64,000 nucleotides of DNA from Candidatus Omnitrophota bacterium (GTDB taxonomy: Bacteria > Omnitrophota > Gorgyraeia > Gygaellales > Profunditerraquicolaceae): positions 275,696-339,695 of the forward strand of contig CAWDSS010000010.1 in assembly GCA_963805065.1 (NCBI GenBank), read 5' to 3'. The notes below the pieces were generated by a model, which did no database searches, was not told the origin of the DNA, and worked only from the letters and a program-made list of their open reading frames with translations. The position numbers and the translations under genes were made by a program. Shown here in pieces: positions 1 through 64,000 of this stretch; positions within the stretch are counted from its first letter, which is position 1; each line of letters opens with the position of its first letter.

Positions 1-654
1 CATAAAACTGGCAAAGAAAAGAACCAGGGGTATTGTAAGAAAAGCAAAAAACATACGCCCATATAGGCTTTTCATAACCGGCGTTAAGGATAAACCTACC
101 TGAAGCAGATACATGCGTGTATTTTTATAATAGTAAGGGGTAGTGATTATACGAAGCCTACGGTTGCCTATATTGACGTTATGGTAGGATACTATTTTTT
201 GCGCAGATTCGCTGGTACCCTTCAAAAGATACGATAGTAATTGCTCATCTACATTCTTGGAAGTCGCTATTGCCTGGCCGCTGGTGGTTGCCAAGACTAT
301 ATAATTATTGCGGATGTCGAGTTTCTCATAGATAAAAGACAAGCGCTTCTTTACTTCTTTAATCTTTTCCTGATTGGGATATGAGGCTTCCTCCTGCCTG
401 ATTACTGTATTGGCTGATAAATAAAATGCCCGCTGGTCATTTTCTAACACCGGCAAAAAAGAGTTTATGGCATTAGTTACCTCCTGTGCTTTTATGGCAA
501 GTTCCCGGTCAAGGTCGCGGTAAAGCGCATAACGTTGTCCGAAAAAGAGGATTGCGGTGTAAAAAATCAGGATAACGCCCAGGATTGCCGTATATAACAA
601 GCTGACTTTGAACCTGATAGAATTGAATCCTATAAGTTTTATTCTTTTAGACAA
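1..654 (-). CDS. sensor histidine kinase, N-terminal part (gene runs off window start)
   Basis: The minus-strand frame is open from a TTG at 654 to position 1, and that TTG overlaps the response-regulator stop. Translation MSKRIKLIGFNSIRFKVSLLYTAILGVILIFY...RMFFAFLTIPLVLFFASFM shows two TM helices around a ~150-aa extracytoplasmic segment. This is the usual layout directly downstream of an OmpR-type regulator. It is missing from the ORF track because it is truncated. Confidence 0.6.
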   Translation of the reverse strand, partial: MSKRIKLIGFNSIRFKVSLLYTAILGVILIFYTAILFFGQRYALYRDLDRELAIKAQEVTNAINSFLPVLENDQRAFYLSANTVIRQEEASYPNQEKIKEVKKRLSFIYEKLDIRNNYIVLATTSGQAIATSKNVDEQLLSYLLKGTSESAQKIVSYHNVNIGNRRLRIITTPYYYKNTRMYLLQVGLSLTPVMKSLYGRMFFAFLTIPLVLFFASFM

Positions 655-1307
655 TAACCGCTCCCGCGAATGGTGTGAATCAGGGGCTTAGGAAACCCCT
701 TGTCAATTTTATTACGCAGATATTTAACAAATACGTCGATAACATTGGTAAGGCTGTCAAAATCTTCATGCCAGACATGTTCTGAAATCATGGTGCGGGT
801 AATCACTGCGCGGGGGTTAAGCATAAAATATTCAAGCAGGGCATATTCCTTGCTAGTAAGCTCAATTTCCCTTCCCTGCCGCGTGACTTTGTGGGTAAGC
901 TGGTTTAATTCCAAATCCGCCAGTTTAAGAATGCCTCCCTGGATTGGCCTTTGCCTCCTTAGCAAGGCCTGGACCCTGGCTAAAAGCTCCTTAAAAGCAA
1001 ACGGCTTTGCCAGGTAATCATCGGCACCGCAATTAAGGCCGCGCACCTTATCTTCAGCGGTGTTCTTGGCAGAAAGCATAAGAATCGGCATATCTTTCTT
1101 TTGGCTGCGTAGCTGCCGGCATATAGATATCCCGTCCTGGCCCGGAAGCCTGATGTCAAGGATAAGCAAATCGTAATCATTAACCTCGGCTAGATAAAGT
1201 CCTTTCTCTCCGTCTCCGGCAACATCCACTATATAATGGGCTTCTTTGAGACCCCGTGCGACAAAAGAAGCGATTTTTTCCTCATCTTCAACTAATAGAA
1301 TACGCAT
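639..1307 (-). CDS. OmpR/PhoB-family two-component response regulator
   Basis: 222 aa. The receiver domain is MRILLVEDEEKI...DLLILDIRLPGQDG...LSAK, and the C-terminal winged-helix is LTSKEYALLEYF...IHTIRGSGYCL. Confidence 0.9.
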   Translation of the reverse strand: MRILLVEDEEKIASFVARGLKEAHYIVDVAGDGEKGLYLAEVNDYDLLILDIRLPGQDGISICRQLRSQKKDMPILMLSAKNTAEDKVRGLNCGADDYLAKPFAFKELLARVQALLRRQRPIQGGILKLADLELNQLTHKVTRQGREIELTSKEYALLEYFMLNPRAVITRTMISEHVWHEDFDSLTNVIDVFVKYLRNKIDKGFPKPLIHTIRGSGYCLKE

Positions 1308-1346
1308 GGTTTATCCGTTTTTAATGCAACCCGTTTAGCGTACATA

Positions 1347-3365
1347 CTAATCGTTGCGCTTGGATGATAAAGACTCTATAATCTTTTCAACGTCCCTATC
1401 TATCTTTCTCTCTATGAAATGGGGAATAGATGCCTGAATTTTTCTTTTGAAATCCGATTGCAGCCACTGGAAGTTCATTTTATGCAAATTACCCGAAAGC
1501 TGGAAATCAAAAATTAGATTCTTAAAGTCTTTTCCCAAAAGATTAAGCAGGGGCGTAAATTTTCTAGACCGCCGCAGCAGTTCTCTGGTAAAGGACAAAG
1601 AAATCTTGCTGGAAACTAAATCTTTGTGCCCCAGGTTAAAAAAACCATTCAGGTTGACGTCTTTGGATTCAAGATACATGTTTTGCAGTCCGGCACCTTC
1701 TTCGTTAACCAGGAAATTTGAGGCTGCCCGCTTAAAGTATATTTTCTTAAGCGCTGACAAATCAAAGAAATCGGCTAACCATTTGAAGAATTGCAAATTA
1801 TATACATAACCTTTCTCTATATCCATGTCCCCTTTTAAATATGGATACGGAAGGCTGCTGAAATACATTGAGCTGGCTAACTTACCGCGAAATTTGGAAA
1901 AATGAATTAATAAACCATCGAGCTTGTTGGCGCTAACATTGTTTATTCTGGCCATAGCAGTAATTGTAGGGGGCCACTTGGATGTATCAAAGCGCCCCTG
2001 GCCTCTCAATACCCCGTCATAAAACAGAGAGCTGAATTTAACAAATTTTTCTTTCTCATTCTTAAGGAAAATTTCGGAATTTAAATCTTTCCAAGATAAT
2101 TGGTATTCATTTTGATTTGTTTGAAGGAATAAATTACCTTCCCCCAGGGACATCCTGAGGTGGGGGTATTGACTAAAATATAAATTTAATTTGTCAAAAC
2201 CCAATTCAAACCCCTCTAAAGGCAGGCCGCCTGCCTTCTTCTTTACAGACTCAAGCTTGAGTATCCCGTTACTACTAAATATATTATCCCTCAATGTCCC
2301 TTTTATTTTTAGCTCTACATTTTTAATATCTTCTGACTGTCCGTATTTTAAATTCATTAAGGAGGAAGAAATTACCAAATCTATAGTGACAGGGTCCAAA
2401 AGCACAATATTTCCTTTCAAGCTGACTGGATTGTTATTCAGGGAAAACTTTAGGCGTTCTATTTGAAGTAAAGGAAAATTAAAATTTCCCTGGCAGTCTA
2501 TATCAAGTATAAATAAGTTTGCCTGGGGCAGCCGCGCAACCGAAAGAATCCCCGGGCCCTCTTTAAAAAACCTCAAATTTTCAGTGACATTAAATGCTGA
2601 TCCCTGATGTTCGCTTTCTTTAAAAAGCGTATTCATGAAGATAAACCCGCTGAATCTAAAACTGCCGCCCTTTAAATTACCCTTTAATTGCGAAGAAAAA
2701 TTCTCCCTCGCTAATTCTAATTTTTCTATGGATATCCCGTTTCCTGTGAAAAGTGCCTCAATATTATACTTTAGGGGGAATTCCAGAGTTGGGTTTGCGG
2801 GCGTAACCTTGCTAATTGAGCCGAAGCTGGAAATAGAATTGCCTTTTATCAATAAAACGAAGTCTACGAAAGCATACTTAAAACCGATATTTTCTTTTGT
2901 AAAATCCGACTTGAGTCTTTTTATAAAAATGTTGATATCCTGTTTGTGCAAACTATGGATAAATGCCATAATTTGCTTAAAATTATACCTTAGGAAATTT
3001 CTAAACTCATAAGAATTCAGCTTAGCCCCATATACGTAAATATCTGAAACTAATAAATGCCTTTTTGTTAAGATTTCGCGCAAAGATAGTTTCATGCATA
3101 CGGTAGGCATAAAAAAAGATGCATTCTGATCAGGGAACATTACTTCCCTTAGTGAGACGTTTTTTAAAATAATGAAGTTGGGCGGCAGGTATATAATACG
3201 GGCTATGGTTATTTTTTTATCAAAATATTTTTCCAGAGGGAGTGTTAATTTATCTTTTGATACGGCAAGAATTATATTAAAGGATGCTGTGGTAAATGCG
3301 ATTACTAAAAGCAGGATACAGATGATAAACCAGAATTTACTAAATTTAATATGATATTTGCGCAA
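1347..3365 (-). CDS. large membrane-anchored hypothetical protein (AsmA-like architecture)
   Basis: 672 aa. An N-terminal TM anchor (FWFIICILLLVIAFTTASF) is followed by a long, apparently beta-rich extracytoplasmic region. No diagnostic motif was recognised. Confidence 0.4.
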   Translation of the reverse strand: MRKYHIKFSKFWFIICILLLVIAFTTASFNIILAVSKDKLTLPLEKYFDKKITIARIIYLPPNFIILKNVSLREVMFPDQNASFFMPTVCMKLSLREILTKRHLLVSDIYVYGAKLNSYEFRNFLRYNFKQIMAFIHSLHKQDINIFIKRLKSDFTKENIGFKYAFVDFVLLIKGNSISSFGSISKVTPANPTLEFPLKYNIEALFTGNGISIEKLELARENFSSQLKGNLKGGSFRFSGFIFMNTLFKESEHQGSAFNVTENLRFFKEGPGILSVARLPQANLFILDIDCQGNFNFPLLQIERLKFSLNNNPVSLKGNIVLLDPVTIDLVISSSLMNLKYGQSEDIKNVELKIKGTLRDNIFSSNGILKLESVKKKAGGLPLEGFELGFDKLNLYFSQYPHLRMSLGEGNLFLQTNQNEYQLSWKDLNSEIFLKNEKEKFVKFSSLFYDGVLRGQGRFDTSKWPPTITAMARINNVSANKLDGLLIHFSKFRGKLASSMYFSSLPYPYLKGDMDIEKGYVYNLQFFKWLADFFDLSALKKIYFKRAASNFLVNEEGAGLQNMYLESKDVNLNGFFNLGHKDLVSSKISLSFTRELLRRSRKFTPLLNLLGKDFKNLIFDFQLSGNLHKMNFQWLQSDFKRKIQASIPHFIERKIDRDVEKIIESLSSKRND

Positions 3366-3870
3366 ATAACTCGCCCTCTAAGTAAAATTCTATCTTCTCT
3401 ATATAATAGACTGCCTTATATTTTTTACCAAGAGGAGACTTGTATTTAAATTCTTTAGAATTCTTAAATAAGAAAATCTGTTGCTTAAAAGTCAGTATTG
3501 CATTCTCTAAATTACTCACTACGGCCTCGTTACCCTGAATTTCTGCTATTTTTAAAAGATAGACAAGAGCAAATAATTTGGATTTAGAATCCGGGTAATC
3601 ATTGATTAATTTAACGAATGCGTCATTCGCACCACGATAATTTTCAGTATCAAAGTAATATTCTCCTGTTGCAAATAATGCATCCGGCTTATATTTTGAT
3701 TCGGCAGAATTAGCCACAATCGACTGAAAATTCATAAATGCAGAAATAAAATCTCCGGATTTTGCCGCATTGATTCCTTCGTAATATATCTGCTTATCTT
3801 CCTGTGCATATACTGTAATGCCAGATAGAAGAATCAGAAAAAAAATGATACTTACTCTTTTAAATATCAT
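3346..3870 (-). CDS. secreted TPR-like repeat protein
   Basis: 174 aa. It has a signal peptide (IIFFLILLSGITVYAQ) and TPR-like helical repeats of the YbgF/BamD type (GDFISAFMNFQSIV, YKPDALFATGEYYF, GANDAFVKLINDYP). Confidence 0.5.
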   Translation of the reverse strand: MIFKRVSIIFFLILLSGITVYAQEDKQIYYEGINAAKSGDFISAFMNFQSIVANSAESKYKPDALFATGEYYFDTENYRGANDAFVKLINDYPDSKSKLFALVYLLKIAEIQGNEAVVSNLENAILTFKQQIFLFKNSKEFKYKSPLGKKYKAVYYIEKIEFYLEGELFAQISY

Positions 3871-3913
3871 CTAAACGCTCCTTTAGGTTGGCAATTTCTC
3901 ATCGCCGTTCTTG

Positions 3914-4133
3914 CTTTCATTAGTATGGCTATGGAGGCACCAAAACACATTGTTTGCAATCGAAGATTCCAAATCACATTGATTTGGAATAGATTCTGCG
4001 CCACATTGGTGTTAAGATACCAAAACACATTGTTTTGGTATCTCCGTTATCTTTCATTAATGCAGCTATGGAGGCACCAAAATACATTATTTTGGTGCCG
4101 TAGCCTTTTTTCATTAATGAAAAAAGGCTACGG
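3914..4133 (-). repeat. tandem hairpin-repeat array 1 plus tRNA trailer hairpin (downstream of tRNA-Ser GGA)
   Basis: The palindromic units are 3941-3956 (degenerate), 3966-3990 (ATTCCAAATCACATTGATTTGGAAT), 4016-4042 (GATACCAAAACACATTGTTTTGGTATC) and 4073-4099 (GGCACCAAAATACATTATTTTGGTGCC). A degenerate ATTAAT hairpin lies at 4041-4072, and the perfect trailer palindrome is at 4098-4133. Confidence 0.85.
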
Positions 4134-4215
4134 AGAGGCAGGGATTTGAACCCTGGGACCCTTGCGAGTCATACGCTCTCCAAGCGTACGCATTCAACCG
4201 CTCTGCCACCTCTCC
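4131..4215 (-). tRNA. tRNA-Ser (anticodon GGA)
   Basis: The reverse complement reads GGAGAGG TG GCAGAGCGGTTGAATGC G TACGC TTGGAGA GCGTA, then a long variable arm, then CAGGG TTCAAAT CCCTG CCTCTCC G. It folds as a class II cloverleaf by hand. No CCA is encoded. Confidence 0.85.
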
Positions 4216-4637
4216 AAAAAATTTTAATGTAAAATTTTTTGGATTCTGTAGGCAATGCTTAGATTAATCTAAGCATTGCCGCAAGAATCTCCAAAGTCGT
4301 TCGCTATTGCTTAATCAATACTTATCAGTAAACAAATAACAGTTGTTGCTTTATTTATTACGTAGCTTTATATTTTAGGACGCTCACTCCTCATAGGGGA
4401 AACCCGTTTGGTTTCCCCTGATGACGCTCTCCGCCAGCTGTTAGCTTTGGTCGCTGTCACCCCTTCCTTCGCAATTTAGAGAAACATCCTTAAGGGGAAA
4501 ACAATCTTTTCCCCTTAATAATCCCTTTTTTAGGTTTTTAACAACAGAACTTAAAACCACTTCTATTGTCCTGCTTCGCAGGATAGTTGTTAAAAACCTT
4601 TGTCGTTCGCTTGAGCTTTGTTTGTCAGATTACCAGA

Positions 4638-4753
4638 TCCTGAAATACATTATTTCAGGACTAAGATACCAAAACACATTGTTTTGGGACAAAGAAGCCA
4701 AAATACATTATTTTGGCTTCTCCGTGATTTTTCATTAATGAAAAATCACGGAG
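4638..4753 (-). repeat. tandem hairpin-repeat array 2 plus tRNA trailer hairpin (downstream of tRNA-Ser CGA)
   Basis: The units are 4638-4660 (TCCTGAAATACATTATTTCAGGA), 4669-4687 (CCAAAACACATTGTTTTGG) and 4694-4720 (GAAGCCAAAATACATTATTTTGGCTTC). The trailer palindrome is at 4720-4753 (CTCCGTGATTTTTCATTAATGAAAAATCACGGAG). Confidence 0.85.
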
Positions 4754-4835
4754 AGTGGAGGATTTGAACCTCCGGTCACCTTACGGCGACAACGGTTTTC
4801 GAAACCGCCGCATTCAACCGCTCTGCCAACTCTCC
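4749..4835 (-). tRNA. tRNA-Ser (anticodon CGA)
   Basis: The reverse complement reads GGAGAGT TG GCAGAGCGGTTGAATGC G GCGGT TTCGAAA ACCGT, then a long variable arm, then GGAGG TTCAAAT CCTCC ACTCTCC G. No CCA is encoded. Confidence 0.85.
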
Positions 4836-4869
4836 AGATTTATGAATACATACACGACTTTATCTGAAC

Positions 4870-5151
4870 TCAGCCTCTGAATACCAGTAAAAAAACTACT
4901 GAAGAAATAATACAGATTAATCCGACAATAACCCTTTTCTTTAATAGGCTTTCCTGAAAAGTATAAATCGTAGTCTCTAACTTAGGGATCATTATTTTTT
5001 TTAACCCAAAAATTTCTTTACCTAAAATACCTTCTAGTCTTCTGTATTTGTACTCGGCAATTAACAATAATACTCCCACTACAAAAACCACGGGGCTGAC
5101 GAATAATAACGCACTTTTCATGATATCGAAAATCGTTAATTCCGGAGCCAT
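4870..5151 (-). CDS. small membrane protein, two predicted TM helices, unknown function
   Basis: 93-aa ORF with hydrophobic segments ALLFVSPVVFVVGVLLLIA and VIVGLICIISSVVFLLVF. It lies between two tRNA-Ser genes. Confidence 0.45.
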   Translation of the reverse strand: MAPELTIFDIMKSALLFVSPVVFVVGVLLLIAEYKYRRLEGILGKEIFGLKKIMIPKLETTIYTFQESLLKKRVIVGLICIISSVVFLLVFRG

Positions 5152-5192
5152 TCTATACCTCCTTGCTTTGCTTGCGGATTAAAAGGTATCGA

Positions 5193-5350
5193 GGCACTGA
5201 AATACATTATTTCAGTTACGCAATAGGCACCAAAATACATTATTTTGGGTCTCAATAGGTACTAAAATATATTATTTTGGGCAACGATAGGCACTGAAAC
5301 ACATTGTTTCAGTGCCACCGCTTAGCTTCATTAATGAAGCTAAGCGGTGG
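5193..5350 (-). repeat. tandem hairpin-repeat array 3 plus tRNA trailer hairpin (downstream of tRNA-Ser TGA)
   Basis: Four units with a 32-33-nt period start at 5193, 5226, 5258 and 5290. One example is GGCACTGAAACACATTGTTTCAGTGCC at 5290-5316. The trailer palindrome is at 5315-5350 (CCACCGCTTAGCTTCATTAATGAAGCTAAGCGGTGG). Confidence 0.85.
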
Positions 5351-5433
5351 GGGTGAGATTTGAACTCACGGAGGGGAGAAATCCCCTCAACAGTTTTCAA
5401 GACTGCCGCTTTCAACCGCTCAGCCACCCCACC
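5345..5433 (-). tRNA. tRNA-Ser (anticodon TGA)
   Basis: The reverse complement reads GGTGGGG TG GCTGAGCGGTTGAAAGC G GCAGT CTTGAAA ACTGT, then a long variable arm, then GTGAG TTCAAAT CTCAC CCCCACC G. No CCA is encoded. Confidence 0.85.
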
Positions 5434-5543
5434 TATCCTGTTTTTCCCGCATCTATGAATTTTATTGTCGGGCGGGATCCCGCCTGTGATTTAATAGCCG
5501 AGCGGGACAAGACAAGCCCATTCGACCACTCTGGCACCCCACC
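5434..5543 (-). pseudogene. tRNA-like 5' half (class II, Ser-like) interrupted by a 63-nt twin-hairpin module and truncated after the anticodon stem
   Basis: The minus strand reads GGTGGGG TG CCA GAGTGGTCGAA TGG G CTTGT CTTG, then [TCCCGC-N18-GCGGGA][TCCCGC-N21-GCGGGA], then AAA ACAGG ATA, after which tRNA-Ser(TGA) begins. The variable arm, T arm and 3' acceptor strand are absent. Confidence 0.55.
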
Positions 5544-5551
5544 AGAACTAA

Positions 5552-6238
5552 TTATAAGAAAAGCTGTTTAAACACAGCATAAAATATACTCTCAGCCGAA
5601 AGGAATGCGCTGTTGAAGAAATTAACAAAGGAGAACTGTTTAAAAATGAAACTAAGGCTTAGGGAAAGCAGGATTAAATTGACTATAAAAATAAAAGAAA
5701 ACCCGAAAATGTAATTTGCTTTCAGGAAATCATTTTGTTTTGTCCGCACTGACTTTGCGCTGAATACCAAATGTAATGCCACACTGAAACTAAAAATAAA
5801 CAAGAAAAAATAAAAGAAATCTTTGGATTTAAAAATTAAAGAAAGCGGTAAGTACAAAATAAATACAATAATCGCATAGACCGGCAATACGAACGGCGCC
5901 ACCTTTACCAGAGGAGAAAAGAAACTGAATATAACCTCAAGCAGCCTGTGGCCTTTACGATAAATCGCTGCCGGTTCAAACACAAACAAATGTATGAGAA
6001 GAAAAGTTATTATGCCTGCCCAAAAATAACTTTGCGACGGTAAATCTATCAGCCCTAATTCTTTTAAAAATGATACCGATATCGAATATACGAACGGCAA
6101 AAGGCAAACCCCTAAGACAAATTTTATGATTCCAAACAACTTATCGGAAATTCCCGATATTCTGGAACGAGCACCCTCTAAAATCCTGGGACCCTCTTTT
6201 TTAGGAAGTTCTTTCTTAGGAAATTCTTTCTTTTCCAT
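5552..6238 (-). CDS. polytopic membrane protein, unknown function
   Basis: 228 aa. A lysine-rich N-terminus (KKEFPKKELPKKEGP) is followed by about 6 hydrophobic helices. The gene overlaps the serS 3' end by 23 nt. Confidence 0.5.
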   Translation of the reverse strand: MEKKEFPKKELPKKEGPRILEGARSRISGISDKLFGIIKFVLGVCLLPFVYSISVSFLKELGLIDLPSQSYFWAGIITFLLIHLFVFEPAAIYRKGHRLLEVIFSFFSPLVKVAPFVLPVYAIIVFILYLPLSLIFKSKDFFYFFLFIFSFSVALHLVFSAKSVRTKQNDFLKANYIFGFSFIFIVNLILLSLSLSFIFKQFSFVNFFNSAFLSAESIFYAVFKQLFL

Positions 6239-7484
6239 CTAAATATGTCCTTAAGACTTGCGGTATTATTACCGAGCCGTCTTTTTGTTGGTAGTTCTCA
6301 ATTATCGCTATCACTGTGCGCGCCAAAGCAATGCCTGAACCGTTGAGGGTATGTACAAAATCGATTTTCTTCGTGCCTTTTCTTCTGAATCTTATATTTG
6401 CCCTGCGTGCCTGGAAACCCTCAAAATTTGAACAACTGGATACTTCCAGCCACTTGTCCACTCCTGCGGCATATGCTTCAAGGTCATAGCATTTGCTTGC
6501 GGAAAAACTCAGATCTTCTGTAGATAACATTACTACCCGGTAAGGTAAACCCAATAATTGAAGTACCTCCTCTGCATCCTTGACTAATTTTTCCAACTCA
6601 TCATAAGAAGTCTCAGGCTTAACAAATTTAACCATTTCCACTTTATCAAACTGATGCACGCGCATAAGGCCTTTGGTATCTTTGCCGTATGAACCTGCCT
6701 CTCTTCTAAAGCATGCGGTATAAGCAGTATAATAAATAGGCAAGCTATCTTCGTCTAAAACTTCGTCCCGAAAGATATTTGTTACCGGCACTTCTGCGGT
6801 AGGAATTAAAAATAAATCGTCATCTTTTAAGCGGTACATATCTTCTTCCAGCTTGGGAAGCTGGCCTGTGCCGGTCATGGAAGCCCTGTTTACCAGAAAA
6901 GGTGGAAAAACTTCAGTATAGCCGTGTTTTTTGGTATGCAAGTCAAGCATGAAGTTTAATAATGCTCTTTCAAGTTTTGCACCCCAGCCTTTATAAAGAA
7001 TAAAATTTGAACCCGTGATTTTTGCCGCGCGGTTAAAATCAATTATATCCAGATGCTGGCTAAGTTCTATATGGCTAAGCGGCTGGTAATCAAATTTTGG
7101 CAAATCGCCCCACGAGCGCACAGTTTCTTTTTTTGAATGATCTCCGATAGGAATGGTTGAATCTGGTACATTAGGAATAGTTAACAATATTTTATCTAAC
7201 TCGGTTTCTGCTTGTTTTAATTTGTCTTCCAGTTGATCTATTTTATTTGAAATCTCCTTCATTGAGTAAATTTTTGCTTTTGCATCTTTTTTCTCTTTTA
7301 ATAGGCCGGTGATTTCATCGTTTGCCTTGTTCCTTTTTGCCCTTAACTCTTCCAATTCAACCAGGGCCTGCCTTCGCGCATCATCAACTTTCAACAAGGC
7401 AGATAAATCTAGCTTGAGATTACGGTTGTTCAAAGACTGCTTTACTAAATCCTGATTTTCGCGAATGAATTTTATGTCTAACAT
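6216..7484 (-). CDS. serS: seryl-tRNA synthetase
   Basis: 422 aa. It has an N-terminal coiled-coil tRNA-binding arm (MLDIKFIRENQDLV...) and class II core motifs (FRREAGSYGKDTKGLMRVHQF, TLNGSGIALARTV). Confidence 0.95.
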   Translation of the reverse strand: MLDIKFIRENQDLVKQSLNNRNLKLDLSALLKVDDARRQALVELEELRAKRNKANDEITGLLKEKKDAKAKIYSMKEISNKIDQLEDKLKQAETELDKILLTIPNVPDSTIPIGDHSKKETVRSWGDLPKFDYQPLSHIELSQHLDIIDFNRAAKITGSNFILYKGWGAKLERALLNFMLDLHTKKHGYTEVFPPFLVNRASMTGTGQLPKLEEDMYRLKDDDLFLIPTAEVPVTNIFRDEVLDEDSLPIYYTAYTACFRREAGSYGKDTKGLMRVHQFDKVEMVKFVKPETSYDELEKLVKDAEEVLQLLGLPYRVVMLSTEDLSFSASKCYDLEAYAAGVDKWLEVSSCSNFEGFQARRANIRFRRKGTKKIDFVHTLNGSGIALARTVIAIIENYQQKDGSVIIPQVLRTYLDGKERIS

Positions 7485-7485
7485 T

Positions 7486-8946
7486 TTATCCTTTTATTAC
7501 TCCTAATGGTCGCATCCTGCAGACGCGCTTGGAAATACCCACATTATGCACTACATCCACCACATCATTAATATCTTTATAAGCCTGGGGAGCCTCTTCT
7601 ACAATAGTGCCTCTGCCCGACGCTTTAACAATTATACCCTTAGATTCCAATTCTTTCAACAACATATTCAAGTCAATAGACTTAGTGGCAGATGTGCGCG
7701 ATTTTAGTCTTCCTGCGCCATGACAGGTAGAATAAAAGGTTTCTTCGGCTTTTGCAGTACCTACCAACAGATAGGAATTTCTTCCCATATCTCCGGGTAT
7801 AATCACAGGCTGGCCTGTTTTTTTATACCTCTGTGGCAATGCAGGATGCCCCGGGCCAAAAGCTCGCGTTGCTCCTTTTCTATGCACGCACAGCGATTTC
7901 TCCTTGCCATCAATTTTATATTTTTCAATTTTCGCAATATTATGTGCTACATCATAAATCAGAAACATTCCCAATTTCTGCCACGACGCTCCAAAAATAC
8001 GCTCAAAAGATTTACGCGTAAGATGCATCAGGCACTGACGGTTATTCCAGGCATAATTAGCAGCGCACTTCATAGCTGCCAAATATTGTTTACCTTCGGC
8101 AGAATTTACCGGAGCGCAGGCAAGCTGCCTGTCAGGTACATTGATATTGTATTTCTGAAGGCAATGAACCATGTTCTTTACATATTCATCGCATATCTGA
8201 TAGCCGAAACCCCGCGAGCCGGAATGGATCATCACTGTAACCTGGCCTAGATTAAGCCCGAATTCATCACAACAATCCCTATCGTAAAGTTGATCGATGA
8301 CTTGAACCTCAAGAAAATGATTTCCCGAACCCAGGGTCCCTGATTGCGCCTTTCCCCTTTCATAAGCCCTGTCTGAAACAGCATCGGGATCAGCGCCTTG
8401 TATTGCGCCATTTTCTTCAGTGCATTCCAAATCTTCCTGTGTCCCGTAACCTTTTTCTACCGCCCACTGAGAGCCTTTTACCAGAATTTCTTTTTCTTCT
8501 CTTGCGCTGACCCTGATATCGCCTTTTGAACCCACGCCAGAAGGCACATCAGAAAACAATGCATAAACTAAATCTTTGATTTTATCCTTTATTTCATCAT
8601 ACTGAAAATTAGTTTTTAATAATCTAATGCCGCAATTTATGTCATAGCCGACGCCTCCGGGAGAAATCACTCCGCCGTTTTCAATATCAGTCGCAGCTAC
8701 CCCTCCTATCGGAAAACCATAGCCCCAATGTATATCAGGCATGGCTAACGACGCATTTACAATTCCCGGTAAAAATGCCACATTAGCCACCTGCTGGGCT
8801 GCTTTGTCGTTACGGATATCCTTTAATAATTTCTCGTCTGCATAGATTATCCCCGGAACACGCATACCAGGCTGGTATGACTTAGGTATGCGCCAGCGAT
8901 AATCATCAATTTTCTCTAAAGGTCCATTCCAAACCTCAGACATCAA
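7486..8946 (-). CDS. rtcB: RNA 3'-phosphate/5'-OH ligase RtcB
   Basis: 486 aa with RtcB signature segments: GYDINCG, GSGNHFLEVQ, HSGSRGFG, CHGAGR and PLGVIKG at the C-terminus. Confidence 0.93.
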   Translation of the reverse strand: MMSEVWNGPLEKIDDYRWRIPKSYQPGMRVPGIIYADEKLLKDIRNDKAAQQVANVAFLPGIVNASLAMPDIHWGYGFPIGGVAATDIENGGVISPGGVGYDINCGIRLLKTNFQYDEIKDKIKDLVYALFSDVPSGVGSKGDIRVSAREEKEILVKGSQWAVEKGYGTQEDLECTEENGAIQGADPDAVSDRAYERGKAQSGTLGSGNHFLEVQVIDQLYDRDCCDEFGLNLGQVTVMIHSGSRGFGYQICDEYVKNMVHCLQKYNINVPDRQLACAPVNSAEGKQYLAAMKCAANYAWNNRQCLMHLTRKSFERIFGASWQKLGMFLIYDVAHNIAKIEKYKIDGKEKSLCVHRKGATRAFGPGHPALPQRYKKTGQPVIIPGDMGRNSYLLVGTAKAEETFYSTCHGAGRLKSRTSATKSIDLNMLLKELESKGIIVKASGRGTIVEEAPQAYKDINDVVDVVHNVGISKRVCRMRPLGVIKG

Positions 8947-9352
8947 AAATCACCTCTGCCATCCAGCCGGAATCCGACTGTTCCAATTTCAATTCATGAT
9001 AAGTAGCTGCCTTTATCTCGGTATTTACTTTATAATTTTTCATGTCGCTGCCTGCAACAACAGCCTCCAGGCTATGCTTATCTATTTTGTTTATCTTAAA
9101 ATCGCAAAATATCAGCGCCTTGGCAGCGGATAAAGACAATAATTCATTCAGCCAATTAACAAAAAGCTCATCAATATTATCCGCGCTCTGCTTAATTTGG
9201 ATTTGGTTGACTTTCTTAGCGCAATGCCCTGATTCTTCAGCCATAATGTCAAACATCGCGCGGGCAGTTTTTCGAAATAATTCTTCCAGGCTAGCCGCTG
9301 TTATTTTGACGCCTACGTCTGCGGTATGCTCGATCAGCTCATAATCCTTCAT
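8936..9352 (-). CDS. archease (RtcB activator family)
   Basis: The ORF track starts at 9373, but that ATG lies inside the tRNA-Lys acceptor stem/CCA. The second Met (MKDYELIEHTADVGVKI...) gives the canonical archease N-terminus. The gene overlaps the rtcB start by 11 nt. Confidence 0.8.
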   Translation of the reverse strand: MKDYELIEHTADVGVKITAASLEELFRKTARAMFDIMAEESGHCAKKVNQIQIKQSADNIDELFVNWLNELLSLSAAKALIFCDFKINKIDKHSLEAVVAGSDMKNYKVNTEIKAATYHELKLEQSDSGWMAEVIFDV

Positions 9353-9362
9353 GGGAGGGAAA

Positions 9363-9438
9363 TGGTGGGCCATGTAGGAGTCGGACCTACGACCTTGACA
9401 TTAAGAGTGTCCTGCTCTGCCAATTGAGCTAATGGCCC
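9363..9438 (-). tRNA. tRNA-Lys (anticodon CTT), CCA encoded
   Basis: The reverse complement reads GGGCCAT TA GCTC AATTGGCA GAGC A GGACA CTCTTAA TGTCA AGGTC GTAGG TCCGACT CCTAC ATGGCCC A CCA. It has an unusual C at T-loop position 55. Confidence 0.75.
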
Positions 9439-9640
9439 TAAAATCTAGGTTTTTATACCAGCCATTAGCGAAATGCCCGCTAGGGTATGAGCTAATGGCC
9501 CTGATTATTTGTTAGTGTAGTAAAGAGTATATCTTAGATAAAAAACTAAATCAAGGAAATTGTTACACAGAAATAGCTAGTGTCCAAATATTATCCATAT
9601 ATAACTACGCTGCTCGTTGTAAACAGATAAAATCTAGTTA

Positions 9641-9676
9641 CAAACAAAAAGGGCTGAACGGTTAAGTCCAGCCCTG
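9641..9676 (-). terminator. rho-independent terminator (shared islet terminator family, copy 1)
   Basis: The minus strand reads AGGGCTGGACTTAACCGTTCAGCCCT followed by TTTTTGTTTG. It lies 44 nt downstream of the 9720 stop. Confidence 0.65.
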
Positions 9677-9719
9677 GGAGAGTAAATGGTGCTTCTTATT
9701 TTCTGATTTAATTTAGTCT

Positions 9720-10031
9720 TTATTTTTTCACAGCTTGAGGCACTACAATGGTTGGCAGTTGAACAACCCCATTGGTTTTGGCCTTAGTGTCATTCAGTGC
9801 TTTCTTTGTGGTATCAAGCTCTGCTTTAACGCTGTTCAACTCAACTTGTTTTGTCCTTATTTCTTTAGTAAGTTTGGTTATCTGGGTATAATCTCGTTGA
9901 ATTATAGCGTTCAATGTATTAATTTGGTTTATCATCTGCTTTGCATTTTTATAATTTTGATAAGTAATACCGGCGGCGATAACTAAAACTACTAAGCCTA
10001 TGCCAATAACTATGTTCTCTTTCTTTGCCAT
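9720..10031 (-). CDS. membrane-anchored coiled-coil protein (paralog of 11853..12167)
   Basis: The start is moved to MAKKENIV, which is preceded by AAGGAGGGAGC. A TM helix (IVIGIGLVVLVIAAGI) is followed by a heptad-rich region (ELNSVKAELDTTKKALNDTKAK). Confidence 0.55.
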   Translation of the reverse strand: MAKKENIVIGIGLVVLVIAAGITYQNYKNAKQMINQINTLNAIIQRDYTQITKLTKEIRTKQVELNSVKAELDTTKKALNDTKAKTNGVVQLPTIVVPQAVKK

Positions 10032-10147
10032 GCTCCCTCCTTTTTTATTATTATAACACTCCTGTTCCAAAATGGTAGGGGATTTTTATAAACAAAAATG
10101 ACTGAACAGTTAAGTCCAGCCCTTAATTATTTGTATCTTGGTTAACT

Positions 10148-10849
10148 TTACCTGCAAGTCATCTTACTCGCATCGCCATCTTCGCTTATAAACCAACTAG
10201 ATTGCCCACCATTCTCTCTTGCCTCAGAACAAAAACCTCCTTTATCATCAGTAAAAACACAATATTTCCAATGCTCCGAGGAAAGTTTCAGACTTAGCTT
10301 ACTATTACAATCTTCCGTAGAATCACAACTTATATAATTATTTTTATCCGACCGTAACATTTTTTCTGCTAGTTGTATTGTTTTTAAACTTGCTTTTGCT
10401 TCCAAGTTTATTAGCTGCTCTTCATTAATCTTGTGATTCTTAATAAAAGACATGAGTTTTTCCGCCTTTTGATAATCTCCTGCCTTATTATATAACTCTA
10501 TCGCCTGTTGCATATTTTCTTGCCCGTCTTTCTCTCTGCCTGTCAAAAAATACGCAGTACCTATAAGGCTATAAGCTAAGGGGTCTTTAGGATTTGATTG
10601 AATAGCTTTTTGGAATTGCTCAATTGCTTCTGGGTATTGTCCACTCTTAAAATATTCAGTTCCTTTATTAAGATACAAGTTAGTTTCGGTATTATCTGAT
10701 GAAGGAATAGTTCTTTGAGATAAGGCTGATTTAGAAAACAAGGTGGTTAAAAATAATCCAACAAATATTGTTGTTATTGTAAGCACAAGTAATATATTCT
10801 TCATTATTTTAGTGTTTGGTCTCCTGTGAGTATTTATACTACTTAACAT
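10148..10849 (-). CDS. signal-anchored TPR protein with Cys-rich pilin-like C-terminal domain
   Basis: 233 aa. It has an N-terminal hydrophobic anchor and TPR repeats (YLNKGTEYFKSGQYPEAIEQFQKAIQSNPKDPLAY...). The C-terminal segment EAKASLKTIQLAEKMLRSDKNNYISC...C...C...C resembles a pilin/pseudopilin head. The start is uncertain (10849 or 10804). Confidence 0.5.
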   Translation of the reverse strand: MLSSINTHRRPNTKIMKNILLVLTITTIFVGLFLTTLFSKSALSQRTIPSSDNTETNLYLNKGTEYFKSGQYPEAIEQFQKAIQSNPKDPLAYSLIGTAYFLTGREKDGQENMQQAIELYNKAGDYQKAEKLMSFIKNHKINEEQLINLEAKASLKTIQLAEKMLRSDKNNYISCDSTEDCNSKLSLKLSSEHWKYCVFTDDKGGFCSEARENGGQSSWFISEDGDASKMTCR

Positions 10850-10867
10850 ACATAGAGAGTCACCTTA

Positions 10868-11002
10868 TTAATCCTCTTCTATCTCAAAGCGACAGCCGCA
10901 TACATTACACTCATAAACTGACATTTCTTCATGAGGCTCAACAAATCTTGTGTCTGTGCTGTTACATTTAGGACATTCAACGGGCGGATTCCATTCAGGC
11001 AT
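10868..11002 (-). CDS. 44-aa zinc-ribbon protein (CPKC...CNVCGC)
   Basis: Hand-translated as MPEWNPPVECPKCNSTDTRFVEPHEEMSVYECNVCGCRFEIEED, below the ORF-track size cutoff. It carries two CxxC-type knuckles and lies downstream of the ferritin-like gene. Confidence 0.45.
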   Translation of the reverse strand: MPEWNPPVECPKCNSTDTRFVEPHEEMSVYECNVCGCRFEIEED

Positions 11003-11099
11003 CGTCTTTCATCCCCAAGTAACTATTAATTGTTTTTATGTCTGTGGGTTTCTATTGGCCTTTAGCAAAATTTCTAATGCCTATCAAATCATTCTAAAA

Positions 11100-11600
11100 C
11101 TATTTCCAGTTATTAATCAAGAGACAGAGTAATCTTGCTCCCTCATCTTCATGAAAAAATTTATCTTCTTCTTGAAAATGCCTTTCTTTATCTAATGCCG
11201 ACCAATGTTTTCTTTCATCCCTAATTATATCATCATAAACTTTGCGAAAGCCTCTATCTTTTTTCTTTGCTTCTTCGTAAAACTCTATTGCTTGTCTTTC
11301 CGATTCCTTAGCAATTTTTAAAGCACCAATTAAGGAAAAACTGGAAACTTTAATGTTAGTATCTAACTTGCTTAAGTCTGCGACATAGGATTCCCCGGTC
11401 ATTGATTTCAATCTCTCATTTAAAAGCTCTTTATGTCTTTGTGCTTCTTCCTTACCAAATTTCATAAACATTTGCCTTATTCTGCCGTTTCTTATCTTCT
11501 GGGCAATATACATATAAAAATCGCCTGCTGCCTGTTCTGCTATTATGGACTCCTGTAGCATGTTTACAAACTGCTCTTCTCTTTTGCTTAATCTTTTCAT
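11100..11600 (-). CDS. ferritin-like diiron-domain protein (rubrerythrin family, no rubredoxin domain)
   Basis: The start is moved to MKRLSKREEQ, which is preceded by AAAGGAGAGG. It has paired ExxH-type helices (GKEEAQRHKELL, IIRDERKHWSAL) and the EQAAGDFY / ESERQAIEFY glutamates. Confidence 0.6.
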   Translation of the reverse strand: MKRLSKREEQFVNMLQESIIAEQAAGDFYMYIAQKIRNGRIRQMFMKFGKEEAQRHKELLNERLKSMTGESYVADLSKLDTNIKVSSFSLIGALKIAKESERQAIEFYEEAKKKDRGFRKVYDDIIRDERKHWSALDKERHFQEEDKFFHEDEGARLLCLLINNWK

Positions 11601-11763
11601 TTTTGCCTCTCCTTTTAACAAAAAAAGCAACCCACTATTTAGAGAGTTGCCTTATAAATTTAGCCTGCTTCTGCCTTCATGTACACCTCATTGCAACATA
11701 GGCATATTATACTACTTTCTAGGTATCATTTAAGCATTTTCTCGGTCTTTATGGCATAGAGCG

Positions 11764-11800
11764 CAAACAAAAAGGGCTGAAACGTTTTAAGTCCAGCCCT
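11764..11800 (-). terminator. rho-independent terminator (shared islet terminator family, copy 3)
   Basis: The minus strand reads AGGGCTGGACTTAAAACGTTTCAGCCCT followed by TTTTTGTTTG. It lies downstream of the 11853 stop. Confidence 0.6.
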
Positions 11801-11852
11801 TTTAAGATTTGCTATGTTCGTATCTTCTTATCAGTGACGTTTAATTTTAGAG

Positions 11853-12167
11853 TTATTTTTTCAAAACCTCTGGCTTAGCTGTTAAAATATTAAGCTTTTT
11901 ATTCACGTTATCCAGTTCTTTTTTTACACTGTCTAACTCTTTTTTAGAACTATTTAATTCCTTTTTAATACGTTCCAGCTCTTTTTCTTTCACCTGTGTT
12001 TGGTCAGTAAGCGTTTTTATTTTAGCATCTTTTTGTTGAATTAACTGATTCAGTTGACTGACCTCACTTTCTAACTGTTTCATTTTTCCAGAATTTATGC
12101 AGCCGCTTGTTAAAAAAGTAACTAAAGCTAAACCCAGAATTGCGAATGTAATCTGTCTATATGTCAT
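11853..12167 (-). CDS. coiled-coil lipoprotein (paralog of 9720..10031)
   Basis: 104 aa with a strong SD (AAGGAGGTG). It has a lipobox-type signal (LALVTFLTSGC) and heptad repeats (KKELNSSKKELDSVKKELDNVNKKL). Confidence 0.6.
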   Translation of the reverse strand: MTYRQITFAILGLALVTFLTSGCINSGKMKQLESEVSQLNQLIQQKDAKIKTLTDQTQVKEKELERIKKELNSSKKELDSVKKELDNVNKKLNILTAKPEVLKK

Positions 12168-12262
12168 CTCGCCACCTCCTTTTCTAGCTTATTTTACTTT
12201 AACCAGAACAGTCTTTGTTATATTCTACCACAAATTCCAAAATTACAAGCAAACAAAAAGGG

Positions 12263-12505
12263 CTAATACACCCCTTTTGTATTGATTATAGATTGTAATC
12301 TTTGAGAATCAATTTTTGACCAAACTAAACCACAGAATGAGCAGGCATTAAAATTGTTCTCCACCTGAATATTGGTGAAGAAAATTGCATAAAATGGCAG
12401 GTTCGCTGGCCTGAAATACGCCGGAGGATTAACATAATCAACCTGATTATAAACCTTGCCTACAACCGTTGCTTCACCATGGCATTGCGGGCACTTAACA
12501 CTCAT
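12263..12505 (-). CDS. zinc-ribbon-containing hypothetical protein
   Basis: 80 aa with SD AAAGGAGGAAAG. It has an N-terminal CPQCHG knuckle and a distal CSFCG knuckle. The stop overlaps a variant of the shared terminator (12250-12278). Confidence 0.5.
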   Translation of the reverse strand: MSVKCPQCHGEATVVGKVYNQVDYVNPPAYFRPANLPFYAIFFTNIQVENNFNACSFCGLVWSKIDSQRLQSIINTKGVY

Positions 12506-12522
12506 ACTTTCCTCCTTTGAAA

Positions 12523-12653
12523 TGCGCCTGGCAGGAGTTGAACCTGCAACGCCTAGCTCCGAAGGCTAGCGCTCTATCCAGTTGTCCCGCTATATCATTT
12601 AGTTCCGCTAGCGGGATCCCGCCTGCTATGGAATAGCTTGGCGGGAAGCTACA
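12523..12653 (-). pseudogene. tRNA-Arg-like gene (anticodon TCG) interrupted in the D arm by a 62-nt twin-hairpin module, with a decayed 5' acceptor strand
   Basis: The minus strand reads ..TG TA GCT, then [TCCCGCC-N16-GGCGGGA][TCCCGCTA-N16-TAGCGGGA], then C AACTGGATA GAGC G CTAGC CTTCGGA GCTAG GCGTT GCAGG TTCAACT CCTGC CAGGCGC A. The 7 nt that should pair with CAGGCGC read TTGAATG, giving only 4 of 7 pairs. Confidence 0.55.
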
Positions 12654-12660
12654 TTCAAAA

Positions 12661-12733
12661 CGCGCCCGAGTGGAGTCGAACCACCAATAGCCAGTTCCGA
12701 AGACTGGTGCCTTATCCATTAGGCCACGGGCGC
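12661..12733 (-). tRNA. tRNA-Arg (anticodon TCG)
   Basis: The reverse complement reads GCGCCCG TG GCCT AATGGATA AGGC A CCAGT CTTCGGA ACTGG CTATT GGTGG TTCGACT CCACT CGGGCGC G. Confidence 0.85.
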
Positions 12734-12734
12734 A

Positions 12735-13454
12735 TCAAATTATCTCGCACCTTTCCCCCAATATTTCTTTGATTTTCTTAAGCTTACCTTTATCTACCGG
12801 TAATATCCCCTCTTCTGCAGTAGAGCGCACAGGAGAATTCAGCTGGATTTTATCGGGATTTATCTCATCAATTACTGCTTTTAATTTCTTTATCTGCCTT
12901 AAATCATCATTCATCCCTTTAACCAGCATTACTTCCAGCCAGATTTTACCGCGGTATTCTTTTCTTAAAGCAATCAAACCGTTTATTATCGCTTCTAACT
13001 TTATATCCGGATGAGGCCGCTCAATCTTTACAAAGATTTCAGGAGTTACGGCATCTAAAGATGGAACTATAATATCAGAAGATAAAATATCTTTTCTTAC
13101 GGCAGGGTCACCTAACAACGAAGAATTGGTAATAACGACTATGGGTAAATTAGTCAGGGATTTGACTTTCTCTATCAATTCAGCGATTTTACTATTCAGC
13201 GTAGGCTCGCCGGAACCTGAGAGGGTAATATAATTTATTTTTTGTGTATCCGCGGGGTTATTTTCCATCCACCACTTTAACTCCCCCAATATATCCGAAA
13301 TCGAGACATACTCTTTTCTTTCACACAGCGGGTTAGAGGTTTTACCCAACTGGCAGTAAACGCAGTTAAAATTGCATACCTTGGGTGGAGTGAGAGTAAT
13401 CCCCAGAGAAAACCTTAGCCTTCTTGATTTAACCGGCCCATATATGTATTTCAT
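12735..13454 (-). CDS. radical SAM protein
   Basis: 239 aa. The N-terminus is YGPVKSRRLRFSLGI, followed by the CNFNCVYCQ cluster motif and GSGEPTL. Confidence 0.85.
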   Translation of the reverse strand: MKYIYGPVKSRRLRFSLGITLTPPKVCNFNCVYCQLGKTSNPLCERKEYVSISDILGELKWWMENNPADTQKINYITLSGSGEPTLNSKIAELIEKVKSLTNLPIVVITNSSLLGDPAVRKDILSSDIIVPSLDAVTPEIFVKIERPHPDIKLEAIINGLIALRKEYRGKIWLEVMLVKGMNDDLRQIKKLKAVIDEINPDKIQLNSPVRSTAEEGILPVDKGKLKKIKEILGERCEII

Positions 13455-13470
13455 AGCTTATATTATACCA

Positions 13471-13522
13471 CAAAAAAATCCCCGTCTCCTGAAAGTATTA
13501 ACTTCCTCTAAAAGACGGGGAT
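13471..13522 (-). terminator. rho-independent terminator after the CBM48 gene
   Basis: The minus strand has a 10-bp stem, ATCCCCGTCT...AGACGGGGAT, followed by TTTTTTTG. TGGTATAAT follows immediately, ending 7 nt before the radical-SAM ATG. Confidence 0.65.
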
Positions 13523-13539
13523 TATACCTTTAAATTATC

Positions 13540-13815
13540 TTATTTAACTTCTACTATGCAGTTCTGTGAGCCAAACGAATTAGTAACGCAAGAAGAACAA
13601 CGGGGATCATTAAGCCATGAGCCGTCGACAAAAAACTTATATTCGTGCCTACCCGGCTTTAGATTTACCTTTACTACCCAGTTTCCCTTTGAATCTTTTT
13701 TTGCTGAAAGTTTCTTGGGGTCCCAGTTATTAAAACTACCGGCAAGACTGACCCGTTTTGCCTGCGGCGCATAAAACTTAAACTGCATTGTTTTAGCTCT
13801 GGTTGTCGTAGCCAT
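13540..13815 (-). CDS. glycogen-binding CBM48 (AMPK-beta/isoamylase N-terminal type) domain protein
   Basis: The start is moved to MATTTRAK, preceded by AAGGAGGTAGTT. The sequence FKFYAPQAKRVSLAGSFNNWD...GNWVVKVNLKPGRHEYKFFVDGSW is a typical CBM48 fold sequence. Confidence 0.75.
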   Translation of the reverse strand: MATTTRAKTMQFKFYAPQAKRVSLAGSFNNWDPKKLSAKKDSKGNWVVKVNLKPGRHEYKFFVDGSWLNDPRCSSCVTNSFGSQNCIVEVK

Positions 13816-13874
13816 AACTACCTCCTTTGTCAAACTTAATTTATACACAAAACTAAGGGTAATGTCAAGGGTTT

Positions 13875-14687
13875 TTATACCGCAACTATCGCAAGCCTTT
13901 TTTTGTTCGCCAACTTCAGGCTTTGTTCTTTATCTATGAAAAGGGTTTTGCCCGCTTCAATTGCCAGGCAAGCGGCATCCGTCTTAATCAGGTTCTTCAC
14001 CGTGTTTAATCCTACTACCGGTATATCAAACCTCAAGTCCTGCATAGGCTTACTTACCTTCACTACAGTGGCACCGCCTCCGGTAATTCTTCCCGCACGC
14101 TTGATAAGATTATCGGTTCCTTCCAAAGCCTCAACCGCAACTATTGCCTTATCCTTCACTGCTACGGTCTGGCCTATATCCAAATAAGCTATTGCCTTTG
14201 CCAGATGCAGGCCGAAATAAATGTCTTCCCAAAGCGAAAAATCAGGCGCATGTTTAGTAAGAGAGCATTTTTCAGGCATGTAATCCTCCAGAAATGTTGT
14301 AGAGCTTAACAACTCCACGCCTGATTCACTTAATTTTTGAGCTATTGCCCCGAATATTGTATCTGCTTTCTTGTCTTTTATGCCTTCTAATAATTTCTTC
14401 AAGCCGGCATCTTTTGTAATTTCCCCGCTAAACAGCCTTCGCGGGCTGATTTGCCCGGCCATAATTACTTTGGAAATTCCCTCTTTCTTAAAAATCTCAA
14501 ACATGCGGCTGAATTCGCTAAGCCCCAGCCAGTATATTTTATCTACTTTCTTTTTTAATTGCGGGGAGGTGTCGCCTTTTACAGCAACCGCAACAATAGC
14601 GTAGCCTTTCTTCTTAGCTGCGCTTGCGACTAAAAGGGGGAATTTTCTATTGCCTGCAATCAAACCTATTTTATCCATATAAGCCAT
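13875..14687 (-). CDS. lpxI: UDP-2,3-diacylglucosamine pyrophosphatase LpxI (DUF1009 family)
   Basis: 270 aa with IGLIAGNRKFPLLVA, DIGQTVAVKDKAIVAVEALEGTDNLIKRAG and VVKVSKPMQDLRFDIPVVG. It lies directly downstream of lpxA. Confidence 0.8.
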   Translation of the reverse strand: MAYMDKIGLIAGNRKFPLLVASAAKKKGYAIVAVAVKGDTSPQLKKKVDKIYWLGLSEFSRMFEIFKKEGISKVIMAGQISPRRLFSGEITKDAGLKKLLEGIKDKKADTIFGAIAQKLSESGVELLSSTTFLEDYMPEKCSLTKHAPDFSLWEDIYFGLHLAKAIAYLDIGQTVAVKDKAIVAVEALEGTDNLIKRAGRITGGGATVVKVSKPMQDLRFDIPVVGLNTVKNLIKTDAACLAIEAGKTLFIDKEQSLKLANKKRLAIVAV

Positions 14688-15470
14688 TTATTTACGGCAG
14701 GAGTGAGTCACGCCTCTAGAAGAATTTTTCATAAAATTGATTAGATGCGAGACTTCTTTGCTAATCTCTACTTCTTTTTCAACCTTCTCCAGTGAATGTT
14801 TTAAGATATAACCCTCGTTAAAGAATATTTTAAAAGCACGGTTAAGCTGCTGTATGGAATCTTTTGAAACATTGTGGCGCCTTAACCCTACGAGATTTAA
14901 TCCGTATACGCGCGCAGGGTGCCCGTCGCAAGTGGAATACGGCGGGATATCCTGGACAACCTTGGAACAGCCTCCGATTATGGAAAGTGTGCCTATCCTG
15001 ACAAACTGATGTATGGCAACCAAGCCTCCTACTACCGCCATGTCTTCAATTGTGACGTGGCCGGCGAGAGTGCCGTTATTGGCAATTACGCAGTTGTTTC
15101 CTACCACGCAGTCATGCGCCACATGCGAGTATGCCATAAACAGGTTATTATTTCCTATCAATGTCTTTGAACCCTTTTCCGTTCCGGGGTTAAACGTGCA
15201 GTATTCGCGGATTATATTGCCGTCTCCAATTTCCAGGAAAACTTTTTCTCCTTTATATTTTAAATCCTGCGGCCTGCTTCCCACAACCGCTCCCGTAAAG
15301 ACTTCACAGTCCTTCCCAAGGCTGGTATAGCCGTCAATTACGCAAAATGCCCCAACTTTAGTATTTGCGCCTATACTGACATCGTCTCCTACAATGGAGT
15401 ATGGGCCGACCAGGACAGTATCGGCTAATTTTGCCTTTTTGGAAACTAAAGCTGTAGAATGTACCTGCAT
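14688..15470 (-). CDS. lpxA: acyl-ACP:UDP-GlcNAc O-acyltransferase
   Basis: 260 aa. It has hexapeptide-repeat left-handed beta-helix sequence and a C-terminal helical domain, and its position in the lpx cluster fits. Confidence 0.9.
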   Translation of the reverse strand: MQVHSTALVSKKAKLADTVLVGPYSIVGDDVSIGANTKVGAFCVIDGYTSLGKDCEVFTGAVVGSRPQDLKYKGEKVFLEIGDGNIIREYCTFNPGTEKGSKTLIGNNNLFMAYSHVAHDCVVGNNCVIANNGTLAGHVTIEDMAVVGGLVAIHQFVRIGTLSIIGGCSKVVQDIPPYSTCDGHPARVYGLNLVGLRRHNVSKDSIQQLNRAFKIFFNEGYILKHSLEKVEKEVEISKEVSHLINFMKNSSRGVTHSCRK

Positions 15471-15472
15471 AA

Positions 15473-16789
15473 TTATTCCTCTACCAGCGCAAACATGAAT
15501 TCCGCTTCTGCAACTACTTTTCCGTCGACAAGCGCTTTTGCAAATACCTGGCCGGTCCTGGATTTTATCTTGCCGGCAACCACATCAAGCACCAACTGGT
15601 CTCCTGGTAGGACTGTCTTTCTAAACTTTATATCTTTGGCTGACAGGAAGAATGCAAGTTTTCCCCTGTTCTCCTGCGGGGCTAACATCATAATACCTCC
15701 TACCTGAGCCATGGCTTCCACAATAATTACTCCCGGCATAACAGGCCTGCCCGGGAAATGCCCCTTAAAGAAATAGTCATTTATGGTTACGTTCTTTATG
15801 CCGGTGGCATGCTTTCCCATCTCCAAATGAATAATCCTGTCCACAAACAAAAACGGCTCGCGATGCGGCAGGATTTTCATAATGGTCGTTACGTCCAATT
15901 CCTGGCCGTGTTCCAGATGAAAACCCGCACCTATCCCTCCGGAAAAAGACCTTTCCTTTTGGACAGCAATCTTATTGGTTAGTTTTAGATTAAGAGAATG
16001 GCCGCTCCTTAATGCAATAATATGGGCTTTTAAAGGACTTCCTACCAAATATAAATCTCCTATCAAATCCAGCATCTTATGACGGACAAATTCATTTTCA
16101 AAACGCAATTTATTCTTGATTACTCCATTTTTGCCTACAACTAATGTATTTTCATAATTTGCTCCCAGGCCCATCCCACCACGCTGTAACTCATTGGCTT
16201 CCTCTTCAAGGCAAAATGTCCTGGCAGGCGATAACTCTGATTTGAAGACTTCAGGGTTTAAGTTAACTTCTAAGAAATCTTTTTTCAGGAATGCATGATT
16301 GTAACTTAAAGTGTAGGAAATCCTGAACTCATTAGAGGGCAAGGCAACAATGGATGCGTCCTCTTCTTCCACAAATATAGGCTCTCTTATGGAATAATAC
16401 TGCCGTTCTTTTTCCTGCTCAACAATGCCTGCCCGGGCAAACATCTCGGAAAAATTATTACTGCTTCCGTCCATGCCGGGAATTTCATTGTTATCGATGT
16501 CAATACAAATATTATCGATGCCTGCCCCGCATAAAGCTGCCATAAGATGTTCTATGGTTTGTACTTCAGCCCCGTCACGGCCTATGGATGTACGGCGCAA
16601 AGAATGTTCCGGAGACAAAAGGTTATTAGCCGAGGCTTTTATTATGGGCTTGCCCGGTAAATCCACGCGGATAAAATTAATGCCACTATTGGGCTCTGCC
16701 GGCTTAAATGTAATATTAACCTTATTTGCGGTATGTAAGCCTGTGCCTTTTAAACTAAATTCTTTGGCAATTGTTTTCTGTTTATCCAT
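15473..16789 (-). CDS. lpxC/fabZ: bifunctional UDP-3-O-acyl-GlcNAc deacetylase / 3-hydroxyacyl-ACP dehydratase (LpxC-FabZ fusion)
   Basis: 438 aa. The N-terminal ~285 aa are LpxC-like (TLKGTGLHTANKV, TIEHLMAAL, HKMLDLIGDL). The C-terminal ~140 aa are a FabZ hot-dog domain (LPHREPFLFVDRI, FFKGHFPGRPVMPGV). Confidence 0.9.
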   Translation of the reverse strand: MDKQKTIAKEFSLKGTGLHTANKVNITFKPAEPNSGINFIRVDLPGKPIIKASANNLLSPEHSLRRTSIGRDGAEVQTIEHLMAALCGAGIDNICIDIDNNEIPGMDGSSNNFSEMFARAGIVEQEKERQYYSIREPIFVEEEDASIVALPSNEFRISYTLSYNHAFLKKDFLEVNLNPEVFKSELSPARTFCLEEEANELQRGGMGLGANYENTLVVGKNGVIKNKLRFENEFVRHKMLDLIGDLYLVGSPLKAHIIALRSGHSLNLKLTNKIAVQKERSFSGGIGAGFHLEHGQELDVTTIMKILPHREPFLFVDRIIHLEMGKHATGIKNVTINDYFFKGHFPGRPVMPGVIIVEAMAQVGGIMMLAPQENRGKLAFFLSAKDIKFRKTVLPGDQLVLDVVAGKIKSRTGQVFAKALVDGKVVAEAEFMFALVEE

Positions 16790-16801
16790 ATCACAATTTT
16801 A

Positions 16802-17845
16802 TTATTTATCCTTTAATTTATTCTCTAATTCCTTTATTTTATTTTCCAACTCCTTAACGCTTTCATATAGCTTGGGTAAGTTTTGTATACAGGCATTCAC
16901 GCGCTTGGCCTGCTCGTGAGGCTTAGCAGGATAACCCGACACAATGGTATTGGCTGGCACGGACTTGGTTACACCTGCCTGAGCTGCTAGCACAGCGCCA
17001 TCCCCTACGCTGATATGGCCGACAAGACCTGCCTGGCCTGCAATGGTGACGCCATTTCCGATTGTGGTACTGCCGGAAATCCCTGCCTGCGCAACTATGA
17101 TGGAATTTTCGCCTATGACTACGTTATGGGCAATTTGCACAAGGTTATCAATTTTCGTGCCTTTACCGATAACCGTTTTATCAAAACGCGCCCTGTCGAT
17201 AGTTACGTTTGCGCCGATTTCTACATTATCGCCTATTTCTACTATGCCGATTTGCGGGATTTTATGATGCAGGCCCCTTATGGTAGCAAAACCGAACCCA
17301 TCAGAGCCTATTACCGTGCCGCTATGAATAATCACGCCGTTACCTATATTAATGCGCTCGCGTATTGAAACATTAGCGTAAATTAGCGTATCGGAGCCGA
17401 TTTTAGTATGATGGCCGATAAAGCAGCCAGAATATACCAGGGTATTGTCACCGATGGAAACACCGTCTTCAATAACCGTATACGGGCCTATGGCAATATT
17501 TTTGCCCAGCGATACTTTCTTGCCGATTATTGCCGTACTATGCACTTCCCTCGGCCGGACAGTCTCATGTGGAGCAAAAGAGGAAATTATTTTGGCAAAT
17601 GCAAGAGAAGGATTATCCGTGCGGATAATAGGTTTGGATGAATTTTTAACGTCTTTTGACGTAATTACTGCTGAGGCGCAAGTTTTATCCAAAAGCGAAA
17701 GATATTTGGGATTAGCTAAAAAAGTTATGTCGCCTTCCCGGGCTTCCTTAATGCCGGCTACTCCCGTGATAACTTTGCTTTCGTCTCCTATTACTTCACC
17801 TTCAATAAGCCTGGCTATTTCCTTTAAAGTTTTTTTCATCACCAT
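16802..17845 (-). CDS. lpxD: UDP-3-O-acylglucosamine N-acyltransferase
   Basis: 347 aa. It has an N-terminal uridine-binding domain (ITFLANPKY), a long hexapeptide-repeat core and a C-terminal coiled coil. Confidence 0.9.
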
Positions 17846-17881
17846 ATGTTTAATGCCGGATAATCTTTAGGCATTAGACAT

Positions 17882-18388
17882 TTATTTTTTGTACCCTTTA
17901 TTCAAAATCTCTATGACCTTATCCGTAATGTCATAGGATTTGCTTTCATAAACCAATACGCGGTCATTAAAGACAAAGCTATAGCCTTCTTTTTCAGAAT
18001 ATTTTTTTACCGCATCTTCTATGTCTTTAAGAATCTCTTTCATCTTCTCGTCTTGTTCCTTGCGTAAATCCTGCTGCTTCTGCCTGTCGAATTCCTGAAG
18101 CGCCTTTATCTTAGTCTCCATATCCGGCTTTTTTGCTTCTTTTTCTTTATCGCTTAACAGGTTCATTTTATCCTGGAGCTGTTTCACTTCATTTACTTTT
18201 TTCTCTTTTTCCTGGTTAAATGCATTTTCTTTCTCGCTTAACGTCTTATCATAATCTTTGGTCTTAACGTATTCGCTGAATGTCCTGCTTAAATCAACAT
18301 AAGCTAACTTGTCAGCTGCCTGAGCCATTCCGGTGAGAAACCACAACGTAAACATAACTATCCATATTTGAACAGTTATTTTTTTCAT
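17882..18388 (-). CDS. skp: periplasmic chaperone Skp/OmpH
   Basis: The start is moved to MKKITVQIW, preceded by GAAGGAGGAGG. It has a signal peptide ending MAQA and a lysine/glutamate-rich coiled coil, and it lies between bamA and lpxD. Confidence 0.8.
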   Translation of the reverse strand: MKKITVQIWIVMFTLWFLTGMAQAADKLAYVDLSRTFSEYVKTKDYDKTLSEKENAFNQEKEKKVNEVKQLQDKMNLLSDKEKEAKKPDMETKIKALQEFDRQKQQDLRKEQDEKMKEILKDIEDAVKKYSEKEGYSFVFNDRVLVYESKSYDITDKVIEILNKGYKK

Positions 18389-18488
18389 GCTGCCTCCTCC
18401 TTCTCTGGGTTTTCGGTGTTCGGTTTTCGGTTCTCGCCACAAAGAACCTAGAACCTATAACCTAGAACCTATCTGTTGTTTATATATT

Positions 18489-20949
18489 CTAAAATCCGTG
18501 ACTTGCGCTGAAATGCAACCTTCCGTTGCCTCTATGGTCTTGCCCGGTCAGCTTATTCATAGGGATACCATAATCGAGCATTATTGGCCCGATGGGTGTC
18601 TTAATTCTCACTCCCAGGCCAACGCCTGTCTTAAAACCGCCTTGGCCGATATCGCCTAATTTAGACCAGACATTACCCGTATCGCAAAATGCTGCCAATT
18701 TAAGGAAGCTCATTAACGGATATGTATATTCTATATTTCCTACGATCATGGCGTCGCCACCCAAAGGATCAGAAGAAGCAGGATCAATAGGCCCGACTTC
18801 TCTTTCTTTATAGCCTCTTATCGTATAAGCGCCTCCTGCAAAGAATCTCTCATATATGGGGATTTTTTCTGAGTTCGAATAAGGCTCAGCTGCTCCTACC
18901 CGAGCCCTTACCTCAAGGACAGAATCTTTTGGCAACGGGAAATAATGCGACGCCCTGCCAAAAAATTTCCAGTAATCCTTATCCCCGCCAAAAGGCCCGC
19001 CTGCCAACTCAAAAGACCCATTTAACAAATTTCCTCTTTTTGGATCAAACACATTATCCCTGTTATCGAAAGTAAGGCTGGGGGTTAAACTGCTTATAAC
19101 ATTCTTTCCAGCTTCGCTTTTAAGATCATCACTTGCCGCATCATCTACATTCCTGATATCTATGCTGTCAAGCCGATAGGTTATGTCTGACCTGAGATAT
19201 TCGGATAATTCTTTGCCTAAACGTAAATCCCCTCCCGTAACATCCTCATCATAACCATAACCGACATCCTCATTTTGTTTATGAGTTCGGCGGTAGGCAT
19301 CAAAGCCAAATGATACAGGATAGTCAAAAACCCAGGGATTAGTAAAACTTAACTCGAAACCCGAACTAACGGTTCCGGTGGAAGCGCGGAGCCTTAAGTC
19401 CTGGCCGGCCCCGGTAAAATAAGGAAAATTCTTCCAGTCAAAATTCTTCTGCTCTACCTCTATGAATCCGATTAATTGATCAACGGTGCTGTATCCGCCT
19501 CCAAAGCTGAATGCTCCTGTCTTTGCCTCTTTTACCTCAACAATCAAATCCTTCTTATCGGGTACCTGTGTGTTTTGGGTATCGTAATTTATTTCTTCAA
19601 AAAAGCCTAAGTTTTGCAACCTCTCTCTGCTGCGCCGTAGCTTATCTCCGTCGAACCTTTCGCCGGGGTGTATCCTTAATTCTCTGCGGATGACCACATC
19701 GCGGGTTTTTATGTTCCCGCGTATCTTTATCTTATCCAGATATGCGATGGTATTTTCTGTTATATTATAGGCGATATCGACCCTGCCTGTATACGCATTT
19801 ACAGAACTGGTATCTTCTACCTGGCAGGAAATGTAGCCTTTATCAAAATACAAGCTCTGGATGTTGGCTACATCCTCTTTTAAAGCATCGTTGCTGAAGA
19901 CCTTGCCAGGGATACATTCTTTTAATTTTGCCAAAATATCTTTCTCTGGAATATCCTTATTCCCCGGAAACAGTGATATTGCCTACAAGATACTTTTTGC
20001 CTTCAACTATTGTAATGTAGACAAATAATAAATACGCCCTTTTTACATCGGGCTTAACTTCATATTCAACTGTTGCGTCGGTAAAGCCCTGCCTGTGATA
20101 AAATGACCTTAAGCGTTCGATGTCTTCCTTTAATACCTCATCCTTAAGCACCCCGGCATTAAATAACCAGGCGCTTTTTGTCTTCATTAATTTTAGCAAG
20201 CGGCCTGAACTAAATGCTTTATTGCCTTCTGTAACAATTTTTTTAATCCTTACTTTCTTGCCTTCGCTCACATTAAATTGTATATTTGCTTTAGTGCCTT
20301 CTTTGTTTAAATCTATCTTGTAATCGACCTCGGCCTGGCTAAAACCCATTTTCTCATACATCTGTTTAAGCGTGCGCACATCCGCAACAAGACTAGGCTG
20401 ATCGAGATACTGTTTTTCTTTTGACTTCAGTTGCTCTTTGAGTTTCTCGTCCTTCATGGTAATACGCCTGATGCCGGAAAAATTAATCTTATCAATTATC
20501 GGCCGTTCTACAACCGAAACTATGACTTTAATACCATCTTTGTAATCTTCGGTATCTATTTTTATATCGCTGAAAAAACCCAAAAGGTATAGCCTTTTTA
20601 AATCATCACTGGTAATATTTTCTTTGTAGGAGGCACCTATTCGGGTTTTCATTTTGGAAATAATGTTGTTGGTGCTTATGGATTTATTCCCTTTGACTTC
20701 AATCGCTGTAACTAATTTTTCTTCCTTTGGGGCAGTTGTGGTAGTAGAAGGTTCTTGAACTGAGGGTTGATCTTGGGCGAAGGATAAATGACAAATGAAT
20801 ACCAAAGCACAAATTACAAAACTTAAAGAAAAGGGGACGTTTCTATTTTTCTGCTGATTAGGAGACGTTAAAAATAGAAACGTCCCCTTTATTTTGGGTG
20901 TTGAATTGCCTGAATTAAAGGCTTTATTTTGACATTGGGATTTTGTCAT
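18489..20949 (-). pseudogene. bamA: outer-membrane protein assembly factor BamA, interrupted by one frameshift
   Basis: ORF 19957..20949 holds the signal peptide and POTRA repeats. ORF 18489..19934 holds the last POTRA and a 16-strand-type barrel ending HFSASHGF. The frames join if one G is removed from GGGG (plus-strand CCCC 19962-19965): ...NITVSGNKDIPEKDILAKLKE... Confidence 0.85.
20830..20890 (-). terminator. GGGGACG hairpin family copy 1 (terminator-like)
   Basis: A 21-bp stem, AAAGGGGACGTTTCTATTTTT / AAAAATAGAAACGTCCCCTTT, with a 19-nt loop. On the minus strand it is followed by TCTTTAAGTTTTG. It lies inside the annotated N-terminal extension of bamA, downstream of dnaB. Confidence 0.55.
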
Positions 20950-20997
20950 TTGGATTTTTTACAATATATCGTGATCTTTTATGAATGTAAATTACCC

Positions 20998-22338
20998 TTA
21001 TTCTATACGGGCGATATTTTCGAATCTTGTATATTCTTTAATAAAGGACAGTTTCAGCGAGCCCACGGGTCCGTTACGCTGTTTTGCTATTATGACTTCT
21101 GCTATCCCCTGGTTTTCAGACGTAGGGTTATAATATTCCTCTCTTAACAATAAAACTACCACATCCGCGTCCTGCTCTATGGCTCCGGATTCCCTTAAAT
21201 CAGAAAGCTGGGGCCTGTGGTCTGTGCGCGACTCTACTGCGCGGGATAACTGGCTTATGGCTATGACGGGGATATTTAATTCCCTTGCCAATGCCTTAAG
21301 AGAACGCGAGATTTCGGAAATCTCCTGCTGCCTGCTTTCTATATTGGTGCTGGAACTACGCATTAACTGCATATAGTCTAAGATAATTAACTTTATATCC
21401 TGATGTGCCTTTAGCCTTCTGGCTTTCGCACGTAGTTCCATAACCGAAATCGACGGAGAATCGTCTATAAATATAGGCACTTCTGAAAGTTTTCCCGCAG
21501 CAGCAGTCAGGCGCGGCCAGTCGGAAGTAGCGAGGTAGCCTGTCCTTACCTTATGCGCGTCAACTTTAGCGTGGGAGCAAAGCATTCTCTGGACAAGCTG
21601 CTCCTTAGACATTTCCAGGCTAAAAATCGCTACGGGTGTTTTTTCAGTTACGCCCACGTATTCTGCAATGCCTATGGCTAAAGCACTCTTTCCCATAGAA
21701 GGCCTTCCTGCAATAATAATCAAATCAGACGGCTGTAACCCTGCGGTCTTAATATCAAAATCTATGTAGCCTGTGGGGACACCCGTAATATGAGCTTTTT
21801 TCTGATACAACTTGTCTATGGTTTCAATGCTGTCTTTAACAATCTCCTTCAGATGTATGTAGCTACCCTGTGTCCGCCTGTCACTTACTTCAAATATAAA
21901 TTTTTCCGCGCTGTCCACTACCTCCTCGACGTTGCCTTCGCTTTCATAACAAAGAGAAACTATTTTTGTGGCATTATTGATGAGGGTCCTAAGGATGCTC
22001 TTTTCTCTGACGATTGCCACGTAGTGACTTATATTTGCCGACGTGGGCACTACGTTTACTAATGCGGTTAAGAAACTCACTCCGCCAATTCCATCAAGAT
22101 TGCCGTTTTTCTTAAGCTCGTTGGTAAGGGTAATAAGGTCGACCGCCTTGTTGGAGTTGTAAAGATCAAGTATTGATTCGAATATTTTCCTGTGGGTTTC
22201 TTTGTAAAAAGAATTTTTATCGAGGGTTTCAAAGGCTATGGATAAAGCTTCTTCGTCCAAAAGCATTGAACCCAATACCGCCATTTCCGCTTCCAAATTC
22301 TGAGGCGGGATTTTTTCTAAGGTTAGTTCCTGGGGCAT
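20998..22338 (-). CDS. dnaB: replicative DNA helicase DnaB
   Basis: 446 aa with PPQNLEAEMAVLGSMLLD at the N-terminus, Walker A GRPSMGKSA, and LIILDYMQLM and SQLSRAVE motifs. Confidence 0.95.
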   Translation of the reverse strand: MPQELTLEKIPPQNLEAEMAVLGSMLLDEEALSIAFETLDKNSFYKETHRKIFESILDLYNSNKAVDLITLTNELKKNGNLDGIGGVSFLTALVNVVPTSANISHYVAIVREKSILRTLINNATKIVSLCYESEGNVEEVVDSAEKFIFEVSDRRTQGSYIHLKEIVKDSIETIDKLYQKKAHITGVPTGYIDFDIKTAGLQPSDLIIIAGRPSMGKSALAIGIAEYVGVTEKTPVAIFSLEMSKEQLVQRMLCSHAKVDAHKVRTGYLATSDWPRLTAAAGKLSEVPIFIDDSPSISVMELRAKARRLKAHQDIKLIILDYMQLMRSSSTNIESRQQEISEISRSLKALARELNIPVIAISQLSRAVESRTDHRPQLSDLRESGAIEQDADVVVLLLREEYYNPTSENQGIAEVIIAKQRNGPVGSLKLSFIKEYTRFENIARIE

Positions 22339-22345
22339 ATTTAAA

Positions 22346-22789
22346 TTATTGCTTTACGATCCAGACTTTGATTTTTGCGAGAATTTGCGCATGCAACCTT
22401 ACGGGAATTTCATAAATACCCAATGATTTTATCGGCTCATTGAGCTCTATAATATTTTTATCAATATCAAACCCTTCATCTTTCAAAGCCTTGGCTATAT
22501 CCTGCGCAGTTACGCTGCCGTATAACCTATCTTCTTCCTGAGCCTGCGCCTGGATGGTTATCGATACTCCTGACAAGCGGTCTCTGAGGCCTTCGGCTTC
22601 TTTTTTTATTTTTTCCTGAAGCACAATTTTATTTTGCTTTTCGGATTCCAGCTGTTTAAGGTTCTTAGGGGTAAGCGGAAGCGCTAAATTATTAGGCAAA
22701 AGGAAATTCCTGGCGAAACCGTCTTTAACTTTCACTACGGCGCCTGCCTTACCTATCTTAGATACATCCTGTTTTAGAATGACTTCCAT
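22346..22789 (-). CDS. rplI: 50S ribosomal protein L9
   Basis: 147 aa: MEVILKQDVSKIGKAGAVVKVKDGFARNFLLP. Confidence 0.93.
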   Translation of the reverse strand: MEVILKQDVSKIGKAGAVVKVKDGFARNFLLPNNLALPLTPKNLKQLESEKQNKIVLQEKIKKEAEGLRDRLSGVSITIQAQAQEEDRLYGSVTAQDIAKALKDEGFDIDKNIIELNEPIKSLGIYEIPVRLHAQILAKIKVWIVKQ

Positions 22790-22799
22790 TTAAGTGGCG

Positions 22800-23069
22800 T
22801 TAACGTACGTAAGGCACAAGCGAAATGAACCTTGCCTTTTTAATTGCCTCTGCTATTCTCCTTTGATGCTTGGCGCAGTTGCCTGAAACACGGCTGGAGA
22901 GGATTTTTCCCCGCTCCGTTATAAAAGTTTCCAGCCTCTTAGTATCCTTGTAATCTATGAATTTAACTTTATCATGGCAGAACCGGCAATATCTCTTTTT
23001 AGTAATTATGCTTGCTGAGCGTTTCCTTAGAACTGGCTTTTTACCAAATTGTTTAGTCTTAACTTTCAT
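22800..23069 (-). CDS. rpsR: 30S ribosomal protein S18
   Basis: 89 aa: CRFCHDKVKFIDYKDTKRLETFITERGKILSSRVSGNCAKHQRRIAEAIKKARF. Confidence 0.93.
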   Translation of the reverse strand: MKVKTKQFGKKPVLRKRSASIITKKRYCRFCHDKVKFIDYKDTKRLETFITERGKILSSRVSGNCAKHQRRIAEAIKKARFISLVPYVR

Positions 23070-23499
23070 GTACTTGATCCTCGCTTTCCTCTAACCATGC
23101 TGTTTCTGTGGATTGTTCTGCTGCTGCCGGCGGCTCTTCTGCTGCTTCGGCAGTTGCGCCTTTAGCGGGTGCCGAACCCAGGAATTGCACGCGCTCAGCC
23201 CTGACTTCTATGACATTACGTTTCTGGCCGGCATTGTCCTCCCATGAACGCGACTGGAGCCTTCCTTCTACAAAAATACCGCTACCTTTATGCAAATATT
23301 GATTGCACGTCTCTGCCTGTTTATTCCAGACGACGACTGTAATAAAACATACTTCTTCTTTTAACTCCTGGGTTTTCGTGCGGTACCTTCTGTTCACTGC
23401 AAGCCGAAGGTTAACTACTGCCATGCCCTGCGGGGTATAGCGCAATTCAGGGTCTTTGGTTAGATTACCCATCAGGAATACTCTGTTAAAATTTGCCAT
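23059..23499 (-). CDS. ssb: single-stranded DNA-binding protein
   Basis: 146 aa. It has an OB fold (NRVFLMGNLTKDPELRYTPQG) and an acidic C-terminal tip. Confidence 0.92.
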   Translation of the reverse strand: MANFNRVFLMGNLTKDPELRYTPQGMAVVNLRLAVNRRYRTKTQELKEEVCFITVVVWNKQAETCNQYLHKGSGIFVEGRLQSRSWEDNAGQKRNVIEVRAERVQFLGSAPAKGATAEAAEEPPAAAEQSTETAWLEESEDQVHES

Positions 23500-23542
23500 C
23501 AGTTTCTCCTTAGAGTTGAACTGCCAAGCACAGTCAAAGCAC

Positions 23543-23836
23543 TTATTCTGCTTTTGTAATGAGAACTCTTAATATATTCTCGTTCAGCTTATAGGTGTGG
23601 TTTATCTCTTTTATCGCAGAAGGCGCAATGGAAAAGTTCACCAGATAATACAGCCCTTCATGCTGCTTATTGATGGGGAAAAACAGTTTTCTTCTTTCCG
23701 CCCATACAGAGCTTGTAATAACACTACCCTGATTTTTGGATACTGCTTCATTGACCTGGTTAAACAGGTTCTTTTTTTCTTCTTCAGACAAATCCGGTCT
23801 TATGATAAACATTGCTTCGTATTTATTCATTGTCAC
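23543..23836 (-). CDS. rpsF: 30S ribosomal protein S6
   Basis: 97 aa: YEAMFIIRPDLSEEE...WERRKLAY-like segment. It completes the rpsF-ssb-rpsR-rplI gene order. Confidence 0.9.
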   Translation of the reverse strand: MTMNKYEAMFIIRPDLSEEEKKNLFNQVNEAVSKNQGSVITSSVWAERRKLFFPINKQHEGLYYLVNFSIAPSAIKEINHTYKLNENILRVLITKAE

Positions 23837-24401
23837 CCCTCTTGTTAAATATGTTCATAGTTTCAGTTGTCCCTTTAGTAACCCACACAGAGCAACATTC
23901 AGTTGCTCTGATAATCATTTCCCTGACCTGTTTACTTTCCTTCCTGTTAAAAGGCGATAATACGTAATCAGCGGCATCTGTATTCTTTAAGGGCCTGCCT
24001 ATGCCGATACGTAACCGCGCAAATTCATTATTCCTGAGTGAATTTATTATAGACTGGATACCGCGATGGCCGGCTGATGACCCGCCTGGCCTTAGTTTCA
24101 ACCTTCCGAATCCTAAGTCCAAATCATCGCAGACGACCAACAAATCAGCCAAATCTATTTTATACTTTCTAAGCAGGCCTGCTACTGCAATGCCTGATAA
24201 ATTCATAAAAGTTAACGGCGTTGCGATTAAGACAGCCTGGCCTTCAATTCGTAACTTAGCGCTTTTACAAAGAACTCCCCTCTCTCTTTTAAGAGAGGCT
24301 TTGTGAGATTTTGCGATATTCTTAACTACTGAAAAACCTATATTATGCCTTGAAAATGCGTAAATTAATCCCGGGTTACCTAATCCTACAATGAGCTTCA
24401 T
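23823..24401 (-). CDS. pth: peptidyl-tRNA hydrolase
   Basis: 192 aa: MKLIVGLGNPG...RHNIGF...DDLDLGFGRLKLRPGGSSAGHRG. Confidence 0.93.
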   Translation of the reverse strand: MKLIVGLGNPGLIYAFSRHNIGFSVVKNIAKSHKASLKRERGVLCKSAKLRIEGQAVLIATPLTFMNLSGIAVAGLLRKYKIDLADLLVVCDDLDLGFGRLKLRPGGSSAGHRGIQSIINSLRNNEFARLRIGIGRPLKNTDAADYVLSPFNRKESKQVREMIIRATECCSVWVTKGTTETMNIFNKRGDNE

Positions 24402-24473
24402 CGTATTAGCTATCAGCTTTCAGTCATCAGCTTTCAGCTGAAAGCTGGCAGCTGATAGCTGAGAGCTAAATTC

Positions 24474-25190
24474 CTATTTTTCTTTTTCTTTATCTTTTTC
24501 CTTCTTGCTTTCTTTGCCTTCTTCCTGACCCTCGCCCTCAACAGGCACTTCCTTCTTTTCTTTGATTACTTCGGGCTCCTGTGTTTCCTCGCCTTCAACA
24601 GGAGCGGCTGCAACTTCTTCCTTCATCGGTTCAGCTACAGAAAGCACAATTGCCGTCGGGTCATTTAAGACCTTAACCTTTGGCGGCAGGGTTAAATCCT
24701 TTATGTGCACTGAATCTCCGATCTTTAACTGGCTTACGTCAACCTCTACCTCTTTAGGAATATCGGTAGGCAGACACTCAACTTCAATTTCCCAAAGAAT
24801 ATGCTCTAAGGATCCGCCCTCCTGTTTTACTCCCACGGGCTCTCCCTTTGCAACTACGGGGATATTAACTTTTATTGCCTTAGTCAGGGAAACTTCGTTA
24901 AAATCCACGTGCACTATGTCTCCATGAACCGGGTCATATTGAATTTCCTTGATTAAACATGCCCTGGCCTTTTGTTTTTTGTCGTCCTTGATATTGAGAT
25001 TGATTATTATACCCTCAACCCTATGATGATGTACGAGTTTTAAAAATTCGCTGTGCAATAGTTTTAAAGGAGTTGCTATTTTGCCCTCGGCGTAAACCAC
25101 AGCCGGAATAAAGCCCTGCTGCCTTAAATCCTTAACCTTACCCTTGCCTAATTCTTCTCTAGGCTGCACATCTAAAAATATGTCTGCCAT
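24474..25190 (-). CDS. rplY: 50S ribosomal protein L25 / general stress protein Ctc form
   Basis: 238 aa with an L25 N-domain (RQQGFIPAVVY), the Ctc C-domain and an acidic/lysine-rich tail. Confidence 0.85.
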   Translation of the reverse strand: MADIFLDVQPREELGKGKVKDLRQQGFIPAVVYAEGKIATPLKLLHSEFLKLVHHHRVEGIIINLNIKDDKKQKARACLIKEIQYDPVHGDIVHVDFNEVSLTKAIKVNIPVVAKGEPVGVKQEGGSLEHILWEIEVECLPTDIPKEVEVDVSQLKIGDSVHIKDLTLPPKVKVLNDPTAIVLSVAEPMKEEVAAAPVEGEETQEPEVIKEKKEVPVEGEGQEEGKESKKEKDKEKEK

Positions 25191-25219
25191 TTCTCTACGC
25201 TCCGCTCGTTGTTTGCTTG

Positions 25220-26158
25220 TTAATCAAATAGTGAACTTACCGATTCTTCGTTGTGTATCCTTTTTATTGCCTCACCCAACAGGCCTGCGACTGACAGAAC
25301 TTTAATCTTCGGGCGCTTCTTATTGTTAGCTAAAGGAATACTGTCAGTGATTAAAAATTCCTGAATGTCTTTACAATTATCTATTCTTTCTATGGCTGGC
25401 CCCGATAAAACACCATGGCTAATAGCAGCCCTGATAGTCTTTGCCCCTTCTTGCTTTAATGCCTCTACAGCCTCAAGCAGAGAACTGCCCGTAGCAATTA
25501 AATCATCGACTATTACGGTGTTCTTTCCTTTTACCTCGCCTAAAATATGCATTACCTCTGTTTTTTCCGGAGAATCACGCCGTTTGTCTATTATGGCAAG
25601 GCCCGCAGAAAGCCTTTTTGCATATGCACGTGCCATTTTTATTCCGCCGACATCCGGAGAAACAATTACCAAATCTTTGAGCTTTAATTTCTCAATATAA
25701 TCTTTAAAAACTCCGATAGCAAAAAGATGATCCACGGGGATATCAAAAAACCCCTGGATTTGCCCGGCGTGCAGGTCCATGGTGAGTACCCTGTTTGCTC
25801 CGGCAACAGTCAAAAGGTTTGCTACCAGTTTTGCCGTAATGGGGACGCGCGGCTGGTCTTTTCTGTCCTGGCGCGCATAACCAAAATAAGGGACGACCGC
25901 AGTAATTCTGGAAGCCGAGGCCCTCTTTAAGGCATCGATCATTATCAAAAGCTCCATTAGATTCTCGTTGGGCGGAGGACAGGTAGGCTGGATTACAAAC
26001 ACATCTTTTCCCCGTACATTATCGTTAATCTTTAAGCGAATCTCTCCCTCGCTAAATTTAGTCACCAAAGCATCGCACAATTTAACTTTAAGGTACTTAC
26101 AGATATCCTTAGCTAATTTAGGATGGGCACTTCCACTGAATATACATAATTTATCCAT
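25220..26158 (-). CDS. prs: ribose-phosphate pyrophosphokinase
   Basis: 312 aa: PYFGYARQDRK, DLHAGQIQGFF, and a VDDLIATGSS PRPP loop. Confidence 0.95.
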   Translation of the reverse strand: MDKLCIFSGSAHPKLAKDICKYLKVKLCDALVTKFSEGEIRLKINDNVRGKDVFVIQPTCPPPNENLMELLIMIDALKRASASRITAVVPYFGYARQDRKDQPRVPITAKLVANLLTVAGANRVLTMDLHAGQIQGFFDIPVDHLFAIGVFKDYIEKLKLKDLVIVSPDVGGIKMARAYAKRLSAGLAIIDKRRDSPEKTEVMHILGEVKGKNTVIVDDLIATGSSLLEAVEALKQEGAKTIRAAISHGVLSGPAIERIDNCKDIQEFLITDSIPLANNKKRPKIKVLSVAGLLGEAIKRIHNEESVSSLFD

Positions 26159-26160
26159 GC

Positions 26161-27420
26161 TTACCTCTTTTTCTTAAGTATTTTTGCCGGAACGCCTGCG
26201 ACTATTGCGTTATCGGGGACGTTTCTATTCTTAAGCACGATACTGCCTGCGCCGGTAGAAGCACGCTTGCCGATTTTGACGGGAGCTACCAGCACCGTAT
26301 CAGAACCAATAAACGCACCGTCATTTATTACCGTGGCATTCTTTTTCTTGCCGTCGTAGTTAGCGGTAATAGTGCCTGCTCCGATATTTACCTTACGTCC
26401 TATAAGGCTGTCTGCAAGATAACTGAAATGTTTTGCGCGGCTTCCTGAAGAAATCCTTGAACGGGTGATTTCTGAGTAATTCCCGACCGACACATCATCA
26501 TCAAGTCGAACATTATCTCTTAAGTGACAAAATGGACCAACGCGGCAACGTTTACCAATTTTAACATTCCTTTCAATAACTGTAAAGGGATAAATAACCG
26601 AATCCTCGCCTATTCTTGTGCCGAAACTTATAAAAGTAGTGGCTGGATCTACGATGGTAACGCCGCTTTTCATTAGTTCTTCATTAATGCGAGCCTGCAT
26701 TATTGAATTTGCCTTGGCCAATTCAGAACGCGAATTTATTCCCAATGCCTCATTGATATCCGAAAGTTTGACTGCATCGATTAAATAACCCTTATTATAA
26801 AATATGGTTACGATGTCGGTTAAATAATATTCTTTTTTTCGATTATTAGGCCGTATCTGTTTAATACACTCAGTTAGCTTGTCTTTCTTAAAACAAATGA
26901 TACCGGTATTTATCTCTTTAATATCTTTTTGAAAATCATCGGCGTCTTTTTCTTCGATGATGCCATAGACGCTGGAATATTTATCCCTTAAAATCCTGCC
27001 ATAGCCAGTGGGTTTATCCAACTGCGCAGTTAAGAGTGTGGCGTCTAAAGCATTTTCTGTATGATATTTCAAAAGTTTATTTATTGTTTCTCTGGTTAGC
27101 AAAGGATTATCTCCGTAAAGAACCAATACGGTTCCTTTAAAATTACGCAGCAAAGCCAGCCCTTCTTTTACCGCATCGCCAGAGCCTCTTAGCCTTTTTT
27201 GTATGGCTATTTTTATTCCGGGGTTTAGCACTTTTCTTACATCCTGATGCTTATATCCTAAAACGCAAACAACTTTGCTAGGCTTTAAATTAGCTGCCAG
27301 GTCCAGGACATAACTAAGCATGGCTCTTTGGCAAATAGGATGTAAGACCTTGGGGGTCTTGGATTTCATCCTTGTGCTTTTTCCGGCTGCTAAAATAATA
27401 ATCGCAAGATTTTTATTCAT
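26161..27420 (-). CDS. glmU: bifunctional GlcNAc-1-P uridyltransferase / GlcN-1-P acetyltransferase
   Basis: 419 aa. The N-terminus is LAAGKSTRMKSKTPKVLHP, and the C-terminus is a hexapeptide-repeat acetyltransferase domain. Confidence 0.88.
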   Translation of the reverse strand: MNKNLAIIILAAGKSTRMKSKTPKVLHPICQRAMLSYVLDLAANLKPSKVVCVLGYKHQDVRKVLNPGIKIAIQKRLRGSGDAVKEGLALLRNFKGTVLVLYGDNPLLTRETINKLLKYHTENALDATLLTAQLDKPTGYGRILRDKYSSVYGIIEEKDADDFQKDIKEINTGIICFKKDKLTECIKQIRPNNRKKEYYLTDIVTIFYNKGYLIDAVKLSDINEALGINSRSELAKANSIMQARINEELMKSGVTIVDPATTFISFGTRIGEDSVIYPFTVIERNVKIGKRCRVGPFCHLRDNVRLDDDVSVGNYSEITRSRISSGSRAKHFSYLADSLIGRKVNIGAGTITANYDGKKKNATVINDGAFIGSDTVLVAPVKIGKRASTGAGSIVLKNRNVPDNAIVAGVPAKILKKKR

Positions 27421-27440
27421 AGTTTATTGAGTATGTTAAA

Positions 27441-27511
27441 TTGCCCGGTGAGGATTCGAACCTCAACAGTCAGACCCAAATTCTGATGTGCTACCATTAC
27501 ACAACCGGGCA
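27441..27511 (-). tRNA. tRNA-Gln (anticodon TTG)
   Basis: The reverse complement reads TGCCCGG TT GTGT AATGGTA GCAC A TCAGA ATTTGGG TCTGA CTGT TGAGG TTCGAAT CCTCA CCGGGCA A. The U1:A72 pair is typical of tRNA-Gln. Confidence 0.8.
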
Positions 27512-27538
27512 GATAATAGTTCGAACCTCATTTGCTAC

Positions 27539-27931
27539 TTAAACAGTAATTCCCTTTGCCTTTTCCTGTTCGTAACCCTCTAGAACTTTCTTTTGCAAAT
27601 ATTCCCTGAAGGACTGTGTTATGGGATGGGCAATGTCTTTGTGCTCTAATTGAGCTGTGCTTTGCGCTTCGGGAGTAGCCGGCTTAACTGTCATAGGCAG
27701 CGAAGAGCCGCACTGGTTACAATATTTGCTGCGCATTTCATTCTTAAAACCGCACTTTGGACACGGCTGCTTTATCTTCCTTGAAGGCATGGCAATAAAT
27801 AAACCGCTTGTGCCTTCTATGACTTTTATATTCCTGACCACGAAAGCATTATCCAAGGTTACCGTGGCATATGCCTTTAATTTTTTATCGGGAGAGTCTT
27901 TTAAAACCACCTTAACCTCTGTTATCTCCAT
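27539..27931 (-). CDS. spoVG: SpoVG-family protein with internal zinc-ribbon insertion
   Basis: 130 aa. The SpoVG core is MEITEVKVVLK...AYATVTLDNAFVVRNIKVIEG..GLFIAMPSRK...DIAHPI. It is interrupted by CPKCGFKNEMRSKYCNQCGSSL plus a ~25-aa linker. Confidence 0.8.
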   Translation of the reverse strand: MEITEVKVVLKDSPDKKLKAYATVTLDNAFVVRNIKVIEGTSGLFIAMPSRKIKQPCPKCGFKNEMRSKYCNQCGSSLPMTVKPATPEAQSTAQLEHKDIAHPITQSFREYLQKKVLEGYEQEKAKGITV

Positions 27932-27949
27932 ATTAACCTCCTAGTTGTT

Positions 27950-28891
27950 TCAAATTGTGCCTGTTACAAATACCTGTAAGGATTTATCCCAAGTTTTAAG
28001 CTTCCTGGCTAAAGTTGCTGCCTCCTTTCTTGCAGGAACAATAACAAACACAGCCGGACCGCTTCCGGACATCAAGATTGTTTTTAACCCAAGCTTACGA
28101 AGCTTATTCCTTATGGCTTGAACCTTCGGATAGTATTTAACCGTAACAGGTTCAAGGCTATTGAACAAAAAACTCCCACTGCGAGAAAGAGCATTCTTTT
28201 GCAATGCCGAAGTTAATAGTTTAACATCAAATTTTGGCATTGTCAACCCCGCGCCTTTTATTTTATTCATGTTTTTGTGATTTCTTTGAATGCCAAAAAG
28301 GTGCGGGGTCAACCCAGAATCTTCATCCCATTTTCTATATATAAAGGGCGTAGAAACTGCCAATTTAGGCACAACCAAGACATGCCAAAGCTTTGTATCT
28401 TTAAGCGCCGCTAATGGTTTTATTTCATCTCCACGGCCACTACCTATTGCAAAACAAGACTCATAAACAAAAAATGGCACATCGCAGCCTATTCTTTTGG
28501 CTAGCCGCAAGAGGCTATCTTTGGATAAATGCAGTTTCCAGAGTTTGTTTAAGCCCAGAAGAACAGCTGAGGCATTACTAGAGCCTCCTGCCAGCCCTGC
28601 TCCTACCGGGATACGCTTTACAATTTCTATATCTAAGCCTTTATTCATATGAAGGGTTTCCCGCAATAATGCAGCGCTTTTAAAGCAAAGATTGGAACTG
28701 TTTTTAGGGACAGCGGGATTTTTACATACAATCTTTATTTTTTTGTCCGCACGGGTTCTTAAAAGGATTCTGTCGACAAGGTCTATTCGTTCGAATAGTG
28801 TTTTAATGTTGTGGTAGTTGTCTTTGCGTTTATTTAAGACTTCAAGGCAGAGGTTTAATTTAGCGTAGGAGTTTAAGGCTAGGCTTTCCAC
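27950..28891 (-). CDS. ispE: 4-diphosphocytidyl-2-C-methyl-D-erythritol kinase
   Basis: 313 aa. It has the GHMP-kinase motif PVGAGLAGGSSNASAVL and an N-terminus AKLNLCLEV. Confidence 0.9.
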   Translation of the reverse strand: MESLALNSYAKLNLCLEVLNKRKDNYHNIKTLFERIDLVDRILLRTRADKKIKIVCKNPAVPKNSSNLCFKSAALLRETLHMNKGLDIEIVKRIPVGAGLAGGSSNASAVLLGLNKLWKLHLSKDSLLRLAKRIGCDVPFFVYESCFAIGSGRGDEIKPLAALKDTKLWHVLVVPKLAVSTPFIYRKWDEDSGLTPHLFGIQRNHKNMNKIKGAGLTMPKFDVKLLTSALQKNALSRSGSFLFNSLEPVTVKYYPKVQAIRNKLRKLGLKTILMSGSGPAVFVIVPARKEAATLARKLKTWDKSLQVFVTGTI

Positions 28892-28920
28892 TTATGAACC
28901 CAATTTAAAAACTAGTAAAT

Positions 28921-28981
28921 AATGGGGACGTTTCTATTTTTATGCTAATCTGGAGACGTTAAAAATAGAAACGTCCCCATT
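28921..28981 (-). terminator. GGGGACG hairpin family copy 2 (terminator-like)
   Basis: AATGGGGACGTTTCTATTTTT / AAAAATAGAAACGTCCCCATT. It starts 3 nt after the transketolase stop, and on the minus strand it is followed by ATTTACTAGTTTTT. Confidence 0.6.
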
Positions 28982-28984
28982 ATT

Positions 28985-29914
28985 TTAAGAAGCGATTCTT
29001 AATGCTACTTTTTCTATATCGGCGCTTGTAAGATTATACTCTTTTAAAAGTTCCTCGGGTTCTCCTGACTGGCCATATCTGTTTTTTATGCCCAGGCACA
29101 TTACTTTGGTGGGATGATTCTCCACAACAATTTCATCAACTGCCGAGGCAAGGCCTCCGATAACTGAATGTTCTTCGCATACCAAAATGGCACGGGTTTC
29201 TTTGGCTGCTTTTAATATTGCCTGCGCATCAAAAGGCCTGATAGTATGAATATTAATAACACGCACCTTTATACCTTTATTAAGAAGGTTTTTAGCGGCA
29301 ACAAGCGCCTCTTGAACCATAATCCCGCAGGCGACGATTGCTAAATCATTTCCTTCAGTCAAAACCTGTGCCTTGCCTAATATAAACTCACCCTTGTTTT
29401 CAATGGTAGTAACTTTAGGCCTGCCCAGGCGTACATAAAAGGGGCCCTTATTATTTGCAGCAGCCATTATAGCATCTCTTGTTTGAGGCCCGTCGCAGGG
29501 GACAATTATGTTCATATTCGGTATTACCCTCATAAGTGCTATATCTTCCAAGGCCTGGTGGCTTGCTCCGTCAGGCCCGACGGTGATACCGGCATGCGTA
29601 GCTACTATTTTAATATTGAAGTTATTGTAACAAACGGAATTTCTCACCTGATCCCAGGCCCTTCCAGCTGCAAATATGGCAAAAGTGGAAGCAAAAACTG
29701 TTTTTTGACAGCTGGCAATGCCAGCTGCAGTTGCCATCATGTTTTGTTCAGCTACACCGAAATTAAAAAATCTATCTGGGAATTCTTTGGCAAACAGGCC
29801 TGTGCGAGTTGAGCCGGATAAATCAGCATCCAGAACGACTATGTTCTTATTAGCCTTTCCTAGCTCGACCAGGGCCTTGCCGTAAACATCACGTTGATAA
29901 AGTTGCTCTGCCAT
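28985..29914 (-). CDS. transketolase, C-terminal (pyrimidine-binding) subunit
   Basis: 309 aa: FGVAEQNMMATAAG, HAGITVGPDGASHQALEDIA. It is start/stop-coupled to the N-terminal subunit. Confidence 0.9.
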   Translation of the reverse strand: MAEQLYQRDVYGKALVELGKANKNIVVLDADLSGSTRTGLFAKEFPDRFFNFGVAEQNMMATAAGIASCQKTVFASTFAIFAAGRAWDQVRNSVCYNNFNIKIVATHAGITVGPDGASHQALEDIALMRVIPNMNIIVPCDGPQTRDAIMAAANNKGPFYVRLGRPKVTTIENKGEFILGKAQVLTEGNDLAIVACGIMVQEALVAAKNLLNKGIKVRVINIHTIRPFDAQAILKAAKETRAILVCEEHSVIGGLASAVDEIVVENHPTKVMCLGIKNRYGQSGEPEELLKEYNLTSADIEKVALRIAS

Positions 29915-30735
29915 TATTCCAATTCCTTTAAAGCTTTTTCCGCTTCTTCATTTGTCGGTGCGCGGCCGTGAAAATCGCAGACGTTTTCCATAAAAGACAC
30001 GCCTTTACCTTTTATGGTATGGGCAATGATAATTGCGGGTTTTCCTTTTGTTTTTTTGGCTTCCTCATACGCAGACAAAATTTGTTTCATATCGTGGCCG
30101 TTTATTTCTATGGTATGCCAGCCAAAAGATTGCCACTTGGCAACAACAGGCTCTAATTCCATAATATCGCAAATTTTCCCGTCGATTTGAAAACCATTGT
30201 AATCTAAAATCGCGCACAGATTGTCGCATTTATAATGAGCGCAAGCCATTGCCGCTTCCCAAATATTTCCTTCCTGTGTTTCTCCGTCACCCATAAGCAC
30301 ATACACCCGGTAATCCTTTTTGTCAATTCTGGCTGCCAGGCTCATCCCCAAGCCAACAGATAAACCCTGGCCCAAAGAACCGGAAGCAGCTTCTACTCCA
30401 GGAGTACGCCTGTCAGGATGGCCTTGCAACATCGAACCCAATTGCCTTAAGGTAAGCAATTTATCTTTGGGGAAATAACCTGATTCTGCTAATACCGCAT
30501 ATAGTAACGGACAGCAATGGCCTTTTGACAAATGAAACCTGTCTCGATCAGACCAGGATGGATCTTTAGGATTATACTGTAATACGCTAAAATATAAGGC
30601 AGTAATTAAATCCGCTGCAGACAGGCTTCCTCCGGGGTGACCTGAACCTGCCTTAGCAAGCATCTGTATAATCAGCCGCCTTATTTGCTTAGCTTTATTT
30701 TCTAATTCTTTAATTTGGTTATCGGTATATTGCAT
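29914..30735 (-). CDS. transketolase, N-terminal (TPP-binding) subunit
   Basis: 273 aa: GSGHPGGSLS, LSKGH, GDGETQEGNIWEA. Confidence 0.9.
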   Translation of the reverse strand: MQYTDNQIKELENKAKQIRRLIIQMLAKAGSGHPGGSLSAADLITALYFSVLQYNPKDPSWSDRDRFHLSKGHCCPLLYAVLAESGYFPKDKLLTLRQLGSMLQGHPDRRTPGVEAASGSLGQGLSVGLGMSLAARIDKKDYRVYVLMGDGETQEGNIWEAAMACAHYKCDNLCAILDYNGFQIDGKICDIMELEPVVAKWQSFGWHTIEINGHDMKQILSAYEEAKKTKGKPAIIIAHTIKGKGVSFMENVCDFHGRAPTNEEAEKALKELE

Positions 30736-30736
30736 T

Positions 30737-31750
30737 TTACTTTTGAGTTTTGCTTTTTTCGTTTTGAGTTATTTTCTCTAGCTTCTGTTTTACCTTATCC
30801 TGTTTTGCGTCCAATTTCAAGGACTTCTGCCAATTTAATTTTGCATTAGCGGGATCATTTAATTTAAGGTAGGCATCCCCCAAGTGGTCATATATAACCG
30901 GATCTTCCATCAATGAGCTTGCTTTTTGTAACTGTGTTAGCGCCTCTTTGAATTTTCCTTTCTTAAAATAAAACCAGCCGAGGCTGTCAATATATGCGCC
31001 GTTATCAGGGGATAATTCCAGCGCCTTTTTTATCATCGCCTCTGCCTGGTCTAAATTCTTATCACTATCAACATACATATAACCTAAAAAATTCAAGGCA
31101 TCGTCGTAATCGGGCTTTAATGCAAGCGCTTTTTTCAGCTCTGTCTCTGCCGTATTATTATCTTTAAGCTCGTTGTAAACACTGGCTAAATAAAAGTGGG
31201 CTTCAGCGTCATTAGCGGACAACTTTATTACTAATTTGTATATCGCCTCTGCCTGTTTAAATTTCTTCTGCTGTACGTAAATTGCCCCCAGGCTCTTATA
31301 AATATCTATATTATCAGGTTGAAGCTTGGAAGCGTTTTTAAGCGCGGTTTCGTATTCTCCTGCCGCCTCATCCTGTTTGTTCTGTGAAGAATAAAGGATC
31401 GCTAATATGGCATGCGGCTCTACAGCACCGGGATCAAGTTTTATCACGGTATTTAATTCATCTACGGCCTTAGGGATATTGTTATTTTTTATGAAACTGG
31501 CGGCTAAACTTAAATGTACCACGGAATTTTCAGGCTCTGATTTTAGAACCTTTTTGTATTCCTGGATGGCTTGCTCTGCCTGGCCCAGGTCATCATACAT
31601 AACACCCATCATATAGTGGCTAAGGGCATAAGAAGCCTTACGGTCCAAGGCAAAACTGTTTGTTGTCACAAACAAGGTTGTAGCGACGCTTAAAAGCAGA
31701 CTGCACCTACACATTATGCGAGGTATCATAAGTGTTATGTTTAAAGACAC
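30737..31750 (-). CDS. secreted tetratricopeptide-repeat protein
   Basis: 337 aa with an N-terminal signal/anchor and about 8 canonical TPR units (e.g. AEAHFYLASVYNELKDNNTAETELKKALALKPDYDDA). Confidence 0.75.
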   Translation of the reverse strand: MSLNITLMIPRIMCRCSLLLSVATTLFVTTNSFALDRKASYALSHYMMGVMYDDLGQAEQAIQEYKKVLKSEPENSVVHLSLAASFIKNNNIPKAVDELNTVIKLDPGAVEPHAILAILYSSQNKQDEAAGEYETALKNASKLQPDNIDIYKSLGAIYVQQKKFKQAEAIYKLVIKLSANDAEAHFYLASVYNELKDNNTAETELKKALALKPDYDDALNFLGYMYVDSDKNLDQAEAMIKKALELSPDNGAYIDSLGWFYFKKGKFKEALTQLQKASSLMEDPVIYDHLGDAYLKLNDPANAKLNWQKSLKLDAKQDKVKQKLEKITQNEKSKTQK

Positions 31751-31789
31751 AGCATAATTAGCGTGTCCTGGAAGGCTATAATCGGGGAT

Positions 31790-31891
31790 TTAACCCCAGG
31801 CTCTCTTCTTCAGATGGCGTAGGCGTCTACGCATCTTTTTTCTTTTATGAGTCCTGATTTTTCTTCTTTTTCTTTTTCTGCCGCAAGGCAT
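31790..31891 (-). CDS. 33-aa highly basic protein, bS22/AURKAIP1-like small ribosomal-type protein
   Basis: Hand-translated as MPCGRKRKRRKIRTHKRKKMRRRLRHLKKRAWG, with SD AAGGAG 8 nt upstream. It is below the ORF-track cutoff. Its pattern resembles the actinobacterial/Bacteroidota bS22 peptide (KRRKRM.KKKHRKLL.R.R). Confidence 0.5.
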   Translation of the reverse strand: MPCGRKRKRRKIRTHKRKKMRRRLRHLKKRAWG

Positions 31892-32002
31892 AGCCTCGCT
31901 CCTTTCAGTCGCTCGGAAGTCAAAATGTAAAAGTTAACTTAAAATTTAAAAGTTTTTACTTTTTACTTGTACTTTTTACTTTTGGCTTTTTACTTTTAAC
32001 TT

Positions 32003-32887
32003 TTAATAGATTACTTTATTCAACGGGTACTCAATAATTCCCTGGGCACCTGCTTTTTTTAATTCGGGAATTAAAACCCGTACAATTTTTTCGTCAATCA
32101 CTGTTTCAATAGCGAACCAGCCTTCTTCCGAAAGCCCGGATATAGTCGGCCTTTTTAAAGCCGGCAGCTTCTTAATAACTTTTCCTAAATCCTGCTTTCT
32201 AACGTTCATTTTTAGTCCGACCTTCTCTTCTGCACTGATTGCGCCCTTCAAGAGAAGCGCAATTTGTTCCATTTTTGATTTTTTCCACTCTTGCTTATAG
32301 GAATCCTTATTGGCGATGAATCGGGTAGTAGATTCACAAAGTGTGGCGATTTCTACCAGTTTATTTGCCCGAAGGCTCTTTCCGGTTTCTGTCAATTCCA
32401 CAATCGCATCCACTAATCCAGCGCTTACCTTTACTTCGGTTGCTCCCCAGCTGAATTCCACATCTACATTTACTTTGTTTTTCTTAAAATAATCCTTGGT
32501 AACGTTGACCAACTCTGTGGCAATGCGCTTTCCGGAAAGATCTTTAAGGGATTTAATCCCTGAATCCTGCGGCACTGCCAAAACCCACCTTACCTTGCTT
32601 AAACTCTGTTTGGCATAAACCAAGTCAGTTATCGTTACGCAATCCGACTTATTCTCTAGTATCCAGTCATTACCGGTAATCCCGCAATCCAAAGCCCCAT
32701 CCTGGACATACCGAGACATTTCTTGCGCACGCAGCAAAACCGGCTCAATCTCCGGGTCATCTATCGACGGAAAATACGAGCGCTCGCTGGGCAGGGAAAC
32801 ATTGAAACCTGCTTTTTTGAACATTTTAAAGGTGGCCTCCTGGAGGCTCCCCTTTGGTAACCCTAATTTCAGCACTTTATCGCTCAT
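32003..32887 (-). CDS. hisG: ATP phosphoribosyltransferase, long form
   Basis: 294 aa: [21 protein letters not shown], and a C-terminal regulatory domain is present. Confidence 0.9.
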
Positions 32888-33027
32888 TTTTGATTATCCT
32901 TTTTAGTTCCAGTTTAAATTTCTGGCGCGAATATATTAACAGCCCAGGTTTTTCTCAACTTTATGGGCCTCTTTTTCACGGAGAATCATTATAGCGGTCT
33001 TACGGCGTTTTGTAAAGTAAAAAGTTC

Positions 33028-33167
33028 TAATGAATCTGTCGGTTTTCTCACCAATGGACGGGTCCTGCCTGCCAAGCCACCTCGCCGTGCTCGCTCACGC
33101 TCCGCGCGGCAAGGGCTTCGGCTTGTCAGTCACCCGTCCATACGCTTGAAAACCGCCAGATTCATTA
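33028..33167. repeat. GC-rich long-hairpin element with 19-20-nt terminal inverted repeats, copy 1 (140 nt)
   Basis: The ends are TAATGAATCTGTCGGTTTTC ... GAAAACCGCCAGATTCATTA. Interior pairings are ATGGACGGGT/ACCCGTCCAT, GCCAAGCC/GGCTTCGGC and GCCGTGC/GCGCGGC. The ends are shared with 46018-46243. Confidence 0.7.
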
Positions 33168-33198
33168 ATATAATGGGGGCGGTGGCTGAATTTTGTAA

Positions 33199-33226
33199 TT
33201 GCAATATTTGATTTTTAAATTATAAT
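33199..33226 (+). promoter_or_regulatory. sigma70-type promoter candidate for the ppiD-like gene
   Basis: TTGCAA, a 16-nt spacer, then TATAAT. It lies about 3 nt upstream of the start of the conserved leader element. Confidence 0.5.
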
Positions 33227-33228
33227 CA

Positions 33229-33343
33229 AATGAAGACATAACTTACGGAGCGTAAGCGAACGTAAGTTATTGTCTGAATTTGTCCCCGCGTTTTGCTTCG
33301 CAAAGCGAAGCAGCGGGGATTAATTCGCAAAAAAGGAGCAGGT
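33229..33343 (+). promoter_or_regulatory. conserved two-hairpin 5' leader element, copy a
   Basis: It starts AATGAAGACATAACTTACGG. Hairpin 1 pairs 33238-33247 with 33261-33270. Hairpin 2 is TCCCCGC...GCGGGGA, pairing 33283-33289 with 33313-33319. An SD and ATG follow. It is homologous to the reverse complement of 38489-38620. Confidence 0.6.
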
Positions 33344-34753
33344 ATGCTAAAAGCGTTACGCAATAAGAAAACGGCAAGAAAAATATGGATTGTCCTGGCA
33401 ATTATAATTGTTCCGGCATTTGTCCTCTGGGGCCTGGGAGGAGCTTTACGCAGCAAGCAGGAAGCAGCTTATGTAGGCAGGATTTTCGGCCGGGAAATCT
33501 CAAGCATGGAATATAAAGACGCCCTGATTGCCGTGACAAATACAGCAATCATGCAGTATGGTGATAAATTACCCGAGGTACAAAAATACCTTAACTTAGA
33601 GGCCCAAGCATGGGAAAGGCTTATTCTACTACATGAGACAAAGTGGCGTAAAATTCGGGCGAGCGATAAAGAAGTTATTGAACTGATTGAGGCTTATCCG
33701 TTTTTTCAGCGTAACGGACAATTTGATAACCGGATATATTCACAAACTCTGCGCTATTTATTCAGGATTCAACCCCGTGCCTTCGAAGAGCAGACGCGGC
33801 AAAACATAATGATCGCCAAGCTGTTCAATCAGGTTACCCGCAAAATCAACATAACCCCGGAAGAACTAAAGGAGGAATACAGAAAAGCAAATGAAGAGAT
33901 AAGCCTTTATTACATAGCGGCCTTACCTTCTGATTTCGCAAAACAAATTAACCCCAGCGATCAGCAGATCAAGGATTACTATGAGAAAAATTCCCTTGAA
34001 TTTAAACTTCCCCCTTCCTTCAACCTCGATTACGTATCTGTCGATTCCGAGGAAAAGGCAAAAAATATAATTACGGGCTTATCCAAAAAAGAAGACTTGG
34101 GAAAGATAGCAAAGAATTTGGGGCTAACCCTCAAGGAAACCGGATTGTTCAAACAGACAGACCCTATACCCGGCATTGGCTGGTCTCCGGAAATCGCAAG
34201 CCTGATTTCCAAATTAAATATCGGGCAATGCAGCCAGCCGATACTCTATGAAAAGAATTACTACTTTTTAAGGCTCAAGGATAAAAAAGAAGCTTATATC
34301 CCGGAATTCGATAAAATAAAAGATAAGGTAAAAGAAACGGTTATAAAGAAGGGTTCTGGTGAATTGGCAAAGAAAAATTCCCAAGACTGCCTGAAGTACA
34401 TGAAAGAATTATACAAACAAAATCCTAAACTTGTTGATTTTGGAGTATGTGCAAATAAATTCAACTTAAAGTCAGACTCTACAAAACTGTTTAAATTCGG
34501 CAGCTATATTGAGGGGATAGGTGCATCTGATGATTTCTGGAACGCCGGCGCTAGCCTAAAGCCGCAAGAGTTTAGTGATGTAATCGCTATTCCTATCGGA
34601 TTTTTTATCGTAAAGGTTAAGGACAGGACTGTAACTGACGGGAGCAAATTCGAAAAGGAAAAAACTGACTTCGCACAAAAATTACTATCTCAAAAGAAAC
34701 AGGCGTATTTTTCTTCGTTTGTAGACGACCTGAAGAAAAAAACGCAGATTTAA
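33344..34753 (+). CDS. periplasmic chaperone / PPIase-like protein (PpiD/SurA family)
   Basis: The start is moved to MLKALRNKKTARKIW, preceded by AAAGGAGCAGGT. It has an N-terminal TM anchor and SurA-N-like and parvulin-like segments. It is the only convincing plus-strand gene. Confidence 0.7.
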   Translation: MLKALRNKKTARKIWIVLAIIIVPAFVLWGLGGALRSKQEAAYVGRIFGREISSMEYKDALIAVTNTAIMQYGDKLPEVQKYLNLEAQAWERLILLHETKWRKIRASDKEVIELIEAYPFFQRNGQFDNRIYSQTLRYLFRIQPRAFEEQTRQNIMIAKLFNQVTRKINITPEELKEEYRKANEEISLYYIAALPSDFAKQINPSDQQIKDYYEKNSLEFKLPPSFNLDYVSVDSEEKAKNIITGLSKKEDLGKIAKNLGLTLKETGLFKQTDPIPGIGWSPEIASLISKLNIGQCSQPILYEKNYYFLRLKDKKEAYIPEFDKIKDKVKETVIKKGSGELAKKNSQDCLKYMKELYKQNPKLVDFGVCANKFNLKSDSTKLFKFGSYIEGIGASDDFWNAGASLKPQEFSDVIAIPIGFFIVKVKDRTVTDGSKFEKEKTDFAQKLLSQKKQAYFSSFVDDLKKKTQI

Positions 34754-34762
34754 ATCAGCTTC

Positions 34763-34945
34763 TTAGTTTACCTTAATTGCAGTAACCGGGCACTGCTCGG
34801 CCACTTCCGTAAGATTGTGCATCCCGCAACTTTGTGCCTTGACATGAGCAATACCATCCCCCTGGACTTCAAATACCTCAGGGCAAACCTGTTCGCATAA
34901 GCCGCAACCCACACAAGTTGAAACATCAACGCTTACTTTAGCCAT
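34763..34945 (-). CDS. small ferredoxin (single [4Fe-4S]/[3Fe-4S] type)
   Basis: 60 aa: CVGCGLCEQVCPEVF ... CPVTAI. Confidence 0.85.
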   Translation of the reverse strand: MAKVSVDVSTCVGCGLCEQVCPEVFEVQGDGIAHVKAQSCGMHNLTEVAEQCPVTAIKVN

Positions 34946-35016
34946 TTCTTACTACCTCCGTTTAGCTGTCAGTCGCCAGCTATCAATTATCGACTGAAGG
35001 CTAAAAGCTATCAAAT

Positions 35017-35496
35017 CTATCTTTCTAATAAATTCTCAAATATCTCTTCGTGGTTGACTTCTTCCGATAATATATGAGTTACCAGCTGGTAAGTGACATT
35101 GTCCTTGCCCAAGGTCTTTTTGGCAATTTTATTATAAACTTCTATAGCGCCTGCTTCTGCCTCAGTGACAATGCGGATTATCCTGTTAATGTCTGCAGTA
35201 TTCTTTGGCGGCATCGCATACGGAAAATTAGCATGCTTTTCCAGTTCCATGGGATTGGCAATCGGCACATCGCCTAATTTAACGATTAAATCTGCCAATT
35301 CTGTGGCATGCTCCAACTCTTCCTTGGCAACCTTATTCAAAAATTCCGCGATATCTTCGTAGGCGCGGCCGGAAACTATCTGTGCCATGTACCAATACAA
35401 ATAAAACGCCAGCCATTCATCTGCATATGCCTTGTTTAAATCTTTTACCAAATCCTTTAAGCTTACTTCAACTATAGTCCTTGCTTGTTTTCCCAT
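35017..35496 (-). CDS. ferritin-like / Dps-like (DPSL-type) diiron protein
   Basis: 159 aa with four-helix-bundle ligand motifs: EWLAFYLYWY, KEELEHATELADLI, EAEAGAIEVY, SEEVNHEEIF. Confidence 0.7.
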   Translation of the reverse strand: MGKQARTIVEVSLKDLVKDLNKAYADEWLAFYLYWYMAQIVSGRAYEDIAEFLNKVAKEELEHATELADLIVKLGDVPIANPMELEKHANFPYAMPPKNTADINRIIRIVTEAEAGAIEVYNKIAKKTLGKDNVTYQLVTHILSEEVNHEEIFENLLER

Positions 35497-35600
35497 CCCA
35501 CACCTCCTTAATTTTCCCGCTATCTGCGGTCAGAAAATTAATCCCGAGCTTACGCAGAAAATTTCGTAGAAATTTTCAAGTGCTTAAGCGAGGGGTCTGT

Positions 35601-36494
35601 TTATTGCTGATTCTGCTGTGCTTGCGCTTTAAGGCCATATTTTGCTATATTGGCATCAGCAATAGCCTGAATCTGCTTAATTGCATCAGGGTTATTAAGT
35701 AAATGCTTAAATCTGCCTTGAGTCTTCAAATATTCCTCTACAGGCTTAGGTGTAATTTGGCGCCTGGAAATTAATACCCCATTCTCATACTCAATCAGAG
35801 GATATAAACCGGTATCAACCGCTAACTTTGCCACCTTGAACATATCCTCCGGCTCATGCCTCCATCCTAAGGGACAGGATGCGTGAATCTGAATGTATTT
35901 CGGCCCTTTAATGGAAATGGCTTTTTTGACTTTACGTTGCAAATCCTGTATGAATCCGCTTGAACAAGTTGCTACATAAGGAATGCCGTGGGCAAGCGCA
36001 ATTTCCGGCATGGGTTTTTTAGGCCGTATGTTTCCAGATGACTTTGCGCCTATTGGACTGGTTGTAGTATTGGTGCTAAAAGGCGTAAGCCCGCTTCTTT
36101 GCACGCCTGTATTCATATAGGCTTCATTATCATAACAGACATAAAGTATGTCGTGGCCTCTTTCAAACATTCCCGATAAAGCCTGCAGGCCTATATCCGC
36201 AGTGCTTCCGTCTCCGCCCTGCGCGATTACATTTGTTGTGTCTTTCTTGCCCAAATGAATCAGCGCCGCTTCCACGCCAGAAGCAACTGCAGCTGCATTC
36301 TCAAATAGAGAGTGTATCCAGGGGACATTCCATGCTGTCTCAGGAAACCTTGTAGAAAAAACCTCAAGGCAGCCTGTATTATTTACCACTATCGTATTAC
36401 TCCCGGCTGCTTCTATTACCAAACGCGCAGCTATCGCCTGTCCGCATCCTGCGCAGGCAGTGTGGCCGGGTTTAAATAAAAGCTTATTGTCCAT
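35601..36494 (-). CDS. porB: pyruvate/2-oxoacid:ferredoxin oxidoreductase beta subunit (TPP-binding)
   Basis: 297 aa: CAGCGQ, GGDGSTADIGLQALS, YDNEAYMNTGVQRS. Confidence 0.9.
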   Translation of the reverse strand: MDNKLLFKPGHTACAGCGQAIAARLVIEAAGSNTIVVNNTGCLEVFSTRFPETAWNVPWIHSLFENAAAVASGVEAALIHLGKKDTTNVIAQGGDGSTADIGLQALSGMFERGHDILYVCYDNEAYMNTGVQRSGLTPFSTNTTTSPIGAKSSGNIRPKKPMPEIALAHGIPYVATCSSGFIQDLQRKVKKAISIKGPKYIQIHASCPLGWRHEPEDMFKVAKLAVDTGLYPLIEYENGVLISRRQITPKPVEEYLKTQGRFKHLLNNPDAIKQIQAIADANIAKYGLKAQAQQNQQ

Positions 36495-37671
36495 ATTCCT
36501 CCCTTAAAAGCTCGGGTTTTAAATCAATGAATTCCAGGTTTATTTCTTTTGCATTCAGTTTGGCGAATATTTCTCTTACGGATTCTAACGTAATATCTCT
36601 TCCTCCCAGGCCTGCTATAAAGCTGCTGATTATCTGAGGAGATTTTTTCTTGCCAAAGAACGTAGATTTTATTTCAACCGCCAAAGGCGCATAAGCGCCT
36701 AATGAAACCGATTTATCTAACACCGCTACCTTAGGCACATTTTTCAAGGCTTCATAAACCCGTGCGTAGGCAAACGGCCGATATGAAATAATTTTTAACA
36801 AGCCGACTTTTTTGCCTTTCTTTCTCAACTCATCAACTACTTCCTTAATTGTCCCGCAGACTGAACCCATGGCCACAATTACTTTCTCAGCATCTTTGGT
36901 ATGATATTCTTCTACCAGGCAATCCTTATAATCGCGGTTAAACAGGGCTTTGAATTCTGTACTCACTTGGGGTAACATTTCTAATACGTGCTTAAAGGTT
37001 TCCTGTATTGCGAAGCGTGCCTCCATATAATAATCAGGATCAGCCAATATCCCCATAGTTAACGGCTCTGCAGTATCAAGCTTATACAAAGGTTTATATG
37101 CCGGCAGGAATTTATCTACCTTGTCTTGTTCGGGCATATCCACTGATTCCATGCCGTGTGTTAATATAAAGCCATCCATACACACCATCACAGGAAGCAT
37201 TATGGATTTATCTTCGCTTAAACGGTAGCCCATGAAGTGAAAATCAACTGCCTCCTGGTTATTTTCCGCGTAAAGCTGAATCCATCCTGCATCACGCAAG
37301 GATATGGAATCCTGCTGGTCGTTCCATATATTTATGGGAGCGGATACTGCGCGGTTAGCACAGGTTAAAACTAAGGGAAGCCGCAGCCCCGCGATATTAA
37401 AAATAACTTCTGCCATGTAAAGCAGACCTTGAGAACTGGTAGCCGTATAAGAACGCACCCCTGCTGCAACACCTCCCAACACCACCGACGCAGCGGAATG
37501 TTCGCTTTCCACATTCACGAATTGGGAGTTTAATTCTCCGTTGGCAACCATTTGGGCCAATTCTTCCACTATGTGCGTCTGAGGGGTTATGGGATAAGCA
37601 GAGATGACTCCCGGCTTACACAACTTTACCGCTTCAGCAATTGCGCGCGAACCTTCTAAGAATGCTTTCAC
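36484..37671 (-). CDS. porA: pyruvate/2-oxoacid:ferredoxin oxidoreductase alpha subunit
   Basis: The start is reassigned to a GTG at 37671, with a GTGA overlap onto the porD stop and GGAG 8 nt upstream. This gives VKAFLEGSRAIAEAV... and removes the Arg-rich 28-aa extension in the ORF track. Confidence 0.88.
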   Translation of the reverse strand: MKAFLEGSRAIAEAVKLCKPGVISAYPITPQTHIVEELAQMVANGELNSQFVNVESEHSAASVVLGGVAAGVRSYTATSSQGLLYMAEVIFNIAGLRLPLVLTCANRAVSAPINIWNDQQDSISLRDAGWIQLYAENNQEAVDFHFMGYRLSEDKSIMLPVMVCMDGFILTHGMESVDMPEQDKVDKFLPAYKPLYKLDTAEPLTMGILADPDYYMEARFAIQETFKHVLEMLPQVSTEFKALFNRDYKDCLVEEYHTKDAEKVIVAMGSVCGTIKEVVDELRKKGKKVGLLKIISYRPFAYARVYEALKNVPKVAVLDKSVSLGAYAPLAVEIKSTFFGKKKSPQIISSFIAGLGGRDITLESVREIFAKLNAKEINLEFIDLKPELLREEYGQ

Positions 37672-37940
37672 TTCTTTTCTCCTTCGGGGTTTTCTTCTAT
37701 CATCACAATATCGCCTTTGGGGCATACAAGCGTGCAAAGCCCGCAGCCCTTGCAATAATTATAATCACAGGTATAGGCATTCTTTTCTTTACCCTGGATA
37801 CAGCCTTCAGGGCATACCGTAATACACATCTTACAACCTATGCAGTTCTTCTTTAAGAATTCAGGCCTTAGCTTTATTCTCCAGGCCCCTGTCTTATCGC
37901 CTTTACTCTTTATGGGTTTTACTATTAACGGTCCAAACAT
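37668..37940 (-). CDS. porD: pyruvate:ferredoxin oxidoreductase delta subunit (2x[4Fe-4S])
   Basis: 90 aa: CIGCKMCITVCP and CKGCGLCTLVCP. Confidence 0.9.
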   Translation of the reverse strand: MFGPLIVKPIKSKGDKTGAWRIKLRPEFLKKNCIGCKMCITVCPEGCIQGKEKNAYTCDYNYCKGCGLCTLVCPKGDIVMIEENPEGEKK

Positions 37941-37948
37941 AACTCTCC

Positions 37949-38488
37949 TTACCTCTTTATGTATTGATACCCCTGCTTTACTGCTTCAATATTGCCTTCC
38001 AGGGCCTTACCGGAAAATCTCTGCTTTACAACCTTTAATAAGGTATCCAGCTTAATTTCCCCGGTTGCAGCAGCAAAACTTCCAATTAGTGTAGTGTTTG
38101 CTAAAGGCCTGCCAATGGTTTTTAGGGCAATATCGTTTGCCGGAACAACAAAAGCCTTTTGCTTGGGCTTTAGCTTAGGCAAATCTAGCTCATCTTTTGC
38201 GTTTATTATTGCGATCCCCTCTTCCTTCAGGCCGGAAAAACAATTGTAACCACGCATAAGCGTGGGATCCACGATAATCACGAAGTCTGGAGTATAGATC
38301 TGGCTTCTTAAGCGTACCGGCTTTGCATCAACCCTTACAAAGGCATTCATAGGTGCGCCCATGCGTGCCGCTCCAAAATTCGGGAAAGCATAGGGATACA
38401 TCCCTTCTTCAAAATAGGCAAAGCCAATTAAACTGGCGGTAGTAATTGCCCCCTGCCCTGCGCGGGCATGAATACGTATTTCTTTCAT
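37949..38488 (-). CDS. porG: pyruvate:ferredoxin oxidoreductase gamma subunit
   Basis: 179 aa: IRIHARAGQGAITTA. It is first in the por G-D-A-B gene order. Confidence 0.9.
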   Translation of the reverse strand: MKEIRIHARAGQGAITTASLIGFAYFEEGMYPYAFPNFGAARMGAPMNAFVRVDAKPVRLRSQIYTPDFVIIVDPTLMRGYNCFSGLKEEGIAIINAKDELDLPKLKPKQKAFVVPANDIALKTIGRPLANTTLIGSFAAATGEIKLDTLLKVVKQRFSGKALEGNIEAVKQGYQYIKR

Positions 38489-38620
38489 TTAATGTTAGCT
38501 CCTGTAGTTTCCCCGCTGCTTCGCTTTGCTTCGCAAAGCGCGGGGATTAATTCAGCCATAAACTTATGTTCGTTTACCTGCCTGCCAGCAGGCAGGCACT
38601 CCATAAGTTTAGGCTTCATT
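38489..38620 (-). promoter_or_regulatory. conserved two-hairpin 5' leader element, copy b
   Basis: The minus strand reads AATGAAGCCTAAACTTATGGAG...CATAAGTTTAT GGCTGAATTAA TCCCCGCG...CAGCGGGGA AACTACAGGAGC. It aligns with 33229-33343, but hairpin 1 carries an extra GCCTGCCTGCTGGCAGGCAGG palindrome in its loop. Confidence 0.6.
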
Positions 38621-38635
38621 AAAAAACGATTTCCT

Positions 38636-38664
38636 ATAATATAACTTTTAAGTGAATTTGTCAA
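38636..38664 (-). promoter_or_regulatory. sigma70-type promoter candidate for the por operon
   Basis: The minus strand has TTGACA, a 17-nt spacer, then TATTAT, about 15 nt upstream of leader copy b. Confidence 0.55.
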
Positions 38665-38675
38665 ATAATTTATTT

Positions 38676-39719
38676 TTAGGGCAATTTTGTAAGTAAGGAT
38701 GAGGTTTGGGAAAGGAGCGTGAATACTTTTTCCGCTTTTTCAACAGCAAAGGTCCCCAGGCCGCAAGCCGGGCTGATTAAGAGATTGCTGGATAATATTT
38801 CTTCTCCTATTGCCTTATTCTCCAATTGATAAATCCCCTGTTTAATCTTTCTAATCAGTAAATCCGGCGTTTCTTCGCCGCTGAATAACTGCGTAGGCAC
38901 TATGCCCCAGCAAAGAATGCCGTCTCTGGCAAAGAAATCCTTAAGGTCGTTTGCGTAAAGCAATAACCTGTCCAGATACCCAAAGGCGTCAAAGCTGATG
39001 ATATCCAGCGCATTTATTTGAGTAAACATTGACCAATCGGTATTACCGCAGCAATGCACTCCCAGCAAAACCTCTTCGGATTCTAAGGGTTGCGTAAATT
39101 CGGATAATACTTTTACTACATCTTCCCTGTTTATGGGAGTATAAGCAGAGCCAAAACAACCCAGAAACGGCTCATCAATAAACAGTATTATCCTCCTGTT
39201 AAATTTCTTAAACAGCTTAATTTGCCAGAGTGCTTTTAAAGCCAGGGCTTTAGTAACTGCCTGCATATAAATTTTGTCGTGAAGCAGGGCAATCCCGTTT
39301 TCATCGCTGATTCCTGCAGCGAATGTAAACGGCCCGGTTACTTGGCATTTGATAAATTTAATATCCGCCAGGCTTATCTTCTCTAACAGCTGATTGAATT
39401 TATGTAATCCCGGGGCATAATCCTGGCTAATCTTGAAATAATCCGTATCATTGGCAATCACCCGCTCATAAAATTTTTCCAGCTGCTCGTCTTTATTATT
39501 CGGGTTAAAATTAAGCCCTCCGGAAGTCATGGTTAAGCAAGGCAAATTTTCGCTAAACTGGGCAACCATTGCCTCCCGGATATCCCGCTTGGGAAGCTGC
39601 GGCCAAAAGGGAATTGCCGGGACATATTTGAAAATAAAATCCAGGGCCTCATAAGCATCCTTATGCGGCAGGCTGCCTATACCTGTAGCTAATCCTTTAA
39701 TGTTATGCATAAGTTTCAC
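38676..39719 (-). CDS. MetE-like/URO-D-superfamily (cobalamin-independent methyltransferase-type) protein
   Basis: 347 aa with TIM-barrel-like sequence: GIGSLPHKD, FIDEPFLG, HCCGNTDW. The exact substrate is unknown. Confidence 0.5.
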   Translation of the reverse strand: MKLMHNIKGLATGIGSLPHKDAYEALDFIFKYVPAIPFWPQLPKRDIREAMVAQFSENLPCLTMTSGGLNFNPNNKDEQLEKFYERVIANDTDYFKISQDYAPGLHKFNQLLEKISLADIKFIKCQVTGPFTFAAGISDENGIALLHDKIYMQAVTKALALKALWQIKLFKKFNRRIILFIDEPFLGCFGSAYTPINREDVVKVLSEFTQPLESEEVLLGVHCCGNTDWSMFTQINALDIISFDAFGYLDRLLLYANDLKDFFARDGILCWGIVPTQLFSGEETPDLLIRKIKQGIYQLENKAIGEEILSSNLLISPACGLGTFAVEKAEKVFTLLSQTSSLLTKLP

Positions 39720-40167
39720 TCTTTAATGTGCCGCTTGGCCCGATTTCCAGAATTTCTTCAATCTTTACCTTAAAAACAACGAACCTTTGAGGCAATGAAA
39801 TTTCAAAACGTTCATGCACCTTACCCTTTTCTACGCCTTCAATAATACGTTTGGTAGAAAGGTCGATTTGCCTGCTCTCTAAATCCCTCAGTATGTCCTC
39901 ATATGCCGGCCCACCCTCGATTATCTCTACCGGCCCGTTTATACGGTACCCTATAAGAGAATCTGTATCTACAAACGAAATGGAAACGCGCGGATTAATC
40001 AAAATATTCTGCCAAGTCTTACCGATAACATAATCCACCAAGAATATAAAATTCTTTTCTACTTTTAAGAGAAATTTAGGTGCGGCATTGGGGTGGCCTT
40101 TAAAATCACACGTGGCCACGCTGACGAATTCCCTGGATTTAAGAAGCTTAGCGACTTTTTCTGTCAT
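39703..40167 (-). CDS. pyridoxamine 5'-phosphate oxidase-family FMN-binding protein
   Basis: 154 aa with split-barrel sequence: REFVSVATCDFKGHPNAAPK...NPRVSISFVD. Confidence 0.65.
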   Translation of the reverse strand: MTEKVAKLLKSREFVSVATCDFKGHPNAAPKFLLKVEKNFIFLVDYVIGKTWQNILINPRVSISFVDTDSLIGYRINGPVEIIEGGPAYEDILRDLESRQIDLSTKRIIEGVEKGKVHERFEISLPQRFVVFKVKIEEILEIGPSGTLKSETYA

Positions 40168-40214
40168 TAGAATGCCCCGTGTGCGGCAATATCATGCGAA
40201 TGCTTAATTGCTCT

Positions 40215-40243
40215 ATTATAGGCGTCTTTAATTGCTTTTTCAA
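40215..40243 (-). promoter_or_regulatory. sigma70-type promoter candidate
   Basis: The minus strand has TTGAAA, a 17-nt spacer, then TATAAT. The -10 hexamer ends about 47 nt upstream of the 40167 start. Confidence 0.55.
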
Positions 40244-40292
40244 GGCTGGTTTTATATGTTACTCCCTACCTTTTATTTATTCTTTCTTCCAT

Positions 40293-41645
40293 TTATTGCC
40301 TGTTTTTTAATTGGCGTGCTAGTTCCTGCCTAAGTTTCTTAAGAGCCGGGCTTATAATAACCGGATATTTATACCTTGAATAAGGCCCCTGCAATCTTTC
40401 GGGTAATCTGGATATATTGGACCTCACTACTTCTCTTATTTCTTTTAATGAAGGTTTTCCGTAGATTATTCTTCCGCAGGTAACAACCTTTTTTAAAAGA
40501 GGCACACCTTTTATCTTTTCGTTCTCTAAACCTAAAACGTCTCTTATGAATTTACCTTTAATATTTCTCACCCTAAAAATCTGCTTTCTTCCCGGATATG
40601 TCACTTTTGCCTGGCTCAATTTCATCGTCGGAAGGAACCTTCCGTTCTCATCAGTAACTTGGCTTATCTTGTAAATTACATCCAGTGATGGCGCATCCGT
40701 GCTTACGCCCATATTTGTCCCCACGCCAAAACTATCAACCTGTGCACCTCTATCCAGCAAATCTCTTATCTTAAATTCATCAAGATTTCCGCTGGCAAGA
40801 ATTTTTACGTAATTAAGCCCTGCGCCATCTAGCATGGTTCTTGCCATTTTAGACAAGGTCACGATGTCGCCACTATCCAATCTTATTCCCTGTAACTTGT
40901 ACCCTTTTTCCTTAAGATACAGTCCTGCTAAAATCGCATCTTTTACTCCCTTCCCAGTGTCATAGGTATCCACTAAAAGGGTTGATTTTTGTGGAAAGGT
41001 ATCGCAATATGCAAGAAAACTATCCATTTCCTGCTTGAAAGACATGATAAAAGAATGTGCCATGGTCCCGACTATGGGTATAGCGTATAATTTTCCTGCT
41101 AATACATTGGATGTGCCGTTAAAACCGGCGATAAAAGCAGAACGGGCAACTTTTAATCCGGCATCCTGGCCATGTGTCCTTCTTAAAGCAAAATCAAATA
41201 CCGGCCTGTCCTGTGCGCTGGAAACTACGCGCGAGGCCTTGCTGGCAATCATAGTCTGCAAATTTACTGTATTAAGCAGGAAACTTTCGATAATCTGGGC
41301 TTCGATTATCGAGCCGGTAACGCGTATCAACGGCTCATCTGCAAAGAAAATTTCTCCTTCCGGCAATGCCCATATATCTCCTTTAAACTTGAAATTACTT
41401 AAATAGCCTAAAAAATCTCTGGAGAAAATATTCTGTTTCTTTAAAAAGCCGATGTCATCCGGGCTGAAACGCAAATTTCTTATGTAACTCAAAATATCTT
41501 CTAACCCTGCGCTAACCAGGTAAGAGCGATTAATGGGTAATTCCCTGACAAATAAATCAAAGGTGGCAGAAGTTTGACTCCTATACACAAAGTAACTCTG
41601 CGCCATGGTCAGTTCATATAAATCCAGCAATAAAGAATTCCCCAT
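40293..41645 (-). CDS. pncB: nicotinate phosphoribosyltransferase
   Basis: 450 aa: LLLDLYELTMAQSYF, GTMAHSFIM, LRLDSGD. Confidence 0.88.
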   Translation of the reverse strand: MGNSLLLDLYELTMAQSYFVYRSQTSATFDLFVRELPINRSYLVSAGLEDILSYIRNLRFSPDDIGFLKKQNIFSRDFLGYLSNFKFKGDIWALPEGEIFFADEPLIRVTGSIIEAQIIESFLLNTVNLQTMIASKASRVVSSAQDRPVFDFALRRTHGQDAGLKVARSAFIAGFNGTSNVLAGKLYAIPIVGTMAHSFIMSFKQEMDSFLAYCDTFPQKSTLLVDTYDTGKGVKDAILAGLYLKEKGYKLQGIRLDSGDIVTLSKMARTMLDGAGLNYVKILASGNLDEFKIRDLLDRGAQVDSFGVGTNMGVSTDAPSLDVIYKISQVTDENGRFLPTMKLSQAKVTYPGRKQIFRVRNIKGKFIRDVLGLENEKIKGVPLLKKVVTCGRIIYGKPSLKEIREVVRSNISRLPERLQGPYSRYKYPVIISPALKKLRQELARQLKNRQ

Positions 41646-41655
41646 TGCTCTTTAG

Positions 41656-42126
41656 TTATTTTTTAATCAATTCCTTATATTGTTCTTCAGGAAAACTATG
41701 GTCGACTGAAATGATGTGACCTGCCTTGTCTATAAGTATATAGGTAGGGATACCTAAAACATCGTAAGACTCAGCAACCCTCGTATCTTTGTCTAAAAGT
41801 ATTTTAAAATTTAAAGAATTGGCTTTGGCGAATTTGTCAACTTTACTTTCGGACTCTCCTACGTCAACAGCAAATAACTCAAATCCCTGTTTTACCAGCT
41901 GCGGATACCTGTCTTTGAGCCCGGAAAGCTCCTTACGGCAGAAAGGGCACCACGTAGCCCAGAAAAGTAAAATTACAGGTTGTTTTTCTTTATAGCTGCT
42001 TAAGGAATATTCCTTGTTATATGCATCTGCCAATTTAAAATCAGGCGCAAGCCTAAGTTCCTCTGCCGCCGACACAGCTTGTGCCAAAATTAAAAACAGC
42101 AAAATGCCGATAACGTACTTCTTCAT
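41656..42126 (-). CDS. secreted thioredoxin-fold thiol:disulfide oxidoreductase (TlpA/ResA-like)
   Basis: 156 aa with a signal peptide and the active site WATWCPFCRKE. It is adjacent to ccdA. Confidence 0.85.
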   Translation of the reverse strand: MKKYVIGILLFLILAQAVSAAEELRLAPDFKLADAYNKEYSLSSYKEKQPVILLFWATWCPFCRKELSGLKDRYPQLVKQGFELFAVDVGESESKVDKFAKANSLNFKILLDKDTRVAESYDVLGIPTYILIDKAGHIISVDHSFPEEQYKELIKK

Positions 42127-42127
42127 T

Positions 42128-42796
42128 TTATAGCCCCCTTATCCCGCTGTATACAAAATATGCGCCTATTGCAATTAAAAATATTGCCACTGTCTTTTTG
42201 ATATATTCCATCCACTTGCCGGATTTAGGCAGATTAATTAAAAGAGAGCTAAAAGCTCCGATTAAAATCAATATCAAGCCCATGCCATAGGCAAAACTTA
42301 ACAGAAGTAAGGTTCCGTAAACCAAATTCTTTTTTGTGGTTAAATAAAATAATATTGAACCTAAGACCGGTGTCAGGCAGGGAGATGCCACTAATCCTGA
42401 ACTTAGCCCTAAAACAAAAGCAGAAAAATAATTCCCTTTATCATGCTTGTGTAATTTGATTACGGGGTAAAACGGTACAATAAATAAATCCAGCATGGAT
42501 ACACCGAATAAAATCATGATTATACCTACAATAATATGGGTAATAGGATTAGTGCTGATCATTCCGAAAATCGAACCGGTCAGCGATGCCAATAGCCCCA
42601 GCATGGCGTAAGTTACAGCTACGCCGCTAACATAGATGAAACTTAAAATCAAACCTTTAAATTTGGATCCGGCTGCATTTACTCCGATATAGCCGGCGGT
42701 TATGGGTATGAGAGGATAGATACAGGGAGTTAAGCTTATCGTTACTCCCCCTAAAAATGCCCTTAGATAATCCAAGGAATCAGCTGAGAGAATCAT
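42128..42796 (-). CDS. ccdA: cytochrome c biogenesis / thiol-reductant transporter CcdA (DsbD core)
   Basis: 222 aa and 6 TM helices, with conserved PCIYPLIP and SPCLTPVLG cysteines. Confidence 0.85.
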   Translation of the reverse strand: MILSADSLDYLRAFLGGVTISLTPCIYPLIPITAGYIGVNAAGSKFKGLILSFIYVSGVAVTYAMLGLLASLTGSIFGMISTNPITHIIVGIIMILFGVSMLDLFIVPFYPVIKLHKHDKGNYFSAFVLGLSSGLVASPCLTPVLGSILFYLTTKKNLVYGTLLLLSFAYGMGLILILIGAFSSLLINLPKSGKWMEYIKKTVAIFLIAIGAYFVYSGIRGL

Positions 42797-43091
42797 TTAT
42801 CCAGTTTAAATAAGGTTTAAACCCGCCTATTATAGGTACGGCAATAATTTCAGGAACTTCGTAAGTATGCCGCGACTTAACAACTTTGATGATTTTAGCT
42901 AATTTTTCTTTTTTAGATTTTATAATCATCAGGGTTTCATTCGCGTGCTCGATTTTATTCTGCCAGCGGAATATTGATTCTATTTTTTCAACTATATTTA
43001 CGCAGGCAACGAGTTTTTTCTTTAGAAGTTCGCTAGCAATAGCCTTGGCTTGTTTTTTATGAGAAACGGTTATGAAGATAACAATGTGCAC
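42780..43091 (-). CDS. cutA: divalent-cation tolerance protein CutA
   Basis: 103 aa: LVACVNI....SIFRWQNKIE...E..MIIKS...YEVPEII. Confidence 0.8.
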   Translation of the reverse strand: MHIVIFITVSHKKQAKAIASELLKKKLVACVNIVEKIESIFRWQNKIEHANETLMIIKSKKEKLAKIIKVVKSRHTYEVPEIIAVPIIGGFKPYLNWINDSLS

Positions 43092-43094
43092 CTT

Positions 43095-43331
43095 TTATGC
43101 TCCTTGTTCATTTACTTTAATTGCCTTGATCCTGCCGAATTGTGAACAGATATCGAAAATCATCGTCGGGTCTTCGGTATTAACATTGATTTTAAAATCC
43201 CTGCCCGCACCTTTCGTCACTTCGCAATTATGGATTTCCAAGTATTCTGCGAATTCGGTCAGAGAATTCTTTATTGCATCTTCTGAGATATTATAAGTGG
43301 TAATGATAAATTCAAGAAAATACTTTTGCAT
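43095..43331 (-). CDS. small hypothetical protein
   Basis: 78-aa ORF in the operon context. No motif was recognised. Confidence 0.35.
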   Translation of the reverse strand: MQKYFLEFIITTYNISEDAIKNSLTEFAEYLEIHNCEVTKGAGRDFKINVNTEDPTMIFDICSQFGRIKAIKVNEQGA

Positions 43332-43343
43332 ACGAGAGAATTT

Positions 43344-44078
43344 TCACTTTAGCATTATAACAGACATGAGCCTGCCGCAGGATTTTCCTTCTTTACGGAA
43401 AGAAAAAAAATCTTCATTCCTGCAAGAAGTGCAAATTTGAGAATCCCGCATATTCATTTCTTTAACTCCGCAGTCCTGTGCCTGTATTTTATTTACCTTA
43501 ACTAAATCCAGGTAAAAACGTCCTTGTTTTTGCGATACCTCTTTGGGGAAAAAATCCATAAAATCCTTAGCCACTTCACAACAACAGTTTCTTATGTCCG
43601 GGCCAAAAGAAACATGCAAGTTTACGGCCTTAGTATTAAAAGTCTCCTGCATTAAATTTATGGTTTTGGCTAAAATTCTTTCTTTGGAGCTACGCCATCC
43701 AGCATGGACCAGGCCTATGGCAGGAATCAGGGGATCAAATAAAAATATGGATAGGCAATCAGCAGTAAACACAGCCAACGGCACATCTTTCTTATCGGTA
43801 ATAAAAGCATCTGTCGCTTCTATGGAAGTATCGTGTGTTAAAGCGCCACTGCCCGTATCTTTTTCAGTTACGTACCTTGTGTTACTGCTATGAATTTGTT
43901 TTGCACAGACTAAAGACTGGTAATCTATGCCCAGGTTAACCAGGAAATTCTGTCTATTCTTCAAAGAATGGCTTGTGTCTCCATAAGATAAAGACATGTT
44001 GCCCAGGATGCGAGAACTGAATCCTGCAATAACACTTGAATCAACCAGATTAAAAATTTGTTCATGTGCTAATTTCAA
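43344..44078 (-). CDS. pgeF: YfiH/PgeF (DUF152, laccase-domain) family protein
   Basis: 244 aa: DAFITDKKDVPLAVFTADC, HAGWRS, CTSC. Confidence 0.85.
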   Translation of the reverse strand: MKLAHEQIFNLVDSSVIAGFSSRILGNMSLSYGDTSHSLKNRQNFLVNLGIDYQSLVCAKQIHSSNTRYVTEKDTGSGALTHDTSIEATDAFITDKKDVPLAVFTADCLSIFLFDPLIPAIGLVHAGWRSSKERILAKTINLMQETFNTKAVNLHVSFGPDIRNCCCEVAKDFMDFFPKEVSQKQGRFYLDLVKVNKIQAQDCGVKEMNMRDSQICTSCRNEDFFSFRKEGKSCGRLMSVIMLK

Positions 44079-44280
44079 TAATTTTTTCCCTCGATTTATG
44101 GCCTTTAATGATTTTTACCTGGTATTTTCTTACGTTAAAGAATTCCGACAATAGTTTAATAAGCTGTTCATTGGCGAGGTTGTCTTGCGCCGGCTTGGTA
44201 AGGTAAGCCTTGAAATGGCTATTTTCTTTTTTAACTAAGTTCCTGCTGGATTTCGGCGCGACACGCACATTTATAATCAT
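44062..44280 (-). CDS. DUF167 (YggU) family protein
   Basis: 72 aa: INVRVAPKSSRN...KPAQDNLANEQLIKLLSEFF.V.K..V.I.KG.KSREK. Confidence 0.7.
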   Translation of the reverse strand: MIINVRVAPKSSRNLVKKENSHFKAYLTKPAQDNLANEQLIKLLSEFFNVRKYQVKIIKGHKSREKIIEIST

Positions 44281-45248
44281 TCCTGCTTGGATTCAATCTG
44301 CTGCCTTTGGGCGGTCAGGCTTAATTTATCTTTAAACTGGCTTAATTTCTGATTTGCGTCGTTGTATTTGTTTGAGGCTTTAGAAAGGTGGCCGCCCACC
44401 AGCTCAAAATCTTCCTGGAATTTTTTAAAGTCTATCTCCAGCCTTCCTAATTCGGAAAATATTTTCTGGATATTCTTCTGGATATTCATCCCTCTTAGCC
44501 CGTAAAGTATTGCCTGGAGGTAGGCATAAAACGTATTGGGAGAAACAAATACGATTTTTCTCGTCTTGGCATAATTGCTCAGCTCCTCATCCCTGCTAAT
44601 CTGATAATATATCGCTTCGGCAGGAATGTACATCAGGGCAAAATCAAAAGTTGACTCGTCAGGCAGGATATATTTGGAGGCAACTTCATCAATGCGGCCC
44701 TTTACATCGCGCACAAACACGCGGTAAGTTGATTTCTTTTCATCTTCGGAGTTACTTTCGGAAAACTTTTTGAAATTTTCTAAAGGGAATTTTGCATCAA
44801 TGGAAATCAGGTTTGCACCGATTACAATCGCCGCATCCGCGATATCGCCGCTTTTAAAACGGTGTTGCAGTTTTATATTTTCCTTCGGTAGAATTTCTTC
44901 CAGTAATTTTCCCAATAAAGTCTCTCCTACTTCACCTCTAAATTTCGGCGCGCGTAAGAGATCCTGCAAACTGGTAATATTTTTACTTATTTCAATAATT
45001 TGTTTATTGGTTTCTTCGAGCTTGCCTAAGCTTCTTTGCACATCTCCGAAAACTTTAGTAGCTGAATCCAGCCTTTCACCCACTGTCTTATGGCCCTCCT
45101 GGACCGCCTGATACGCCTCCTTAAGGCGCTCGTTAAGCTGCTGGGTGATAGAATTCAACTGCTGATTCACCTGAGCCGAAATTTTCTGGACAAGAAAAAT
45201 CACCGCTATAAGCCCAATGGCAAAAATTCCTGCGATTATCCAAATCAT
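44277..45248 (-). CDS. rmuC: DNA recombination protein RmuC
   Basis: 323 aa with an N-terminal TM, a coiled coil, and the RmuC core (FRGEVGETLL, IDAKFPLE, ALMYIPAEAIY). Confidence 0.85.
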   Translation of the reverse strand: MIWIIAGIFAIGLIAVIFLVQKISAQVNQQLNSITQQLNERLKEAYQAVQEGHKTVGERLDSATKVFGDVQRSLGKLEETNKQIIEISKNITSLQDLLRAPKFRGEVGETLLGKLLEEILPKENIKLQHRFKSGDIADAAIVIGANLISIDAKFPLENFKKFSESNSEDEKKSTYRVFVRDVKGRIDEVASKYILPDESTFDFALMYIPAEAIYYQISRDEELSNYAKTRKIVFVSPNTFYAYLQAILYGLRGMNIQKNIQKIFSELGRLEIDFKKFQEDFELVGGHLSKASNKYNDANQKLSQFKDKLSLTAQRQQIESKQE

Positions 45249-45278
45249 AAGGTTATTATATCACCATCCCTTATTTTC

Positions 45279-45998
45279 TTAAAGTAAATAATCCTGTTTT
45301 ATCCTTTTAACGCTTTTAAAGATATTGGTTTTTATTTCGGGGCAGGTTCTTTTCAAATCGCTGATAATCTTTGCCATTTTCGTGCGGTTGGAAATTATGG
45401 AATTGGGGCAAGCGCAGGTTTCAAGCGGAAGTTTTTCTTCTTTGGCAAAGCGCTTAGTCATATATTCTTCTACATAGGCAAGTGGACGGATAATAGTAAT
45501 TTTCCCTTTAAACAATTCCTGCTTGGGCGCCATGGCTGAAATTTCTCCCTGGAAAAATAAGTTCAAAAGAATTGTTTCTACGATATCATCCTTATGATGA
45601 CCCAGGGCAACTTTAGTGCAGCCAAAACGGTTAGCTACTTCAAATAAGGCTTTCCTTCTATTCCAAGAACACCAAAAACAATTTATGTCTTTCTTGTTAG
45701 TTTTTTTTAATACATCAACTTTCTCAATATGATATTTGACGCCTATTTTCTTGAAATATTTCACTAACTTTTTGGCGCAGGAACGCGGATAACCCAAATC
45801 AATATGCACAGCCAAAATATCATATTTTATGGGCACAAATTTCTTCCGGTCATGCAATATGCGTAGCAGCGTAAGGCTATCCTTGCCGCCTGAAACTGCC
45901 ACCGCAATCTTATCGCCTTCGGAGAGCATCTTGTAATCCATAATCGCCCTCCCTATGCGCTTAGAAATATAAAACTCCGGACCTTGTAGAACTGCCAT
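45279..45998 (-). CDS. ttcA: PP-loop ATPase, tRNA 2-thiocytidine synthase TtcA family
   Basis: 239 aa with the PP-loop VAVSGGKDSLTLL and Cys motifs CFWCSW and CACPN. Confidence 0.8.
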   Translation of the reverse strand: MAVLQGPEFYISKRIGRAIMDYKMLSEGDKIAVAVSGGKDSLTLLRILHDRKKFVPIKYDILAVHIDLGYPRSCAKKLVKYFKKIGVKYHIEKVDVLKKTNKKDINCFWCSWNRRKALFEVANRFGCTKVALGHHKDDIVETILLNLFFQGEISAMAPKQELFKGKITIIRPLAYVEEYMTKRFAKEEKLPLETCACPNSIISNRTKMAKIISDLKRTCPEIKTNIFKSVKRIKQDYLL

Positions 45999-46017
45999 TT
46001 TAAACCTTTCTATCGTC

Positions 46018-46243
46018 TAATGAATCTGTCGGTTTTCTCGCTCAGCACGATTTTGCCCCTTTGGGGCACGCCAATGATCTTTCGTTCTTCGGCGGCTGCT
46101 GAACTCGTCGCATTTGCTCTAGCAAATGCTCCTCAAACAGCATCGCCGTGCCAGTGTTGTCGCTTCGCTCCACTGGCATTCCCTCATCACTCAAGCTCCA
46201 TTGGCTAAAATCGTGATTCGCTCGAAAACACGCCAGATTCATT
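46018..46243. repeat. GC-rich long-hairpin element with terminal inverted repeats, copy 2 (226 nt)
   Basis: The ends are TAATGAATCTGTCGGTTTTC ... GAAAACACGCCAGATTCATT. The interior is branched: CACGATTTT/AAAATCGTG, GCCCC-TTT-GGGGC, GCATTTGC-TCTA-GCAAATGC, GCCAGTG/CACTGGC. It ends 20 nt upstream of the ttcA start. Confidence 0.7.
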
Positions 46244-46288
46244 TTTGCTATAACGCTATAGCTATATTTATAGTTCGGGTGTTATATC

Positions 46289-47263
46289 CTAAATGTAGGA
46301 TTTATACATAGGTTCGCTTCTTATAAATTGGCGATCTTTTGAAATTATAACCTCTTGAAATGAATAACTTTTTTCCTCGTGTGTTTCTAGTAATAGCTTT
46401 ATTTTGATATCTTTTTTAAAACTCAAAGTGATATGATCAAAAACTGTTGGAGAATTTGGATATAAAGGTCTCCGAAGAAGCTCAAACTGAAAAGCTTTTA
46501 TGCAATTAGAATTTATACTGGTAACATCAGTACTCTTTTCACTTTTAATGATTACATTTGAATCTTGACCTTCATGAAGTCTAAAGGTTAAAATTGAAGT
46601 TAAATGAGTTCCGGGTTTATTACCAAAATTATTGTAAACAACTCTTAACTTACCCTCTATAGAATCTTCTTTTTCCTCCCAAGTTTCTGGTTCTAGATTA
46701 ATGTTAATCCGAGGTATTATTTTTTCCTCAATCAGCTTCAAAGTTTCAACAAAAGGGATTTGTGTAGTCTCATCTCCTATCCTACGATAAGCGCGATCTT
46801 CTAATCTTGAGAAATAAACAACATTCAAATCTATTGGATGAATTTCTATAATAAAAATGTTTTCTTTCTTTTGGATTTCGATCTTCTCAATTTCAACTGA
46901 TGGGAAAGTAGAATAAAGAGGAATAGAAGTCAAATTGGCTATTATCCATTTTCTTATTTGATCATCATCTTTAATCAATTCTTCCTTGATGGGGATAATA
47001 TCTATGGGAAATCCATCTTTTTCACTCAACCCCAAAAATAAGACGCCTCCTTCTGAAATAAATTTATTGAGGAACCCAACTAAGGGCTTGATGATTATTT
47101 GTTTAGAATGGTCATCACGTATTGATATATTCTTAAATGTTTTACATTCAAATATCGTTGATTCTTTATATTTGCAATCTATTATATTATTTTTTATATC
47201 TACTTTATTAATATTATTCTCTTTTCCAAATATATCTTTCATTAATCTTCTTGAATTCATCAT
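46289..47263 (-). CDS. AlbA_2 (Schlafen-like divergent-AAA/DNA-binding) domain protein with unknown C-terminal domain
   Basis: 324 aa and very AT-rich. The N-terminal half fits the AlbA_2 pattern (ESTIFECKTFKN...LVGFLNKFISEGGVLFLGLSEKDG...IFIIEIHPIDLNVVYFS..DRAYRRIGDETTQIP). The C-terminal ~140 aa are unassigned. Confidence 0.55.
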   Translation of the reverse strand: MMNSRRLMKDIFGKENNINKVDIKNNIIDCKYKESTIFECKTFKNISIRDDHSKQIIIKPLVGFLNKFISEGGVLFLGLSEKDGFPIDIIPIKEELIKDDDQIRKWIIANLTSIPLYSTFPSVEIEKIEIQKKENIFIIEIHPIDLNVVYFSRLEDRAYRRIGDETTQIPFVETLKLIEEKIIPRININLEPETWEEKEDSIEGKLRVVYNNFGNKPGTHLTSILTFRLHEGQDSNVIIKSEKSTDVTSINSNCIKAFQFELLRRPLYPNSPTVFDHITLSFKKDIKIKLLLETHEEKSYSFQEVIISKDRQFIRSEPMYKSYI

Positions 47264-47578
47264 TTATCTCCTTCCATAAATTTTATGCGTTTCGCTGAAG
47301 ACGCTCCAGAAAATTTTCGCTGCGTAAGCGGGTGACTTGGCTGATTTCCGAGCAGGGCATGGAGGCAAGGAGCGGGCACGGTTCCCGCATCCGGCTCCTA
47401 AATTAAAAAAATGGATTTATACACGGCCCGGATGCGGGAGAGCGACGCAGCCGACCTGAGCGAAGTTTTGCCTCGCAGGGGCAAAACGAGCGTCCCTGCG
47501 AGGAAACAGCCAAGGCAACACCCGGCTCTAAAGGATGAGCCGGTGCGCCGCCTCCTGCGGCGGGACCCGCAAAAAAAG
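47264..47578. other. GC-rich, hairpin-dense non-coding region (candidate structured RNA or 5' leader)
   Basis: A 12-bp stem pairs 47383-47394 with 47428-47439. Two mutually exclusive hairpins pair 47465-47472 with 47480-47487 and 47471-47480 with 47494-47503. A further stem is CCGGCTC-N8-GAGCCGG. There is no credible ORF. Confidence 0.5.
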
Positions 47579-49321
47579 CTATATTCTACCAGAATCAGAA
47601 ATCATGCTACGGATTTCTTTGGTTACTTTGTGCTTTAATAATTCCTCGAGGGAAATTGGAATAGTTAAGGACCAGTTTTTGTTGCTGATTGTGCCGGGGA
47701 AATTAATCCTGTATTGGTAAGGATCGCCCTTAAACACATCAGTAAGATACAGGTAGTCTACGATGGTATTGATGCAAAGGCGTGCATTGGAATTAAGGGT
47801 TATTTTTAATACTGCTTTAACAATCTCGGCATCGGACTTCTCGCGCATCTTTCCTTTTAATCCCAAATGTTTCCATAGCTTTTCTTTCTCCTGGTAGGAA
47901 TTAAGGTACAAGTCTATAAAATCACCGACTTCTCCCCTGTTTTTACCCAGGCTAGATACGAGCTTTTCTTGGGAATCAATGCTGTCAAGCCAACGCAGCC
48001 TGCCATGGCAAGAGCGGGCCTTGTCAAAAAGCAAGCCCTTTACAGAATCATAATCTATTTTTCTGTCTTTGCATTTTCTCAAAAATAAATCCTCATCAAT
48101 AGTGCCTGCCTCATTTTCCCACCAGGCAGGCCAGTTGGTTGTATCATGTGTGGATAACATTGCCACTGAAAGCGCGCGGTATTCTGCCGGTTCAAGAAAA
48201 TCATGCAACACATTCCAGTCTTTTACCCAACGCTGGACATCATTGCCAGGAATTCCTAGTTCTTTTAAAGTATCTGTGCAAACTTTAGGTATAATCCCTA
48301 GATCTTCAGCGCATAAGCTCATTTTCGTGCTTGCCTGTATCAGGGATAATATGTGTTTACCCTGCCCCAGCCATTTGCTTTCATCAACAGGATCGAAGAA
48401 ACCGTTTAAACCCTGATTCTCTAACGGTTCATTATAAGAAATGCTCCAGATACGGAATAAGCCCACAACATGGTCTATTCTTAAAATATCGTAGAAATTC
48501 TCGGCGTATTTTAATTTTTCTTTTAAATACTTATAATCATCGGCTGCAATCCTCGCCCAATCATAAGTAGGCATGCCCCAACGCTGCCCCTTAGCACAAT
48601 ACATATCGGGAGGCGCTCCGGCGGCAAAATCCAATTTGAAATACTCTGGATACGACCAGACATCCGCGCTGTCTCTGGAAACCAAAATCGGCAGGTCACC
48701 TTTTAATAAAACTTTTCTCGAAGCAGCGTAAACTTTGACTTCTTTGAACTGCTTAAATGCTAACCACTGCATCCAACTCTGAAATTCTATTTCGCAAAGA
48801 TGTTCGTTTTTAAAACTCTCCAATGCCTGGGCTTTGCGGTTCCTGTATTTTTCCTGCCAATCCCACCAGGCTAACCCTTGGTGATAATCTTTGAGCGCTT
48901 TAAACAGGGAAAAATCAGCCAGCCAATAAGAATTCTGGTTCTTGAATTTATCAAATTCTGAATTTAATTTGGGGCGAGAAACAAAAATTTCCCGCAAGAT
49001 TTTGATTTTTTCATTTTTTAACGAATAGTCTACATATGGTTTTACATCCGGGAAGGATTTTTTTAAAGCTGCTTGTTTGGCGGCGGTGAGCGAAATGTAA
49101 ACTGGCTCAAGCGCAAAAGAACTTACCGAATCATAGGGGCAAAACAGCGACCCTACTTCGTTCATGGGCAAAAGCTGTATTATGCTATTACCGGTTTTCC
49201 TGGCCCAATCTACAATAAGTTTGATGTCTGATAAATCCGCCAGCCCTGCGCTTTTTTGGGAATATACGCAGAAAAGGGGAACTAAAACCCCGGCCCTTTT
49301 TTGTAACTTTACCTGTTGCAT
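47579..49321 (-). CDS. malQ: 4-alpha-glucanotransferase (GH77 amylomaltase)
   Basis: 580 aa: RAGVLVPLF, LRIDHVVGLFR, GIIPKV..T...LGIPG, STHDT. Confidence 0.88.
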   Translation of the reverse strand: MQQVKLQKRAGVLVPLFCVYSQKSAGLADLSDIKLIVDWARKTGNSIIQLLPMNEVGSLFCPYDSVSSFALEPVYISLTAAKQAALKKSFPDVKPYVDYSLKNEKIKILREIFVSRPKLNSEFDKFKNQNSYWLADFSLFKALKDYHQGLAWWDWQEKYRNRKAQALESFKNEHLCEIEFQSWMQWLAFKQFKEVKVYAASRKVLLKGDLPILVSRDSADVWSYPEYFKLDFAAGAPPDMYCAKGQRWGMPTYDWARIAADDYKYLKEKLKYAENFYDILRIDHVVGLFRIWSISYNEPLENQGLNGFFDPVDESKWLGQGKHILSLIQASTKMSLCAEDLGIIPKVCTDTLKELGIPGNDVQRWVKDWNVLHDFLEPAEYRALSVAMLSTHDTTNWPAWWENEAGTIDEDLFLRKCKDRKIDYDSVKGLLFDKARSCHGRLRWLDSIDSQEKLVSSLGKNRGEVGDFIDLYLNSYQEKEKLWKHLGLKGKMREKSDAEIVKAVLKITLNSNARLCINTIVDYLYLTDVFKGDPYQYRINFPGTISNKNWSLTIPISLEELLKHKVTKEIRSMISDSGRI

Positions 49322-49334
49322 AGGTAGTTATAAA

Positions 49335-50144
49335 TTAAAAACCTATAATTAAGCGTATTATTTTATCAGCCCAGAACAAAGAAATCAAAGCAGCTAGAGA
49401 CAAAAACGGGCCGTAAGGTATGGTATGGTCTTTTTTGATAATGAGATTTACTAAGCCGATTATCGCTCCAAAGAAAGGAGCGAGGAAAAAAGTCAATACT
49501 GCCCTTTTCCAGCCTAAGAATGCGCCGATTGCCGCCAATAGCTTTACATCCCCTCCTCCCATGGATTCAGTCTCACCCTGGATAGGGGCTTTTTTGAGCA
49601 ATTTAAAATACACCAAATCAAAAATAAGGCCTGTGAGATAAATTATGCCTCCTCCGATTATTATTCCGGCAAAGGAACTTAGCATGGACTTAGGATTTAG
49701 AGAAAACGGGTGCAGGTTAATGCCCCTAACCGAACTTAATATAAAACCAATAATTATTCCGCCTACTGAAATTTCATCCGGTATAATGCGGTGTTCTATG
49801 TCCACGAATGTTGCTATAATCAAGCCGCAGGCAAATAGAAGATAAAAAATAAAATTATAACTTAGGCCGTAGCGGCTATAGAATAGCACGAATATTATGG
49901 CCGTTAATAATTCTACCAATGGATACTTTAAGGAAATCTTCTGTTTACAATAACGGCATTTGCCTTTTAATAACAGGAAGCTTAAAAAAGGTATGTTATC
50001 ATAACCGGGAATCCTTTTCTTGCATTTAGGACAATGCGAACGCGGCCAGACAATTGACTCACCCAGCGGCATCCTGTGGATACAAACATTTAAGAAACTA
50101 CCGACTATAGAGCCAAAAATAAAAACAATAATTTTCTCTAACAT
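49335..50144 (-). CDS. pilD: prepilin peptidase (A24 family)
   Basis: 269 aa with an N-terminal CPKC...CRYC zinc motif, polytopic TM helices and the conserved GGGDVKLL aspartate motif. Confidence 0.88.
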   Translation of the reverse strand: MLEKIIVFIFGSIVGSFLNVCIHRMPLGESIVWPRSHCPKCKKRIPGYDNIPFLSFLLLKGKCRYCKQKISLKYPLVELLTAIIFVLFYSRYGLSYNFIFYLLFACGLIIATFVDIEHRIIPDEISVGGIIIGFILSSVRGINLHPFSLNPKSMLSSFAGIIIGGGIIYLTGLIFDLVYFKLLKKAPIQGETESMGGGDVKLLAAIGAFLGWKRAVLTFFLAPFFGAIIGLVNLIIKKDHTIPYGPFLSLAALISLFWADKIIRLIIGF

Positions 50145-51007
50145 AACTTATCCTCTCCTCCTTGTCCACTCTGTAATAACGCATCCCACATCACATCTTT
50201 TGGAGCCTTCTGGACTGTCCAAATCTCAAAACTGGCCATCGCTTGATACAAAAGCATACCCAGGCCGTTAGAGGCATTTGCCCCGCATTTTTTTGCCAGG
50301 GCCAGCAATTTTGTTTCTTTAGGGTTATAGATTAAATCATAAACCAAAAGCCCGGCATGAAGGCTTTTTTCCTCAACCAGGCAATGGTCGCTTGCTTTCA
50401 TGCCCATAGGCGTAGCATTAACCAATAAATCCGCCTCCTCAATACCTAATTTATCGGCTGAGCTTACAGGATTAAATTCTATGTGATTAAAATTTGCCTT
50501 CAGGTGATTAACTAAGGTCAAAAGTTTAGCGCCATCAACGTCGTAAATGGAGAGCTTCTTGGGATTAAGCCTACACAAGCCGACTGAAACTGCCCTGCTG
50601 GCTCCTCCTGCTCCTATAATGGCAATGCTCTTTGCTGCAGGATCAAACCTCAAGTCCTGGGTCAGGTGCTTTAGGAAACCATCTGCGTCGGTATTGAAAC
50701 CTTCGAGGGCTTTATCCCCAATTTTAATAGTATTGACTGCTCCGATTAACTTGGCTTCAGCGGAAATGCTAGTAAGAAAAGGAATGACTTTTTCTTTGTA
50801 AGGCACCGTGACATTCAGGCCACTGATATTTCCTTTTGATAACGAATGCATAAAAACATCCAGGTCTTTCGGTTCTATCTCAAAGACTTGATACTTTGCG
50901 TCTATGTTTAAAGCGCTGAATGCTGCATTATGCATTAAGGGTGAAAGACTATGCCTGGAAGGAAACCCTAATACTCCGTAGATTTTAGTGGCCAAAGTTT
51001 TTTCCAT
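50138..51007 (-). CDS. aroE: shikimate dehydrogenase
   Basis: 289 aa: SLSPLMHNAAF, NVTVPYK, GAVNT, GAGGASRAV. Confidence 0.9.
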   Translation of the reverse strand: MEKTLATKIYGVLGFPSRHSLSPLMHNAAFSALNIDAKYQVFEIEPKDLDVFMHSLSKGNISGLNVTVPYKEKVIPFLTSISAEAKLIGAVNTIKIGDKALEGFNTDADGFLKHLTQDLRFDPAAKSIAIIGAGGASRAVSVGLCRLNPKKLSIYDVDGAKLLTLVNHLKANFNHIEFNPVSSADKLGIEEADLLVNATPMGMKASDHCLVEEKSLHAGLLVYDLIYNPKETKLLALAKKCGANASNGLGMLLYQAMASFEIWTVQKAPKDVMWDALLQSGQGGEDKLC

Positions 51008-51048
51008 TTACCCCCGCACCAATTAGAATATTACTATCATGTAGAGTC

Positions 51049-52569
51049 CTAATTGGTGCGGGGGTTAAGACTTTCTATTTTGTTGAGGGCATTAATATAC
51101 GCCCTTATTGAAGCTTCAATAATATCCGTGCTTGATCCGCGGCTAGTTACAACTTTCCCTTTAGCTTTTAGTTTTACTCCTACCTCACCTAAAGCATCTT
51201 TACCTTTGGTAACTGCCTCAATGCGATAATCCTGCAGATCAACTTTCATGCCGGTAACCTTATCAATTGCCTTAAAACAGGCATCAACCGGACCGTCACC
51301 GAAAGATTTGGCAGAATAAATTTTGTTTTTATACTTAAGCGCAACGCTTCCCGTGGGCTTGATTTTTGAGCCGGAGTTAATTTCAAAACCTTCCAGCTTC
51401 CAAACCGGTTTAACCACCCTGATTTCATCCTCGACCAAAGATACCAAATCGTCGTCGAAGATGTTCTTCTTCTTATCGGCAAGCGCCTTGAAACGTTCGC
51501 TGACTTTATCCAGCTGCTCTGCTGAAAGAGCAAAACCCAATTCTTTCAGGCGGACAAACAATGCATGCCTTCCCGAATGCTTTCCCAGCACAATCCCCGT
51601 CCCGCTAAAACCTACGTCCTCAGGCTGGATAATTTCATAGGTAGTGCGCTCTTTCAATATTCCATCCTGATGAATTCCTGATTCATGGCGAAATGCATTG
51701 CCTCCTACGATAGCTTTATTGGGCGCAACTACAAAACCGGTCAGCTTGCTTACCAGACGAGAAACTTTATAAATATTTTTCGTATTTATACTGGTTTCAA
51801 TTCCGCTAAAAATATCTTTACGCGTCTTTATGCACATAACTATTTCTTCCATGGATGCATTGCCTGCGCGCTCGCCTATACCGTTAATAGTGCACTCAAC
51901 CTGGCGGGCTCCGTTCTTCACTGCCTGCAAAGAATTTGCCACTGCCAGCCCCAGGTCATTATGGCAATGTACGGAAATGACCGCTTTATTGATATTAGGC
52001 ACGTTTTCATTTATGGCCTTGATTAAACTTCCGTATTCCTGCGGCTCTGAAAAACCTACGGTATCCGGTATATTAACAGTGGTAGCGCCAATATCAATAA
52101 CCGACTCAACCACTCTAAACAAGAATTCTCTTTCAGTGCGTGAGGCGTCCTCCGGAGAAAATTCTACGTCCGGGCAGAAGCGCTTTGCGTATTTTACGAG
52201 TTCCACTGCCAGCCTCAATATTTCATCCTCGGCTTTTTTCAATTTATACTGCATGTGTATTTTGGAAGTAGCCAGGAATACATGAATGCGCGGCCTCTTA
52301 GCGAGCTTGACTGCTTCAGCGGCAGCATCAATATCTGCTTTTATTGCCCGCGCCAAGGCGCAAATAACCGGGTTCCTTACTGACTTGGCAATTTGCTTAA
52401 CCGAATCAAGTTCCCCCTTACTGGCAATGGGAAAACCTGCTTCAATTACGTCAACACCCAGTTCAGCCAGAGAATGGGCTATCTCCAACTTTTCAGTGGG
52501 ATTTAAACTTGCTCCCGGCGCCTGCTCTCCGTCGCGCAGCGTTGTATCAAATATTATAATCTTTTCCAT
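51049..52569 (-). CDS. leuA: 2-isopropylmalate synthase
   Basis: 506 aa: IFDTTLRDGEQ, HCHNDLGLAVANSL, and a C-terminal LeuA regulatory domain. Confidence 0.93.
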   Translation of the reverse strand: MEKIIIFDTTLRDGEQAPGASLNPTEKLEIAHSLAELGVDVIEAGFPIASKGELDSVKQIAKSVRNPVICALARAIKADIDAAAEAVKLAKRPRIHVFLATSKIHMQYKLKKAEDEILRLAVELVKYAKRFCPDVEFSPEDASRTEREFLFRVVESVIDIGATTVNIPDTVGFSEPQEYGSLIKAINENVPNINKAVISVHCHNDLGLAVANSLQAVKNGARQVECTINGIGERAGNASMEEIVMCIKTRKDIFSGIETSINTKNIYKVSRLVSKLTGFVVAPNKAIVGGNAFRHESGIHQDGILKERTTYEIIQPEDVGFSGTGIVLGKHSGRHALFVRLKELGFALSAEQLDKVSERFKALADKKKNIFDDDLVSLVEDEIRVVKPVWKLEGFEINSGSKIKPTGSVALKYKNKIYSAKSFGDGPVDACFKAIDKVTGMKVDLQDYRIEAVTKGKDALGEVGVKLKAKGKVVTSRGSSTDIIEASIRAYINALNKIESLNPRTN

Positions 52570-52730
52570 TTGTTAGCTTTCAGCTTTCAGTCTTCAGCTG
52601 ATGGCTGATAGCTGACGACCGATAGTAAACTTCTCTCTTACTTCCTCATCCATGGCATCATTCAAAACAAGCGTTGCCTCTGGCGCTTTACGCTTGTTTT
52701 GTCCTTCGCTCTGCGAAGGATCTCCTTAGC

Positions 52731-53723
52731 TTATTTCTTCATCCAAGGCATCATCTGCCTAAGTTGTTTTCCCACCTTCTCTATCTGGTGCTCATCGCCT
52801 TCCTGTAGCAATTTATTGAAATTTGGCCTGCCGGATTCATTCTCTTTAATCCATTCACGTGCGAATCTACCCGTCTGTATCTGTTTTAGCATCTTTTTCA
52901 TTTCTTTTCTGGTTCTCTCGGTAATTATCCTTTTACCCCTGGTTAAATCTCCGTAACAAGCGGTATTAGAAACCCTACGGCGCATCCCGCTGATTCCAAA
53001 CTCCTGAATTAAATCAGTAATCAGTTTTAATTCATGCAAAACTTCAAAATATGCGATTTCGGGTTGATAACCGGCTTCTACTAATGTATCGAACCCTGCT
53101 TTGATTAATTCACTCACTCCGCCGCAAAGCACAGCCTGCTCGCCAAAAAGATCGGTTTCTGTTTCCTCTTTGAATGTAGTTTCAATTACGCCTGCCCTTG
53201 TTGCACGAAGCGCCTTTGCATAAGCTAAAGCCAGGTTCAAAGCATCTCCGGTAGCATTCTGAAAAACCGCAACTAGCGAAGGAACACCCTTGCCTTCTTC
53301 ATACATTCTTCTCACTAAAGCGCCCGGCCCCTTAGGAGCAACCATAAATACATCTACGGTCTTAGGGGGCTTTATCTGTTTAAAGTGAATATTAAATCCG
53401 TGAGAAAAACAAAGTGCCTTGCCTTTTTTTAAATTTGGTTTTATGGATTCTTTATAAACTTTTGCCTGGACATGATCCTGAGTTAAAATCTGGATGATGT
53501 CAGCTGCTTTTGCCGCTTCTTGCGCAGAAACCGGCAGGAATCCGTCTTGTTTTGCCAGTTCAAAATTAGGGGTGCCCGGCATTTCCGAAACCACTACCCT
53601 GCAGCCTGAATCGCGTAAACACAGCGATTGTCCCCTTCCCTGAATGCCATAACCGATTATGGCAATTGTCTTGTCTTTTAATAAATTTAAATCCGCGTCG
53701 TTGTCATAGTAAACTTTAATCAT
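52731..53723 (-). CDS. ilvC: ketol-acid reductoisomerase
   Basis: 330 aa: [36 protein letters not shown]. Confidence 0.95.
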
Positions 53724-53741
53724 CTTTTTTACCCTCCACTT

Positions 53742-54215
53742 TTAACTTGCCACTGCAACTCTACCTGTCCTTGCCAACTCCTTAATCCCAAACTCCTTCA
53801 ATTTCTCAAGAAGATCCTTAATCTGCGTTTGATCGCCTACTGCTTCAATAATCGCGGTATCGCCTTTATGCTGAACGATCTTTCCCACGTATTTATTGAA
53901 TATCCCTTCTAACTTGGCTTTTTCTTTTGTGCTATAAATAACTTTTGCCAGAATGAGCTCACGGTCAACATGCTCTTTCTTGGTAAAATCCGTGACGATA
54001 ATCACATCAATCAATTTATTAAGCTGCTTTTTTATCTGCTCAAGGATTTTTTCGTCCTTAGCCTCTACCACTATAGTCATATAGGAAATAGAGGGATCCA
54101 GTGTCTCGCTGACTGATAAAGATGCGATATTATAACCCCGCGCGCTAAACAGGCCTGCTATGCGCGCTAAAACTCCGAATTTATTTTCTACTAAGACAGA
54201 TATTGTGTGCCTCAT
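53742..54215 (-). CDS. ilvN: acetolactate synthase small (regulatory) subunit
   Basis: 157 aa with an ACT domain: HTISVLVENKFGVLARIAGLFSARGYNI. Confidence 0.9.
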   Translation of the reverse strand: MRHTISVLVENKFGVLARIAGLFSARGYNIASLSVSETLDPSISYMTIVVEAKDEKILEQIKKQLNKLIDVIIVTDFTKKEHVDRELILAKVIYSTKEKAKLEGIFNKYVGKIVQHKGDTAIIEAVGDQTQIKDLLEKLKEFGIKELARTGRVAVAS

Positions 54216-55882
54216 TATGCTAACCCGCCTATTATCTTATTAATCGCTTCTCCCGCCGGCACCATAGGAAATACATTTTCCTCCGGTTCAACGTGAAAAT
54301 CCAGAAAAACACGTATTATCCGTTGCTATTGCCTTTTCAATAGCCGGCCGCACTTCTTCTTTTTTTGTGACTTTTATTCCCACCGCCCCGTAGCTTTCGG
54401 CTAAGTTTGACAAAATCCGGGCTGGTAATACAGACCTGGGAATAACGCTTTTTGTAAAAAAGCTCCTGCCATTGCCTTACCATCCCCAAATATCCGTTAT
54501 TTAAAATCGCCACCTTCACGTTTATTTTATTACACACACAGGTACCTAATTCCTGAATATTCATCTGGATTGACCCGTCTCCGGCAATATCAAACACGTT
54601 TTTCTCCGGGCAACCCATTTTGCTCCCATGGCAGCGGGAAAACCAAAACCCATAGTGCCTAACCCGCCCGAAGAAATAAACGTACGCGGGGTCTTATATT
54701 TATACCACTGCGCAGCCCACATCTGATTCTGGCCAACTTCAGTAGTAATAATCGCATTACCCTTTGTAGCTTCATAAATTTGCTCAACCACGATATTGCG
54801 GCCTAAGCCTATCATCCTTCTTGTATTGCAAAGGGTATTTTTTCTTCCAGGCCTCTATGGTCTTAAGCCACTCTCCAGTATCGGGTGATTTTTTAACCTG
54901 TTCCAGTAATTCACCTAAAATATTCTTAGCATCACCGACTATAGGCATATCCACTCTCACGTTTTTGCTGATTGATGAGGGATCGATATCAATATGGATG
55001 ATCTTTGCATAGGGCGCAAATGCATCGAGCCTGCCGGTTACGCGGTCATCAAAACGCGCACCAACCGCAATGATTAAATCCGATTCCATTATGGCATGAT
55101 TCGCATAGGCAGTCCCATGCATGCCTAGCATTCCCAAAGACAATTCATGGTCTGCGGGAAAACCACCTATCCCCATAAGCGTCCAAGTTAAAGGCGCTTT
55201 TATTTTTTCCGCTAATTTTCTTAATTCTTTGTGCGCGCCGGAAGTAATTACTCCTCCGCCGATATAAAGAATGGGTTTCTTGGCGAAAGATATAAGTTTA
55301 GCTGCTTTTTTAATCTGCCCGGGATGGCCAAAATACGTAGGTTTGTAACTGCGCATTTCCACGGTTTCCGGCCAGATAAATTCCGTATCAGCCAGCTGAA
55401 TATCAGAAGGAATATCAATAACCACAGGACCGGGCCTTCCGGTTGATGCAATATAAAAATGCCTCGCGCACAATCCTGGCTAAATCTTTTACGTCTTTTA
55501 CCAGATAATTATGCTTGGTTATCGGACGGGTAATCCCGGTGACATCGGCTTCCTGAAACGCGTCATTGCCGATTAAGAATGTTTTTACCTGTCCGGTAAT
55601 CGCCACCATGGGAATTGAATCCATGTAGGCATTGGCAATGCCGGTAGTAAGGTTAGTTGCTCCCGGTCCTGAGGTAGCAATACAAACTCCTACTTTGCCG
55701 GTTGCGCGCGAGTAACCATCAGCAGCATGTGCTGCCCCCTGCTCATGGCGCACCAGGATAAACTTTAAATCAGAATCATAGAGTTTATCAAAAATAGGCA
55801 AAACCTGGCCGCCGGGGTATCCGAATACAACTTCAACCCCTTCGCGCTTCAAACATTCAAGTAAAATCTGTGAACCATTCAT
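54215..55882 (-). pseudogene. ilvB: acetolactate synthase large subunit, broken by at least five frameshifts
   Basis: The fragments are 55415..55882, 54784..55473, 54561..54815, 54337..54618 and an unlisted tail 54215-54340 ending ...NKIIGGLA, with a TAATG overlap onto ilvN. Concatenated, they give a colinear AHAS sequence ([40 protein letters not shown]). Confidence 0.85.
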
Positions 55883-55983
55883 AATTATCTTTATCCTTCC
55901 AATACAGAATGAACCAAAGTTTTGCGTTTTTACTTTTACGTTTTAAGTTTATTTCAATATCGCTCCTTTATCCGCTGAACTTA

Positions 55984-57599
55984 CTAATTGGAATACCTCT
56001 TTAGATATCCTGTCTTTATCTTCGGAGGAACCGGCTTCCAGGTTTTAAATCTCTTTTGTATTTCTGATTGAGTAAGTTTTACTTCCAATTTTCTATTGGG
56101 TATATCGATTGTTATTTTATCACCATCTTTTAAAATTGCAATCGGGCCGCCGCTTGAAGCCTCGGGAGAAACATGGCCTATGCAAGGCCCTTTTGTGCCT
56201 CCGGAGAATCTTCCGTCAGTAATCAAGGCTACCGAATCAGCCAGGCCCATGCCCACAATTGCCGAAGTAGGCGCCAGCATCTCACGCATGCCTGGGCCGC
56301 CGCTTGGGCCTTCATAACGGATAACTATCACATCCCCGCTTTTGATTTTCTTATTTAAAATTGCCTGCATGGCTTCTTCTTCCCGGTTAAATACGCGTGC
56401 CTTACCGCTAAACTTAATCATTTTTGCGCTTACTGCGGATTGCTTCACCACAGCCCCTCCAGGAGCCAGATTTCCGTACAAAACCGCAATCCCTCCCTGC
56501 TTATGGTAGGCATTATTTAAAGGCCTTATTACGTCTTCATCAAAAATTTCTGCCGCGTTAGCAATATTAAATATTTTTTCGCCGCTTACAGTTGCAGTAT
56601 TGTTCAATTTATTTTTCAACCTCTTTAGCACCGCAGGAATTCCTCCGGCATATTCCAAATCTTCCATAAAATGCTCGCCGCTGGCTCCAGGTTTGTAATA
56701 TGCGGGGTCTTTTTGCTGACATCGTCAAAGGTTTTGAGATCCAATTTAATCCCTGCTTCATTTGCAATAGCCATAAGGTGTAAAACCGTGTTGCTTGAGC
56801 CTCCTAAAGCCATATCAACCACGATTGCATTATGTAAAGAATCTTTCGTGATTATATCTTTTGGTTTGATATCTTTTTTCACTAATTCCACAATGCGCTC
56901 ACCACTTGCCTGTGCAATGCGCCTCTTTTTTGCAGACACTGCTAGTGCCGTGGCGCAACCCGGCATAGACATGCCTAAGGTTTCTGTGATGCAAGCCATG
57001 GTATTAGCTGTATACAAACCCTGGCAAGAACCTGCTCCCGGGCAAGCCTCCATTTCCAAACACACCAATTCCTCGGGAGAAATATCCCCATTTTTGGCGC
57101 GCGCTAATGCTTCATAGGTATCGTGCACAAAAGCTAACTTTTTCTGGCGGAAACGGCCGGATAACATTGGTCCGGCAGTAACGATAATCGCAGGGATATT
57201 TAAACGTGCCACTCCCATAAGCATGCCGGGAGTAATCTTATCGCAATTTGTCAGGCAGATTATTCCGTCCAGGCTATGTGCATTACACACTGTTTCAATA
57301 GTGTCTGCCACAATCTCTCTTAGCGCCAAAGGATAGCACATCCCTAAATGGCCCATGGCAATCCCGTCGCAAATGCCCGGCACTCCGAAGAAAAACGGCA
57401 CACCTTGACCGTAACAAACACCGCGTTCAATGAAACGCTCAAGGTCCCGCATTCCGATATGTCCGGGAATTAAATCAGTAAATGATGTGGCGACACCTAT
57501 AAAAGGCCTGCCTAAATCCTTTCTGCTTAATCCGGTTGCATGTAAAAGTGCGCGGTGAGGTACACGTTCAAGTCCTTTTTTGATTTTGTCTGAACGCAT
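55984..57599 (-). pseudogene. ilvD: dihydroxy-acid dehydratase, broken by one frameshift
   Basis: ORFs 56625..57599 and 55984..56667 overlap and are colinear with IlvD ([21 protein letters not shown], ...[21 protein letters not shown]...). One nucleotide appears to be missing near 56674-56686. Confidence 0.85.
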
Positions 57600-57640
57600 G
57601 TTTTTCTCCCTGTTAAAAACTACAAGTTAACGTAAAACGT

Positions 57641-57687
57641 AAAGCGTAAAACTCAAAACTGAAACTTAAAACAAAAACGTTTTGAGT
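57641..57687 (-). terminator. terminator-like hairpin after fba
   Basis: The minus strand has ACTCAAAAC, a 19-nt loop and GTTTTGAGT, followed by TTTACGCTTT. Confidence 0.45.
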
Positions 57688-57738
57688 CTTTACAGAATGA
57701 ACCTTAGTTTTGCCTTTTGACTTTTGCGTTTTGAACTC

Positions 57739-59061
57739 TTAGTCTGCTCCTTCGCTGTCATGCATTACCTTTGATTCTTCGCGTTTACGCACGATAACCC
57801 TCTTTAGGGTTATGTATTTATCCACGAGCTCTTTATTATTCACGGCATTGAGCTGCTTGAAAAGAAAATCAAATTTCTGCTCAATTTCCCGGGCAATCGC
57901 ATCCCTGGTGTCTTGAGGTAAACCTATAATCTCTTTTTTAAACGGCCCCAGTGCTTTTTTACGGGTCTTATAAATAAATTGCTCCTCAGTCTCGTCTTCT
58001 TTCTTTTCTGAAGCAGCGTTGACTTTCAGCCATTCGTAAATTTTCGCCTTAAGTTCAGCAGGAAAATGCTTGCTTTCATAAATCATGTTCTGAAATTCTG
58101 TTGCCAAATGCACCTCTATAGCTTCACATTCAGCGAATTTATGGAATGCCTCAGCAGGCAAGGTTGAGGCACCATGCTGCACTGCTCCGCCTAATCCATA
58201 TTCTTTCCTGGCTATTTCTGATAATGCCTTTAATGTATCGAAATCAAGCTTAACCTGTGCAACTGTACCGTCGGGCAAAACTACCCCTCCGTGCGAAGTT
58301 CCGGTCTGAATGGAAATCTTGCTTATGCCTGCCAGGCCTTTGCGTAACCTTTCTTTAAAACCAGCCATAAACGCGTGCAAATCTTCGGGAGTTGAATTTT
58401 GATGGCCGACCTCTCCTATTTCTCCTCCTACAGAAACCGTAATGCCTTTTGGCTCAATACGGCGGATAAACTGGGTAAGCTTGGCGCATACTTCATAATT
58501 AGACTTCTGTTGCTTTTTGATATCAGGCTTAGATAAATCCACTAAAGTGGATGAATCAATGTCAATGTTATAAAAGCCGCAAGCTATTGCATCGGCAATC
58601 ACATTCTGCAGAGTTTCTAATTCCTTGTCGGGGTTCTCCTGGAATTTCTTGGCATTAGCCTGGGTATGATCTGCCTGAATGAAAACAGGGCCCCTGTAAC
58701 CTTCTTTTAAGGCTGCTGCCAATATTACTGCAGAGTATTCCAGCGGCGGCTGATTAGTATAGCCCATTTCGGATTTGGCAATTTCAAAAATAAATGCGCC
58801 GGAATTATTTTTGTTCGCCACTCTAAATAGTGCCTTGGCCAAATCATAAGTCATGCTTCTTAAATTTATTGCCGGCACGGTAAACCCGTGGAATTCCTGC
58901 CTTCCTCTTGCCATATAGAATTCATGAATGCTCGAAGGATAAATCCCTTTCTTATATGCCATATCAAATATTTTTTTAGCGGTTTTCTTTTTTGTTTCCT
59001 GATCATCGCTCATAATTAATTCCATCGCGATTTTGTCAATATCCAGCGGCTTCCTTCCCAT
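57739..59061 (-). CDS. fba: class II fructose-1,6-bisphosphate aldolase (long form)
   Basis: 440 aa: FIQADHTQ, SVGGEIGEVG, TGTSHGG, HGASTLP. Confidence 0.88.
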   Translation of the reverse strand: MGRKPLDIDKIAMELIMSDDQETKKKTAKKIFDMAYKKGIYPSSIHEFYMARGRQEFHGFTVPAINLRSMTYDLAKALFRVANKNNSGAFIFEIAKSEMGYTNQPPLEYSAVILAAALKEGYRGPVFIQADHTQANAKKFQENPDKELETLQNVIADAIACGFYNIDIDSSTLVDLSKPDIKKQQKSNYEVCAKLTQFIRRIEPKGITVSVGGEIGEVGHQNSTPEDLHAFMAGFKERLRKGLAGISKISIQTGTSHGGVVLPDGTVAQVKLDFDTLKALSEIARKEYGLGGAVQHGASTLPAEAFHKFAECEAIEVHLATEFQNMIYESKHFPAELKAKIYEWLKVNAASEKKEDETEEQFIYKTRKKALGPFKKEIIGLPQDTRDAIAREIEQKFDFLFKQLNAVNNKELVDKYITLKRVIVRKREESKVMHDSEGAD

Positions 59062-59076
59062 GTTACCTTTCCCCCT

Positions 59077-60039
59077 TTAAGTTAATATTTTAAGCAGATC
59101 GTATAACCTGTCTACCTCTAATTCTTTTTTCGTAACTGCATGTTCCAATTCAACCGTGATTATTTCACTGTCTTTAGTCGCTACTGCCTTATCGGTCCCT
59201 CCCTGTAATAAATGTTGAACTGCGGCATTCCCCAGCCTGGCGGCAAGAGTCCTGCTGAAAGCAGTGGGCCTGCCGCCTCTCTGGATATGGCCTAAAACCA
59301 CATCACGCGTTTCTAAACTCGTGATATCACTTATCTTTTTGGCAATATCTTCTGCCTTGCCAGCGCCTTCTGCTAACACGATAATCCAGCTGATTTTGCC
59401 GCGTATGTTGCCTTGCACAATACTATGGCATATGCTTTCCATGTCAAGTTTCTTCTCGGGGATTATTACGTCTTCGCAGCCGCCTGCCAAAGCTACCTGC
59501 AAAGCAATGTAACCTGATTCGCGGCCCATAACTTCAACCACAAAAATTCTCTCCATGGAACTCGCAGTATCGCGGATATTATCAATAGCGAAAAGCGCGG
59601 TATTCAATGCAGTATCTAAGCCTATGGTCATTTCTATGCCGTTTATGTCGTTGTCAATGGAGGCCGGTATTCCCATGCAGGGAAATTTATATTTTTTATA
59701 AAATTCGTGTGCGCCACGGAAACTGCCGTTTCCTCCGATAACAATCATCCCGTCTATGTAATTATTTTTTAAGGTGTTGTATGCCCTATCCTGGCCTTCT
59801 TTGGTTTCAAATTGAGGGCAGCGCATGGTCTTAAGTATTGTTCCGCCCTGGTTGATAATCCCGGATATGGAACGATGGTCCAGGGGTTTAAGTTCCTCAT
59901 TAATTAAACCCCAATAACCGCGTAATACCCCTACTACCTCTATCTTGTTATTCAAGGCAGTCCGCGCTGCTGCGCGTATTGCAGCGTTCATTCCCGGCGC
60001 ATCACCGCCGGTCGTAAGAATCGCAATTTTTTTAATCAT
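59077..60039 (-). CDS. pfkA: ATP-dependent 6-phosphofructokinase
   Basis: 320 aa: TTGGDAPGMNAAIR, GGNGS, PASIDND, MGRESG, LGHIQRGG. Confidence 0.93.
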   Translation of the reverse strand: MIKKIAILTTGGDAPGMNAAIRAAARTALNNKIEVVGVLRGYWGLINEELKPLDHRSISGIINQGGTILKTMRCPQFETKEGQDRAYNTLKNNYIDGMIVIGGNGSFRGAHEFYKKYKFPCMGIPASIDNDINGIEMTIGLDTALNTALFAIDNIRDTASSMERIFVVEVMGRESGYIALQVALAGGCEDVIIPEKKLDMESICHSIVQGNIRGKISWIIVLAEGAGKAEDIAKKISDITSLETRDVVLGHIQRGGRPTAFSRTLAARLGNAAVQHLLQGGTDKAVATKDSEIITVELEHAVTKKELEVDRLYDLLKILT

Positions 60040-60104
60040 CGTACACTACCTATTATTATAACTTACTGTGTAACGTTTAAGGTGTAATGTGTAACGTGGG
60101 TAAA

Positions 60105-60169
60105 GAAAAGGGGACGTTTCTATTTTTCTTCTAATTAGGAAACGTTAAAAATAGAAACGTCCCCTTTTC
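60105..60169 (-). terminator. GGGGACG hairpin family copy 3 (terminator-like)
   Basis: A 23-bp stem, GAAAAGGGGACGTTTCTATTTTT / AAAAATAGAAACGTCCCCTTTTC. On the minus strand a T-rich tail (TTTACCC) follows. It is embedded in a larger imperfect GTGTAA-word palindrome. Confidence 0.6.
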
Positions 60170-60309
60170 TTTACTTTATTTTGCATTACACTGGCATTAC
60201 ACACTTTACACATTAAACGATTCTATGTGCCTATTTCTGAAATGAAACCAGCCTTTGGCGTTTTGGTTTCATTTCACCCTTTCCTCTGGAAAGGACCTTT
60301 ATGAAGTTA

Positions 60310-61566
60310 TTACGTTCCTATTTCCCAACTAGCCAAATACTTTTTCTGTTCTTTGGTTAATGTGTCTATCTTAATCCCCAGTGATTTTAATTTTAAGCTG
60401 GCAATATTCTTATCGATATTCTCCGGGACTTTATAAACCTGCCTGTTTAATTTTTTGTAATTTCCTGCCAAGTATTGCGCAGATAACGCCTGATTAGCAA
60501 ATGACATATCCATAACACTTGCCGGATGGCCTTCAGCAGCAGCTAAATTTATCAGGCGGCCTTCGCCTAAAAGATAAATTTTACGCCCGTCTCTTAGAAT
60601 ATATTCTTCTACAAAATCGCGGATAACTTTTCTTCTTTTGCTTAATTTCTGCAATCCTGGAATATCCAATTCCACATTAAAATGCCCCGAGTTACAAACT
60701 ATTGCGCCGTCTTTCATTAATTTAAAGTGCTCTTTTCTTATAACATTTATATCGCCGGTTACCGTAACAAAAACATCCCCGATTTTAGCAGCTTCTCTTA
60801 TCGGCATAATTCTAAAACCATCCATATTCGCTTCTAAGGCACGCAGCGGATTGACTTCTACCACAATTACCTTAGCACCCATACCTTTAGCGCGCATAGC
60901 AGTTCCTTTTCCGCACCAGCCATAGCCACAGACCACAAAATTTGCACCGGCTAATAATTTATTCGTTGCCCTTATTATGCCGTCTAGCGTAGATTGGCCT
61001 GTGCCATAACGATTATCAAACAGATGCTTAGTCTGGGCATCGTTAACCGCAATTATGGGATAGCGTAATTTGCCTTCACTGGCCAAGGCCCTTAAGCGTA
61101 TGACGCCTGTGGTTGTCTCTTCGGTCCCGCCGATAATATTATTGTGTGTAGAAATCGGGCGTTGATGAATAGTGCTGACTAAATCCGCGCCATCATCCAT
61201 AGTGATATCGGGCTTGGCACTTAAAGCAGATTTTATATGGCTATAATAAGTTTTAGTATCCTCACCCTTGATTGCAAAGACACTAATTTTTAAATCCTTG
61301 ACCAAAGATGCGGCAACGTCGTCTTGCGTAGACAATGGGTTAGAGGCGCAGACAAATACTTGTGCTCCTCCTGCTTTTAAGACTTCAGACAATACGCCTG
61401 TTTCAGTAGTAACATGCAAACACGCAGCTATCTTAAGCCCTTTTAAAGGTCTAACTTTTCTGAATTGCTGTTTTATCAGGCTTAAAACAGGCATATTATT
61501 CCTTGCCCACTCTATTCTTGACGCGCCCTTCTTAGCTAAATTGATATTCTTGATGTCGTATCTCAT
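60310..61566 (-). CDS. ahcY: adenosylhomocysteinase
   Basis: 418 aa: [40 protein letters not shown]. Confidence 0.95.
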
Positions 61567-61575
61567 GCAATCTCC

Positions 61576-62754
61576 TTATAAACGAGCTGCCTGTTTCTTT
61601 AAAGCTGCTGTTTTATCTATCCTCTCCCAGCTAAACTCCGGCTCCATCCTGCCAAAATGCCCGTAACAAGCGGTTTTCCTATATATAGGACGCAATAAAT
61701 CCAGAGTTTTAATTATACCTTTAGGCGTAAGGTCAAAATTCTCACGGATAAGTTTTATAAATTTATCTTCTGCCAATTTGCCCGTGCCGAAAGTATCCAC
61801 ATAAATAGATAGCGGTTCGGCATGGCCAATAACATAGGACAATTGCACCAATAATCTTTCTGCCAGCCCCGCAGCGACCATATTCTTGGCTACATAACGG
61901 CAGATATAGGCTGCCGAACGGTCCACTTTCGTAGGGTCCTTGCCTGAGAAAGCACCACCCCCATGGGGAACGGTTCCGCCGTAGGTATCTACGATTATTT
62001 TTCTTCCGGTCATGCCGGTATCTGACTGCGGCCCGCCAATCACAAACTTTCCTGTCTGATTGACATAATATTTTGTATTCTTATCTACAAGGCCTTTTAA
62101 TACGGGCTTGGCAATTGCTTCAATCATCTCATTGCGCGCCTTGGCGGTAATGTGCTTACCCGTGTTATCCAGTATATCCTCGGTATGCTGACAGGCCAGG
62201 ACTATGGAATCAATGCGCTTAGGCTTATTGTTTTCGTACTCTACCGTTACCTGGGATTTACAATCCGGCCCCAGATACTTTAAAATATTCTGCCTGCGCA
62301 CATCTGCCATACGCTTTACTAATTTATGCGCCAGCATGATGGGAAGAGGCATAAATTCTTCGGTTTCTAAACAGGCATACCCGAACATAATGCCCTGGTC
62401 TCCTGCCCCGCCGGTATTAACGCCCTGGGCTATATCCGGAGACTGGCTATTGATTGTATTAACGATTGCGCAGGTTTCATAATCAAACCCGTATTTTGGG
62501 TGGGTGTAGCCTATTTCCTTAATAATCCCGCGCGCCATCTTTTGTATATCAACATAGGCATTGGTCGTAATCTCTCCGCCTACTATCAAAAGCCCCATTG
62601 TAACGTAAGTCTCGCAGGCTACCCTGCATTTTTCCTTATTATTATCGCGGGATAATACCTGATCCAATACCGAATCGGATATCTGGTCGCATACTTTGTC
62701 AGGATGGCCCTCTCCGACTGATTCAGATGTAAAAAAATGCTTGCGTGCTGCCAT
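61576..62754 (-). CDS. metK: S-adenosylmethionine synthetase
   Basis: 392 aa: [46 protein letters not shown]. Confidence 0.95.
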
Positions 62755-62769
62755 TAATCCTCCTTATTA

Positions 62770-63510
62770 TTAGCTGGCGAACTTCTTGATAGCTTCGTGA
62801 TAAAATTTGTAATCGCCTATATCAAACCAAATGCCCTTAAACACACAACCATAAACCGGCACCCTGTTTCTTAGCCAATCTATATACAAGCCTGTGGCAT
62901 CGTGAATTTTCGCTTTATTATTGAGATACTCCTTCATCAGCGTTAATTTCTTTCCGGGGAAAAAATAAAGGCACATGGCTACCAATTTTGATTTGGGCTT
63001 AGCGGGTTTCTCCTGGAAATCAATCACTTTGTGTTCTTTGTCCAGCTTGAGAACCCCGTATTTTTTCGCATTAATTTTATTTTTGATATTATAAACACCT
63101 ATCACCGGATTCGGGTATTTATCCTGAGCTAAGGCAACAAAATCTTTTAAGCTTGCGTCAAACAGGTTATCGCCCCCGATTACAATCAAGTCGTCTTTGA
63201 TGCGTTTATTCTTTATAGCAAAATGCATATCGCCTATGGCACCGCGCCTATCCGAGAGGCTTTTCGTCAAATCATCAACCAGGGTTATTTTTTTGCCGGC
63301 CTTAATACTCCTCGCCCACTTTCTAAAATGAGGTATAAATTTGCTGTTGGTTATTACGATTATCTCGTCAATTTCTTCGATTGGCTTAAGCTTATCAATA
63401 ATATAATCAATAATCGGCCTTTTGCCTAACTTAAGGAGCGGCTTAGGATAATCCTTGGTTAAAGGGTAAAGCCTCGTAGCATATCCTGCTGCTAAGACTA
63501 ATGCCTTCAT
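62770..63510 (-). CDS. sugar-1-phosphate nucleotidyltransferase
   Basis: 246 aa: KALVLAAGYATRLYPLTKDYPKPLL, of the RmlA/GalU-type N-terminal fold. Substrate not assignable. Confidence 0.7.
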   Translation of the reverse strand: MKALVLAAGYATRLYPLTKDYPKPLLKLGKRPIIDYIIDKLKPIEEIDEIIVITNSKFIPHFRKWARSIKAGKKITLVDDLTKSLSDRRGAIGDMHFAIKNKRIKDDLIVIGGDNLFDASLKDFVALAQDKYPNPVIGVYNIKNKINAKKYGVLKLDKEHKVIDFQEKPAKPKSKLVAMCLYFFPGKKLTLMKEYLNNKAKIHDATGLYIDWLRNRVPVYGCVFKGIWFDIGDYKFYHEAIKKFAS

Positions 63511-63514
63511 TGAG

Positions 63515-64000
63515 CTATGCTAAAATCTCTTTTAATTTAAGCTTGGTGTATTCTTCTACCTCGGTTCCGGTAGAAAGCTTAAGTACGGCTTGGGCAATTT
63601 CCTGCGCCTGTTTAAAAGTCAGCGACCGTATTATATACTTTAATTCAGGAATTACTTGCGGAGGAATACTGAATTCATCCAGGCCCATGCCCAAAAGTAT
63701 CAGCGCCAGGTTCTGCTCGCTGGCCATTTCACCGCACATGCCTACCTTTATTTTGTCCCTGTGCGCAACATCAATGATATTCTTAATCAGCCTTAACACC
63801 GCAGGGTGTGCCGGCTCATACAGATAAGCCACCTTTTCATTCGCCCGGTCAACTGCCAAGGCATACTGGATTAAGTCATTCGTACCAATACTAAAAAAAT
63901 CCGCCTGTTTTGCCAATATGTCTACGGTCATGGCAGCTGATGGTACTTCTATCATCGCGCCCACCTCGATATCTTCATTATAAGCAATGCCCTTGCTCTT
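63515..64000 (-). CDS. ptsI: phosphoenolpyruvate-protein phosphotransferase (PTS enzyme I), C-terminal part; gene continues beyond window end
   Basis: MIEVPSAA...FFSIGTNDLIQYALAVDRANEKVAYLYEPAHPAVLRLI...VGMCGEMA. The frame stays open to position 64000. Confidence 0.8.
   Translation of the reverse strand, partial: KSKGIAYNEDIEVGAMIEVPSAAMTVDILAKQADFFSIGTNDLIQYALAVDRANEKVAYLYEPAHPAVLRLIKNIIDVAHRDKIKVGMCGEMASEQNLALILLGMGLDEFSIPPQVIPELKYIIRSLTFKQAQEIAQAVLKLSTGTEVEEYTKLKLKEILA

Follow-up and report, generated by a model that had tools for sequence, protein, structure and literature searches.

Gene content and packing of the locus

The locus lies on the minus strand within the window, that is, the whole 64-kb stretch of Omnitrophota DNA that was analysed (Table 1). 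Its order is tRNA-Lys(CTT), archease, rtcB, serS, a membrane protein gene (hereafter TM228), a tRNA-Ser fragment, tRNA-Ser(TGA), a small membrane protein gene, tRNA-Ser(CGA), and tRNA-Ser(GGA), and each feature was found where the first-pass annotation had placed it. tRNA-Lys and the three tRNA-Ser genes give full-length Rfam matches of 56–64 bits, and all six tRNAs of the window are intact. The three tRNA-Ser genes are not intron-bearing; they are normal tRNAs of class II, whose variable arms are long. Elsewhere, the window holds core genes (lpxI/A/C-fabZ/D, bamA, dnaB, ribosomal proteins, pth, prs, glmU, ilv, and metK), and we read the locus as neither a mobile nor a defence island.

Table 1 Features of the archease-rtcB locus and its surroundings in window coordinates.
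Feature	Position	Strand	Evidence or remark
tRNA-Arg(TCG), divergent, intact	12660-12734	-	ARAGORN
Remnant of an ancestral tRNA-Arg(TCG), downstream of the intact copy	12523-12653	-	Rfam 24.4 bits, below threshold
5' copy of tRNA-Lys with hairpin	9460-9501	-	nt 1-14 = GGGCCATTAGCTCA (9488-9501)
tRNA-Lys(CTT), CCA encoded	9363-9438	-	ARAGORN; Rfam 63.8 bits
Archease, 138 aa	8936-9352	-	Pfam PF01951, 4.9e-37
rtcB, without intein	7486-8946	-	Pfam PF01139, 8.7e-177
serS, seryl-tRNA synthetase	6216-7484	-	Pfam Seryl_tRNA_N and tRNA-synt_2b
TM228, membrane protein, six predicted helices	5552-6238	-	No Pfam match
Dead copy of a variant tRNA-Ser(TGA)	5437-5543	-	nt 1-36, palindromic doublet, then AAAACAGG
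tRNA-Ser(TGA), CCA not encoded	5344-5433	-	ARAGORN; Rfam
18-bp perfect palindrome (5315-5350) and four tandem hairpins of family CCAAAAYAATGTRTTTTGG	5193-5350		
Small membrane protein, two helices, 93 aa	4870-5151	-	No Pfam match
tRNA-Ser(CGA)	4748-4836	-	ARAGORN; Rfam
Palindrome with the tRNA-Ser(CGA) 3' end (4719-4754) and three tandem CCAAAAYAATGTRTTTTGG-family hairpins	4640-4754		
Structured non-coding insertion, ~306 nt	4306-4611		Missing in relative L024
tRNA-Ser(GGA)	4130-4216	-	ARAGORN; Rfam
Palindrome with the tRNA-Ser(GGA) 3' end (4098-4133) and four more CCAAAAYAATGTRTTTTGG-family hairpins	3933-4133		

The genes are tightly packed. Homology places the archease start at ATG 9352, 10 nt after the CCA of tRNA-Lys; the start given in the ORF list, ATG 9373, would overlap tRNA-Lys. 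The 3' end of archease runs into the rtcB start (8–11 nt of overlap, 8936–8946), the rtcB stop is 1 nt from the serS start, and the end of serS overlaps TM228 by 23 nt. Since the four ORFs overlap or abut, this layout suggests that archease, rtcB, serS, and TM228 are translationally coupled. There is also no space for a promoter between tRNA-Lys and archease, and thus the spacing points to one transcription unit, which probably runs from upstream of tRNA-Lys(CTT), probably its first gene, through TM228. A terminator-like hairpin (9650–9675) follows the gene upstream of the operon, and a promoter scan stayed at chance level (15 sites against 15.1 expected).

TM228 has 880 homologues, and all matches with a named source come from Omnitrophota/Omnitrophica. 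Its AlphaFold model (pLDDT 75.6) contains six helices and has no fold match in the PDB (best E 0.25). The small membrane protein has a homologue at the equivalent site in L002, and ORFs of similar size lie there in L020 and L024.

The RtcB-archease pair

Residues 52–486 of RtcB cover the whole PF01139 model (positions 1–426 of 426), and the protein is similar over its full length to the RtcB enzymes of P. horikoshii (575 bits) and T. thermophilus (547 bits). In the alignment to P. horikoshii RtcB, the catalytic motifs GYDINCG, GSGNHFLE, HSGSRGFG, DVAHNI, and STCHGAGR are all kept. The residues at Asp95, Cys98, Asn202/His203, His234, His329, and His404, which serve metal binding and guanylylation in the P. 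horikoshii enzyme, are identical. Among NCBIfam models, that of the intein-containing RtcB family scores highest (732 bits); the E. coli-type model reaches 182 bits, its cutoff being 407. By its sequence, this RtcB belongs to the Pyrococcus/human-type subfamily. In a GTP- and Mn-dependent reaction, the RtcB family joins 3'-phosphate or 2',3'-cyclic phosphate RNA ends to 5'-OH ends, and the protein is a predicted ligase whose catalytic residues are recognised by alignment and whose activity is that established for the family.

The archease contains a full-length domain, residues 11–145 matching positions 1–136 of 136 in the PF01951 model. Its EHTAD and KAATYH motifs align with those of P. horikoshii archease (4n2p, 1.3e-20), so that both the N-terminal acidic metal site and the conserved C-terminal Lys are present. 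The match to NCBIfam PRK00407 (7.9e-30, 103.8 bits) stays under the curated cutoff of 126. Archease activates the guanylylation and turnover of RtcB.

The view that rtcB and archease do not normally go together in bacteria proved overstated. Archease is uncommon in bacteria, and archease-rtcB operons have been published for Pelobacter, Synechococcus, Syntrophus, and Thermus; in T. thermophilus, archease is required for multiple turnover by RtcB (PMC3973293, PMC4604427). The pairing is therefore not new. The locus shares with the published "tRNA splicing operon" (Desai et al. 2014, PMC3973293; Desai et al. 2015, PMC4604427) an archease gene immediately before a co-oriented rtcB, overlapping ORFs, all RtcB catalytic motifs, and the archease metal-site motif. 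It differs in that the operon runs on, with no gap, into serS and the gene for the Omnitrophota membrane protein, is apparently fused to the upstream tRNA-Lys, and is followed by three tRNA-Ser genes, whereas the additional published partner, a tRNA m5C methyltransferase, is absent here.

The RtcR-controlled rtcBA operon of E. coli and Salmonella likewise encodes an RtcB-family ligase, to which the repair of damaged tRNA or rRNA is ascribed. However, neither RtcA nor RtcR (a CARF protein with a sigma-54 activator domain) was found by Pfam among the 68 window ORFs, which bears out the first-pass annotation on this point, nor was Rsr/Y RNA found in the 64 kb. The E. coli system in turn lacks archease, and the RtcB found here remains below the cutoff of the E. 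coli-type model. In the genome collection, the closest RtcB proteins outside Omnitrophota come from DPANN archaea and one Chlorobiales genome (49–52% identity); archease lies nearby in three of these four loci, and serS in none.

Interrupted tRNA copies and the palindromic doublet

The tRNA-like fragments with insertions noticed earlier, including an interrupted tRNA-like half, do exist. In the tRNA-Ser fragment, nt 1–36 (5508–5543) are followed by a palindromic doublet (5445–5507) and AAAACAGG (5437–5444); the break falls between anticodon bases 2 and 3, and the copy is truncated past the insert. The first part is identical at 35 of 36 positions to the functional tRNA-Ser(TGA) of L010, which presents the reciprocal situation. 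Rfam gave no match at E ≤ 10 for 5437–5543. Upstream of the operon, GGGCCATTAGCTCA pairs with GCTAATGGCT (9460–9469); the resulting hairpin stands 21 nt ahead of the intact tRNA-Lys, and L003 and L020 have the same architecture there. Beyond the range of the first-pass annotation lies a tRNA-Arg(TCG) remnant with the same type of scar as the tRNA-Ser copy: nt 6–12 (12647–12653), the doublet (12585–12646), and nt 13–76 (12523–12584). In presence and length, these pieces differ between relatives. L005 carries 90-nt tandem units, each with the 3' 34–40 nt of tRNA-Arg at its end.

The doublet is a palindromic double hairpin, (TCCCGC-N-GCGGGA)x2, built of 30–33-nt palindromes that form abutting dimers and are dispersed between genes. 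We found it in at least 120 metagenome contigs; the window has four units, against 0.01 expected. Doublets are about five-fold enriched beside tRNA genes, and 21% of them sit inside the loop of a pre-existing hairpin, against 7% in controls. Two of the three tRNA-like pieces are split by the doublet, each at a tRNA loop, and its positions in tRNA loops are 35/36 (anticodon loop), 55/56 (T loop), and 12/13 (D loop).

These precise loop positions speak for a reading in which RtcB and archease are kept for interrupted or split tRNAs, the doublet being an intron or the fragments being halves, with transcripts that are cut and rejoined in the archaeal manner. The RtcB is also of the archaeal/eukaryal splicing-ligase type and, like archease, is shared with the EndA-dependent tRNA splicing of archaea and metazoa; DPANN archaea at about 50% identity are among its nearest relatives outside the phylum. 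However, exact in-silico excision of the doublet restored a tRNA in none of 139 instances. All interrupted copies examined are partial, an intact gene for the same tRNA stands alongside in each locus inspected in detail, and the six tRNAs of the window are complete. Neither intron-containing tRNA genes nor split ones, as known from Nanoarchaeum, occur in the window; no tRNA-Ser 3' half fitting the 5508–5543 fragment lies elsewhere in it, and no EndA domain was found among its 68 ORFs (Pfam). The fragment is also missing from L001, L002, L004, L005, L011, and L024. Such a splicing role is extremely improbable and close to refuted. The tRNA-like pieces are dead remnants, partial copies beside intact genes, and not substrates of the ligase.

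In some respects the doublet resembles REP/BIME elements and the REP dimers found inside palindromes (Di Nocera et al. 2013, PMC3733652), which are also short, multi-copy extragenic palindromes occurring as dimers and within hairpin loops. Unlike these, it lacks a GTAG or CGTC terminal tag, as the pattern begins with TCCCGC and finishes with GCGGGA, and no RAYT gene was seen nearby. No Y1 transposase was among the Pfam families found in at least three of 148 neighbouring ORFs, a threshold at which a single copy could be missed. The doublet is also markedly biased towards tRNA loops and linked to partial tRNA copies, for which we found no description in the literature consulted.

The direct repeats of tRNA segments reach from a tRNA loop to the gene end and lie beside an intact gene. 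In this they resemble the partial tRNA copies that integrases reportedly leave behind when they insert DNA at the anticodon or T loop (Williams 2002), and the 3' repeat units of E. coli tyrT. They differ in that 50–150 nt separate the repeats, no integrase was seen near them, and the partial copy is split by the doublet.

Other repeats surround the tRNA-Ser genes. The palindrome at 5315–5350 takes in the last 7 nt of the ARAGORN call for tRNA-Ser(TGA). The non-coding insertion is flanked by a 10-nt direct repeat, GTCGTTCGCT, at 4296–4305 and 4602–4611, and the region 4217–4640 is structured (z = -7.6).

Conservation of the block and possible roles of the ligase

The comparison of gene order covered 18 distinct loci from a single phylum, Omnitrophota, found with rtcB or TM228 as bait. 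The block archease-rtcB-serS-TM228 is complete in 13 of them (L001–L005, L007, L008, L010, L011, L018, L020, L022, and L024), and the five truncated loci are all compatible with it, leaving no counter-example. RtcB identity across the related loci is 63–87%. Archease and rtcB are adjacent and co-oriented in the 15 related loci that cover the junction, tRNA-Lys lies directly upstream of the block in 13 of the 14 that cover the site, and tRNA-Ser(TGA) follows within a few hundred nucleotides downstream of TM228 in 12 of 14. The block thus recurs more than chance would allow and, since it is kept in relatives, the prospect that none would conserve it falls away.

One explanation is a single acquisition of the RtcB pair, perhaps from archaea, which by chance came to lie beside serS in the ancestor of the clade; the pair would now act on substrates other than the nearby tRNAs or be nearly dispensable. 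The nearest outside RtcB proteins, whose loci mostly have archease close by and no serS, fit such an origin, and E. coli can do without rtcB in rich medium (PMC4604427). The rtcB genes of L007, L010, L012, and L020 carry an intein, so that mobile DNA has visited the gene. However, the start/stop overlaps are maintained across lineages up to 37% apart in RtcB, while the flanks just upstream and downstream have been repeatedly rearranged and invaded, which favours selection for co-expression over pure inertia. A frozen acquisition is therefore unlikely.

Another is a dedicated module that re-seals tRNA-Lys and class II Ser tRNAs after attack by an anticodon nuclease, be it an own toxin or that of a phage or competitor. 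The layout on which the first-pass annotation based this idea is real, tight, and conserved. The adjacency to tRNA-Lys and the three Ser isoacceptors is kept in the related loci that reach these tRNAs, and the spacing suggests co-transcription with tRNA-Lys. L018 has all four Ser isoacceptors after serS and, next to tRNA-Arg(ACG), a tadA-like deaminase that would act on this tRNA if it is TadA. Partners were sought by Pfam on the 68 ORFs of the window and by PADLOC on its 10 uncharacterised ORFs, in a genome whose longest contig is ~1.19 Mb. The search that had been suggested yielded within the 64 kb no anticodon nuclease or toxin (PrrC/RloC, colicin-like, VapC/PIN, HEPN, or other), no EndA, RtcA, Pnkp, or Hen1 domain, and no PADLOC hit. 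A Schlafen/AlbA_2-domain protein is encoded at 46289–47263 (Pfam 1.5e-11), and mammalian proteins with this domain cleave class II tRNAs. However, 37 kb separate it from the locus, and neither NCBIfam nor PADLOC gave a match for it. PrrC classically targets tRNA-Lys(UUU), but the tRNA of this locus is Lys(CTT).

Since the fragments are not substrates and no such partner was found in the 64 kb, it is the conserved adjacency that speaks for a dedicated module. Over so wide a range of identity, this adjacency to tRNA-Lys and the Ser tRNAs could reflect an enzyme-substrate link instead of co-expression. On the other hand, synteny kept by descent and joint expression of translation genes explain it equally well, and inheritance alone can account for the synteny because a single phylum was sampled with rtcB or TM228 as bait. 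We regard a dedicated module as rather unlikely.

We instead lean towards the locus being a lineage-specific, probably co-transcribed Omnitrophota operon for housekeeping and maintenance of translation that contains a generic RNA-repair ligase. Because the ligase shares one unit with SerRS and tRNA genes, it would be co-expressed with the translation apparatus, and RtcB, activated by archease, may act as a general repair ligase on tRNA, rRNA, or mRNA.

A bolder variant holds that the clade keeps tRNA-acting enzymes beside their own tRNAs, as with serS and up to four tRNA-Ser genes or the tadA-like deaminase and tRNA-Arg(ACG). Archease-RtcB, fused to tRNA-Lys(CTT), would then be a repair ligase that is constitutive and linked to its substrates, namely Lys and Ser tRNAs cut by a putative nuclease; this variant seems decidedly unlikely. 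A functional connection between the loop-targeting doublet and the ligase would be more speculative. A comparison can also be drawn with T4 SegB, a homing-endonuclease gene in a tRNA cluster (PMC13096335): this window has no such gene, but homing-type genes lie beside tRNA-Ser genes and tRNA fragments in two relatives, LAGLIDADG in L018 and GIY-YIG in L013.

Gene order and conservation of the archease-rtcB region

The gene order from tRNA-Lys to tRNA-Ser(GGA) described in the first-pass annotation, entirely on the minus strand, was exactly reproduced (Table). The complete canonical tRNA genes of the window are the four in this region and Arg-TCG and Gln-TTG elsewhere, and the tRNA-Ser genes carry the long variable arm, a feature of class II tRNAs. 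The genes are densely packed. Ten nucleotides (TTTCCCTCCC) lie between the CCA of tRNA-Lys and the start of archease, the 3' end of archease overlaps the start of rtcB, 1 nt separates the rtcB stop from the serS start, and the end of serS overlaps by 23 nt the gene for TM228, a six-helix membrane protein of Omnitrophota. Alignment and comparison with relatives put the archease start at the ATG at 9352, not at the ATG within tRNA-Lys. One terminator-like hairpin (9650-9675) follows the upstream gene, and a second (5563-5578) is located within the last codons of TM228. Because of this gene spacing, tRNA-Lys, archease, rtcB, serS and TM228 would form a single transcription unit, and tRNA-Lys would be excised from the shared transcript. 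A promoter scan of the sequence remained at chance level (15 sites versus 15.1 expected). Archease-rtcB would be translationally coupled to SerRS and the membrane protein, which is an unusual neighbourhood, and is probably co-transcribed with tRNA-Lys, as judged from the spacing.

Features of the archease-rtcB region and of related loci in other genomes (handles L002 to L024)
Feature	Position	Strand	Remark
tRNA-Lys(CTT)	9363-9438	minus	
archease	8936-9352	minus	
rtcB	7486-8946	minus	
serS	6216-7484	minus	
TM228, membrane protein	5552-6238	minus	
tRNA-Ser-like fragment	5508-5543	minus	
tRNA-Ser(TGA)	5344-5433	minus	
Small membrane protein, 93 aa	4870-5151	minus	
tRNA-Ser(CGA)	4748-4836	minus	
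tRNA-Ser(GGA)	4130-4216	minus	
Palindrome and hairpin sites	3933-4133, 4640-4754, 5193-5350; L024 6820-7560; L002 6340-6406		
Palindrome sites	L018		after four tRNA-Ser genes
rtcB insertion	L007 2244-3775; L010 923-2328; L012 194-1614; L020 2757-5750		
Radical-SAM/SPASM gene	L018		between tRNA-Ser genes
LAGLIDADG gene	L018 9444-10445		LAGLIDADG_3, 7.5e-11; adjoins tRNA-Ser genes and 5' fragments of tRNAs
GIY-YIG gene	L013 3492-3755		4.8e-17; adjoins tRNA-Ser genes and 5' fragments of tRNAs
PLD-like gene	L022		between tRNA-Ser genes
Plasmid-like or phage-like element	L024 and L020		

The window is from a Candidatus Omnitrophota genome, and its nearest loci in the genome collection all belong to Omnitrophota assemblies or to ones labelled 'Planctomycetales'. 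An RtcB search yielded 13 Omnitrophota loci (RtcB identity 63-87%) and four distant loci (49-52%), three from DPANN archaea and one from Chlorobiales; L018, L020, L022, L023 and L024 were added through TM228 homologues, and synteny was read by tblastn and ARAGORN. In this sample of a single phylum, fetched with the block's own genes as bait, archease-rtcB-serS-TM228 was complete in 13 loci by tblastn, and all incomplete contigs were compatible with it, without a counter-example. Since the block recurs in relatives, it is not an arrangement private to this genome, the outcome that the first-pass annotation had named as speaking against its proposal. A tRNA-Lys gene lies immediately upstream in 13 of the 14 loci covering that site; in L008 the gene at this position is Lys(TTT), and in L022 two genes have been inserted. 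On the other side, tRNA-Ser(TGA) is located a few hundred nucleotides or less 3' of TM228 in 12/14 loci, and the order TGA, CGA, GGA is maintained across relatives. In the archaeal loci, archease is near rtcB and serS is absent. TM228 has 880 homologues, and all those with a source name are from Omnitrophota. It has no match in Pfam, NCBIfam or PADLOC, and its AlphaFold model (six helices, pLDDT 75.6) matched nothing in the PDB (best E 0.25). Presumably, serS also stands beside a tRNA-Ser gene in Bacillus subtilis. In L018 (7684-11731), four tRNA-Ser isoacceptors (TGA, CGA, GGA, GCT) all follow serS, and a tadA-like deaminase gene adjoins tRNA-Arg(ACG); this layout may represent a tendency to hold tRNA enzymes beside the tRNAs they act on.

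Interrupted tRNA copies and the palindromic doublet

The tRNA-Ser-like fragment corresponds to nt 1-36 of a tRNA-Ser(TGA) and is identical at 35/36 positions to the functional gene of L010, not to the window's version; L010 has, at the equivalent site, a piece of the version found in the window. It ends after the second anticodon base and is followed by a 63-nt insert (5445-5507), beyond which tRNA-Ser sequence returns for 8 nt (AAAACAGG, 5437-5444) and is cut 3 nt before the intact gene. The fragment is missing in L001, L002, L004, L005, L011 and L024. As a tRNA-Sec, an intron-bearing tRNA or a split tRNA it was rejected: Rfam gave no hit at E ≤ 10, its fold was no better than that of shuffled sequences (z = -0.7), and the window contains no 3' half.

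The same type of insert at 12585-12646 splits an ancestral tRNA-Arg(TCG) between nt 12 and 13; in L002 and L018 this version is the functional gene. This remnant has lost its first 5 nt, and a divergent intact tRNA-Arg(TCG) lies immediately upstream. Upstream of tRNA-Lys, a 14-nt copy of its 5' end (9488-9501) forms a hairpin, a feature also present in L003 and L020; no such insert accompanies it. Partial tRNA copies beside intact genes are frequent in related loci, for example for Arg in L005, Lys in L008 and Ser in L013. In L005 (3333-3691), a 41-nt copy of the tRNA-Arg(TCG) 5' half precedes that gene, and behind the gene stand two tandem units of 90 nt, both terminating in the last 34-40 nt of the tRNA. 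The candidate origins of the partial copies are tandem duplication with subsequent insertion and trimming, att-type recombination, and replacement cassettes driven by homing endonucleases.

Each window insert consists of two abutting TCCCGC-N(18-21)-GCGGGA units (hereafter the doublet), and the window holds four such units versus 0.01 expected. A scan of metagenome contigs with the exact pattern (TCCCGC-N14-24-GCGGGA)x2 gave at least 120 contigs (L025-L144), several of which are recognisably the same Omnitrophota loci, such as rSAM - tRNA-Arg and tRNA-Gln - glmU. Among the 120 listed doublets, 29 have a tRNA gene no more than 150 nt away, versus 6.0 ± 2.2 under random placement (maximum 15 in 1000 trials), an approximately 5-fold enrichment among these at least 120 contigs. 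In 11 of these 29, part of the neighbouring tRNA is also present as a copy near the doublet, mostly abutting it directly. Detailed reading reveals that the doublet splits a partial tRNA copy, always with the intact counterpart gene alongside. The splits fall in the T-loop after nt 55/56 (Pro, Lys, Thr, Arg, Met), in the anticodon loop at 35/36 (Glu, Ser) and in the D-loop at 12/13 (Gln, Arg). The doublet lies within the T-loop consensus in 16/116 instances versus 0.4% in controls; in 21%, versus 7% in controls, it occupies the loop of a hairpin with a stem of 5 bp or more.

The doublet was rejected as an intron by in-silico excision, with 0-2 nt of play per side. Since excision never gave a tRNA recognised by ARAGORN (0/139 instances), the doublet-interrupted copies are relics, not intron-bearing genes. 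The first-pass annotation had drawn support for a tRNA repair or maturation module from 'interrupted tRNAs'; this argument fails because the pieces are scars. The doublet accounts for 'half tRNAs' that annotation could mistake for split genes. Within 2.5 kb of doublets, the 148 ORFs scanned belong to housekeeping families, with no recurring integrase, transposase or RAYT family, and the viral contigs searched contain no doublet copy. The nearest published behaviour is that of REP dimers, which insert inside other palindromes (PMC3733652), but neither the GTAG nor the CGTC tag of REP families is present in the doublet. This loop-targeting doublet is the most unexpected observation, though peripheral to the archease-rtcB question, and may serve as a helpful example of insertion targeted by structure.

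Palindromes, hairpins and cargo around the tRNA-Ser genes

Each tRNA-Ser gene of the window runs into an 18-bp perfect palindrome with TTCATTAATGAA at its centre; by the ARAGORN call, the palindrome takes in the final 4-7 nt of the tRNA. The palindrome sequence varies from tRNA to tRNA while keeping its pairing with the tRNA end. This construction is present at 11 tRNAs across the window, L002, L003, L018 and L024. Over the tRNA-Ser genes of the window, L024, L002 and L018, the perfect palindromes are 14-18 bp long and include the last 3-9 nt of the tRNA (ARAGORN). In the window, two to four tandem hairpins of the CCAAAAYAATGTRTTTTGG family come next; all 11 copies are within 3940-5310, versus 2.65 expected window-wide. 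The family also occurs in the close relatives L024 and L002, and its four isolated matches in viral contigs are near chance by a rough estimate rather than a computed expectation. Termination, transcript processing and a DNA-level palindrome are the candidate roles of these hairpins. Rfam at E ≤ 10 gave only chance-level hits over the hairpin-rich 3800-9800, with no known ncRNA or ribozyme.

A structured insertion of about 306 nt (4306-4611) separates tRNA-Ser(CGA) from tRNA-Ser(GGA); it is absent in L024 and bounded by the 10-nt direct repeat GTCGTTCGCT. The 424 nt around it fold with z = -7.6; Rfam matches nothing in the insertion, and none of its ORFs exceeds 39 aa. The non-coding 4217-4640 (approximately 420 nt) was rejected as a decayed homing-endonuclease or cargo gene, as tblastn with eight ORFs taken from the corresponding positions of relatives found nothing there.

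The spaces between tRNA-Ser genes are variable among relatives, and their cargo differs by locus. The presence of homing-endonuclease-type genes beside tRNA-Ser in L018 and L013 suggests tRNA-gene replacement cassettes. A 213-aa ORF without a significant Pfam match occupies the same position in L008 (13430-14071). Directly 3' of tRNA-Ser(GGA) are mobile-element genes in L024 (7740-12800; Replic_Relax, HTH_17, Imm_superinfect) and in L020 (9850-14711; HTH_36, ParB-methylase). Because these genes adjoin tRNA-Ser(GGA), the tRNA-Ser cluster looks like an integration hot spot.

RtcB and archease in their genomic context

The window RtcB matches Pfam PF01139 from end to end (8.7e-177). It aligns with P. 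horikoshii RtcB over 478 residues (575 bits), and the metal-binding and guanylylation motifs GYDINCG, GSGNHFLE, HSGSRGFG, DVAHNI and STCHGAGR are all identical in the two proteins; the scores are 547 bits for T. thermophilus RtcB and about 472-479 bits for human RTCB. The best NCBIfam model is 'intein-containing RtcB' (732 bits, under the model's own cutoff), and the E. coli-type model fits poorly (182 bits versus a cutoff of 407). These alignment and NCBIfam scores place the protein in the Pyrococcus/Thermus/human subfamily. For archease, the matches are to PF01951 (4.9e-37) and to the P. horikoshii protein (1.3e-20), and the EHTAD and KAATYH motifs line up. The window rtcB is without an intein, and in several relatives an insertion of about 1.5 kb breaks rtcB after approximately residue 78; in L020 this insertion is annotated as an intein (Pfam Intein_splicing; product of 997 aa).

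Pfam searches of the 68 ORFs of the 64-kb window revealed no RtcA, RtcR, EndA, Pnkp or Hen1 domain, in agreement with the earlier statement that rtcA and rtcR are absent here. No PrrC/RloC, PIN, HEPN or colicin-type domain was present among the same ORFs, and PADLOC reported nothing relevant in the window. The one window ORF that can be linked, and then only remotely, to proteins that cleave tRNA encodes a 324-aa protein with a Schlafen/AlbA_2 domain (1.5e-11; 46289-47263), 37 kb off and without an NCBIfam or PADLOC match.

In T. thermophilus, archease is required for multiple turnover of RtcB (PMC3973293, PMC4604427). The first-pass annotation regarded the pairing with archease as unusual for bacterial rtcB; the pairing is indeed uncommon, but it is already known from published work. 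Since the protein pair is a known system, archease-rtcB here is a lineage-specific instance of it in an unusual neighbourhood. We found no paper on RtcB in Omnitrophota. We favour, with moderate confidence, a generic RNA-repair ligase co-expressed with translation genes. A repair role dedicated to Lys and Ser tRNAs is unlikely; the Pfam and PADLOC searches of the 64 kb showed no nuclease partner, and the 'interrupted tRNAs' are scars. A role of RtcB-archease in tRNA splicing is nearly excluded, and to our knowledge bacteria have no protein-spliced tRNA introns. Archease-rtcB is invariantly inside the serS/tRNA operon in this clade, which makes this operon a natural place to seek the substrate of archease-dependent bacterial RtcB.

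The genes identified by Pfam in the window are core genes of an ordinary kind. They include lpxI, lpxA, lpxC-fabZ, lpxD, ompH and bamA; dnaB, L9, ssb, S6, pth, L25, prs, glmU, spoVG and ispE; transketolase, hisG, PFOR and ttcA-like; and ilv/leu, pfk, ahcY and metK. The large subunit of acetolactate synthase is divided among three ORFs (54337-55882; TPP N, M and C domains), ilvD is split into two overlapping ORFs (55984-57599) and bamA into two ORFs (18489-20949); these are frameshifts, pseudogenes or assembly errors. LpxC and FabZ are encoded as a fusion protein (15473-16789), and SpoVG (27539-27931) carries a zinc-ribbon insert at residues 57-80.

Follow-up and report, generated by a model that had tools for sequence, protein, structure and literature searches.

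Palindromic T-U modules behind tRNA-Ser genes of an Omnitrophota bacterium: a possible family of REP/MITE-like DNA repeats

Three hairpin arrays lie behind the three tRNA-Ser genes near serS in the window, the stretch of 64,000 nucleotides of Candidatus Omnitrophota DNA that was analysed as a whole. Our leading explanation, to which we give about an even chance, is that the arrays are a locally amplified, lineage-specific REP/MITE-like palindromic DNA repeat, the T-U module, which would be kept perfect by hairpin processes acting on DNA. Literature searches yielded no description of this palindromic family.

The core search, the repeat search and folding agree that the three arrays are real. 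A sequence-only reading had described about 13 units in them; our recount gives 12 U units, all in one orientation, and adds three T palindromes and two half-T copies that had been overlooked. The three tRNA-Ser genes are encoded on the minus strand, and therefore the arrays at lower coordinates lie downstream of them. The features are as follows.

4130–4216, minus strand: tRNA-Ser(GGA), host of array 1 (ARAGORN; Rfam tRNA, 56.6 bits)
4098–4133, minus strand: T palindrome 1, CCGTAGCCTTTTTTC ATTAAT GAAAAAAGGCTACGG (inverted repeat, 100% complementary; apex search)
4073–4099, minus strand: U unit 1a, perfect 12-bp stem, loop AATGT (inverted-repeat and core search, fold)
4043–4072, minus strand: half-T, right half ATTAAT GAAAGATAACGGA, left arm TCCATAGCTGC (apex with one mismatch; sequence read)
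4015–4043, minus strand: U unit 1b, perfect 13-bp stem (inverted-repeat and core search, fold)
3991–4016, minus strand: U unit 1c, decayed, plus-strand core GCGCCACATTGGTGT (read by eye; missed by the strict core search)
3966–3990, minus strand: U unit 1d, perfect 11-bp stem, AAATCA/TGATTT variant (inverted-repeat and core search, fold)
3936–3962, minus strand: U unit 1e, one arm decayed (direct-repeat and core search)
3904–3935, minus strand: second half-T, more decayed, ..TCCATAGCC ATACTAAT GAAAGCAAGAACGGCG on the tRNA strand (sequence read)
4748–4836, minus strand: tRNA-Ser(CGA), host of array 2 (ARAGORN; Rfam tRNA)
4719–4754, minus strand: T palindrome 2, TCTCCGTGATTTTTC ATTAAT GAAAAATCACGGAGA (inverted repeat, apex search, fold; covariance model, 82.2 bits)
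4638–4721, minus strand: array 2, three U units, period 29 (repeat and core searches, fold)
4693–4721 (13 bp), 4664–4690 (9-bp core) and 4638–4660 (10 bp), minus strand: U units of array 2 (repeat and core searches)
5344–5433, minus strand: tRNA-Ser(TGA), host of array 3 (ARAGORN; Rfam tRNA)
5315–5350, minus strand: T palindrome 3, CCACCGCTTAGCTTC ATTAAT GAAGCTAAGCGGTGG (inverted repeat, apex search, fold; covariance model, 77.6 bits)
5191–5316, minus strand: array 3, four U units, period 32–33 (repeat and core searches, fold)
5290–5316 (perfect 12 bp), 5258–5284 (loop ATA), 5226–5252 and 5191–5219, minus strand: U units of array 3
4213–4243, minus strand: hairpin upstream of tRNA-Ser(GGA) that takes in the 5′ GG of the tRNA, CAT loop on the tRNA strand (inverted-repeat search)
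4242–4289, minus strand: ATTAAT-centred palindrome upstream of tRNA-Ser(GGA), inner stem TTAG/CTAA (inverted-repeat search)

The last of these palindromes has a counterpart upstream of a tRNA-Ser gene in L147. Between each tRNA-Ser gene and its array lies T, a 36-bp perfect palindrome with 15-bp arms around ATTAAT (apex TTCATTAATGAA). All three copies overlap the tRNA 3′ end, and the left arm consists of the last 3–6 nt of the tRNA plus trailer. The first 3 nt of T palindrome 1 (CCG) are the end of tRNA-Ser(GGA); it folds as DNA at −17 kcal/mol (z = −10) and, together with the next U unit, scores 77.7 bits with the covariance model. The first 6 nt of T palindrome 2 are the end of tRNA-Ser(CGA), and an identical T is found in L128 and L057. 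Comparison of T palindrome 3 with its orthologous copy in L099 showed that the changes are compensated.

On the tRNA strand the U loop reads AATGT. The U core AAAYACATTRTTT was found in nine exact copies, one copy with one mismatch and one with two, at 3943–5309 and all on the plus strand. With up to two mismatches, the core has 30 matches in the whole window versus 17 ± 3.8 in shuffled sequence; not one of 100 shuffles had as many. The repeat search and TRF gave array periods of 29 and 32–33 nt and perfect stems of 10–13 bp with a 3-nt centre, and single U units fold with z = −5 to −8. Perfect stems (10 bp or more; 4664–4690 with a 9-bp core) are present in 7 of the 12 units, and the shorter or decayed ones are 3936–3962, 3991–4016, 5191–5219, 5226–5252 and 5258–5284; in array 3 the distal units have decayed outer stems. 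Both half-T copies sit in array 1. In the copy at 4043–4072, the right half is still complementary to a tRNA-Ser end (TCCGTTA) and the left arm is non-complementary; the region 4013–4068 scores 36.8 bits with the covariance model. The copy at 3904–3935 plus U unit 1e repeats the block 4043–4099 at a spacing of ~137 nt. Throughout the window, decay is seen in the distal copies, and those adjoining a tRNA are perfect. CRISPR arrays have identical repeats with unique spacers of similar length between them, mostly accompanied by cas genes. Here the units abut with linkers of 0–6 nt, the repeats are not identical to one another, and inspection of the neighbouring ORFs revealed nothing cas-like, in agreement with the earlier view that this is no CRISPR array.

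A covariance model of 99 related modules was run unfiltered over all 64 kb. All matches with E < 0.1 fall inside 3943–5391, and the best match elsewhere reached 15 bits (E = 0.65), so that within the window the family is limited to the three tRNA-Ser genes, as had been proposed. In the Rfam search only tRNAs reached the gathering score, and nothing meaningful was found at E ≤ 10 in 3300–6300. According to sequence inspection, the ORFs downstream of the arrays encode a 174-aa secreted repeat-type protein and a 93-aa membrane protein.

To look beyond the window, metagenomes were scanned with a pattern of fixed apex and fixed T-U spacing. At least 120 contigs were matched, with ~100 true modules among the matches listed; the constancy of apex and spacing is partly imposed because the pattern fixed both. 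A genome scan with a two-core pattern returned 73 stretches, and real modules were present only in the Candidatus Omnitrophota MAGs L016 and L057 and in L052. The T centre is ATTAAT, usually as TTTC ATTAAT GAAA, and the arm length is exactly 15 bp for 88 of the 127 cases among the matches listed. The left arm is formed by the last nucleotides of the host gene plus a short trailer, and the right arm is its exact inverted copy. At a constant distance after T follow one or more U hairpins with stems of 9–13 bp and an asymmetric AATGT loop on the gene strand; most modules outside the window have a single U. Some modules have a further direct repeat of the target sequence after U. A sister family, T′/U′, has the loop GACAA and is nested with T/U in either order.

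Among the matches listed, non-redundant modules stand behind tRNA-Ala (23), tRNA-Ser (23), tRNA-Asp (4), tRNA-Gly (3) and tRNA-Cys (1); 13 more follow a tRNA-like host end without an ARAGORN call, 7 of which are tmRNA, and 7 are preceded by ORF stop codons. A tRNA or tmRNA is the host of ~65% of the modules among the matches listed. In L167, the ORF stop is the TAA of ATTAAT. A search of the non-tRNA hosts against Rfam matched only rRNA and introns elsewhere in those loci. In Omnitrophota-like bacteria the module sits behind tRNA genes of several kinds, behind tmRNA and behind a few protein-coding genes, so the family is not specific to tRNA-Ser. A REP-like family linked to tRNA-Ser had been suggested earlier; REP-like remains the nearest category, but the link to tRNA-Ser does not hold for the family. 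Among the matches listed, 28 of 33 tRNA-Ala and 26 of 58 tRNA-Ser genes carry the module, and none was found behind tRNA-Arg (0/19), tRNA-Ile (0/14), tRNA-Leu (0/13) or tRNA-Val (0/6).

Instead of being scattered in both orientations, the family is low-copy (39 clusters in 425 kb of loci of 8 kb or more, mostly seeds) and always runs in the direction of the upstream gene. The order is always gene-T-U, abutting the 3′ end of that gene, and mixed orientation was seen in only 3 of 125 clusters (both among the matches listed); in L167, one U is inverted relative to its T. Modules are mostly found behind the last tRNA of a cluster. Co-orientation, the preference for the last gene and the deeply invariant ATTAAT/AATGT loops are features that also fit a selected function read in trans.

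The paired changes noticed in the stems from the start were borne out, and the units are true hairpins. Across the family, 97.9% of cells are paired, with 686 double-sided changes versus 174 in shuffles, and slid controls gave 36–50% pairing. The stems vary at 8–11 positions, variable columns contain all four Watson-Crick pairs (column 10:27: AU 28, CG 26, UA 23, GC 22 and zero wobble), and sequence is conserved only at the centres, with invariant loops. From such covariation it had been concluded that the hairpin is being maintained. The step from there to a maintained RNA hairpin is poorly supported because the module stems lack the strand-specific wobble that tRNA stems in this DNA have. 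An RNA whose structure is selected on one strand tolerates G·U and avoids A·C, which the module stems do not do. Mismatches in T are 13 G·U and 11 A·C of 1545 pairs, and U stem positions 2–9 contain 22 G·U and 19 A·C. Wobble in the module is thus rare and symmetric (G·U 0.8%, A·C 0.7%), whereas tRNA stems in the same loci have 6.3% (acceptor stem) and 4.2% (T stem) G·U with 0.1% A·C.

In a tentative alternative, possible but in our judgement not probable, T and U are cis-acting RNA elements: selected 3′-trailer hairpins for 3′-end formation or protection of stable RNAs and some mRNAs. The hairpins could let a nuclease enter, block an exonuclease or terminate transcription with the help of a factor, and a lineage-specific protein would read the loops. 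The constant gene-T-U order on the transcribed strand directly at the 3′ end, the usual place behind the last tRNA of a cluster and the combination of invariant loops with covarying stems are consistent with such a role. The whole trailer also folds far below shuffles (z = −8 to −9.5). Against it stands, besides the wobble, the predicted RNA fold, in which the acceptor stem displaces the outer T pairs. Moreover, orthologous tRNA-Ser genes in relatives lack the module, as do the tRNA-Arg, -Ile, -Leu and -Val genes listed above. Roles as processing signal, decoy or small RNA, which had been considered for the window, likewise found no support.

The surroundings of the modules also argue against efficient termination. 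No U tract follows the hairpins in the window, confirming that they are no classical terminators, and canonical U-tract terminators occur in module-bearing genomes. In 14 loci among the matches listed, tRNA-Ala precedes the module and a boxA-like motif plus 23S follow it. The module also separates closely spaced genes of like orientation: an MlaE-like permease from an ATPase, and the large subunit of a hydrogenase from its protease. The module is therefore no efficient terminator, being located upstream of 23S and inside operons, and this speaks against the cis-acting RNA role as well. Intrinsic terminators combine a G+C-rich hairpin with a U tract where a transcription unit ends; we rejected this identity on the missing U tract, the A+T-rich stems and these positions. 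A promoter reading (ATGAAA - 17 nt - AATAAT) was rejected too, as the match is weak (9/12) and the palindromy is left unexplained. On the other hand, orthologous MlaE and hydrogenase junctions keep the module, and even a synonymous change of the last codon (CCA to CCC) has its matching change in the opposite arm, which counts in favour of a cis-acting RNA. Retention with compensated changes at these junctions also fits a selected function.

Comparison of related loci showed turnover of the module. In eight orthologous serS-orf228-tRNA-Ser clusters, whose SerRS proteins are 72–80% identical, the module is found behind differing subsets of the tRNA-Ser genes, or T′ takes its place. What distinguishes the filled site in L089 from the empty site in L122 is a 54-nt insert together with a duplicated TCCACCA. 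Target direct repeats of 6 nt or more occur in 18 of 104 modules versus 6.6 expected; they are 6–11 nt long (9–11 nt in L088, L101 and L137) and are found in a minority of modules, chiefly in the 9-bp U class. Fixed terminal repeats are missing, and an inverted copy of the target occurs as well. In L199, three 54-nt tandem copies are 100% identical, and the modules of the window have each gained 3–5 U units, joined in array 1 by half-T units. The empty/filled pair, the target-like direct repeats, the nested copies and the identical tandem copies together point to insertion and duplication at the DNA level.

In the reading that we favour, the DNA repeat would be selfish or semi-domesticated and would reach gene 3′ ends by insertion or copying. 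Its stems may be held strictly Watson-Crick by a hairpin process at the DNA level, either template switching or intrastrand conversion, possibly nucleated by the AT-rich palindromic centre, and selection on the gene end would set the template arm. Slippage between short direct repeats could lengthen the arrays. Transcripts would bear stable 3′ hairpins that are dispensable and are not efficient terminators.

We regard it as unlikely that the module spreads by an undescribed, target-copying and hairpin-templated kind of insertion, which would put the ATTAAT centre and the AATGT hairpin at a gene 3′ end and write the last 7–15 nt direct, inverted and direct again. Such an event would yield a perfect palindrome with a constant length of 36 bp that takes in tRNA CCA ends or stop codons. 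A hairpin-specific HUH-type nuclease, or a nuclease of another kind, could catalyse it, and the cruciform-prone DNA behind stable-RNA genes may carry a role of its own.

It seems quite unlikely that T is a DNA site for a protein, either a cruciform- or recombination-type (lox- or dif-like) site or a gyrase/ParB-like site behind highly transcribed genes, with U as an accessory. The fixed 15+6+15 geometry, the AT-rich centre and the perfect symmetry are in line with a site of this kind, and the half-T copies with unrelated left arms resemble recombinant sites. The inverted U in L167 and a large serine recombinase that adjoins a tRNA-Ser in L109 fit as well. However, eight arm positions vary freely and thus cannot be read by a protein as double-stranded sequence. 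The resemblance of T to dif, parS and lox sites is due to chance, the centre length and the arm sequence being different. Furthermore, no recurrent transposase or recombinase was found beside modules among the 769 ORFs of the loci, and the module is absent from viral contigs. A viral origin was rejected, since both pattern matches in viral contigs lack palindromy and are due to chance.

A RAYT-type enzyme was followed up with E. coli RayT as probe, which led to L082, where a Y1_Tnp gene (Pfam E = 4.6e-14) adjoins a module. Omnitrophota commonly carry homologues, which are well conserved and mostly single-copy per contig; the window contains none. The Y1_Tnp genes are flanked by conserved inverted repeats of their own (GGGGTCAGAATTATTTTT; 18–22 bp in L082) that are unrelated to T or U, and in 3 of 5 contexts (L082, L199, L200, L201 and L203, plus the duplicate L204) no module is nearby. 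The hairpin at the Y1_Tnp ribosome-binding site has a conserved loop containing ATTAAT, the sole hint of a link to the module. No related autonomous element with module-like ends was found among the 769 ORFs, and the Y1_Tnp ends differ.

A device specific to tRNA-Ser, be it small RNAs, decoys for SerRS or another protein, or serS-linked regulation, would suit the position of all window copies behind tRNA-Ser genes by serS and the conserved serS synteny, but it is very improbable in view of the tRNA-Ala, -Asp, -Gly, -Cys, tmRNA and ORF hosts, the presence of the module at only 26 of 58 tRNA-Ser genes (among the matches listed), the differing orthologous clusters and the absence of a toxN-like gene downstream of the arrays. 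Several look-alikes were discarded. ToxI-like type III antitoxin RNAs consist of tandem repeats of ~36 nt immediately before a gene for a ToxN-type endoribonuclease; the arrays have no toxN-like gene downstream (by inspection), most modules elsewhere have a single U, and the resemblance is due to chance. The distance from the apex ATG to the unit ATG is always 27 nt and in frame; a small peptide starting at the apex ATG was rejected on stop codons in the variable arm (L078, L171 and L086). The resemblances to attC and to a retroviral LTR junction (TTTCATTAATGAAA, as in the MoMLV LTR-LTR junction) are due to chance, as the architecture fails in both cases.

Omnitrophota are abundant and mostly uncultured, and their genome dynamics have scarcely been studied. 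The T-U family is an example of apparent RNA covariation that is most likely of DNA-level origin, which calls for caution in covariation-based searches for non-coding RNAs. Its palindrome builds itself from the last nucleotides of the host gene, taking in stop codons as well as the CCA ends of tRNA and tmRNA. Should a dedicated enzyme produce the palindrome, this would be a new mode of targeting the ends of stable-RNA genes; if the module functions in RNA, it would be a phylum-specific 3′-end signal. The arrangement TTTC ATTAAT GAAA - N11 - AATGT-loop hairpin is a useful lineage marker in metagenomes.

Among known systems, intrinsic terminators share with the module a stable hairpin directly behind tRNA genes and the occurrence of tandem hairpin pairs. 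Unlike them, the module lacks a U tract, has conserved loop sequences, precedes 23S and sits between co-oriented, closely spaced genes. Attachment sites that target tRNA genes also lie at the tRNA 3′ end, and a direct repeat of the tRNA end flanks some module copies; however, the module is only ~50 nt long, comes with no integrase, also uses ORF hosts, contains an inverted target copy and is absent from viral contigs.

MITEs carry terminal inverted repeats and a target-site duplication whose length is fixed; MITE-like repeats at gene ends include Correia elements, Rickettsia palindromic elements and the IS200/IS605-derived PATEs. Like these, the module is small, non-autonomous and polymorphic for presence and absence, some copies have target-like direct repeats, and it can overlap or extend coding ends. 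Its two different hairpins recall the left-end and right-end hairpins of PATEs. IS200/IS605 elements are not known to duplicate their target. In contrast to MITE-like repeats, the module has neither fixed-sequence terminal inverted repeats nor a related autonomous element, and its target is also copied inverted (X - centre - X′ - U - X).

REP/BIME sequences are imperfect, conserved palindromes with a conserved 5′ tetranucleotide (e.g. GTAG), present in many copies and often as inverted pairs. RAYT proteins are Y1 transposases tied to REP/BIME, and their gene is flanked by the same repeats. The module differs in that its stems are perfect and variable, a common 5′ tetranucleotide is missing and the palindrome takes in nucleotides of the host gene. 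It also has one orientation without alternating pairs, a low copy number (3 sites in the 64-kb window) and a placement behind tRNA or tmRNA in ~65% of cases among the matches listed, and the Y1_Tnp genes of Omnitrophota are flanked by their own inverted repeats rather than by T or U. As with REP/BIME, on the other hand, these are short extragenic palindromes at gene 3′ ends and within operons, they are clustered with a lineage-specific consensus, a conserved Y1_Tnp gene is present in Omnitrophota, and propagation through DNA hairpins, that is, single-stranded DNA, is plausible for the module.

The three tRNA-Ser genes of the window are located on the minus strand, and the hairpin arrays therefore lie 3′ of them. 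Between each tRNA and its array there is a perfect 36-bp palindrome centred on ATTAAT, here called T. Read on the tRNA strand, the tRNA is followed by T and then by one or more hairpin units (U) with the loop AATGT on this strand. T together with its U units is referred to as the T-U module.

Features of the tRNA-Ser region in the window
4130-4216, minus strand: tRNA-Ser(GGA), followed by array 1
4748-4836, minus strand: tRNA-Ser(CGA), followed by array 2
5344-5433, minus strand: tRNA-Ser(TGA), followed by array 3
4098-4133: perfect 36-bp T between tRNA-Ser(GGA) and array 1
4719-4754: perfect 36-bp T between tRNA-Ser(CGA) and array 2
5315-5350: perfect 36-bp T between tRNA-Ser(TGA) and array 3
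4043-4072: decayed half-T copy inside array 1
3904-3935: decayed half-T copy inside array 1

All three T copies share the apex TTCATTAATGAA. Their tRNA-side arm takes in the final 3-6 nt of the tRNA (..CCG), and the apex and the AATGT of the first U are a constant distance apart. Between 3943 and 5309 the unit core AAAYACATTRTTT occurs in nine exact copies, one with one mismatch and one with two mismatches, all on the plus strand. Allowing up to two mismatches, the entire window contains 30 core matches, compared to 17 ± 3.8 in shuffled sequences, and 30 was reached in none of 100 shuffles. The hairpin arrays that the sequence-only reading had placed 3′ of the tRNA-Ser genes are thus real and far above chance, and a covariance model run without filters confirmed that the family is confined to these genes within the window. 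Repeat finders gave array periods of 29 nt and 32-33 nt, along with perfect U stems of 10-13 bp with a 3-nt centre; individual units folded with z = -5 to -8, and no Rfam family matched them. Seven of the 12 U units are well formed and the remainder have decayed outer stems, the tRNA-proximal units being perfect and the distal ones decayed.

A first genome scan returned mostly chance matches, as well as three true relatives, L016 and L057 (Candidatus Omnitrophota MAGs) and L052 (an unclassified MAG), with the same T-U architecture behind tRNA-Ser genes. A metagenome scan with TTCATTAATGAA-N18-ANNAATGTNNT matched at least 120 contigs, and about 100 true modules were found among the matches listed. 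We assign the family to the Omnitrophota on three grounds: the named MAGs among the relatives, a SerRS that is 72-80% identical to those of module-bearing loci, and homologues of a neighbouring gene that are labelled Omnitrophota. It appears to be new to the literature. The T arms extend exactly 15 bp beyond ATTAAT in 88 of 127 cases among the matches listed, with invariant inner TTTC/GAAA, mostly TCC/GGA as outer pairs and 8 freely variable bp in between. Variants with TTCC/GGAA, TTAG/CTAA, TTGC/GCAA or CTGG/CCAG as inner stem also occur. A sister family, T′/U′, shares the 15-bp stem at the ..CCG end of tRNA-Ser but differs in its loop, GACAA(G). In the tRNA-Ser trailers of L190, L111, L128 and L084, a nested hairpin CACTNAAGCGAGCG..GACAAG..AGCGAGCG.AGTG comes after T′, and at orthologous tRNAs T′/U′ either takes the place of T/U or is nested with it. 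Possible T′/U′ remnants lie at 4290-4640 of the window, where the 420-nt non-coding stretch from array 2 to tRNA-Ser(GGA) contains a number of strong hairpins as well as GCGAACGAC/GACAA motifs.

Since relatives have other hosts, the restriction to tRNA-Ser is true of the window only, and a tRNA-Ser specificity of the family, as proposed earlier, does not hold. Among the matches listed, the non-redundant set comprises 23 modules behind tRNA-Ala, 23 behind Ser, four behind Asp, three behind Gly and one behind Cys; another 13 lie behind tRNA-like ends not called by ARAGORN (seven of these are tmRNA genes), and seven are preceded by ORF stop codons. In the same matches, modules are carried by 28/33 tRNA-Ala, 26/58 Ser, 4/5 Asp, 3/3 Gly(GCC) and 1/1 Cys genes, and by none of the Arg (0/19), Ile (0/14), Leu (0/13) and Val (0/6) genes. 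The stop codons of an MlaE-like permease (ATPase gene next) and of a NiFe-hydrogenase large subunit (protease gene next) fall within T, and in L167 an ORF terminates at the TAA of ATTAAT. In every case among the matches listed, the module has the orientation of the upstream gene and T abuts the gene end. This strict co-orientation favours the main rival explanation, a selected RNA 3′-end element that is read by a lineage-specific factor, as do the invariant loops and the retention of the module at orthologous ORF junctions; the host range speaks against it. In L102 (3840-4240) and L106 (200-585), a structured, RNA-like, G+C-rich region of ~400 nt with many helices terminates in a minihelix resembling a tRNA acceptor/T arm (GGTGCGT..ATCGT TCTAACA ACGAT..ACGCACC-G), immediately before a module. 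This region had no Rfam match and no tmRNA call by ARAGORN.

Covariation was computed from 99 modules aligned without gaps. In this alignment 97.9% of cells are paired, compared to only 36-50% in slid controls, and 686 double-sided changes were counted versus 174 in shuffled alignments. Column 10:27, for example, is AU 28, CG 26, UA 23 and GC 22 times, with no wobble or mismatch. Non-Watson-Crick pairs of T are symmetric (13 G.U and 11 A.C of 1545), and U stem positions 2-9 contain 22 G.U and 19 A.C. As an internal control, tRNA stems of the same loci show G.U at 6.3% (acceptor) and 4.2% (T stem), and A.C at 0.1%. A stem under one-strand RNA selection should resemble this control; the module instead resembles a palindrome whose two strands are under equal constraint, which argues against an RNA 3′-end element. 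When tRNA and trailer are folded together in silico, the acceptor stem is predicted to form and T to be reduced to its inner 11 bp. The outer T pairs are conserved as pairs, but have no obvious RNA role. Maintained hairpins of a REP-like kind, as first suggested, are supported, but the level at which pairing was thought to be maintained is probably wrong given the symmetric G.U and A.C counts.

The family undergoes turnover and tandem amplification at the DNA level. In eight orthologous serS-orf228-tRNA-Ser clusters the module is found at differing tRNAs, at three of three in the window and at one or two, or replaced by T′, in the others. This variable presence indicates that the module is dispensable for tRNA-Ser, a further point against a selected RNA element. 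A filled (L089) and an empty (L122) locus differ by a 54-nt insert and a second TCCACCA. In 18 of 104 modules among the matches listed (6.6 expected), at least 6 nt from the start of the left arm recur as a direct repeat behind U, so that the module reads X - centre - X′ - U - X; in L088, L101 and L137 the repeat is 9-11 nt long and includes trailer nucleotides. In half-T copies the right arm is still complementary to the tRNA end and the left arm is unrelated, and T′/U′ and T/U nest in both orders. L199 carries three 54-nt units that are 100% identical, and the two modules behind different tRNA-Ser genes of L098 differ only by one fully compensated pair. T with one U is the commonest cluster type (79/125 among the matches listed); just 8/125 have three or more U units, which places the window arrays at the upper end. 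In L167, a hypA-like fragment upstream of a hydrogenase operon has one copy of an 85-nt T-U block on each side (5030-5100 and 5440-5500). The two copies differ in their U stems and have opposite loop orientations (ACATT vs AATGT), and L167 is one of three mixed-orientation clusters among the 125 listed.

We infer that the perfect arms are kept by hairpin-templated copying, through template switching or intrastrand conversion. Copying would be nucleated by the AT-rich palindromic centre, and selection on the gene end would set its direction. The start of U may bound the right arm, although T′ without U has a stem of equal length.

No recurrent transposase was found among the 769 ORFs of the module loci. 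An E. coli RayT probe identified a Y1_Tnp gene in L082, between a pilin-like gene and tRNA-Ala with its module. This gene family is common across Omnitrophota, mostly single-copy per contig (two genes in L201), flanked by conserved 18-22 bp inverted repeats of its own, without a nearby module in three of five contexts, and absent from the window. The compact unit of ~780 bp (L082 4659-5437) is also present in L199, L200, L201 and L203/L204, in differing genomic contexts. It consists of the inverted repeat (GGGGTCAGAATTATTTTT), a hairpin and a 230-aa Y1_Tnp (PF01797); the conserved hairpin covers the ribosome-binding site and holds ACGTCTATTAATAG in its loop. In L109, a large serine recombinase (8039-9532, 497 aa; Resolvase, Recombinase and Zn ribbon) overlaps with its 3′ end an opposite-strand tRNA-Ser(GCT), which suggests an element integrated at this tRNA.

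Other repeats were also observed. A family of ~65-70 nt with the core AGGCGGGATCCCGC and two hairpins (CCCGCC..GGCGGG and ATCCCGC..GCGGGA) occurs on the minus strand of the window at 5445-5515, adjoining a 5′ tRNA-Ser-like fragment (5516-5545), and at 12575-12645, within a tRNA-Arg-like sequence (12560-12660) that lacks the 5′ acceptor strand. It is also present in L001, L104, L116, L124, L128 and L139, in the latter in the tRNA-Ala-23S spacer. In L052 (3640-3760 and 6220-6480), tRNA-Arg(ACG)-like sequences are interrupted or flanked by a CCCTGGCCTGCC..GCCAGGGCAGGC hairpin, and ARAGORN called only one intact copy. Immediately 5′ of serS and 3′ of tRNA-Lys (7486-9373, minus strand), the window carries what we take, by eye from the sequence, to be RtcB RNA ligase (486 aa) and archease (145 aa) genes. 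These two genes, serS and the three tRNA-Ser genes make up a tRNA-related block, of which the serS-orf228-tRNA-Ser portion is syntenic in at least seven related contigs.

The module is not an efficient terminator: in 14 loci among the matches listed, tRNA-Ala(TGC) and its module precede 23S rRNA, the inspected spacers carry a boxA-like TGCTCTTTGACAA after the module, ORF-hosted modules occupy the gap between closely spaced, co-oriented genes, and no U tract follows the module in genomes that have ordinary U-tract terminators. In the tRNA-Ala(TGC)-23S spacers of L089 and L122, a conserved small membrane-protein-like ORF (..MPPAMGIVFGITWFLFMGGMA..) precedes the boxA-like TGCTCTTTGACAA.

Our data show a low-copy, lineage-specific palindromic repeat family that is anchored at gene 3′ ends. 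A DNA repeat and an RNA element are compatible readings, since REP elements are DNA repeats and RNA hairpins at once. In defining features the T-U family departs from REP/BIME and MITEs, as well as from terminators, CRISPR and ToxI, yet in kind it would be REP/MITE-like.

Follow-up and report, generated by a model that had tools for sequence, protein, structure and literature searches.

A palindrome-and-hairpin module at the 3' end of tRNA-Ser genes in Candidatus Omnitrophota, with arms that match the end of the adjoining tRNA

A module of two hairpins flanks tRNA-Ser genes on their 3' side in one clade of Candidatus Omnitrophota. The first (A) is a perfect palindrome that begins inside the tRNA and whose distal arm complements that tRNA's own end, and the second (B), with an AAUGU loop, lies at a fixed distance behind every A palindrome. 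Since the same arrangement is found at tRNA-Ser genes of related species, the module is a real, lineage-specific and undescribed structured element, with a function that I infer below. Bacterial tRNA trailers are usually regarded as disposable, unstructured or terminator sequence; here the trailer, and sometimes the leader, forms a conserved module of fixed geometry that can pair with the acceptor strand of one isotype, across species of an uncultivated phylum.

The window, that is, the whole 64-kb stretch of DNA analysed, contains the following features.

4131-4215, minus strand: tRNA-Ser(GGA) (ARAGORN and Rfam, ends refined), with the discriminator G at 4131.
4749-4835, minus strand: tRNA-Ser(CGA) (ARAGORN and Rfam, ends refined).
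5345-5433, minus strand: tRNA-Ser(TGA) (ARAGORN and Rfam, ends refined).
4098-4133, minus strand: A palindrome 1, 18+18 with an ATTAAT centre; its first 3 nt, CCG, are C71, C72 and G73 of tRNA-Ser(GGA).
4719-4754, minus strand: A palindrome 2, which opens with the last 6 nt of tRNA-Ser(CGA), TCTCCG; the tRNA 5' end, GGAGA, recurs in the distal arm CGGAGA.
5315-5350, minus strand: A palindrome 3, which opens with the last 6 nt of tRNA-Ser(TGA), CCACCG; the tRNA 5' end, GGTGG, recurs in the distal arm CGGTGG.
4073-4099, minus strand: B hairpin after A1, with a 12-bp stem and the AAUGU loop on the tRNA-sense strand; 2 nt are common to the A1 foot.
4041-4072, minus strand: degenerate A' unit, a decayed copy of a tRNA end plus A, with a 1-mismatch apex.
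4015-4043, minus strand: B hairpin with a 13-bp stem.
3905-3990, minus strand: further decayed units, B-like at 3966-3990 and 3937-3957, and A'' at 3905-3936, homologous to A'.
4638-4721, minus strand: three B hairpins after A2, at 4693-4721 (perfect, 3 nt common to A2), 4664-4690 (imperfect) and 4638-4660.
5193-5316, minus strand: array of four B hairpins after A3, at 5290-5316, 5258-5283, 5226-5251 and 5193-5219.
4213-4243, minus strand: 5' leader hairpin of tRNA-Ser(GGA), with a 14-bp stem and an ACAUU loop, i.e. an inverted B type.
4242-4289 (perfect core 4251-4280), minus strand: upstream ATTAAT-centred palindrome, the fifth such.

An inverted-repeat scan bears out the claim of an initial annotation that each tRNA-Ser is followed by a perfect palindrome starting within the tRNA, in all three cases. 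Each A palindrome spans 36 bases (18+18 nt, 100% complementary, 0-nt spacer), and perfect palindromes with arms of at least 18 nt are expected ∼1e-6 times per 64 kb. The CGA palindrome had been placed at 4720-4753, and gains one more pair at either end (4719-4754). The view of these palindromes as tRNA trailers with a constant apex is also supported; TTCATTAATGAA occurs in exactly three copies in the 64 kb, plus the 1-mismatch copy at 4053-4064, where 0.65 are expected by chance and four copies were reached in 0 of 100 shuffles. The palindromes include 3 (GGA), 6 (CGA) and 6 (TGA) tRNA nucleotides, that is, two or five acceptor nucleotides plus G73, in agreement with the annotated count of two to five plus the discriminator. 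As had also been noted, none of the three tRNA-Ser genes encodes CCA. The discriminator is G73 in each. Perfect hairpins with a stem of at least 10 bp are concentrated in the same place, with 13 of the 14 in the window lying within a 1.4-kb cluster (3966-5350). The fifth ATTAAT-centred palindrome (4242-4289), missed in the annotation, has a counterpart in the related locus L013 with a conserved apex, conserved flanks and a covarying stem. The idea that ATTAAT is a restriction site was rejected, as the motif is not avoided in the window (42 observed against 41-56 expected).

The B hairpins had likewise been missed. Together, A' (4041-4072) and the B hairpin at 4015-4043 make up a second, decayed A+B module, and a covariance model of the module matches 4016-4072 at 35.6 bits (E=3e-5), with another match at 3965-3991 (24.5 bits). 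The degenerate fourth copy reported at 4041-4072 is thus real, and of the two origins suggested for it, a lost tRNA or a duplicated trailer, the second is correct: it is a duplicated trailer unit. The four-B array after tRNA-Ser(TGA) stops ∼40 nt ahead of the start of a 93-aa ORF. On the 5' side of tRNA-Ser(GGA), the leader hairpin, also absent from the annotation, ends with G1, G2 and A3 of the tRNA, and is identical to its L013 counterpart at 31 of 31 positions. A hidden fourth tRNA upstream of tRNA-Ser(TGA) was considered and rejected, the stretch being a 36-nt copy of the tRNA 5' part, and no significant fold was found in the region 5434-5556 (z=-0.56).

Eleven copies of the 61-nt A+B module, from eight Omnitrophota genomes and nearly all at tRNA-Ser, align without any gap. 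In the module A is a 36-nt perfect palindrome, B has a stem of 10-12 bp, and the B loop always lies 27 nt from the A centre. The loops ATTAAT and AATGT are invariant, and the stems are wholly different between orthologous sites, as illustrated by the window TGA copy CTTAGCTTC against CTTGCTTTC in L089, and by the window CGA copy TGATTTTTC against TTTCCTTTC in L008. In the alignment 97.6% of the cells are paired, both-sided changes affect 20 of the 26 pairs, and G·U-type one-sided changes are found in 0 of 286 cells; this level of covariation was reached in none of 500 shuffles. Orientation is constant, with AATGT on the tRNA-sense strand in all trailer B hairpins, and GACAA on that strand in all hairpins of a second, GACAA-loop type that adjoin tRNA-Ser. 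Presence is sporadic (9 of ∼160 loci, in some genomes only), and in the closest relatives, L082 and L109, the module is absent after the orthologous tRNA; it is therefore dispensable for tRNA-Ser maturation.

The distal arm was said to track each tRNA's acceptor end, and does so in 27 of 27 tRNA-Ser trailers from many genomes, without exception: UGG stands opposite an encoded CCA in seven trailers, and CGG(A/AGA/UGG) is found in the 20 without encoded CCA. The rule does not extend to tRNAs in general. The tRNA-Lys, tRNA-Arg and tRNA-Gln of the window have no such hairpin, and in the related loci a foot reaching at least 3 nt inside the tRNA 3' end is found in 29/177 tRNA-Ser against 1/98 other tRNAs (Fisher p=2e-5), so that 97 of these 98 lack it. 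Leader hairpins extending at least 3 nt into the 5' end are similarly distributed (9/184 tRNA-Ser, 0/94 others; p=0.03), and their arms covary with the tRNA, with TTTCC and GGAAA in L053, and TCTCC and GGAGA in the others. The foot overlap is shared by several hairpin families, with the ATTAAT apex, the GACAA loop, and others in more distant genomes. The tRNA-Lys, too, precedes an mRNA (archease), yet lacks such a hairpin, and a general rationale of protecting flanking RNA therefore fails to explain the restriction to tRNA-Ser.

The length of the A palindrome is set by its distance to B, and is independent of the tRNA end. The trailer distance to the tRNA end is 12, 14 or 15 nt, and in each case A reaches exactly to the B start, with a 2-3 nt overlap; the overlap with the tRNA is therefore 18 minus that distance. 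This is what would be expected if the acceptor-end complementarity were a neutral by-product, with the hairpin kept for an unrelated reason and the palindrome extending until it meets constrained sequence, quasipalindrome template switching being stopped by the tRNA on one side and by hairpin B on the other. Adjacent hairpins likewise overlap at their feet, and changes in one arm, apparent indel shifts among them, are mirrored in the other without intermediate forms. Lengthening of arm identity through template-switch mutation is on record, above all where DNA is highly transcribed (PMC3820800, PMC8604942). However, the same overlap is present in unrelated hairpin families and at the 5' side, overlaps of up to 9 nt create a competitor of the acceptor stem that is predicted to be near-isoenergetic and should be costly if useless, and the siting at tRNA-Ser is left unexplained. 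I consider that such a by-product is an unlikely account of the complementarity. Covariation alone does not demonstrate selection for acceptor-end pairing.

The genes around the module form a co-directional string with short gaps, namely serS, a membrane ORF, tRNA-Ser, a small ORF, tRNA-Ser, tRNA-Ser and an ORF. No canonical terminator was found between the genes of this string, and there is no room for a promoter. The module lies on the transcribed strand of these genes, and thus most likely becomes part of the pre-tRNA-Ser transcript, as a 3' trailer or intercistronic spacer. The neighbouring 228-aa and 93-aa ORFs were ruled out as processing enzymes; both are hydrophobic membrane proteins with no Pfam match.

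The position after tRNA genes is also that of factor-independent terminators, and a promoter for the downstream gene could be embedded in A and B, since a consensus scan finds ATGAAA-17 nt-AATAAT over the A right arm and B loop in two modules, and a fixed A-B spacing would suit a -35/-10 constraint. But no U-tract follows A or B on the sense strand: in the window A is directly followed by B, and B by mixed sequence. Sense-strand terminator-like sites coincide with no A or B hairpin, the matches at B being antisense only, which led me to reject a Rho-independent terminator; GC-stem terminators with a T-run do exist elsewhere, for example after tRNA-Lys in L009, L010 and L066. Other genomes have different sequences (ATTTAA, ATCCAG) in place of the -35-like hexamer, B arrays occur without A, and promoter-like matches are at shuffle expectation (6 against 4.5 ± 2.5). 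It is thus highly improbable that these are ordinary transcription signals.

In constrained folding, the cloverleaf and full-palindrome states have predicted energies of -56.1 and -53.2, -49.8 and -49.5, and -57.5 and -61.7 kcal/mol, a gap of 0.3-4.2 kcal/mol, and the MFE structure in longer context adopts the palindrome. Competition of the hairpin with the acceptor stem, as initially suggested, is thus thermodynamically plausible in these predictions. The accompanying claim, that 3' maturation must cut exactly at the hairpin base, needs revision, as formation of the full palindrome would bury the site after G73 within the helix, 3-6 pairs from its base.

Hairpins abutting a tRNA 3' end have been described in E. 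coli, where those of proK, proL and proM are removed in one endonucleolytic step by RNase E (PMC5291269), and that of leuX is removed by PNPase/RNase P, also with one endonucleolytic step (PMC2811032). As in those cases, a stable hairpin in A/U-rich context stands at or near the encoded tRNA 3' end, and 3' maturation would therefore face a helix and not a free trailer. In contrast, the E. coli examples are U-tract-bearing Rho-independent terminators that stand at transcript ends, unpaired with the acceptor strand, whereas the module lacks a U-tract, lies inside a gene string, takes 3-9 tRNA nucleotides into its stem, is followed by a second hairpin at fixed distance, and is specific to tRNA-Ser. 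Pairing between a leader and the 3'RCCA inhibits RNase P (PMC9433436); the module would resemble this in that flanking sequence pairs with the pre-tRNA 3' end and would alter recognition by processing enzymes, but there the leader lengthens the acceptor stem, while here the trailer (in some genes the leader) would displace one acceptor strand.

These features are consistent with a transcribed, structured 3' trailer or spacer that marks a boundary for processing and is able to compete with the acceptor stem, with a symmetry maintained by arm-to-arm copying at the DNA level, and I tentatively propose this explanation. A is contiguous with the tRNA: its 5' arm opens with the 3-9 nucleotides that close the tRNA gene (acceptor 3' strand, G73, and any encoded CCA), and its 3' arm finishes on C (or UGGC) and then a repeat of the nucleotides at the start of the tRNA. 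In this scheme, as long as the 3' end is unprocessed, the distal arm could displace the tRNA 5' strand, the two states being predicted near-isoenergetic, and in tRNA-Ser(GGA) the leader hairpin may do likewise to the 5' strand. Cleavage by an endonuclease behind G73 or CCA, rather than exonucleolytic trimming of the 12-15-bp helix, would free the tRNA and allow the acceptor stem to close. The downstream RNA would then start with a flush 5' hairpin, and the freed distal nucleotides could form the foot of B, given the A/B overlap of 2-3 nt. The module would in effect separate the tRNA from the RNA next to it, as a structured insulator or boundary for processing. A functional tRNA spacer is known in 3'ETS-leuZ, which base-pairs with sRNAs; the module, a candidate excised trailer or spacer predicted from sequence, may similarly have a role of its own after processing.

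A stronger version can be imagined, in which the leader and trailer hairpins lock pre-tRNA-Ser by parting the acceptor strands and hiding CCA, where the gene encodes it, until a loop-specific factor or endonuclease acting on A+B releases the tRNA, an isotype-specific regulated checkpoint whose spacer RNAs might later serve as protein-binding arrays; or the loops could be sites of an unknown hairpin-specific DNA enzyme targeting tRNA-Ser gene ends. Both are speculative, and I regard them as improbable.

The last part of the proposed explanation attributes to DNA-level template switching (quasipalindrome correction) the perfect Watson-Crick pairing of the arms, their mirrored changes and the duplication in tandem. 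It is indicated by the perfect palindromes and the lack of G·U intermediates in 286 cells. Constraint at the RNA level only is at odds with the absence of G·U-type one-sided changes, and with the symmetry of A through its very centre. Among the rare mismatches there is no excess of sense-strand G·T (∼3 G·T against 3 A·C), although these are too few to be informative. Homogenisation and extension of arms by template switching is enhanced in highly transcribed DNA (PMC8604942, PMC3820800, PMC7202029). As the tRNA end is immutable, such copying would write its complement into the distal arm.

The same properties could be those of selfish or mosaic DNA repeats akin to REP/BIME, acting as ssDNA hairpins or cruciforms with incidental RNA effects, and spread by a hairpin-specific enzyme encoded elsewhere, or by gene conversion or unequal crossing-over among clustered tRNA-Ser 3' halves. 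REP/BIME elements (REPINs), known from proteobacteria, are imperfect palindromes with conserved stems, present in hundreds of dispersed copies and linked to a RAYT transposase, of the IS200/IS605-type Y1 family, with a GTAG-like flanking tetranucleotide. The module resembles them in its clustered short palindromic units with short linkers, extragenic and 3' of transcription units, mosaic or tandem and with fast turnover. Its stems are perfect Watson-Crick, wobble-free; there is tandem duplication (a 64-nt unit ×2.5 at 100% identity in L041), decayed or chimeric half-units are found (A' and A'' in the window, units 2-3 of L002, a half palindrome in L005), close relatives have the module sporadically, and the ATTAAT and GACAA types switch between isoacceptors and genomes. 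Near-identical trailers follow different tRNA-Ser within one genome (L084, L110, L032), and copies off tRNAs have a tRNA-like foot (AGCGCCA..TGGCGCT in L036; L013 10066-10100). Homology-driven spread among tRNA-Ser genes would, moreover, explain the restriction without a Ser-specific function.

Against this, the copies are not dispersed: those of the window all lie within 1.5 kb (3905-5350), and 35 of 37 A/B hairpins are <300 nt from a tRNA-Ser in 1.43 Mb of related loci, a sample made of the window and serS-anchored loci; the L036 copy (9460-9518) is 1.5 kb from the nearest tRNA. The hairpins are perfect, with stems that differ between copies even within a genome, unlike those of copy-and-paste families, and only the loops are invariant, so that the module has neither the dispersal nor the conserved imperfect stems of REP/BIME. 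Species whose SerRS proteins are ∼77-80% identical share orthologous sites with unchanging loops and a geometry free of indels, which indicates long-term constraint. A Pfam scan of 43 ORFs around module loci revealed no transposase or integrase among 25 of the 64 families that matched. Overall, a REP/BIME-like origin is possible but rather unlikely.

Recombination was also considered, with att-like core sites at the tRNA-Ser 3' end at which an integrase or structure-specific recombinase would swap small gene cassettes. Variable genes do lie between or after the tRNA-Ser (the 93-aa membrane ORF, a response regulator, GIY-YIG, methyltransferase and GDSL hydrolase genes), and in L013 tRNA-end-like motifs and module copies bound the methyltransferase gene. 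The two L013 modules are of the GACAA type, near-identical over ∼100 nt past the first hairpin, one abutting tRNA-Ser(GGA) and the other following a non-tRNA CCCG. Motifs resembling tRNA ends (CCGCCA) recur inside arrays, and there are chimeras of half-sites with their junction at the ATTAAT centre (window 4041-4072). However, an integrase was seen in no locus among the 25 of 64 Pfam families above, the arm sequence is not conserved and could not be bound by a sequence-specific recombinase, the register to the tRNA end differs (3 positions), and the symmetric ATTAAT centre gives no directionality. The pattern CATTAATG...AAYAATGTRTT has at least 120 matches in viral contigs; the 120 listed include no genuine module and reflect chance only, with a palindrome arm around CATTAATG of at most 8 nt and no B hairpin. 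BLAST of the tRNA with its flanks against phage and plasmid collections matched the tRNA body alone. An att-like role is thus very unlikely.

If the acceptor-strand pairing is functional, it would amount to a control specific to one isotype, or to an unusual pathway for maturing tRNA 3'/5' ends, in which endonucleolytic release from a helix is required and the CCA is hidden until then. The module would in that case represent a new class of structured spacer RNAs linked to tRNAs. If DNA-level homogenisation is responsible instead, this would be a clean natural example of template switching producing apparent RNA "covariation" with a gene end, and a caveat for covariation-based RNA discovery. 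In either case the 61-nt module and its covariance model provide a handle for searching complete Omnitrophota genomes and metatranscriptomes.

I also compared the module to known families. In Rfam 15, only the tRNAs pass the gathering threshold, other matches being far below it, to hairpin-shaped miRNA models, and a T-box leader was rejected, with no T-box match at the gathering threshold or E≤5 in 3850-5650. The T-box antiterminator bulge pairs with the tRNA 3' NCCA end, sensing an uncharged acceptor end, and where CCA is encoded the module's distal arm places 5'-UGGC-3' opposite 5'-GCCA-3', the same four-base interaction; unlike in the T-box, the pairing would be in cis, within the tRNA's own trailer, and runs into the acceptor stem, with no specifier loop and no T-box sequence. 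Integron attC sites are marked by R''(RYYYAAC)...R'(GTTRRRY), an imperfect stem with extrahelical bases, and a cassette array adjoining intI. The hairpins here are perfect and without extrahelical bases, their feet are CCG...CGG or CCGCCA...TGGCGG, GTT/AAC, where present, stands in reversed order, and no integrase was seen near the modules among the same 25 of 64 Pfam families; a by-eye check showed that the symmetric elements match attC and dif neither in their order nor in their spacing. A CRISPR array was dismissed, as the window hairpins differ from each other, and the array of L041 simply repeats a 64-nt unit in tandem at 100% identity, without unique spacers. Finally, the boxB hairpin of the phage P22 nut site has a GACAA pentaloop. 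The window hairpins, with their ATTAAT and AAUGU apices, are unlike it, but the GACAA trailer hairpins of the relatives (e.g. CUGACAAAG in L007) have the same pentaloop and closing pair, a likeness that is a lead only.

The window is a stretch of bacterial chromosome with a G+C content of ∼41%, and nearly all of its genes lie on the minus strand. The genes around that of the seryl-tRNA synthetase (serS) are arranged as follows.

Features around serS and the tRNA-Ser cluster, in minus-strand order
minus strand: tRNA-Lys, then archease, then RtcB, then seryl-tRNA synthetase (serS, 7484–6216)
minus strand, between seryl-tRNA synthetase and tRNA-Ser(TGA): membrane ORF of 228 aa
5433–5345, minus strand: tRNA-Ser(TGA)
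minus strand, between tRNA-Ser(TGA) and tRNA-Ser(CGA): membrane ORF of 93 aa
4835–4749, minus strand: tRNA-Ser(CGA)
minus strand, between tRNA-Ser(CGA) and tRNA-Ser(GGA): structured non-coding sequence, ∼400 nt
4215–4131, minus strand: tRNA-Ser(GGA)
minus strand, after tRNA-Ser(GGA): TPR/YfiO-like ORF

The SerRS of the window is 59–86% identical to proteins from Candidatus Omnitrophota MAGs and metagenome contigs, and the gene order around serS is kept where SerRS matches. In most of the loci collected for comparison, the synteny (window 9363–9438 to 6216) runs from tRNA-Arg(TCG) through tRNA-Lys(CTT), archease, RtcB and serS to a membrane ORF and the tRNA-Ser cluster. The archease start codon lies at most ∼15 nt from the tRNA-Lys 3′ end, and the tRNA and the mRNA are therefore probably co-transcribed.

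The initial annotation had described a perfect palindrome at the 3′ end of each tRNA-Ser gene, and all three are present (4098–4133, 4719–4754 and 5315–5350), with two 18-nt arms that are 100% complementary and no spacer. On the tRNA strand their first 3, 6 and 6 nucleotides (CCG, TCTCCG and CCACCG) are the 3′ end of the tRNA itself, each ending in the discriminator G73; as had also been stated, none of the three genes encodes CCA. Since only ∼1e-6 perfect palindromes with an 18-nt arm are expected in 64 kb, and since TTCATTAATGAA is found in the window only at these three sites, plus a copy with one mismatch at 4053, the palindromes are far beyond chance.

I then scanned the window for perfect hairpins with a stem of at least 10 bp and a loop of at most 8 nt. 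Fourteen were found, 13 of them inside 3966–5350, where they form two classes. Class A is the zero-loop palindrome with an ATTAAT centre, comprising the three trailers and a fifth copy, while class B is a 9–14-bp stem enclosing A(Y)AAUGU(R)U. Every A is followed by at least one B, which shares 2–3 nt with the foot of A, and B hairpins stand in rows of three or four after tRNA-Ser(CGA) and tRNA-Ser(TGA). The fifth A copy and an inverted B lie on the leader side of tRNA-Ser(GGA).

Hairpins upstream of tRNA-Ser(GGA)
4251–4280 (extended, 4242–4289): fifth ATTAAT-centred palindrome
4213–4243: inverted B-type hairpin, ending in G1-G2-A3 of tRNA-Ser(GGA)

With this leader hairpin and the trailer A, both acceptor strands of tRNA-Ser(GGA) are thus engaged by flanking hairpins. 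The degenerate copy noted initially at 4041–4072 turned out to form, with the next B, a decayed second A+B unit, matched at 4016–4072 (35.6 bits) by a covariance model built from the module alignment described below; another decayed copy lies at ∼3905–3957. The same rule had been raised for other tRNAs, and nothing of the kind is seen at the Lys, Arg and Gln tRNAs of the window.

Beyond the tRNA-Ser cluster, the sole perfect hairpin with a stem of at least 10 bp is at 24428–24447 (CAGCTTTCAGCTGAAAGCTG). The spacer between tRNA-Ser(CGA) and tRNA-Ser(GGA) (4285–4665, minus strand, ∼400 nt) is strongly structured (z = −6) and holds several perfect hairpins (4395–4419, 4490–4518 and 4532–4599). 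Within it are also a boxA-like UUUAACAA and motifs (CUCAAGCGAACGACAAAGG) akin to GACAA-type modules seen in other genomes; no Rfam family matches the spacer. The stop of the 228-aa ORF is followed at once, ∼70 nt upstream of the real tRNA-Ser(TGA), by a second version of this tRNA's 5′ part (5507–5543, minus strand; 36 nt, ∼80% identity), which covers the acceptor 5′ strand, the D-arm and the start of the anticodon stem. It looks like a scar that an earlier insertion or duplication left at the head of the tRNA. No significant fold is found in 5434–5556 (z = −0.56).

Eleven A+B modules from eight genomes, centred on ATTAAT, align without gaps over 61 nt. The B loop is always 27 nt from the A centre, and the A arms are 18 nt in 10 of the 11. 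The tRNA end lies 12, 14 or 15 nt from the A centre and the overlap equals 18 minus that distance; the palindrome therefore extends as far as B allows. Within the alignment 97.6% of cells are paired, with both-side changes in 20 of the 26 pairs and a one-sided (G·U-type) change in none, and no shuffle or slid register came near these values. At orthologous sites the stems differ and are still perfect, as in the TGA stem of the window (CTTAGCTTC vs CTTGCTTTC in locus L089) and its CGA stem (TGATTTTTC vs TTTCCTTTC in L008). Among the collected loci, covariance-model matches occur only in the window, L002, L008/L094, L013, L036, L086, L089, L099 and L129, and L041/L135 carry a GC-rich analogue with the same geometry.

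In L041 (8081–8243; also L135) this analogue immediately follows tRNA-Ser(CGA)+CCA and consists of 2.5 copies of a 64-nt unit with 100% identity; its two hairpins keep the A+B geometry, but their stems are GC-rich and their loops UCU. B-like hairpins are repeatedly followed by a linker motif, CCGCCACC(C)TTAAT (L002 8770–8900, L036 8010–8100, L041), which looks like a tRNA-Ser 3′ end carrying CCA and a further CC; TGGCGGA, before a B hairpin, can pair with the upstream tRNA end or with this downstream motif.

The comparison covered 160 serS-anchored loci (1.43 Mb including the window, 282 tRNA genes). Over this set, 35 of 37 hairpins (13 class A and 24 class B) lie within 300 nt of a tRNA-Ser, and every trailer B carries AATGT on the tRNA-sense strand. 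The trailers are not general across tRNAs: a hairpin foot reaches at least 3 nt inside the 3′ end in 29/177 tRNA-Ser vs 1/98 others (p = 2e-5), and leader hairpins enter the 5′ end by at least 3 nt in 9/184 vs 0/94 (p = 0.03). That the distal arm follows its own tRNA end, as initially proposed, holds in all 27 well-formed trailers, reading UGGCG(G) in the 7 with an encoded CCA and CGG, CGGA, CGGAGA or CGGUGG in the 20 without. Leader arms likewise covary with the tRNA start (TTTCC with GGAAA, TCTCC with GGAGA). A third hairpin family, with a GACAA pentaloop and a 15–16-bp stem, takes the same position and the same CCG...CGG overlap in other genomes, and still other hairpins with CGCCA...TGGCG feet occur in more distant ones.

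In L013, GACAA-type modules (8904–9075 and 10066–10190) stand on both sides of a methyltransferase gene. The ∼100 nt downstream of the first hairpin are nearly identical in both, the first-hairpin stem is completely different, and the second module follows CCCG outside any tRNA. Such a gene between two modules suggests att-like recombination sites for small cassettes, but the families listed for neighbouring ORFs include no recombinase and the arms are not conserved; I consider this reading very improbable.

The initial annotation had proposed that the trailer hairpin competes with the acceptor stem. Energies were predicted for the tRNA and palindrome alone in two states, the cloverleaf with a trailer-only hairpin and the full palindrome with an open acceptor stem.

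Predicted energies of the two states (kcal/mol)
tRNA-Ser(GGA): cloverleaf −56.1, full palindrome −53.2
tRNA-Ser(CGA): cloverleaf −49.8, full palindrome −49.5
tRNA-Ser(TGA): cloverleaf −57.5, full palindrome −61.7

Once leaders and B are added, the lowest-energy folds adopt the palindrome (z-scores −7 to −11). These predicted energies and folds make the competition plausible, with tRNA tertiary interactions outside the model.

Several features favour a transcribed RNA-level element: the asymmetric loops are strictly in sense-strand orientation; the loops are invariant, the stems covary and the geometry is indel-free across species whose SerRS is ∼20% diverged; the hairpins are flush with both tRNA ends; and the site lies among genes that all run in one direction, with short gaps between them and no canonical terminator. 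Others point to a DNA-level process, namely zero wobble pairs and an A symmetric through its centre, multi-base changes and apparent indels that mirror each other between the arms, tandem duplications (L041), decayed or chimeric half-units, sporadic presence (no module in L082 and L109, the closest relatives), nearly identical trailers at different tRNA-Ser genes of one genome, and copies distant from tRNAs (L036, L013). The simplest reconciliation would be a module kept for a function that depends on its geometry and loops, with the perfect complementarity of its arms maintained by intrastrand template switching, a process documented at quasipalindromes and stimulated where DNA is highly transcribed (PMC7202029, PMC8604942, PMC3820800). 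As the tRNA end is fixed by selection, template switching would necessarily write the complement of that end into the distal arm. I consider it unlikely that the palindrome is retained for some other reason and was extended in a purely neutral way.

I classify the tRNA-Ser trailers as a structured tRNA flank, or palindromic spacer module. That A+B acts as a structured 3′ trailer or intercistronic spacer is my preferred but tentative reading, its RNA steps drawn from the anatomy. The module would force a one-step endonucleolytic 3′ cut at the tRNA/helix junction, since an exonuclease would be unable to trim through a 12–15-bp helix abutting G73 or CCA; E. coli precedents for such a cut are proK/L/M (PMC5291269) and leuX (PMC2811032). 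Before cleavage, the acceptor 3′ strand, with CCA where encoded, may sit in an alternative helix; afterwards the downstream RNA would be left with a flush 5′ hairpin, and the freed distal nucleotides may join the B foot. It seems doubtful that the module is a maturation lock confined to one isotype, or that tRNA-Ser ends are the target of a DNA enzyme specific for hairpins.

The hairpins resemble tRNA-abutting terminator hairpins in position, REP/BIME in their mosaic, tandem, fast-evolving behaviour, and the T-box UGGN:NCCA contact in their paired bases. A REP/BIME-like repeat family spreading among homologous, clustered tRNA-Ser genes is a rather unlikely explanation, though less so than neutral extension; ordinary terminators or promoters, whose defining features were looked for and found lacking, are the least likely of all. 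The hairpins failed the defining tests of intrinsic terminators, attC, T-box, CRISPR and every Rfam family and, as to copy dispersal and stem conservation in the window and the serS-anchored loci, those of REP/BIME. Complete genomes of Omnitrophota are reported (bioRxiv 10.64898/2026.06.07.730766). The searchable literature on this phylum and on pre-tRNA processing yielded no account of trailers like these.

CCA is encoded in 74/184 tRNA-Ser vs 7/98 Lys/Arg/Gln genes (L002–L161 and the window), and some genomes mix tRNA-Ser genes with and without it. In many loci (e.g., L093 9116–9190, L097 7610–7690, L108 10847–10925, L116, L134, L040, L042, L046 and L065), tRNA-Ser genes that encode CCA are followed by a conserved trailer of another kind. 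It is a long, GC-rich hairpin, GGAGCGC...GACGGAAG-NNNN-CTTCCGTC...GGCGGCGCTC, then TTTTAAAATAA, and has the look of a genuine terminator containing a nested hairpin; yet another trailer that recurs starts GTGATACCAATTCGAACC. Directly after tRNA-Arg in L002, L013, L034 and L036, a T-arm-like end, …CTCGGGAT(T)CCGCC…GGGCGGA…GTTGCRGGTTCRA…, has no ARAGORN call and may be an unusual or degenerate tRNA-like gene.

In L002 (8126–8653), a ∼90-nt direct repeat, consisting of the leader and the first 18 nt of tRNA-Ser(GGA), lies on both sides of a 350-nt insert encoding an 88-aa GIY-YIG nuclease (Pfam E = 2e-16), and the tRNA head was therefore duplicated by insertion. The window has no small GIY-YIG homologue. 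Eight loci have one: in six it sits beside tRNA-Ser genes or between them, and in one case its neighbour is tRNA-Lys (homologues at L095 8039–8281, L100 4040–4279, L024 8105–8362, L021 2910–3101, L045 8027–8245 and L153 2865–3098). This small gene may be mobile, of the homing type, with the tRNA-Ser cluster as its target.
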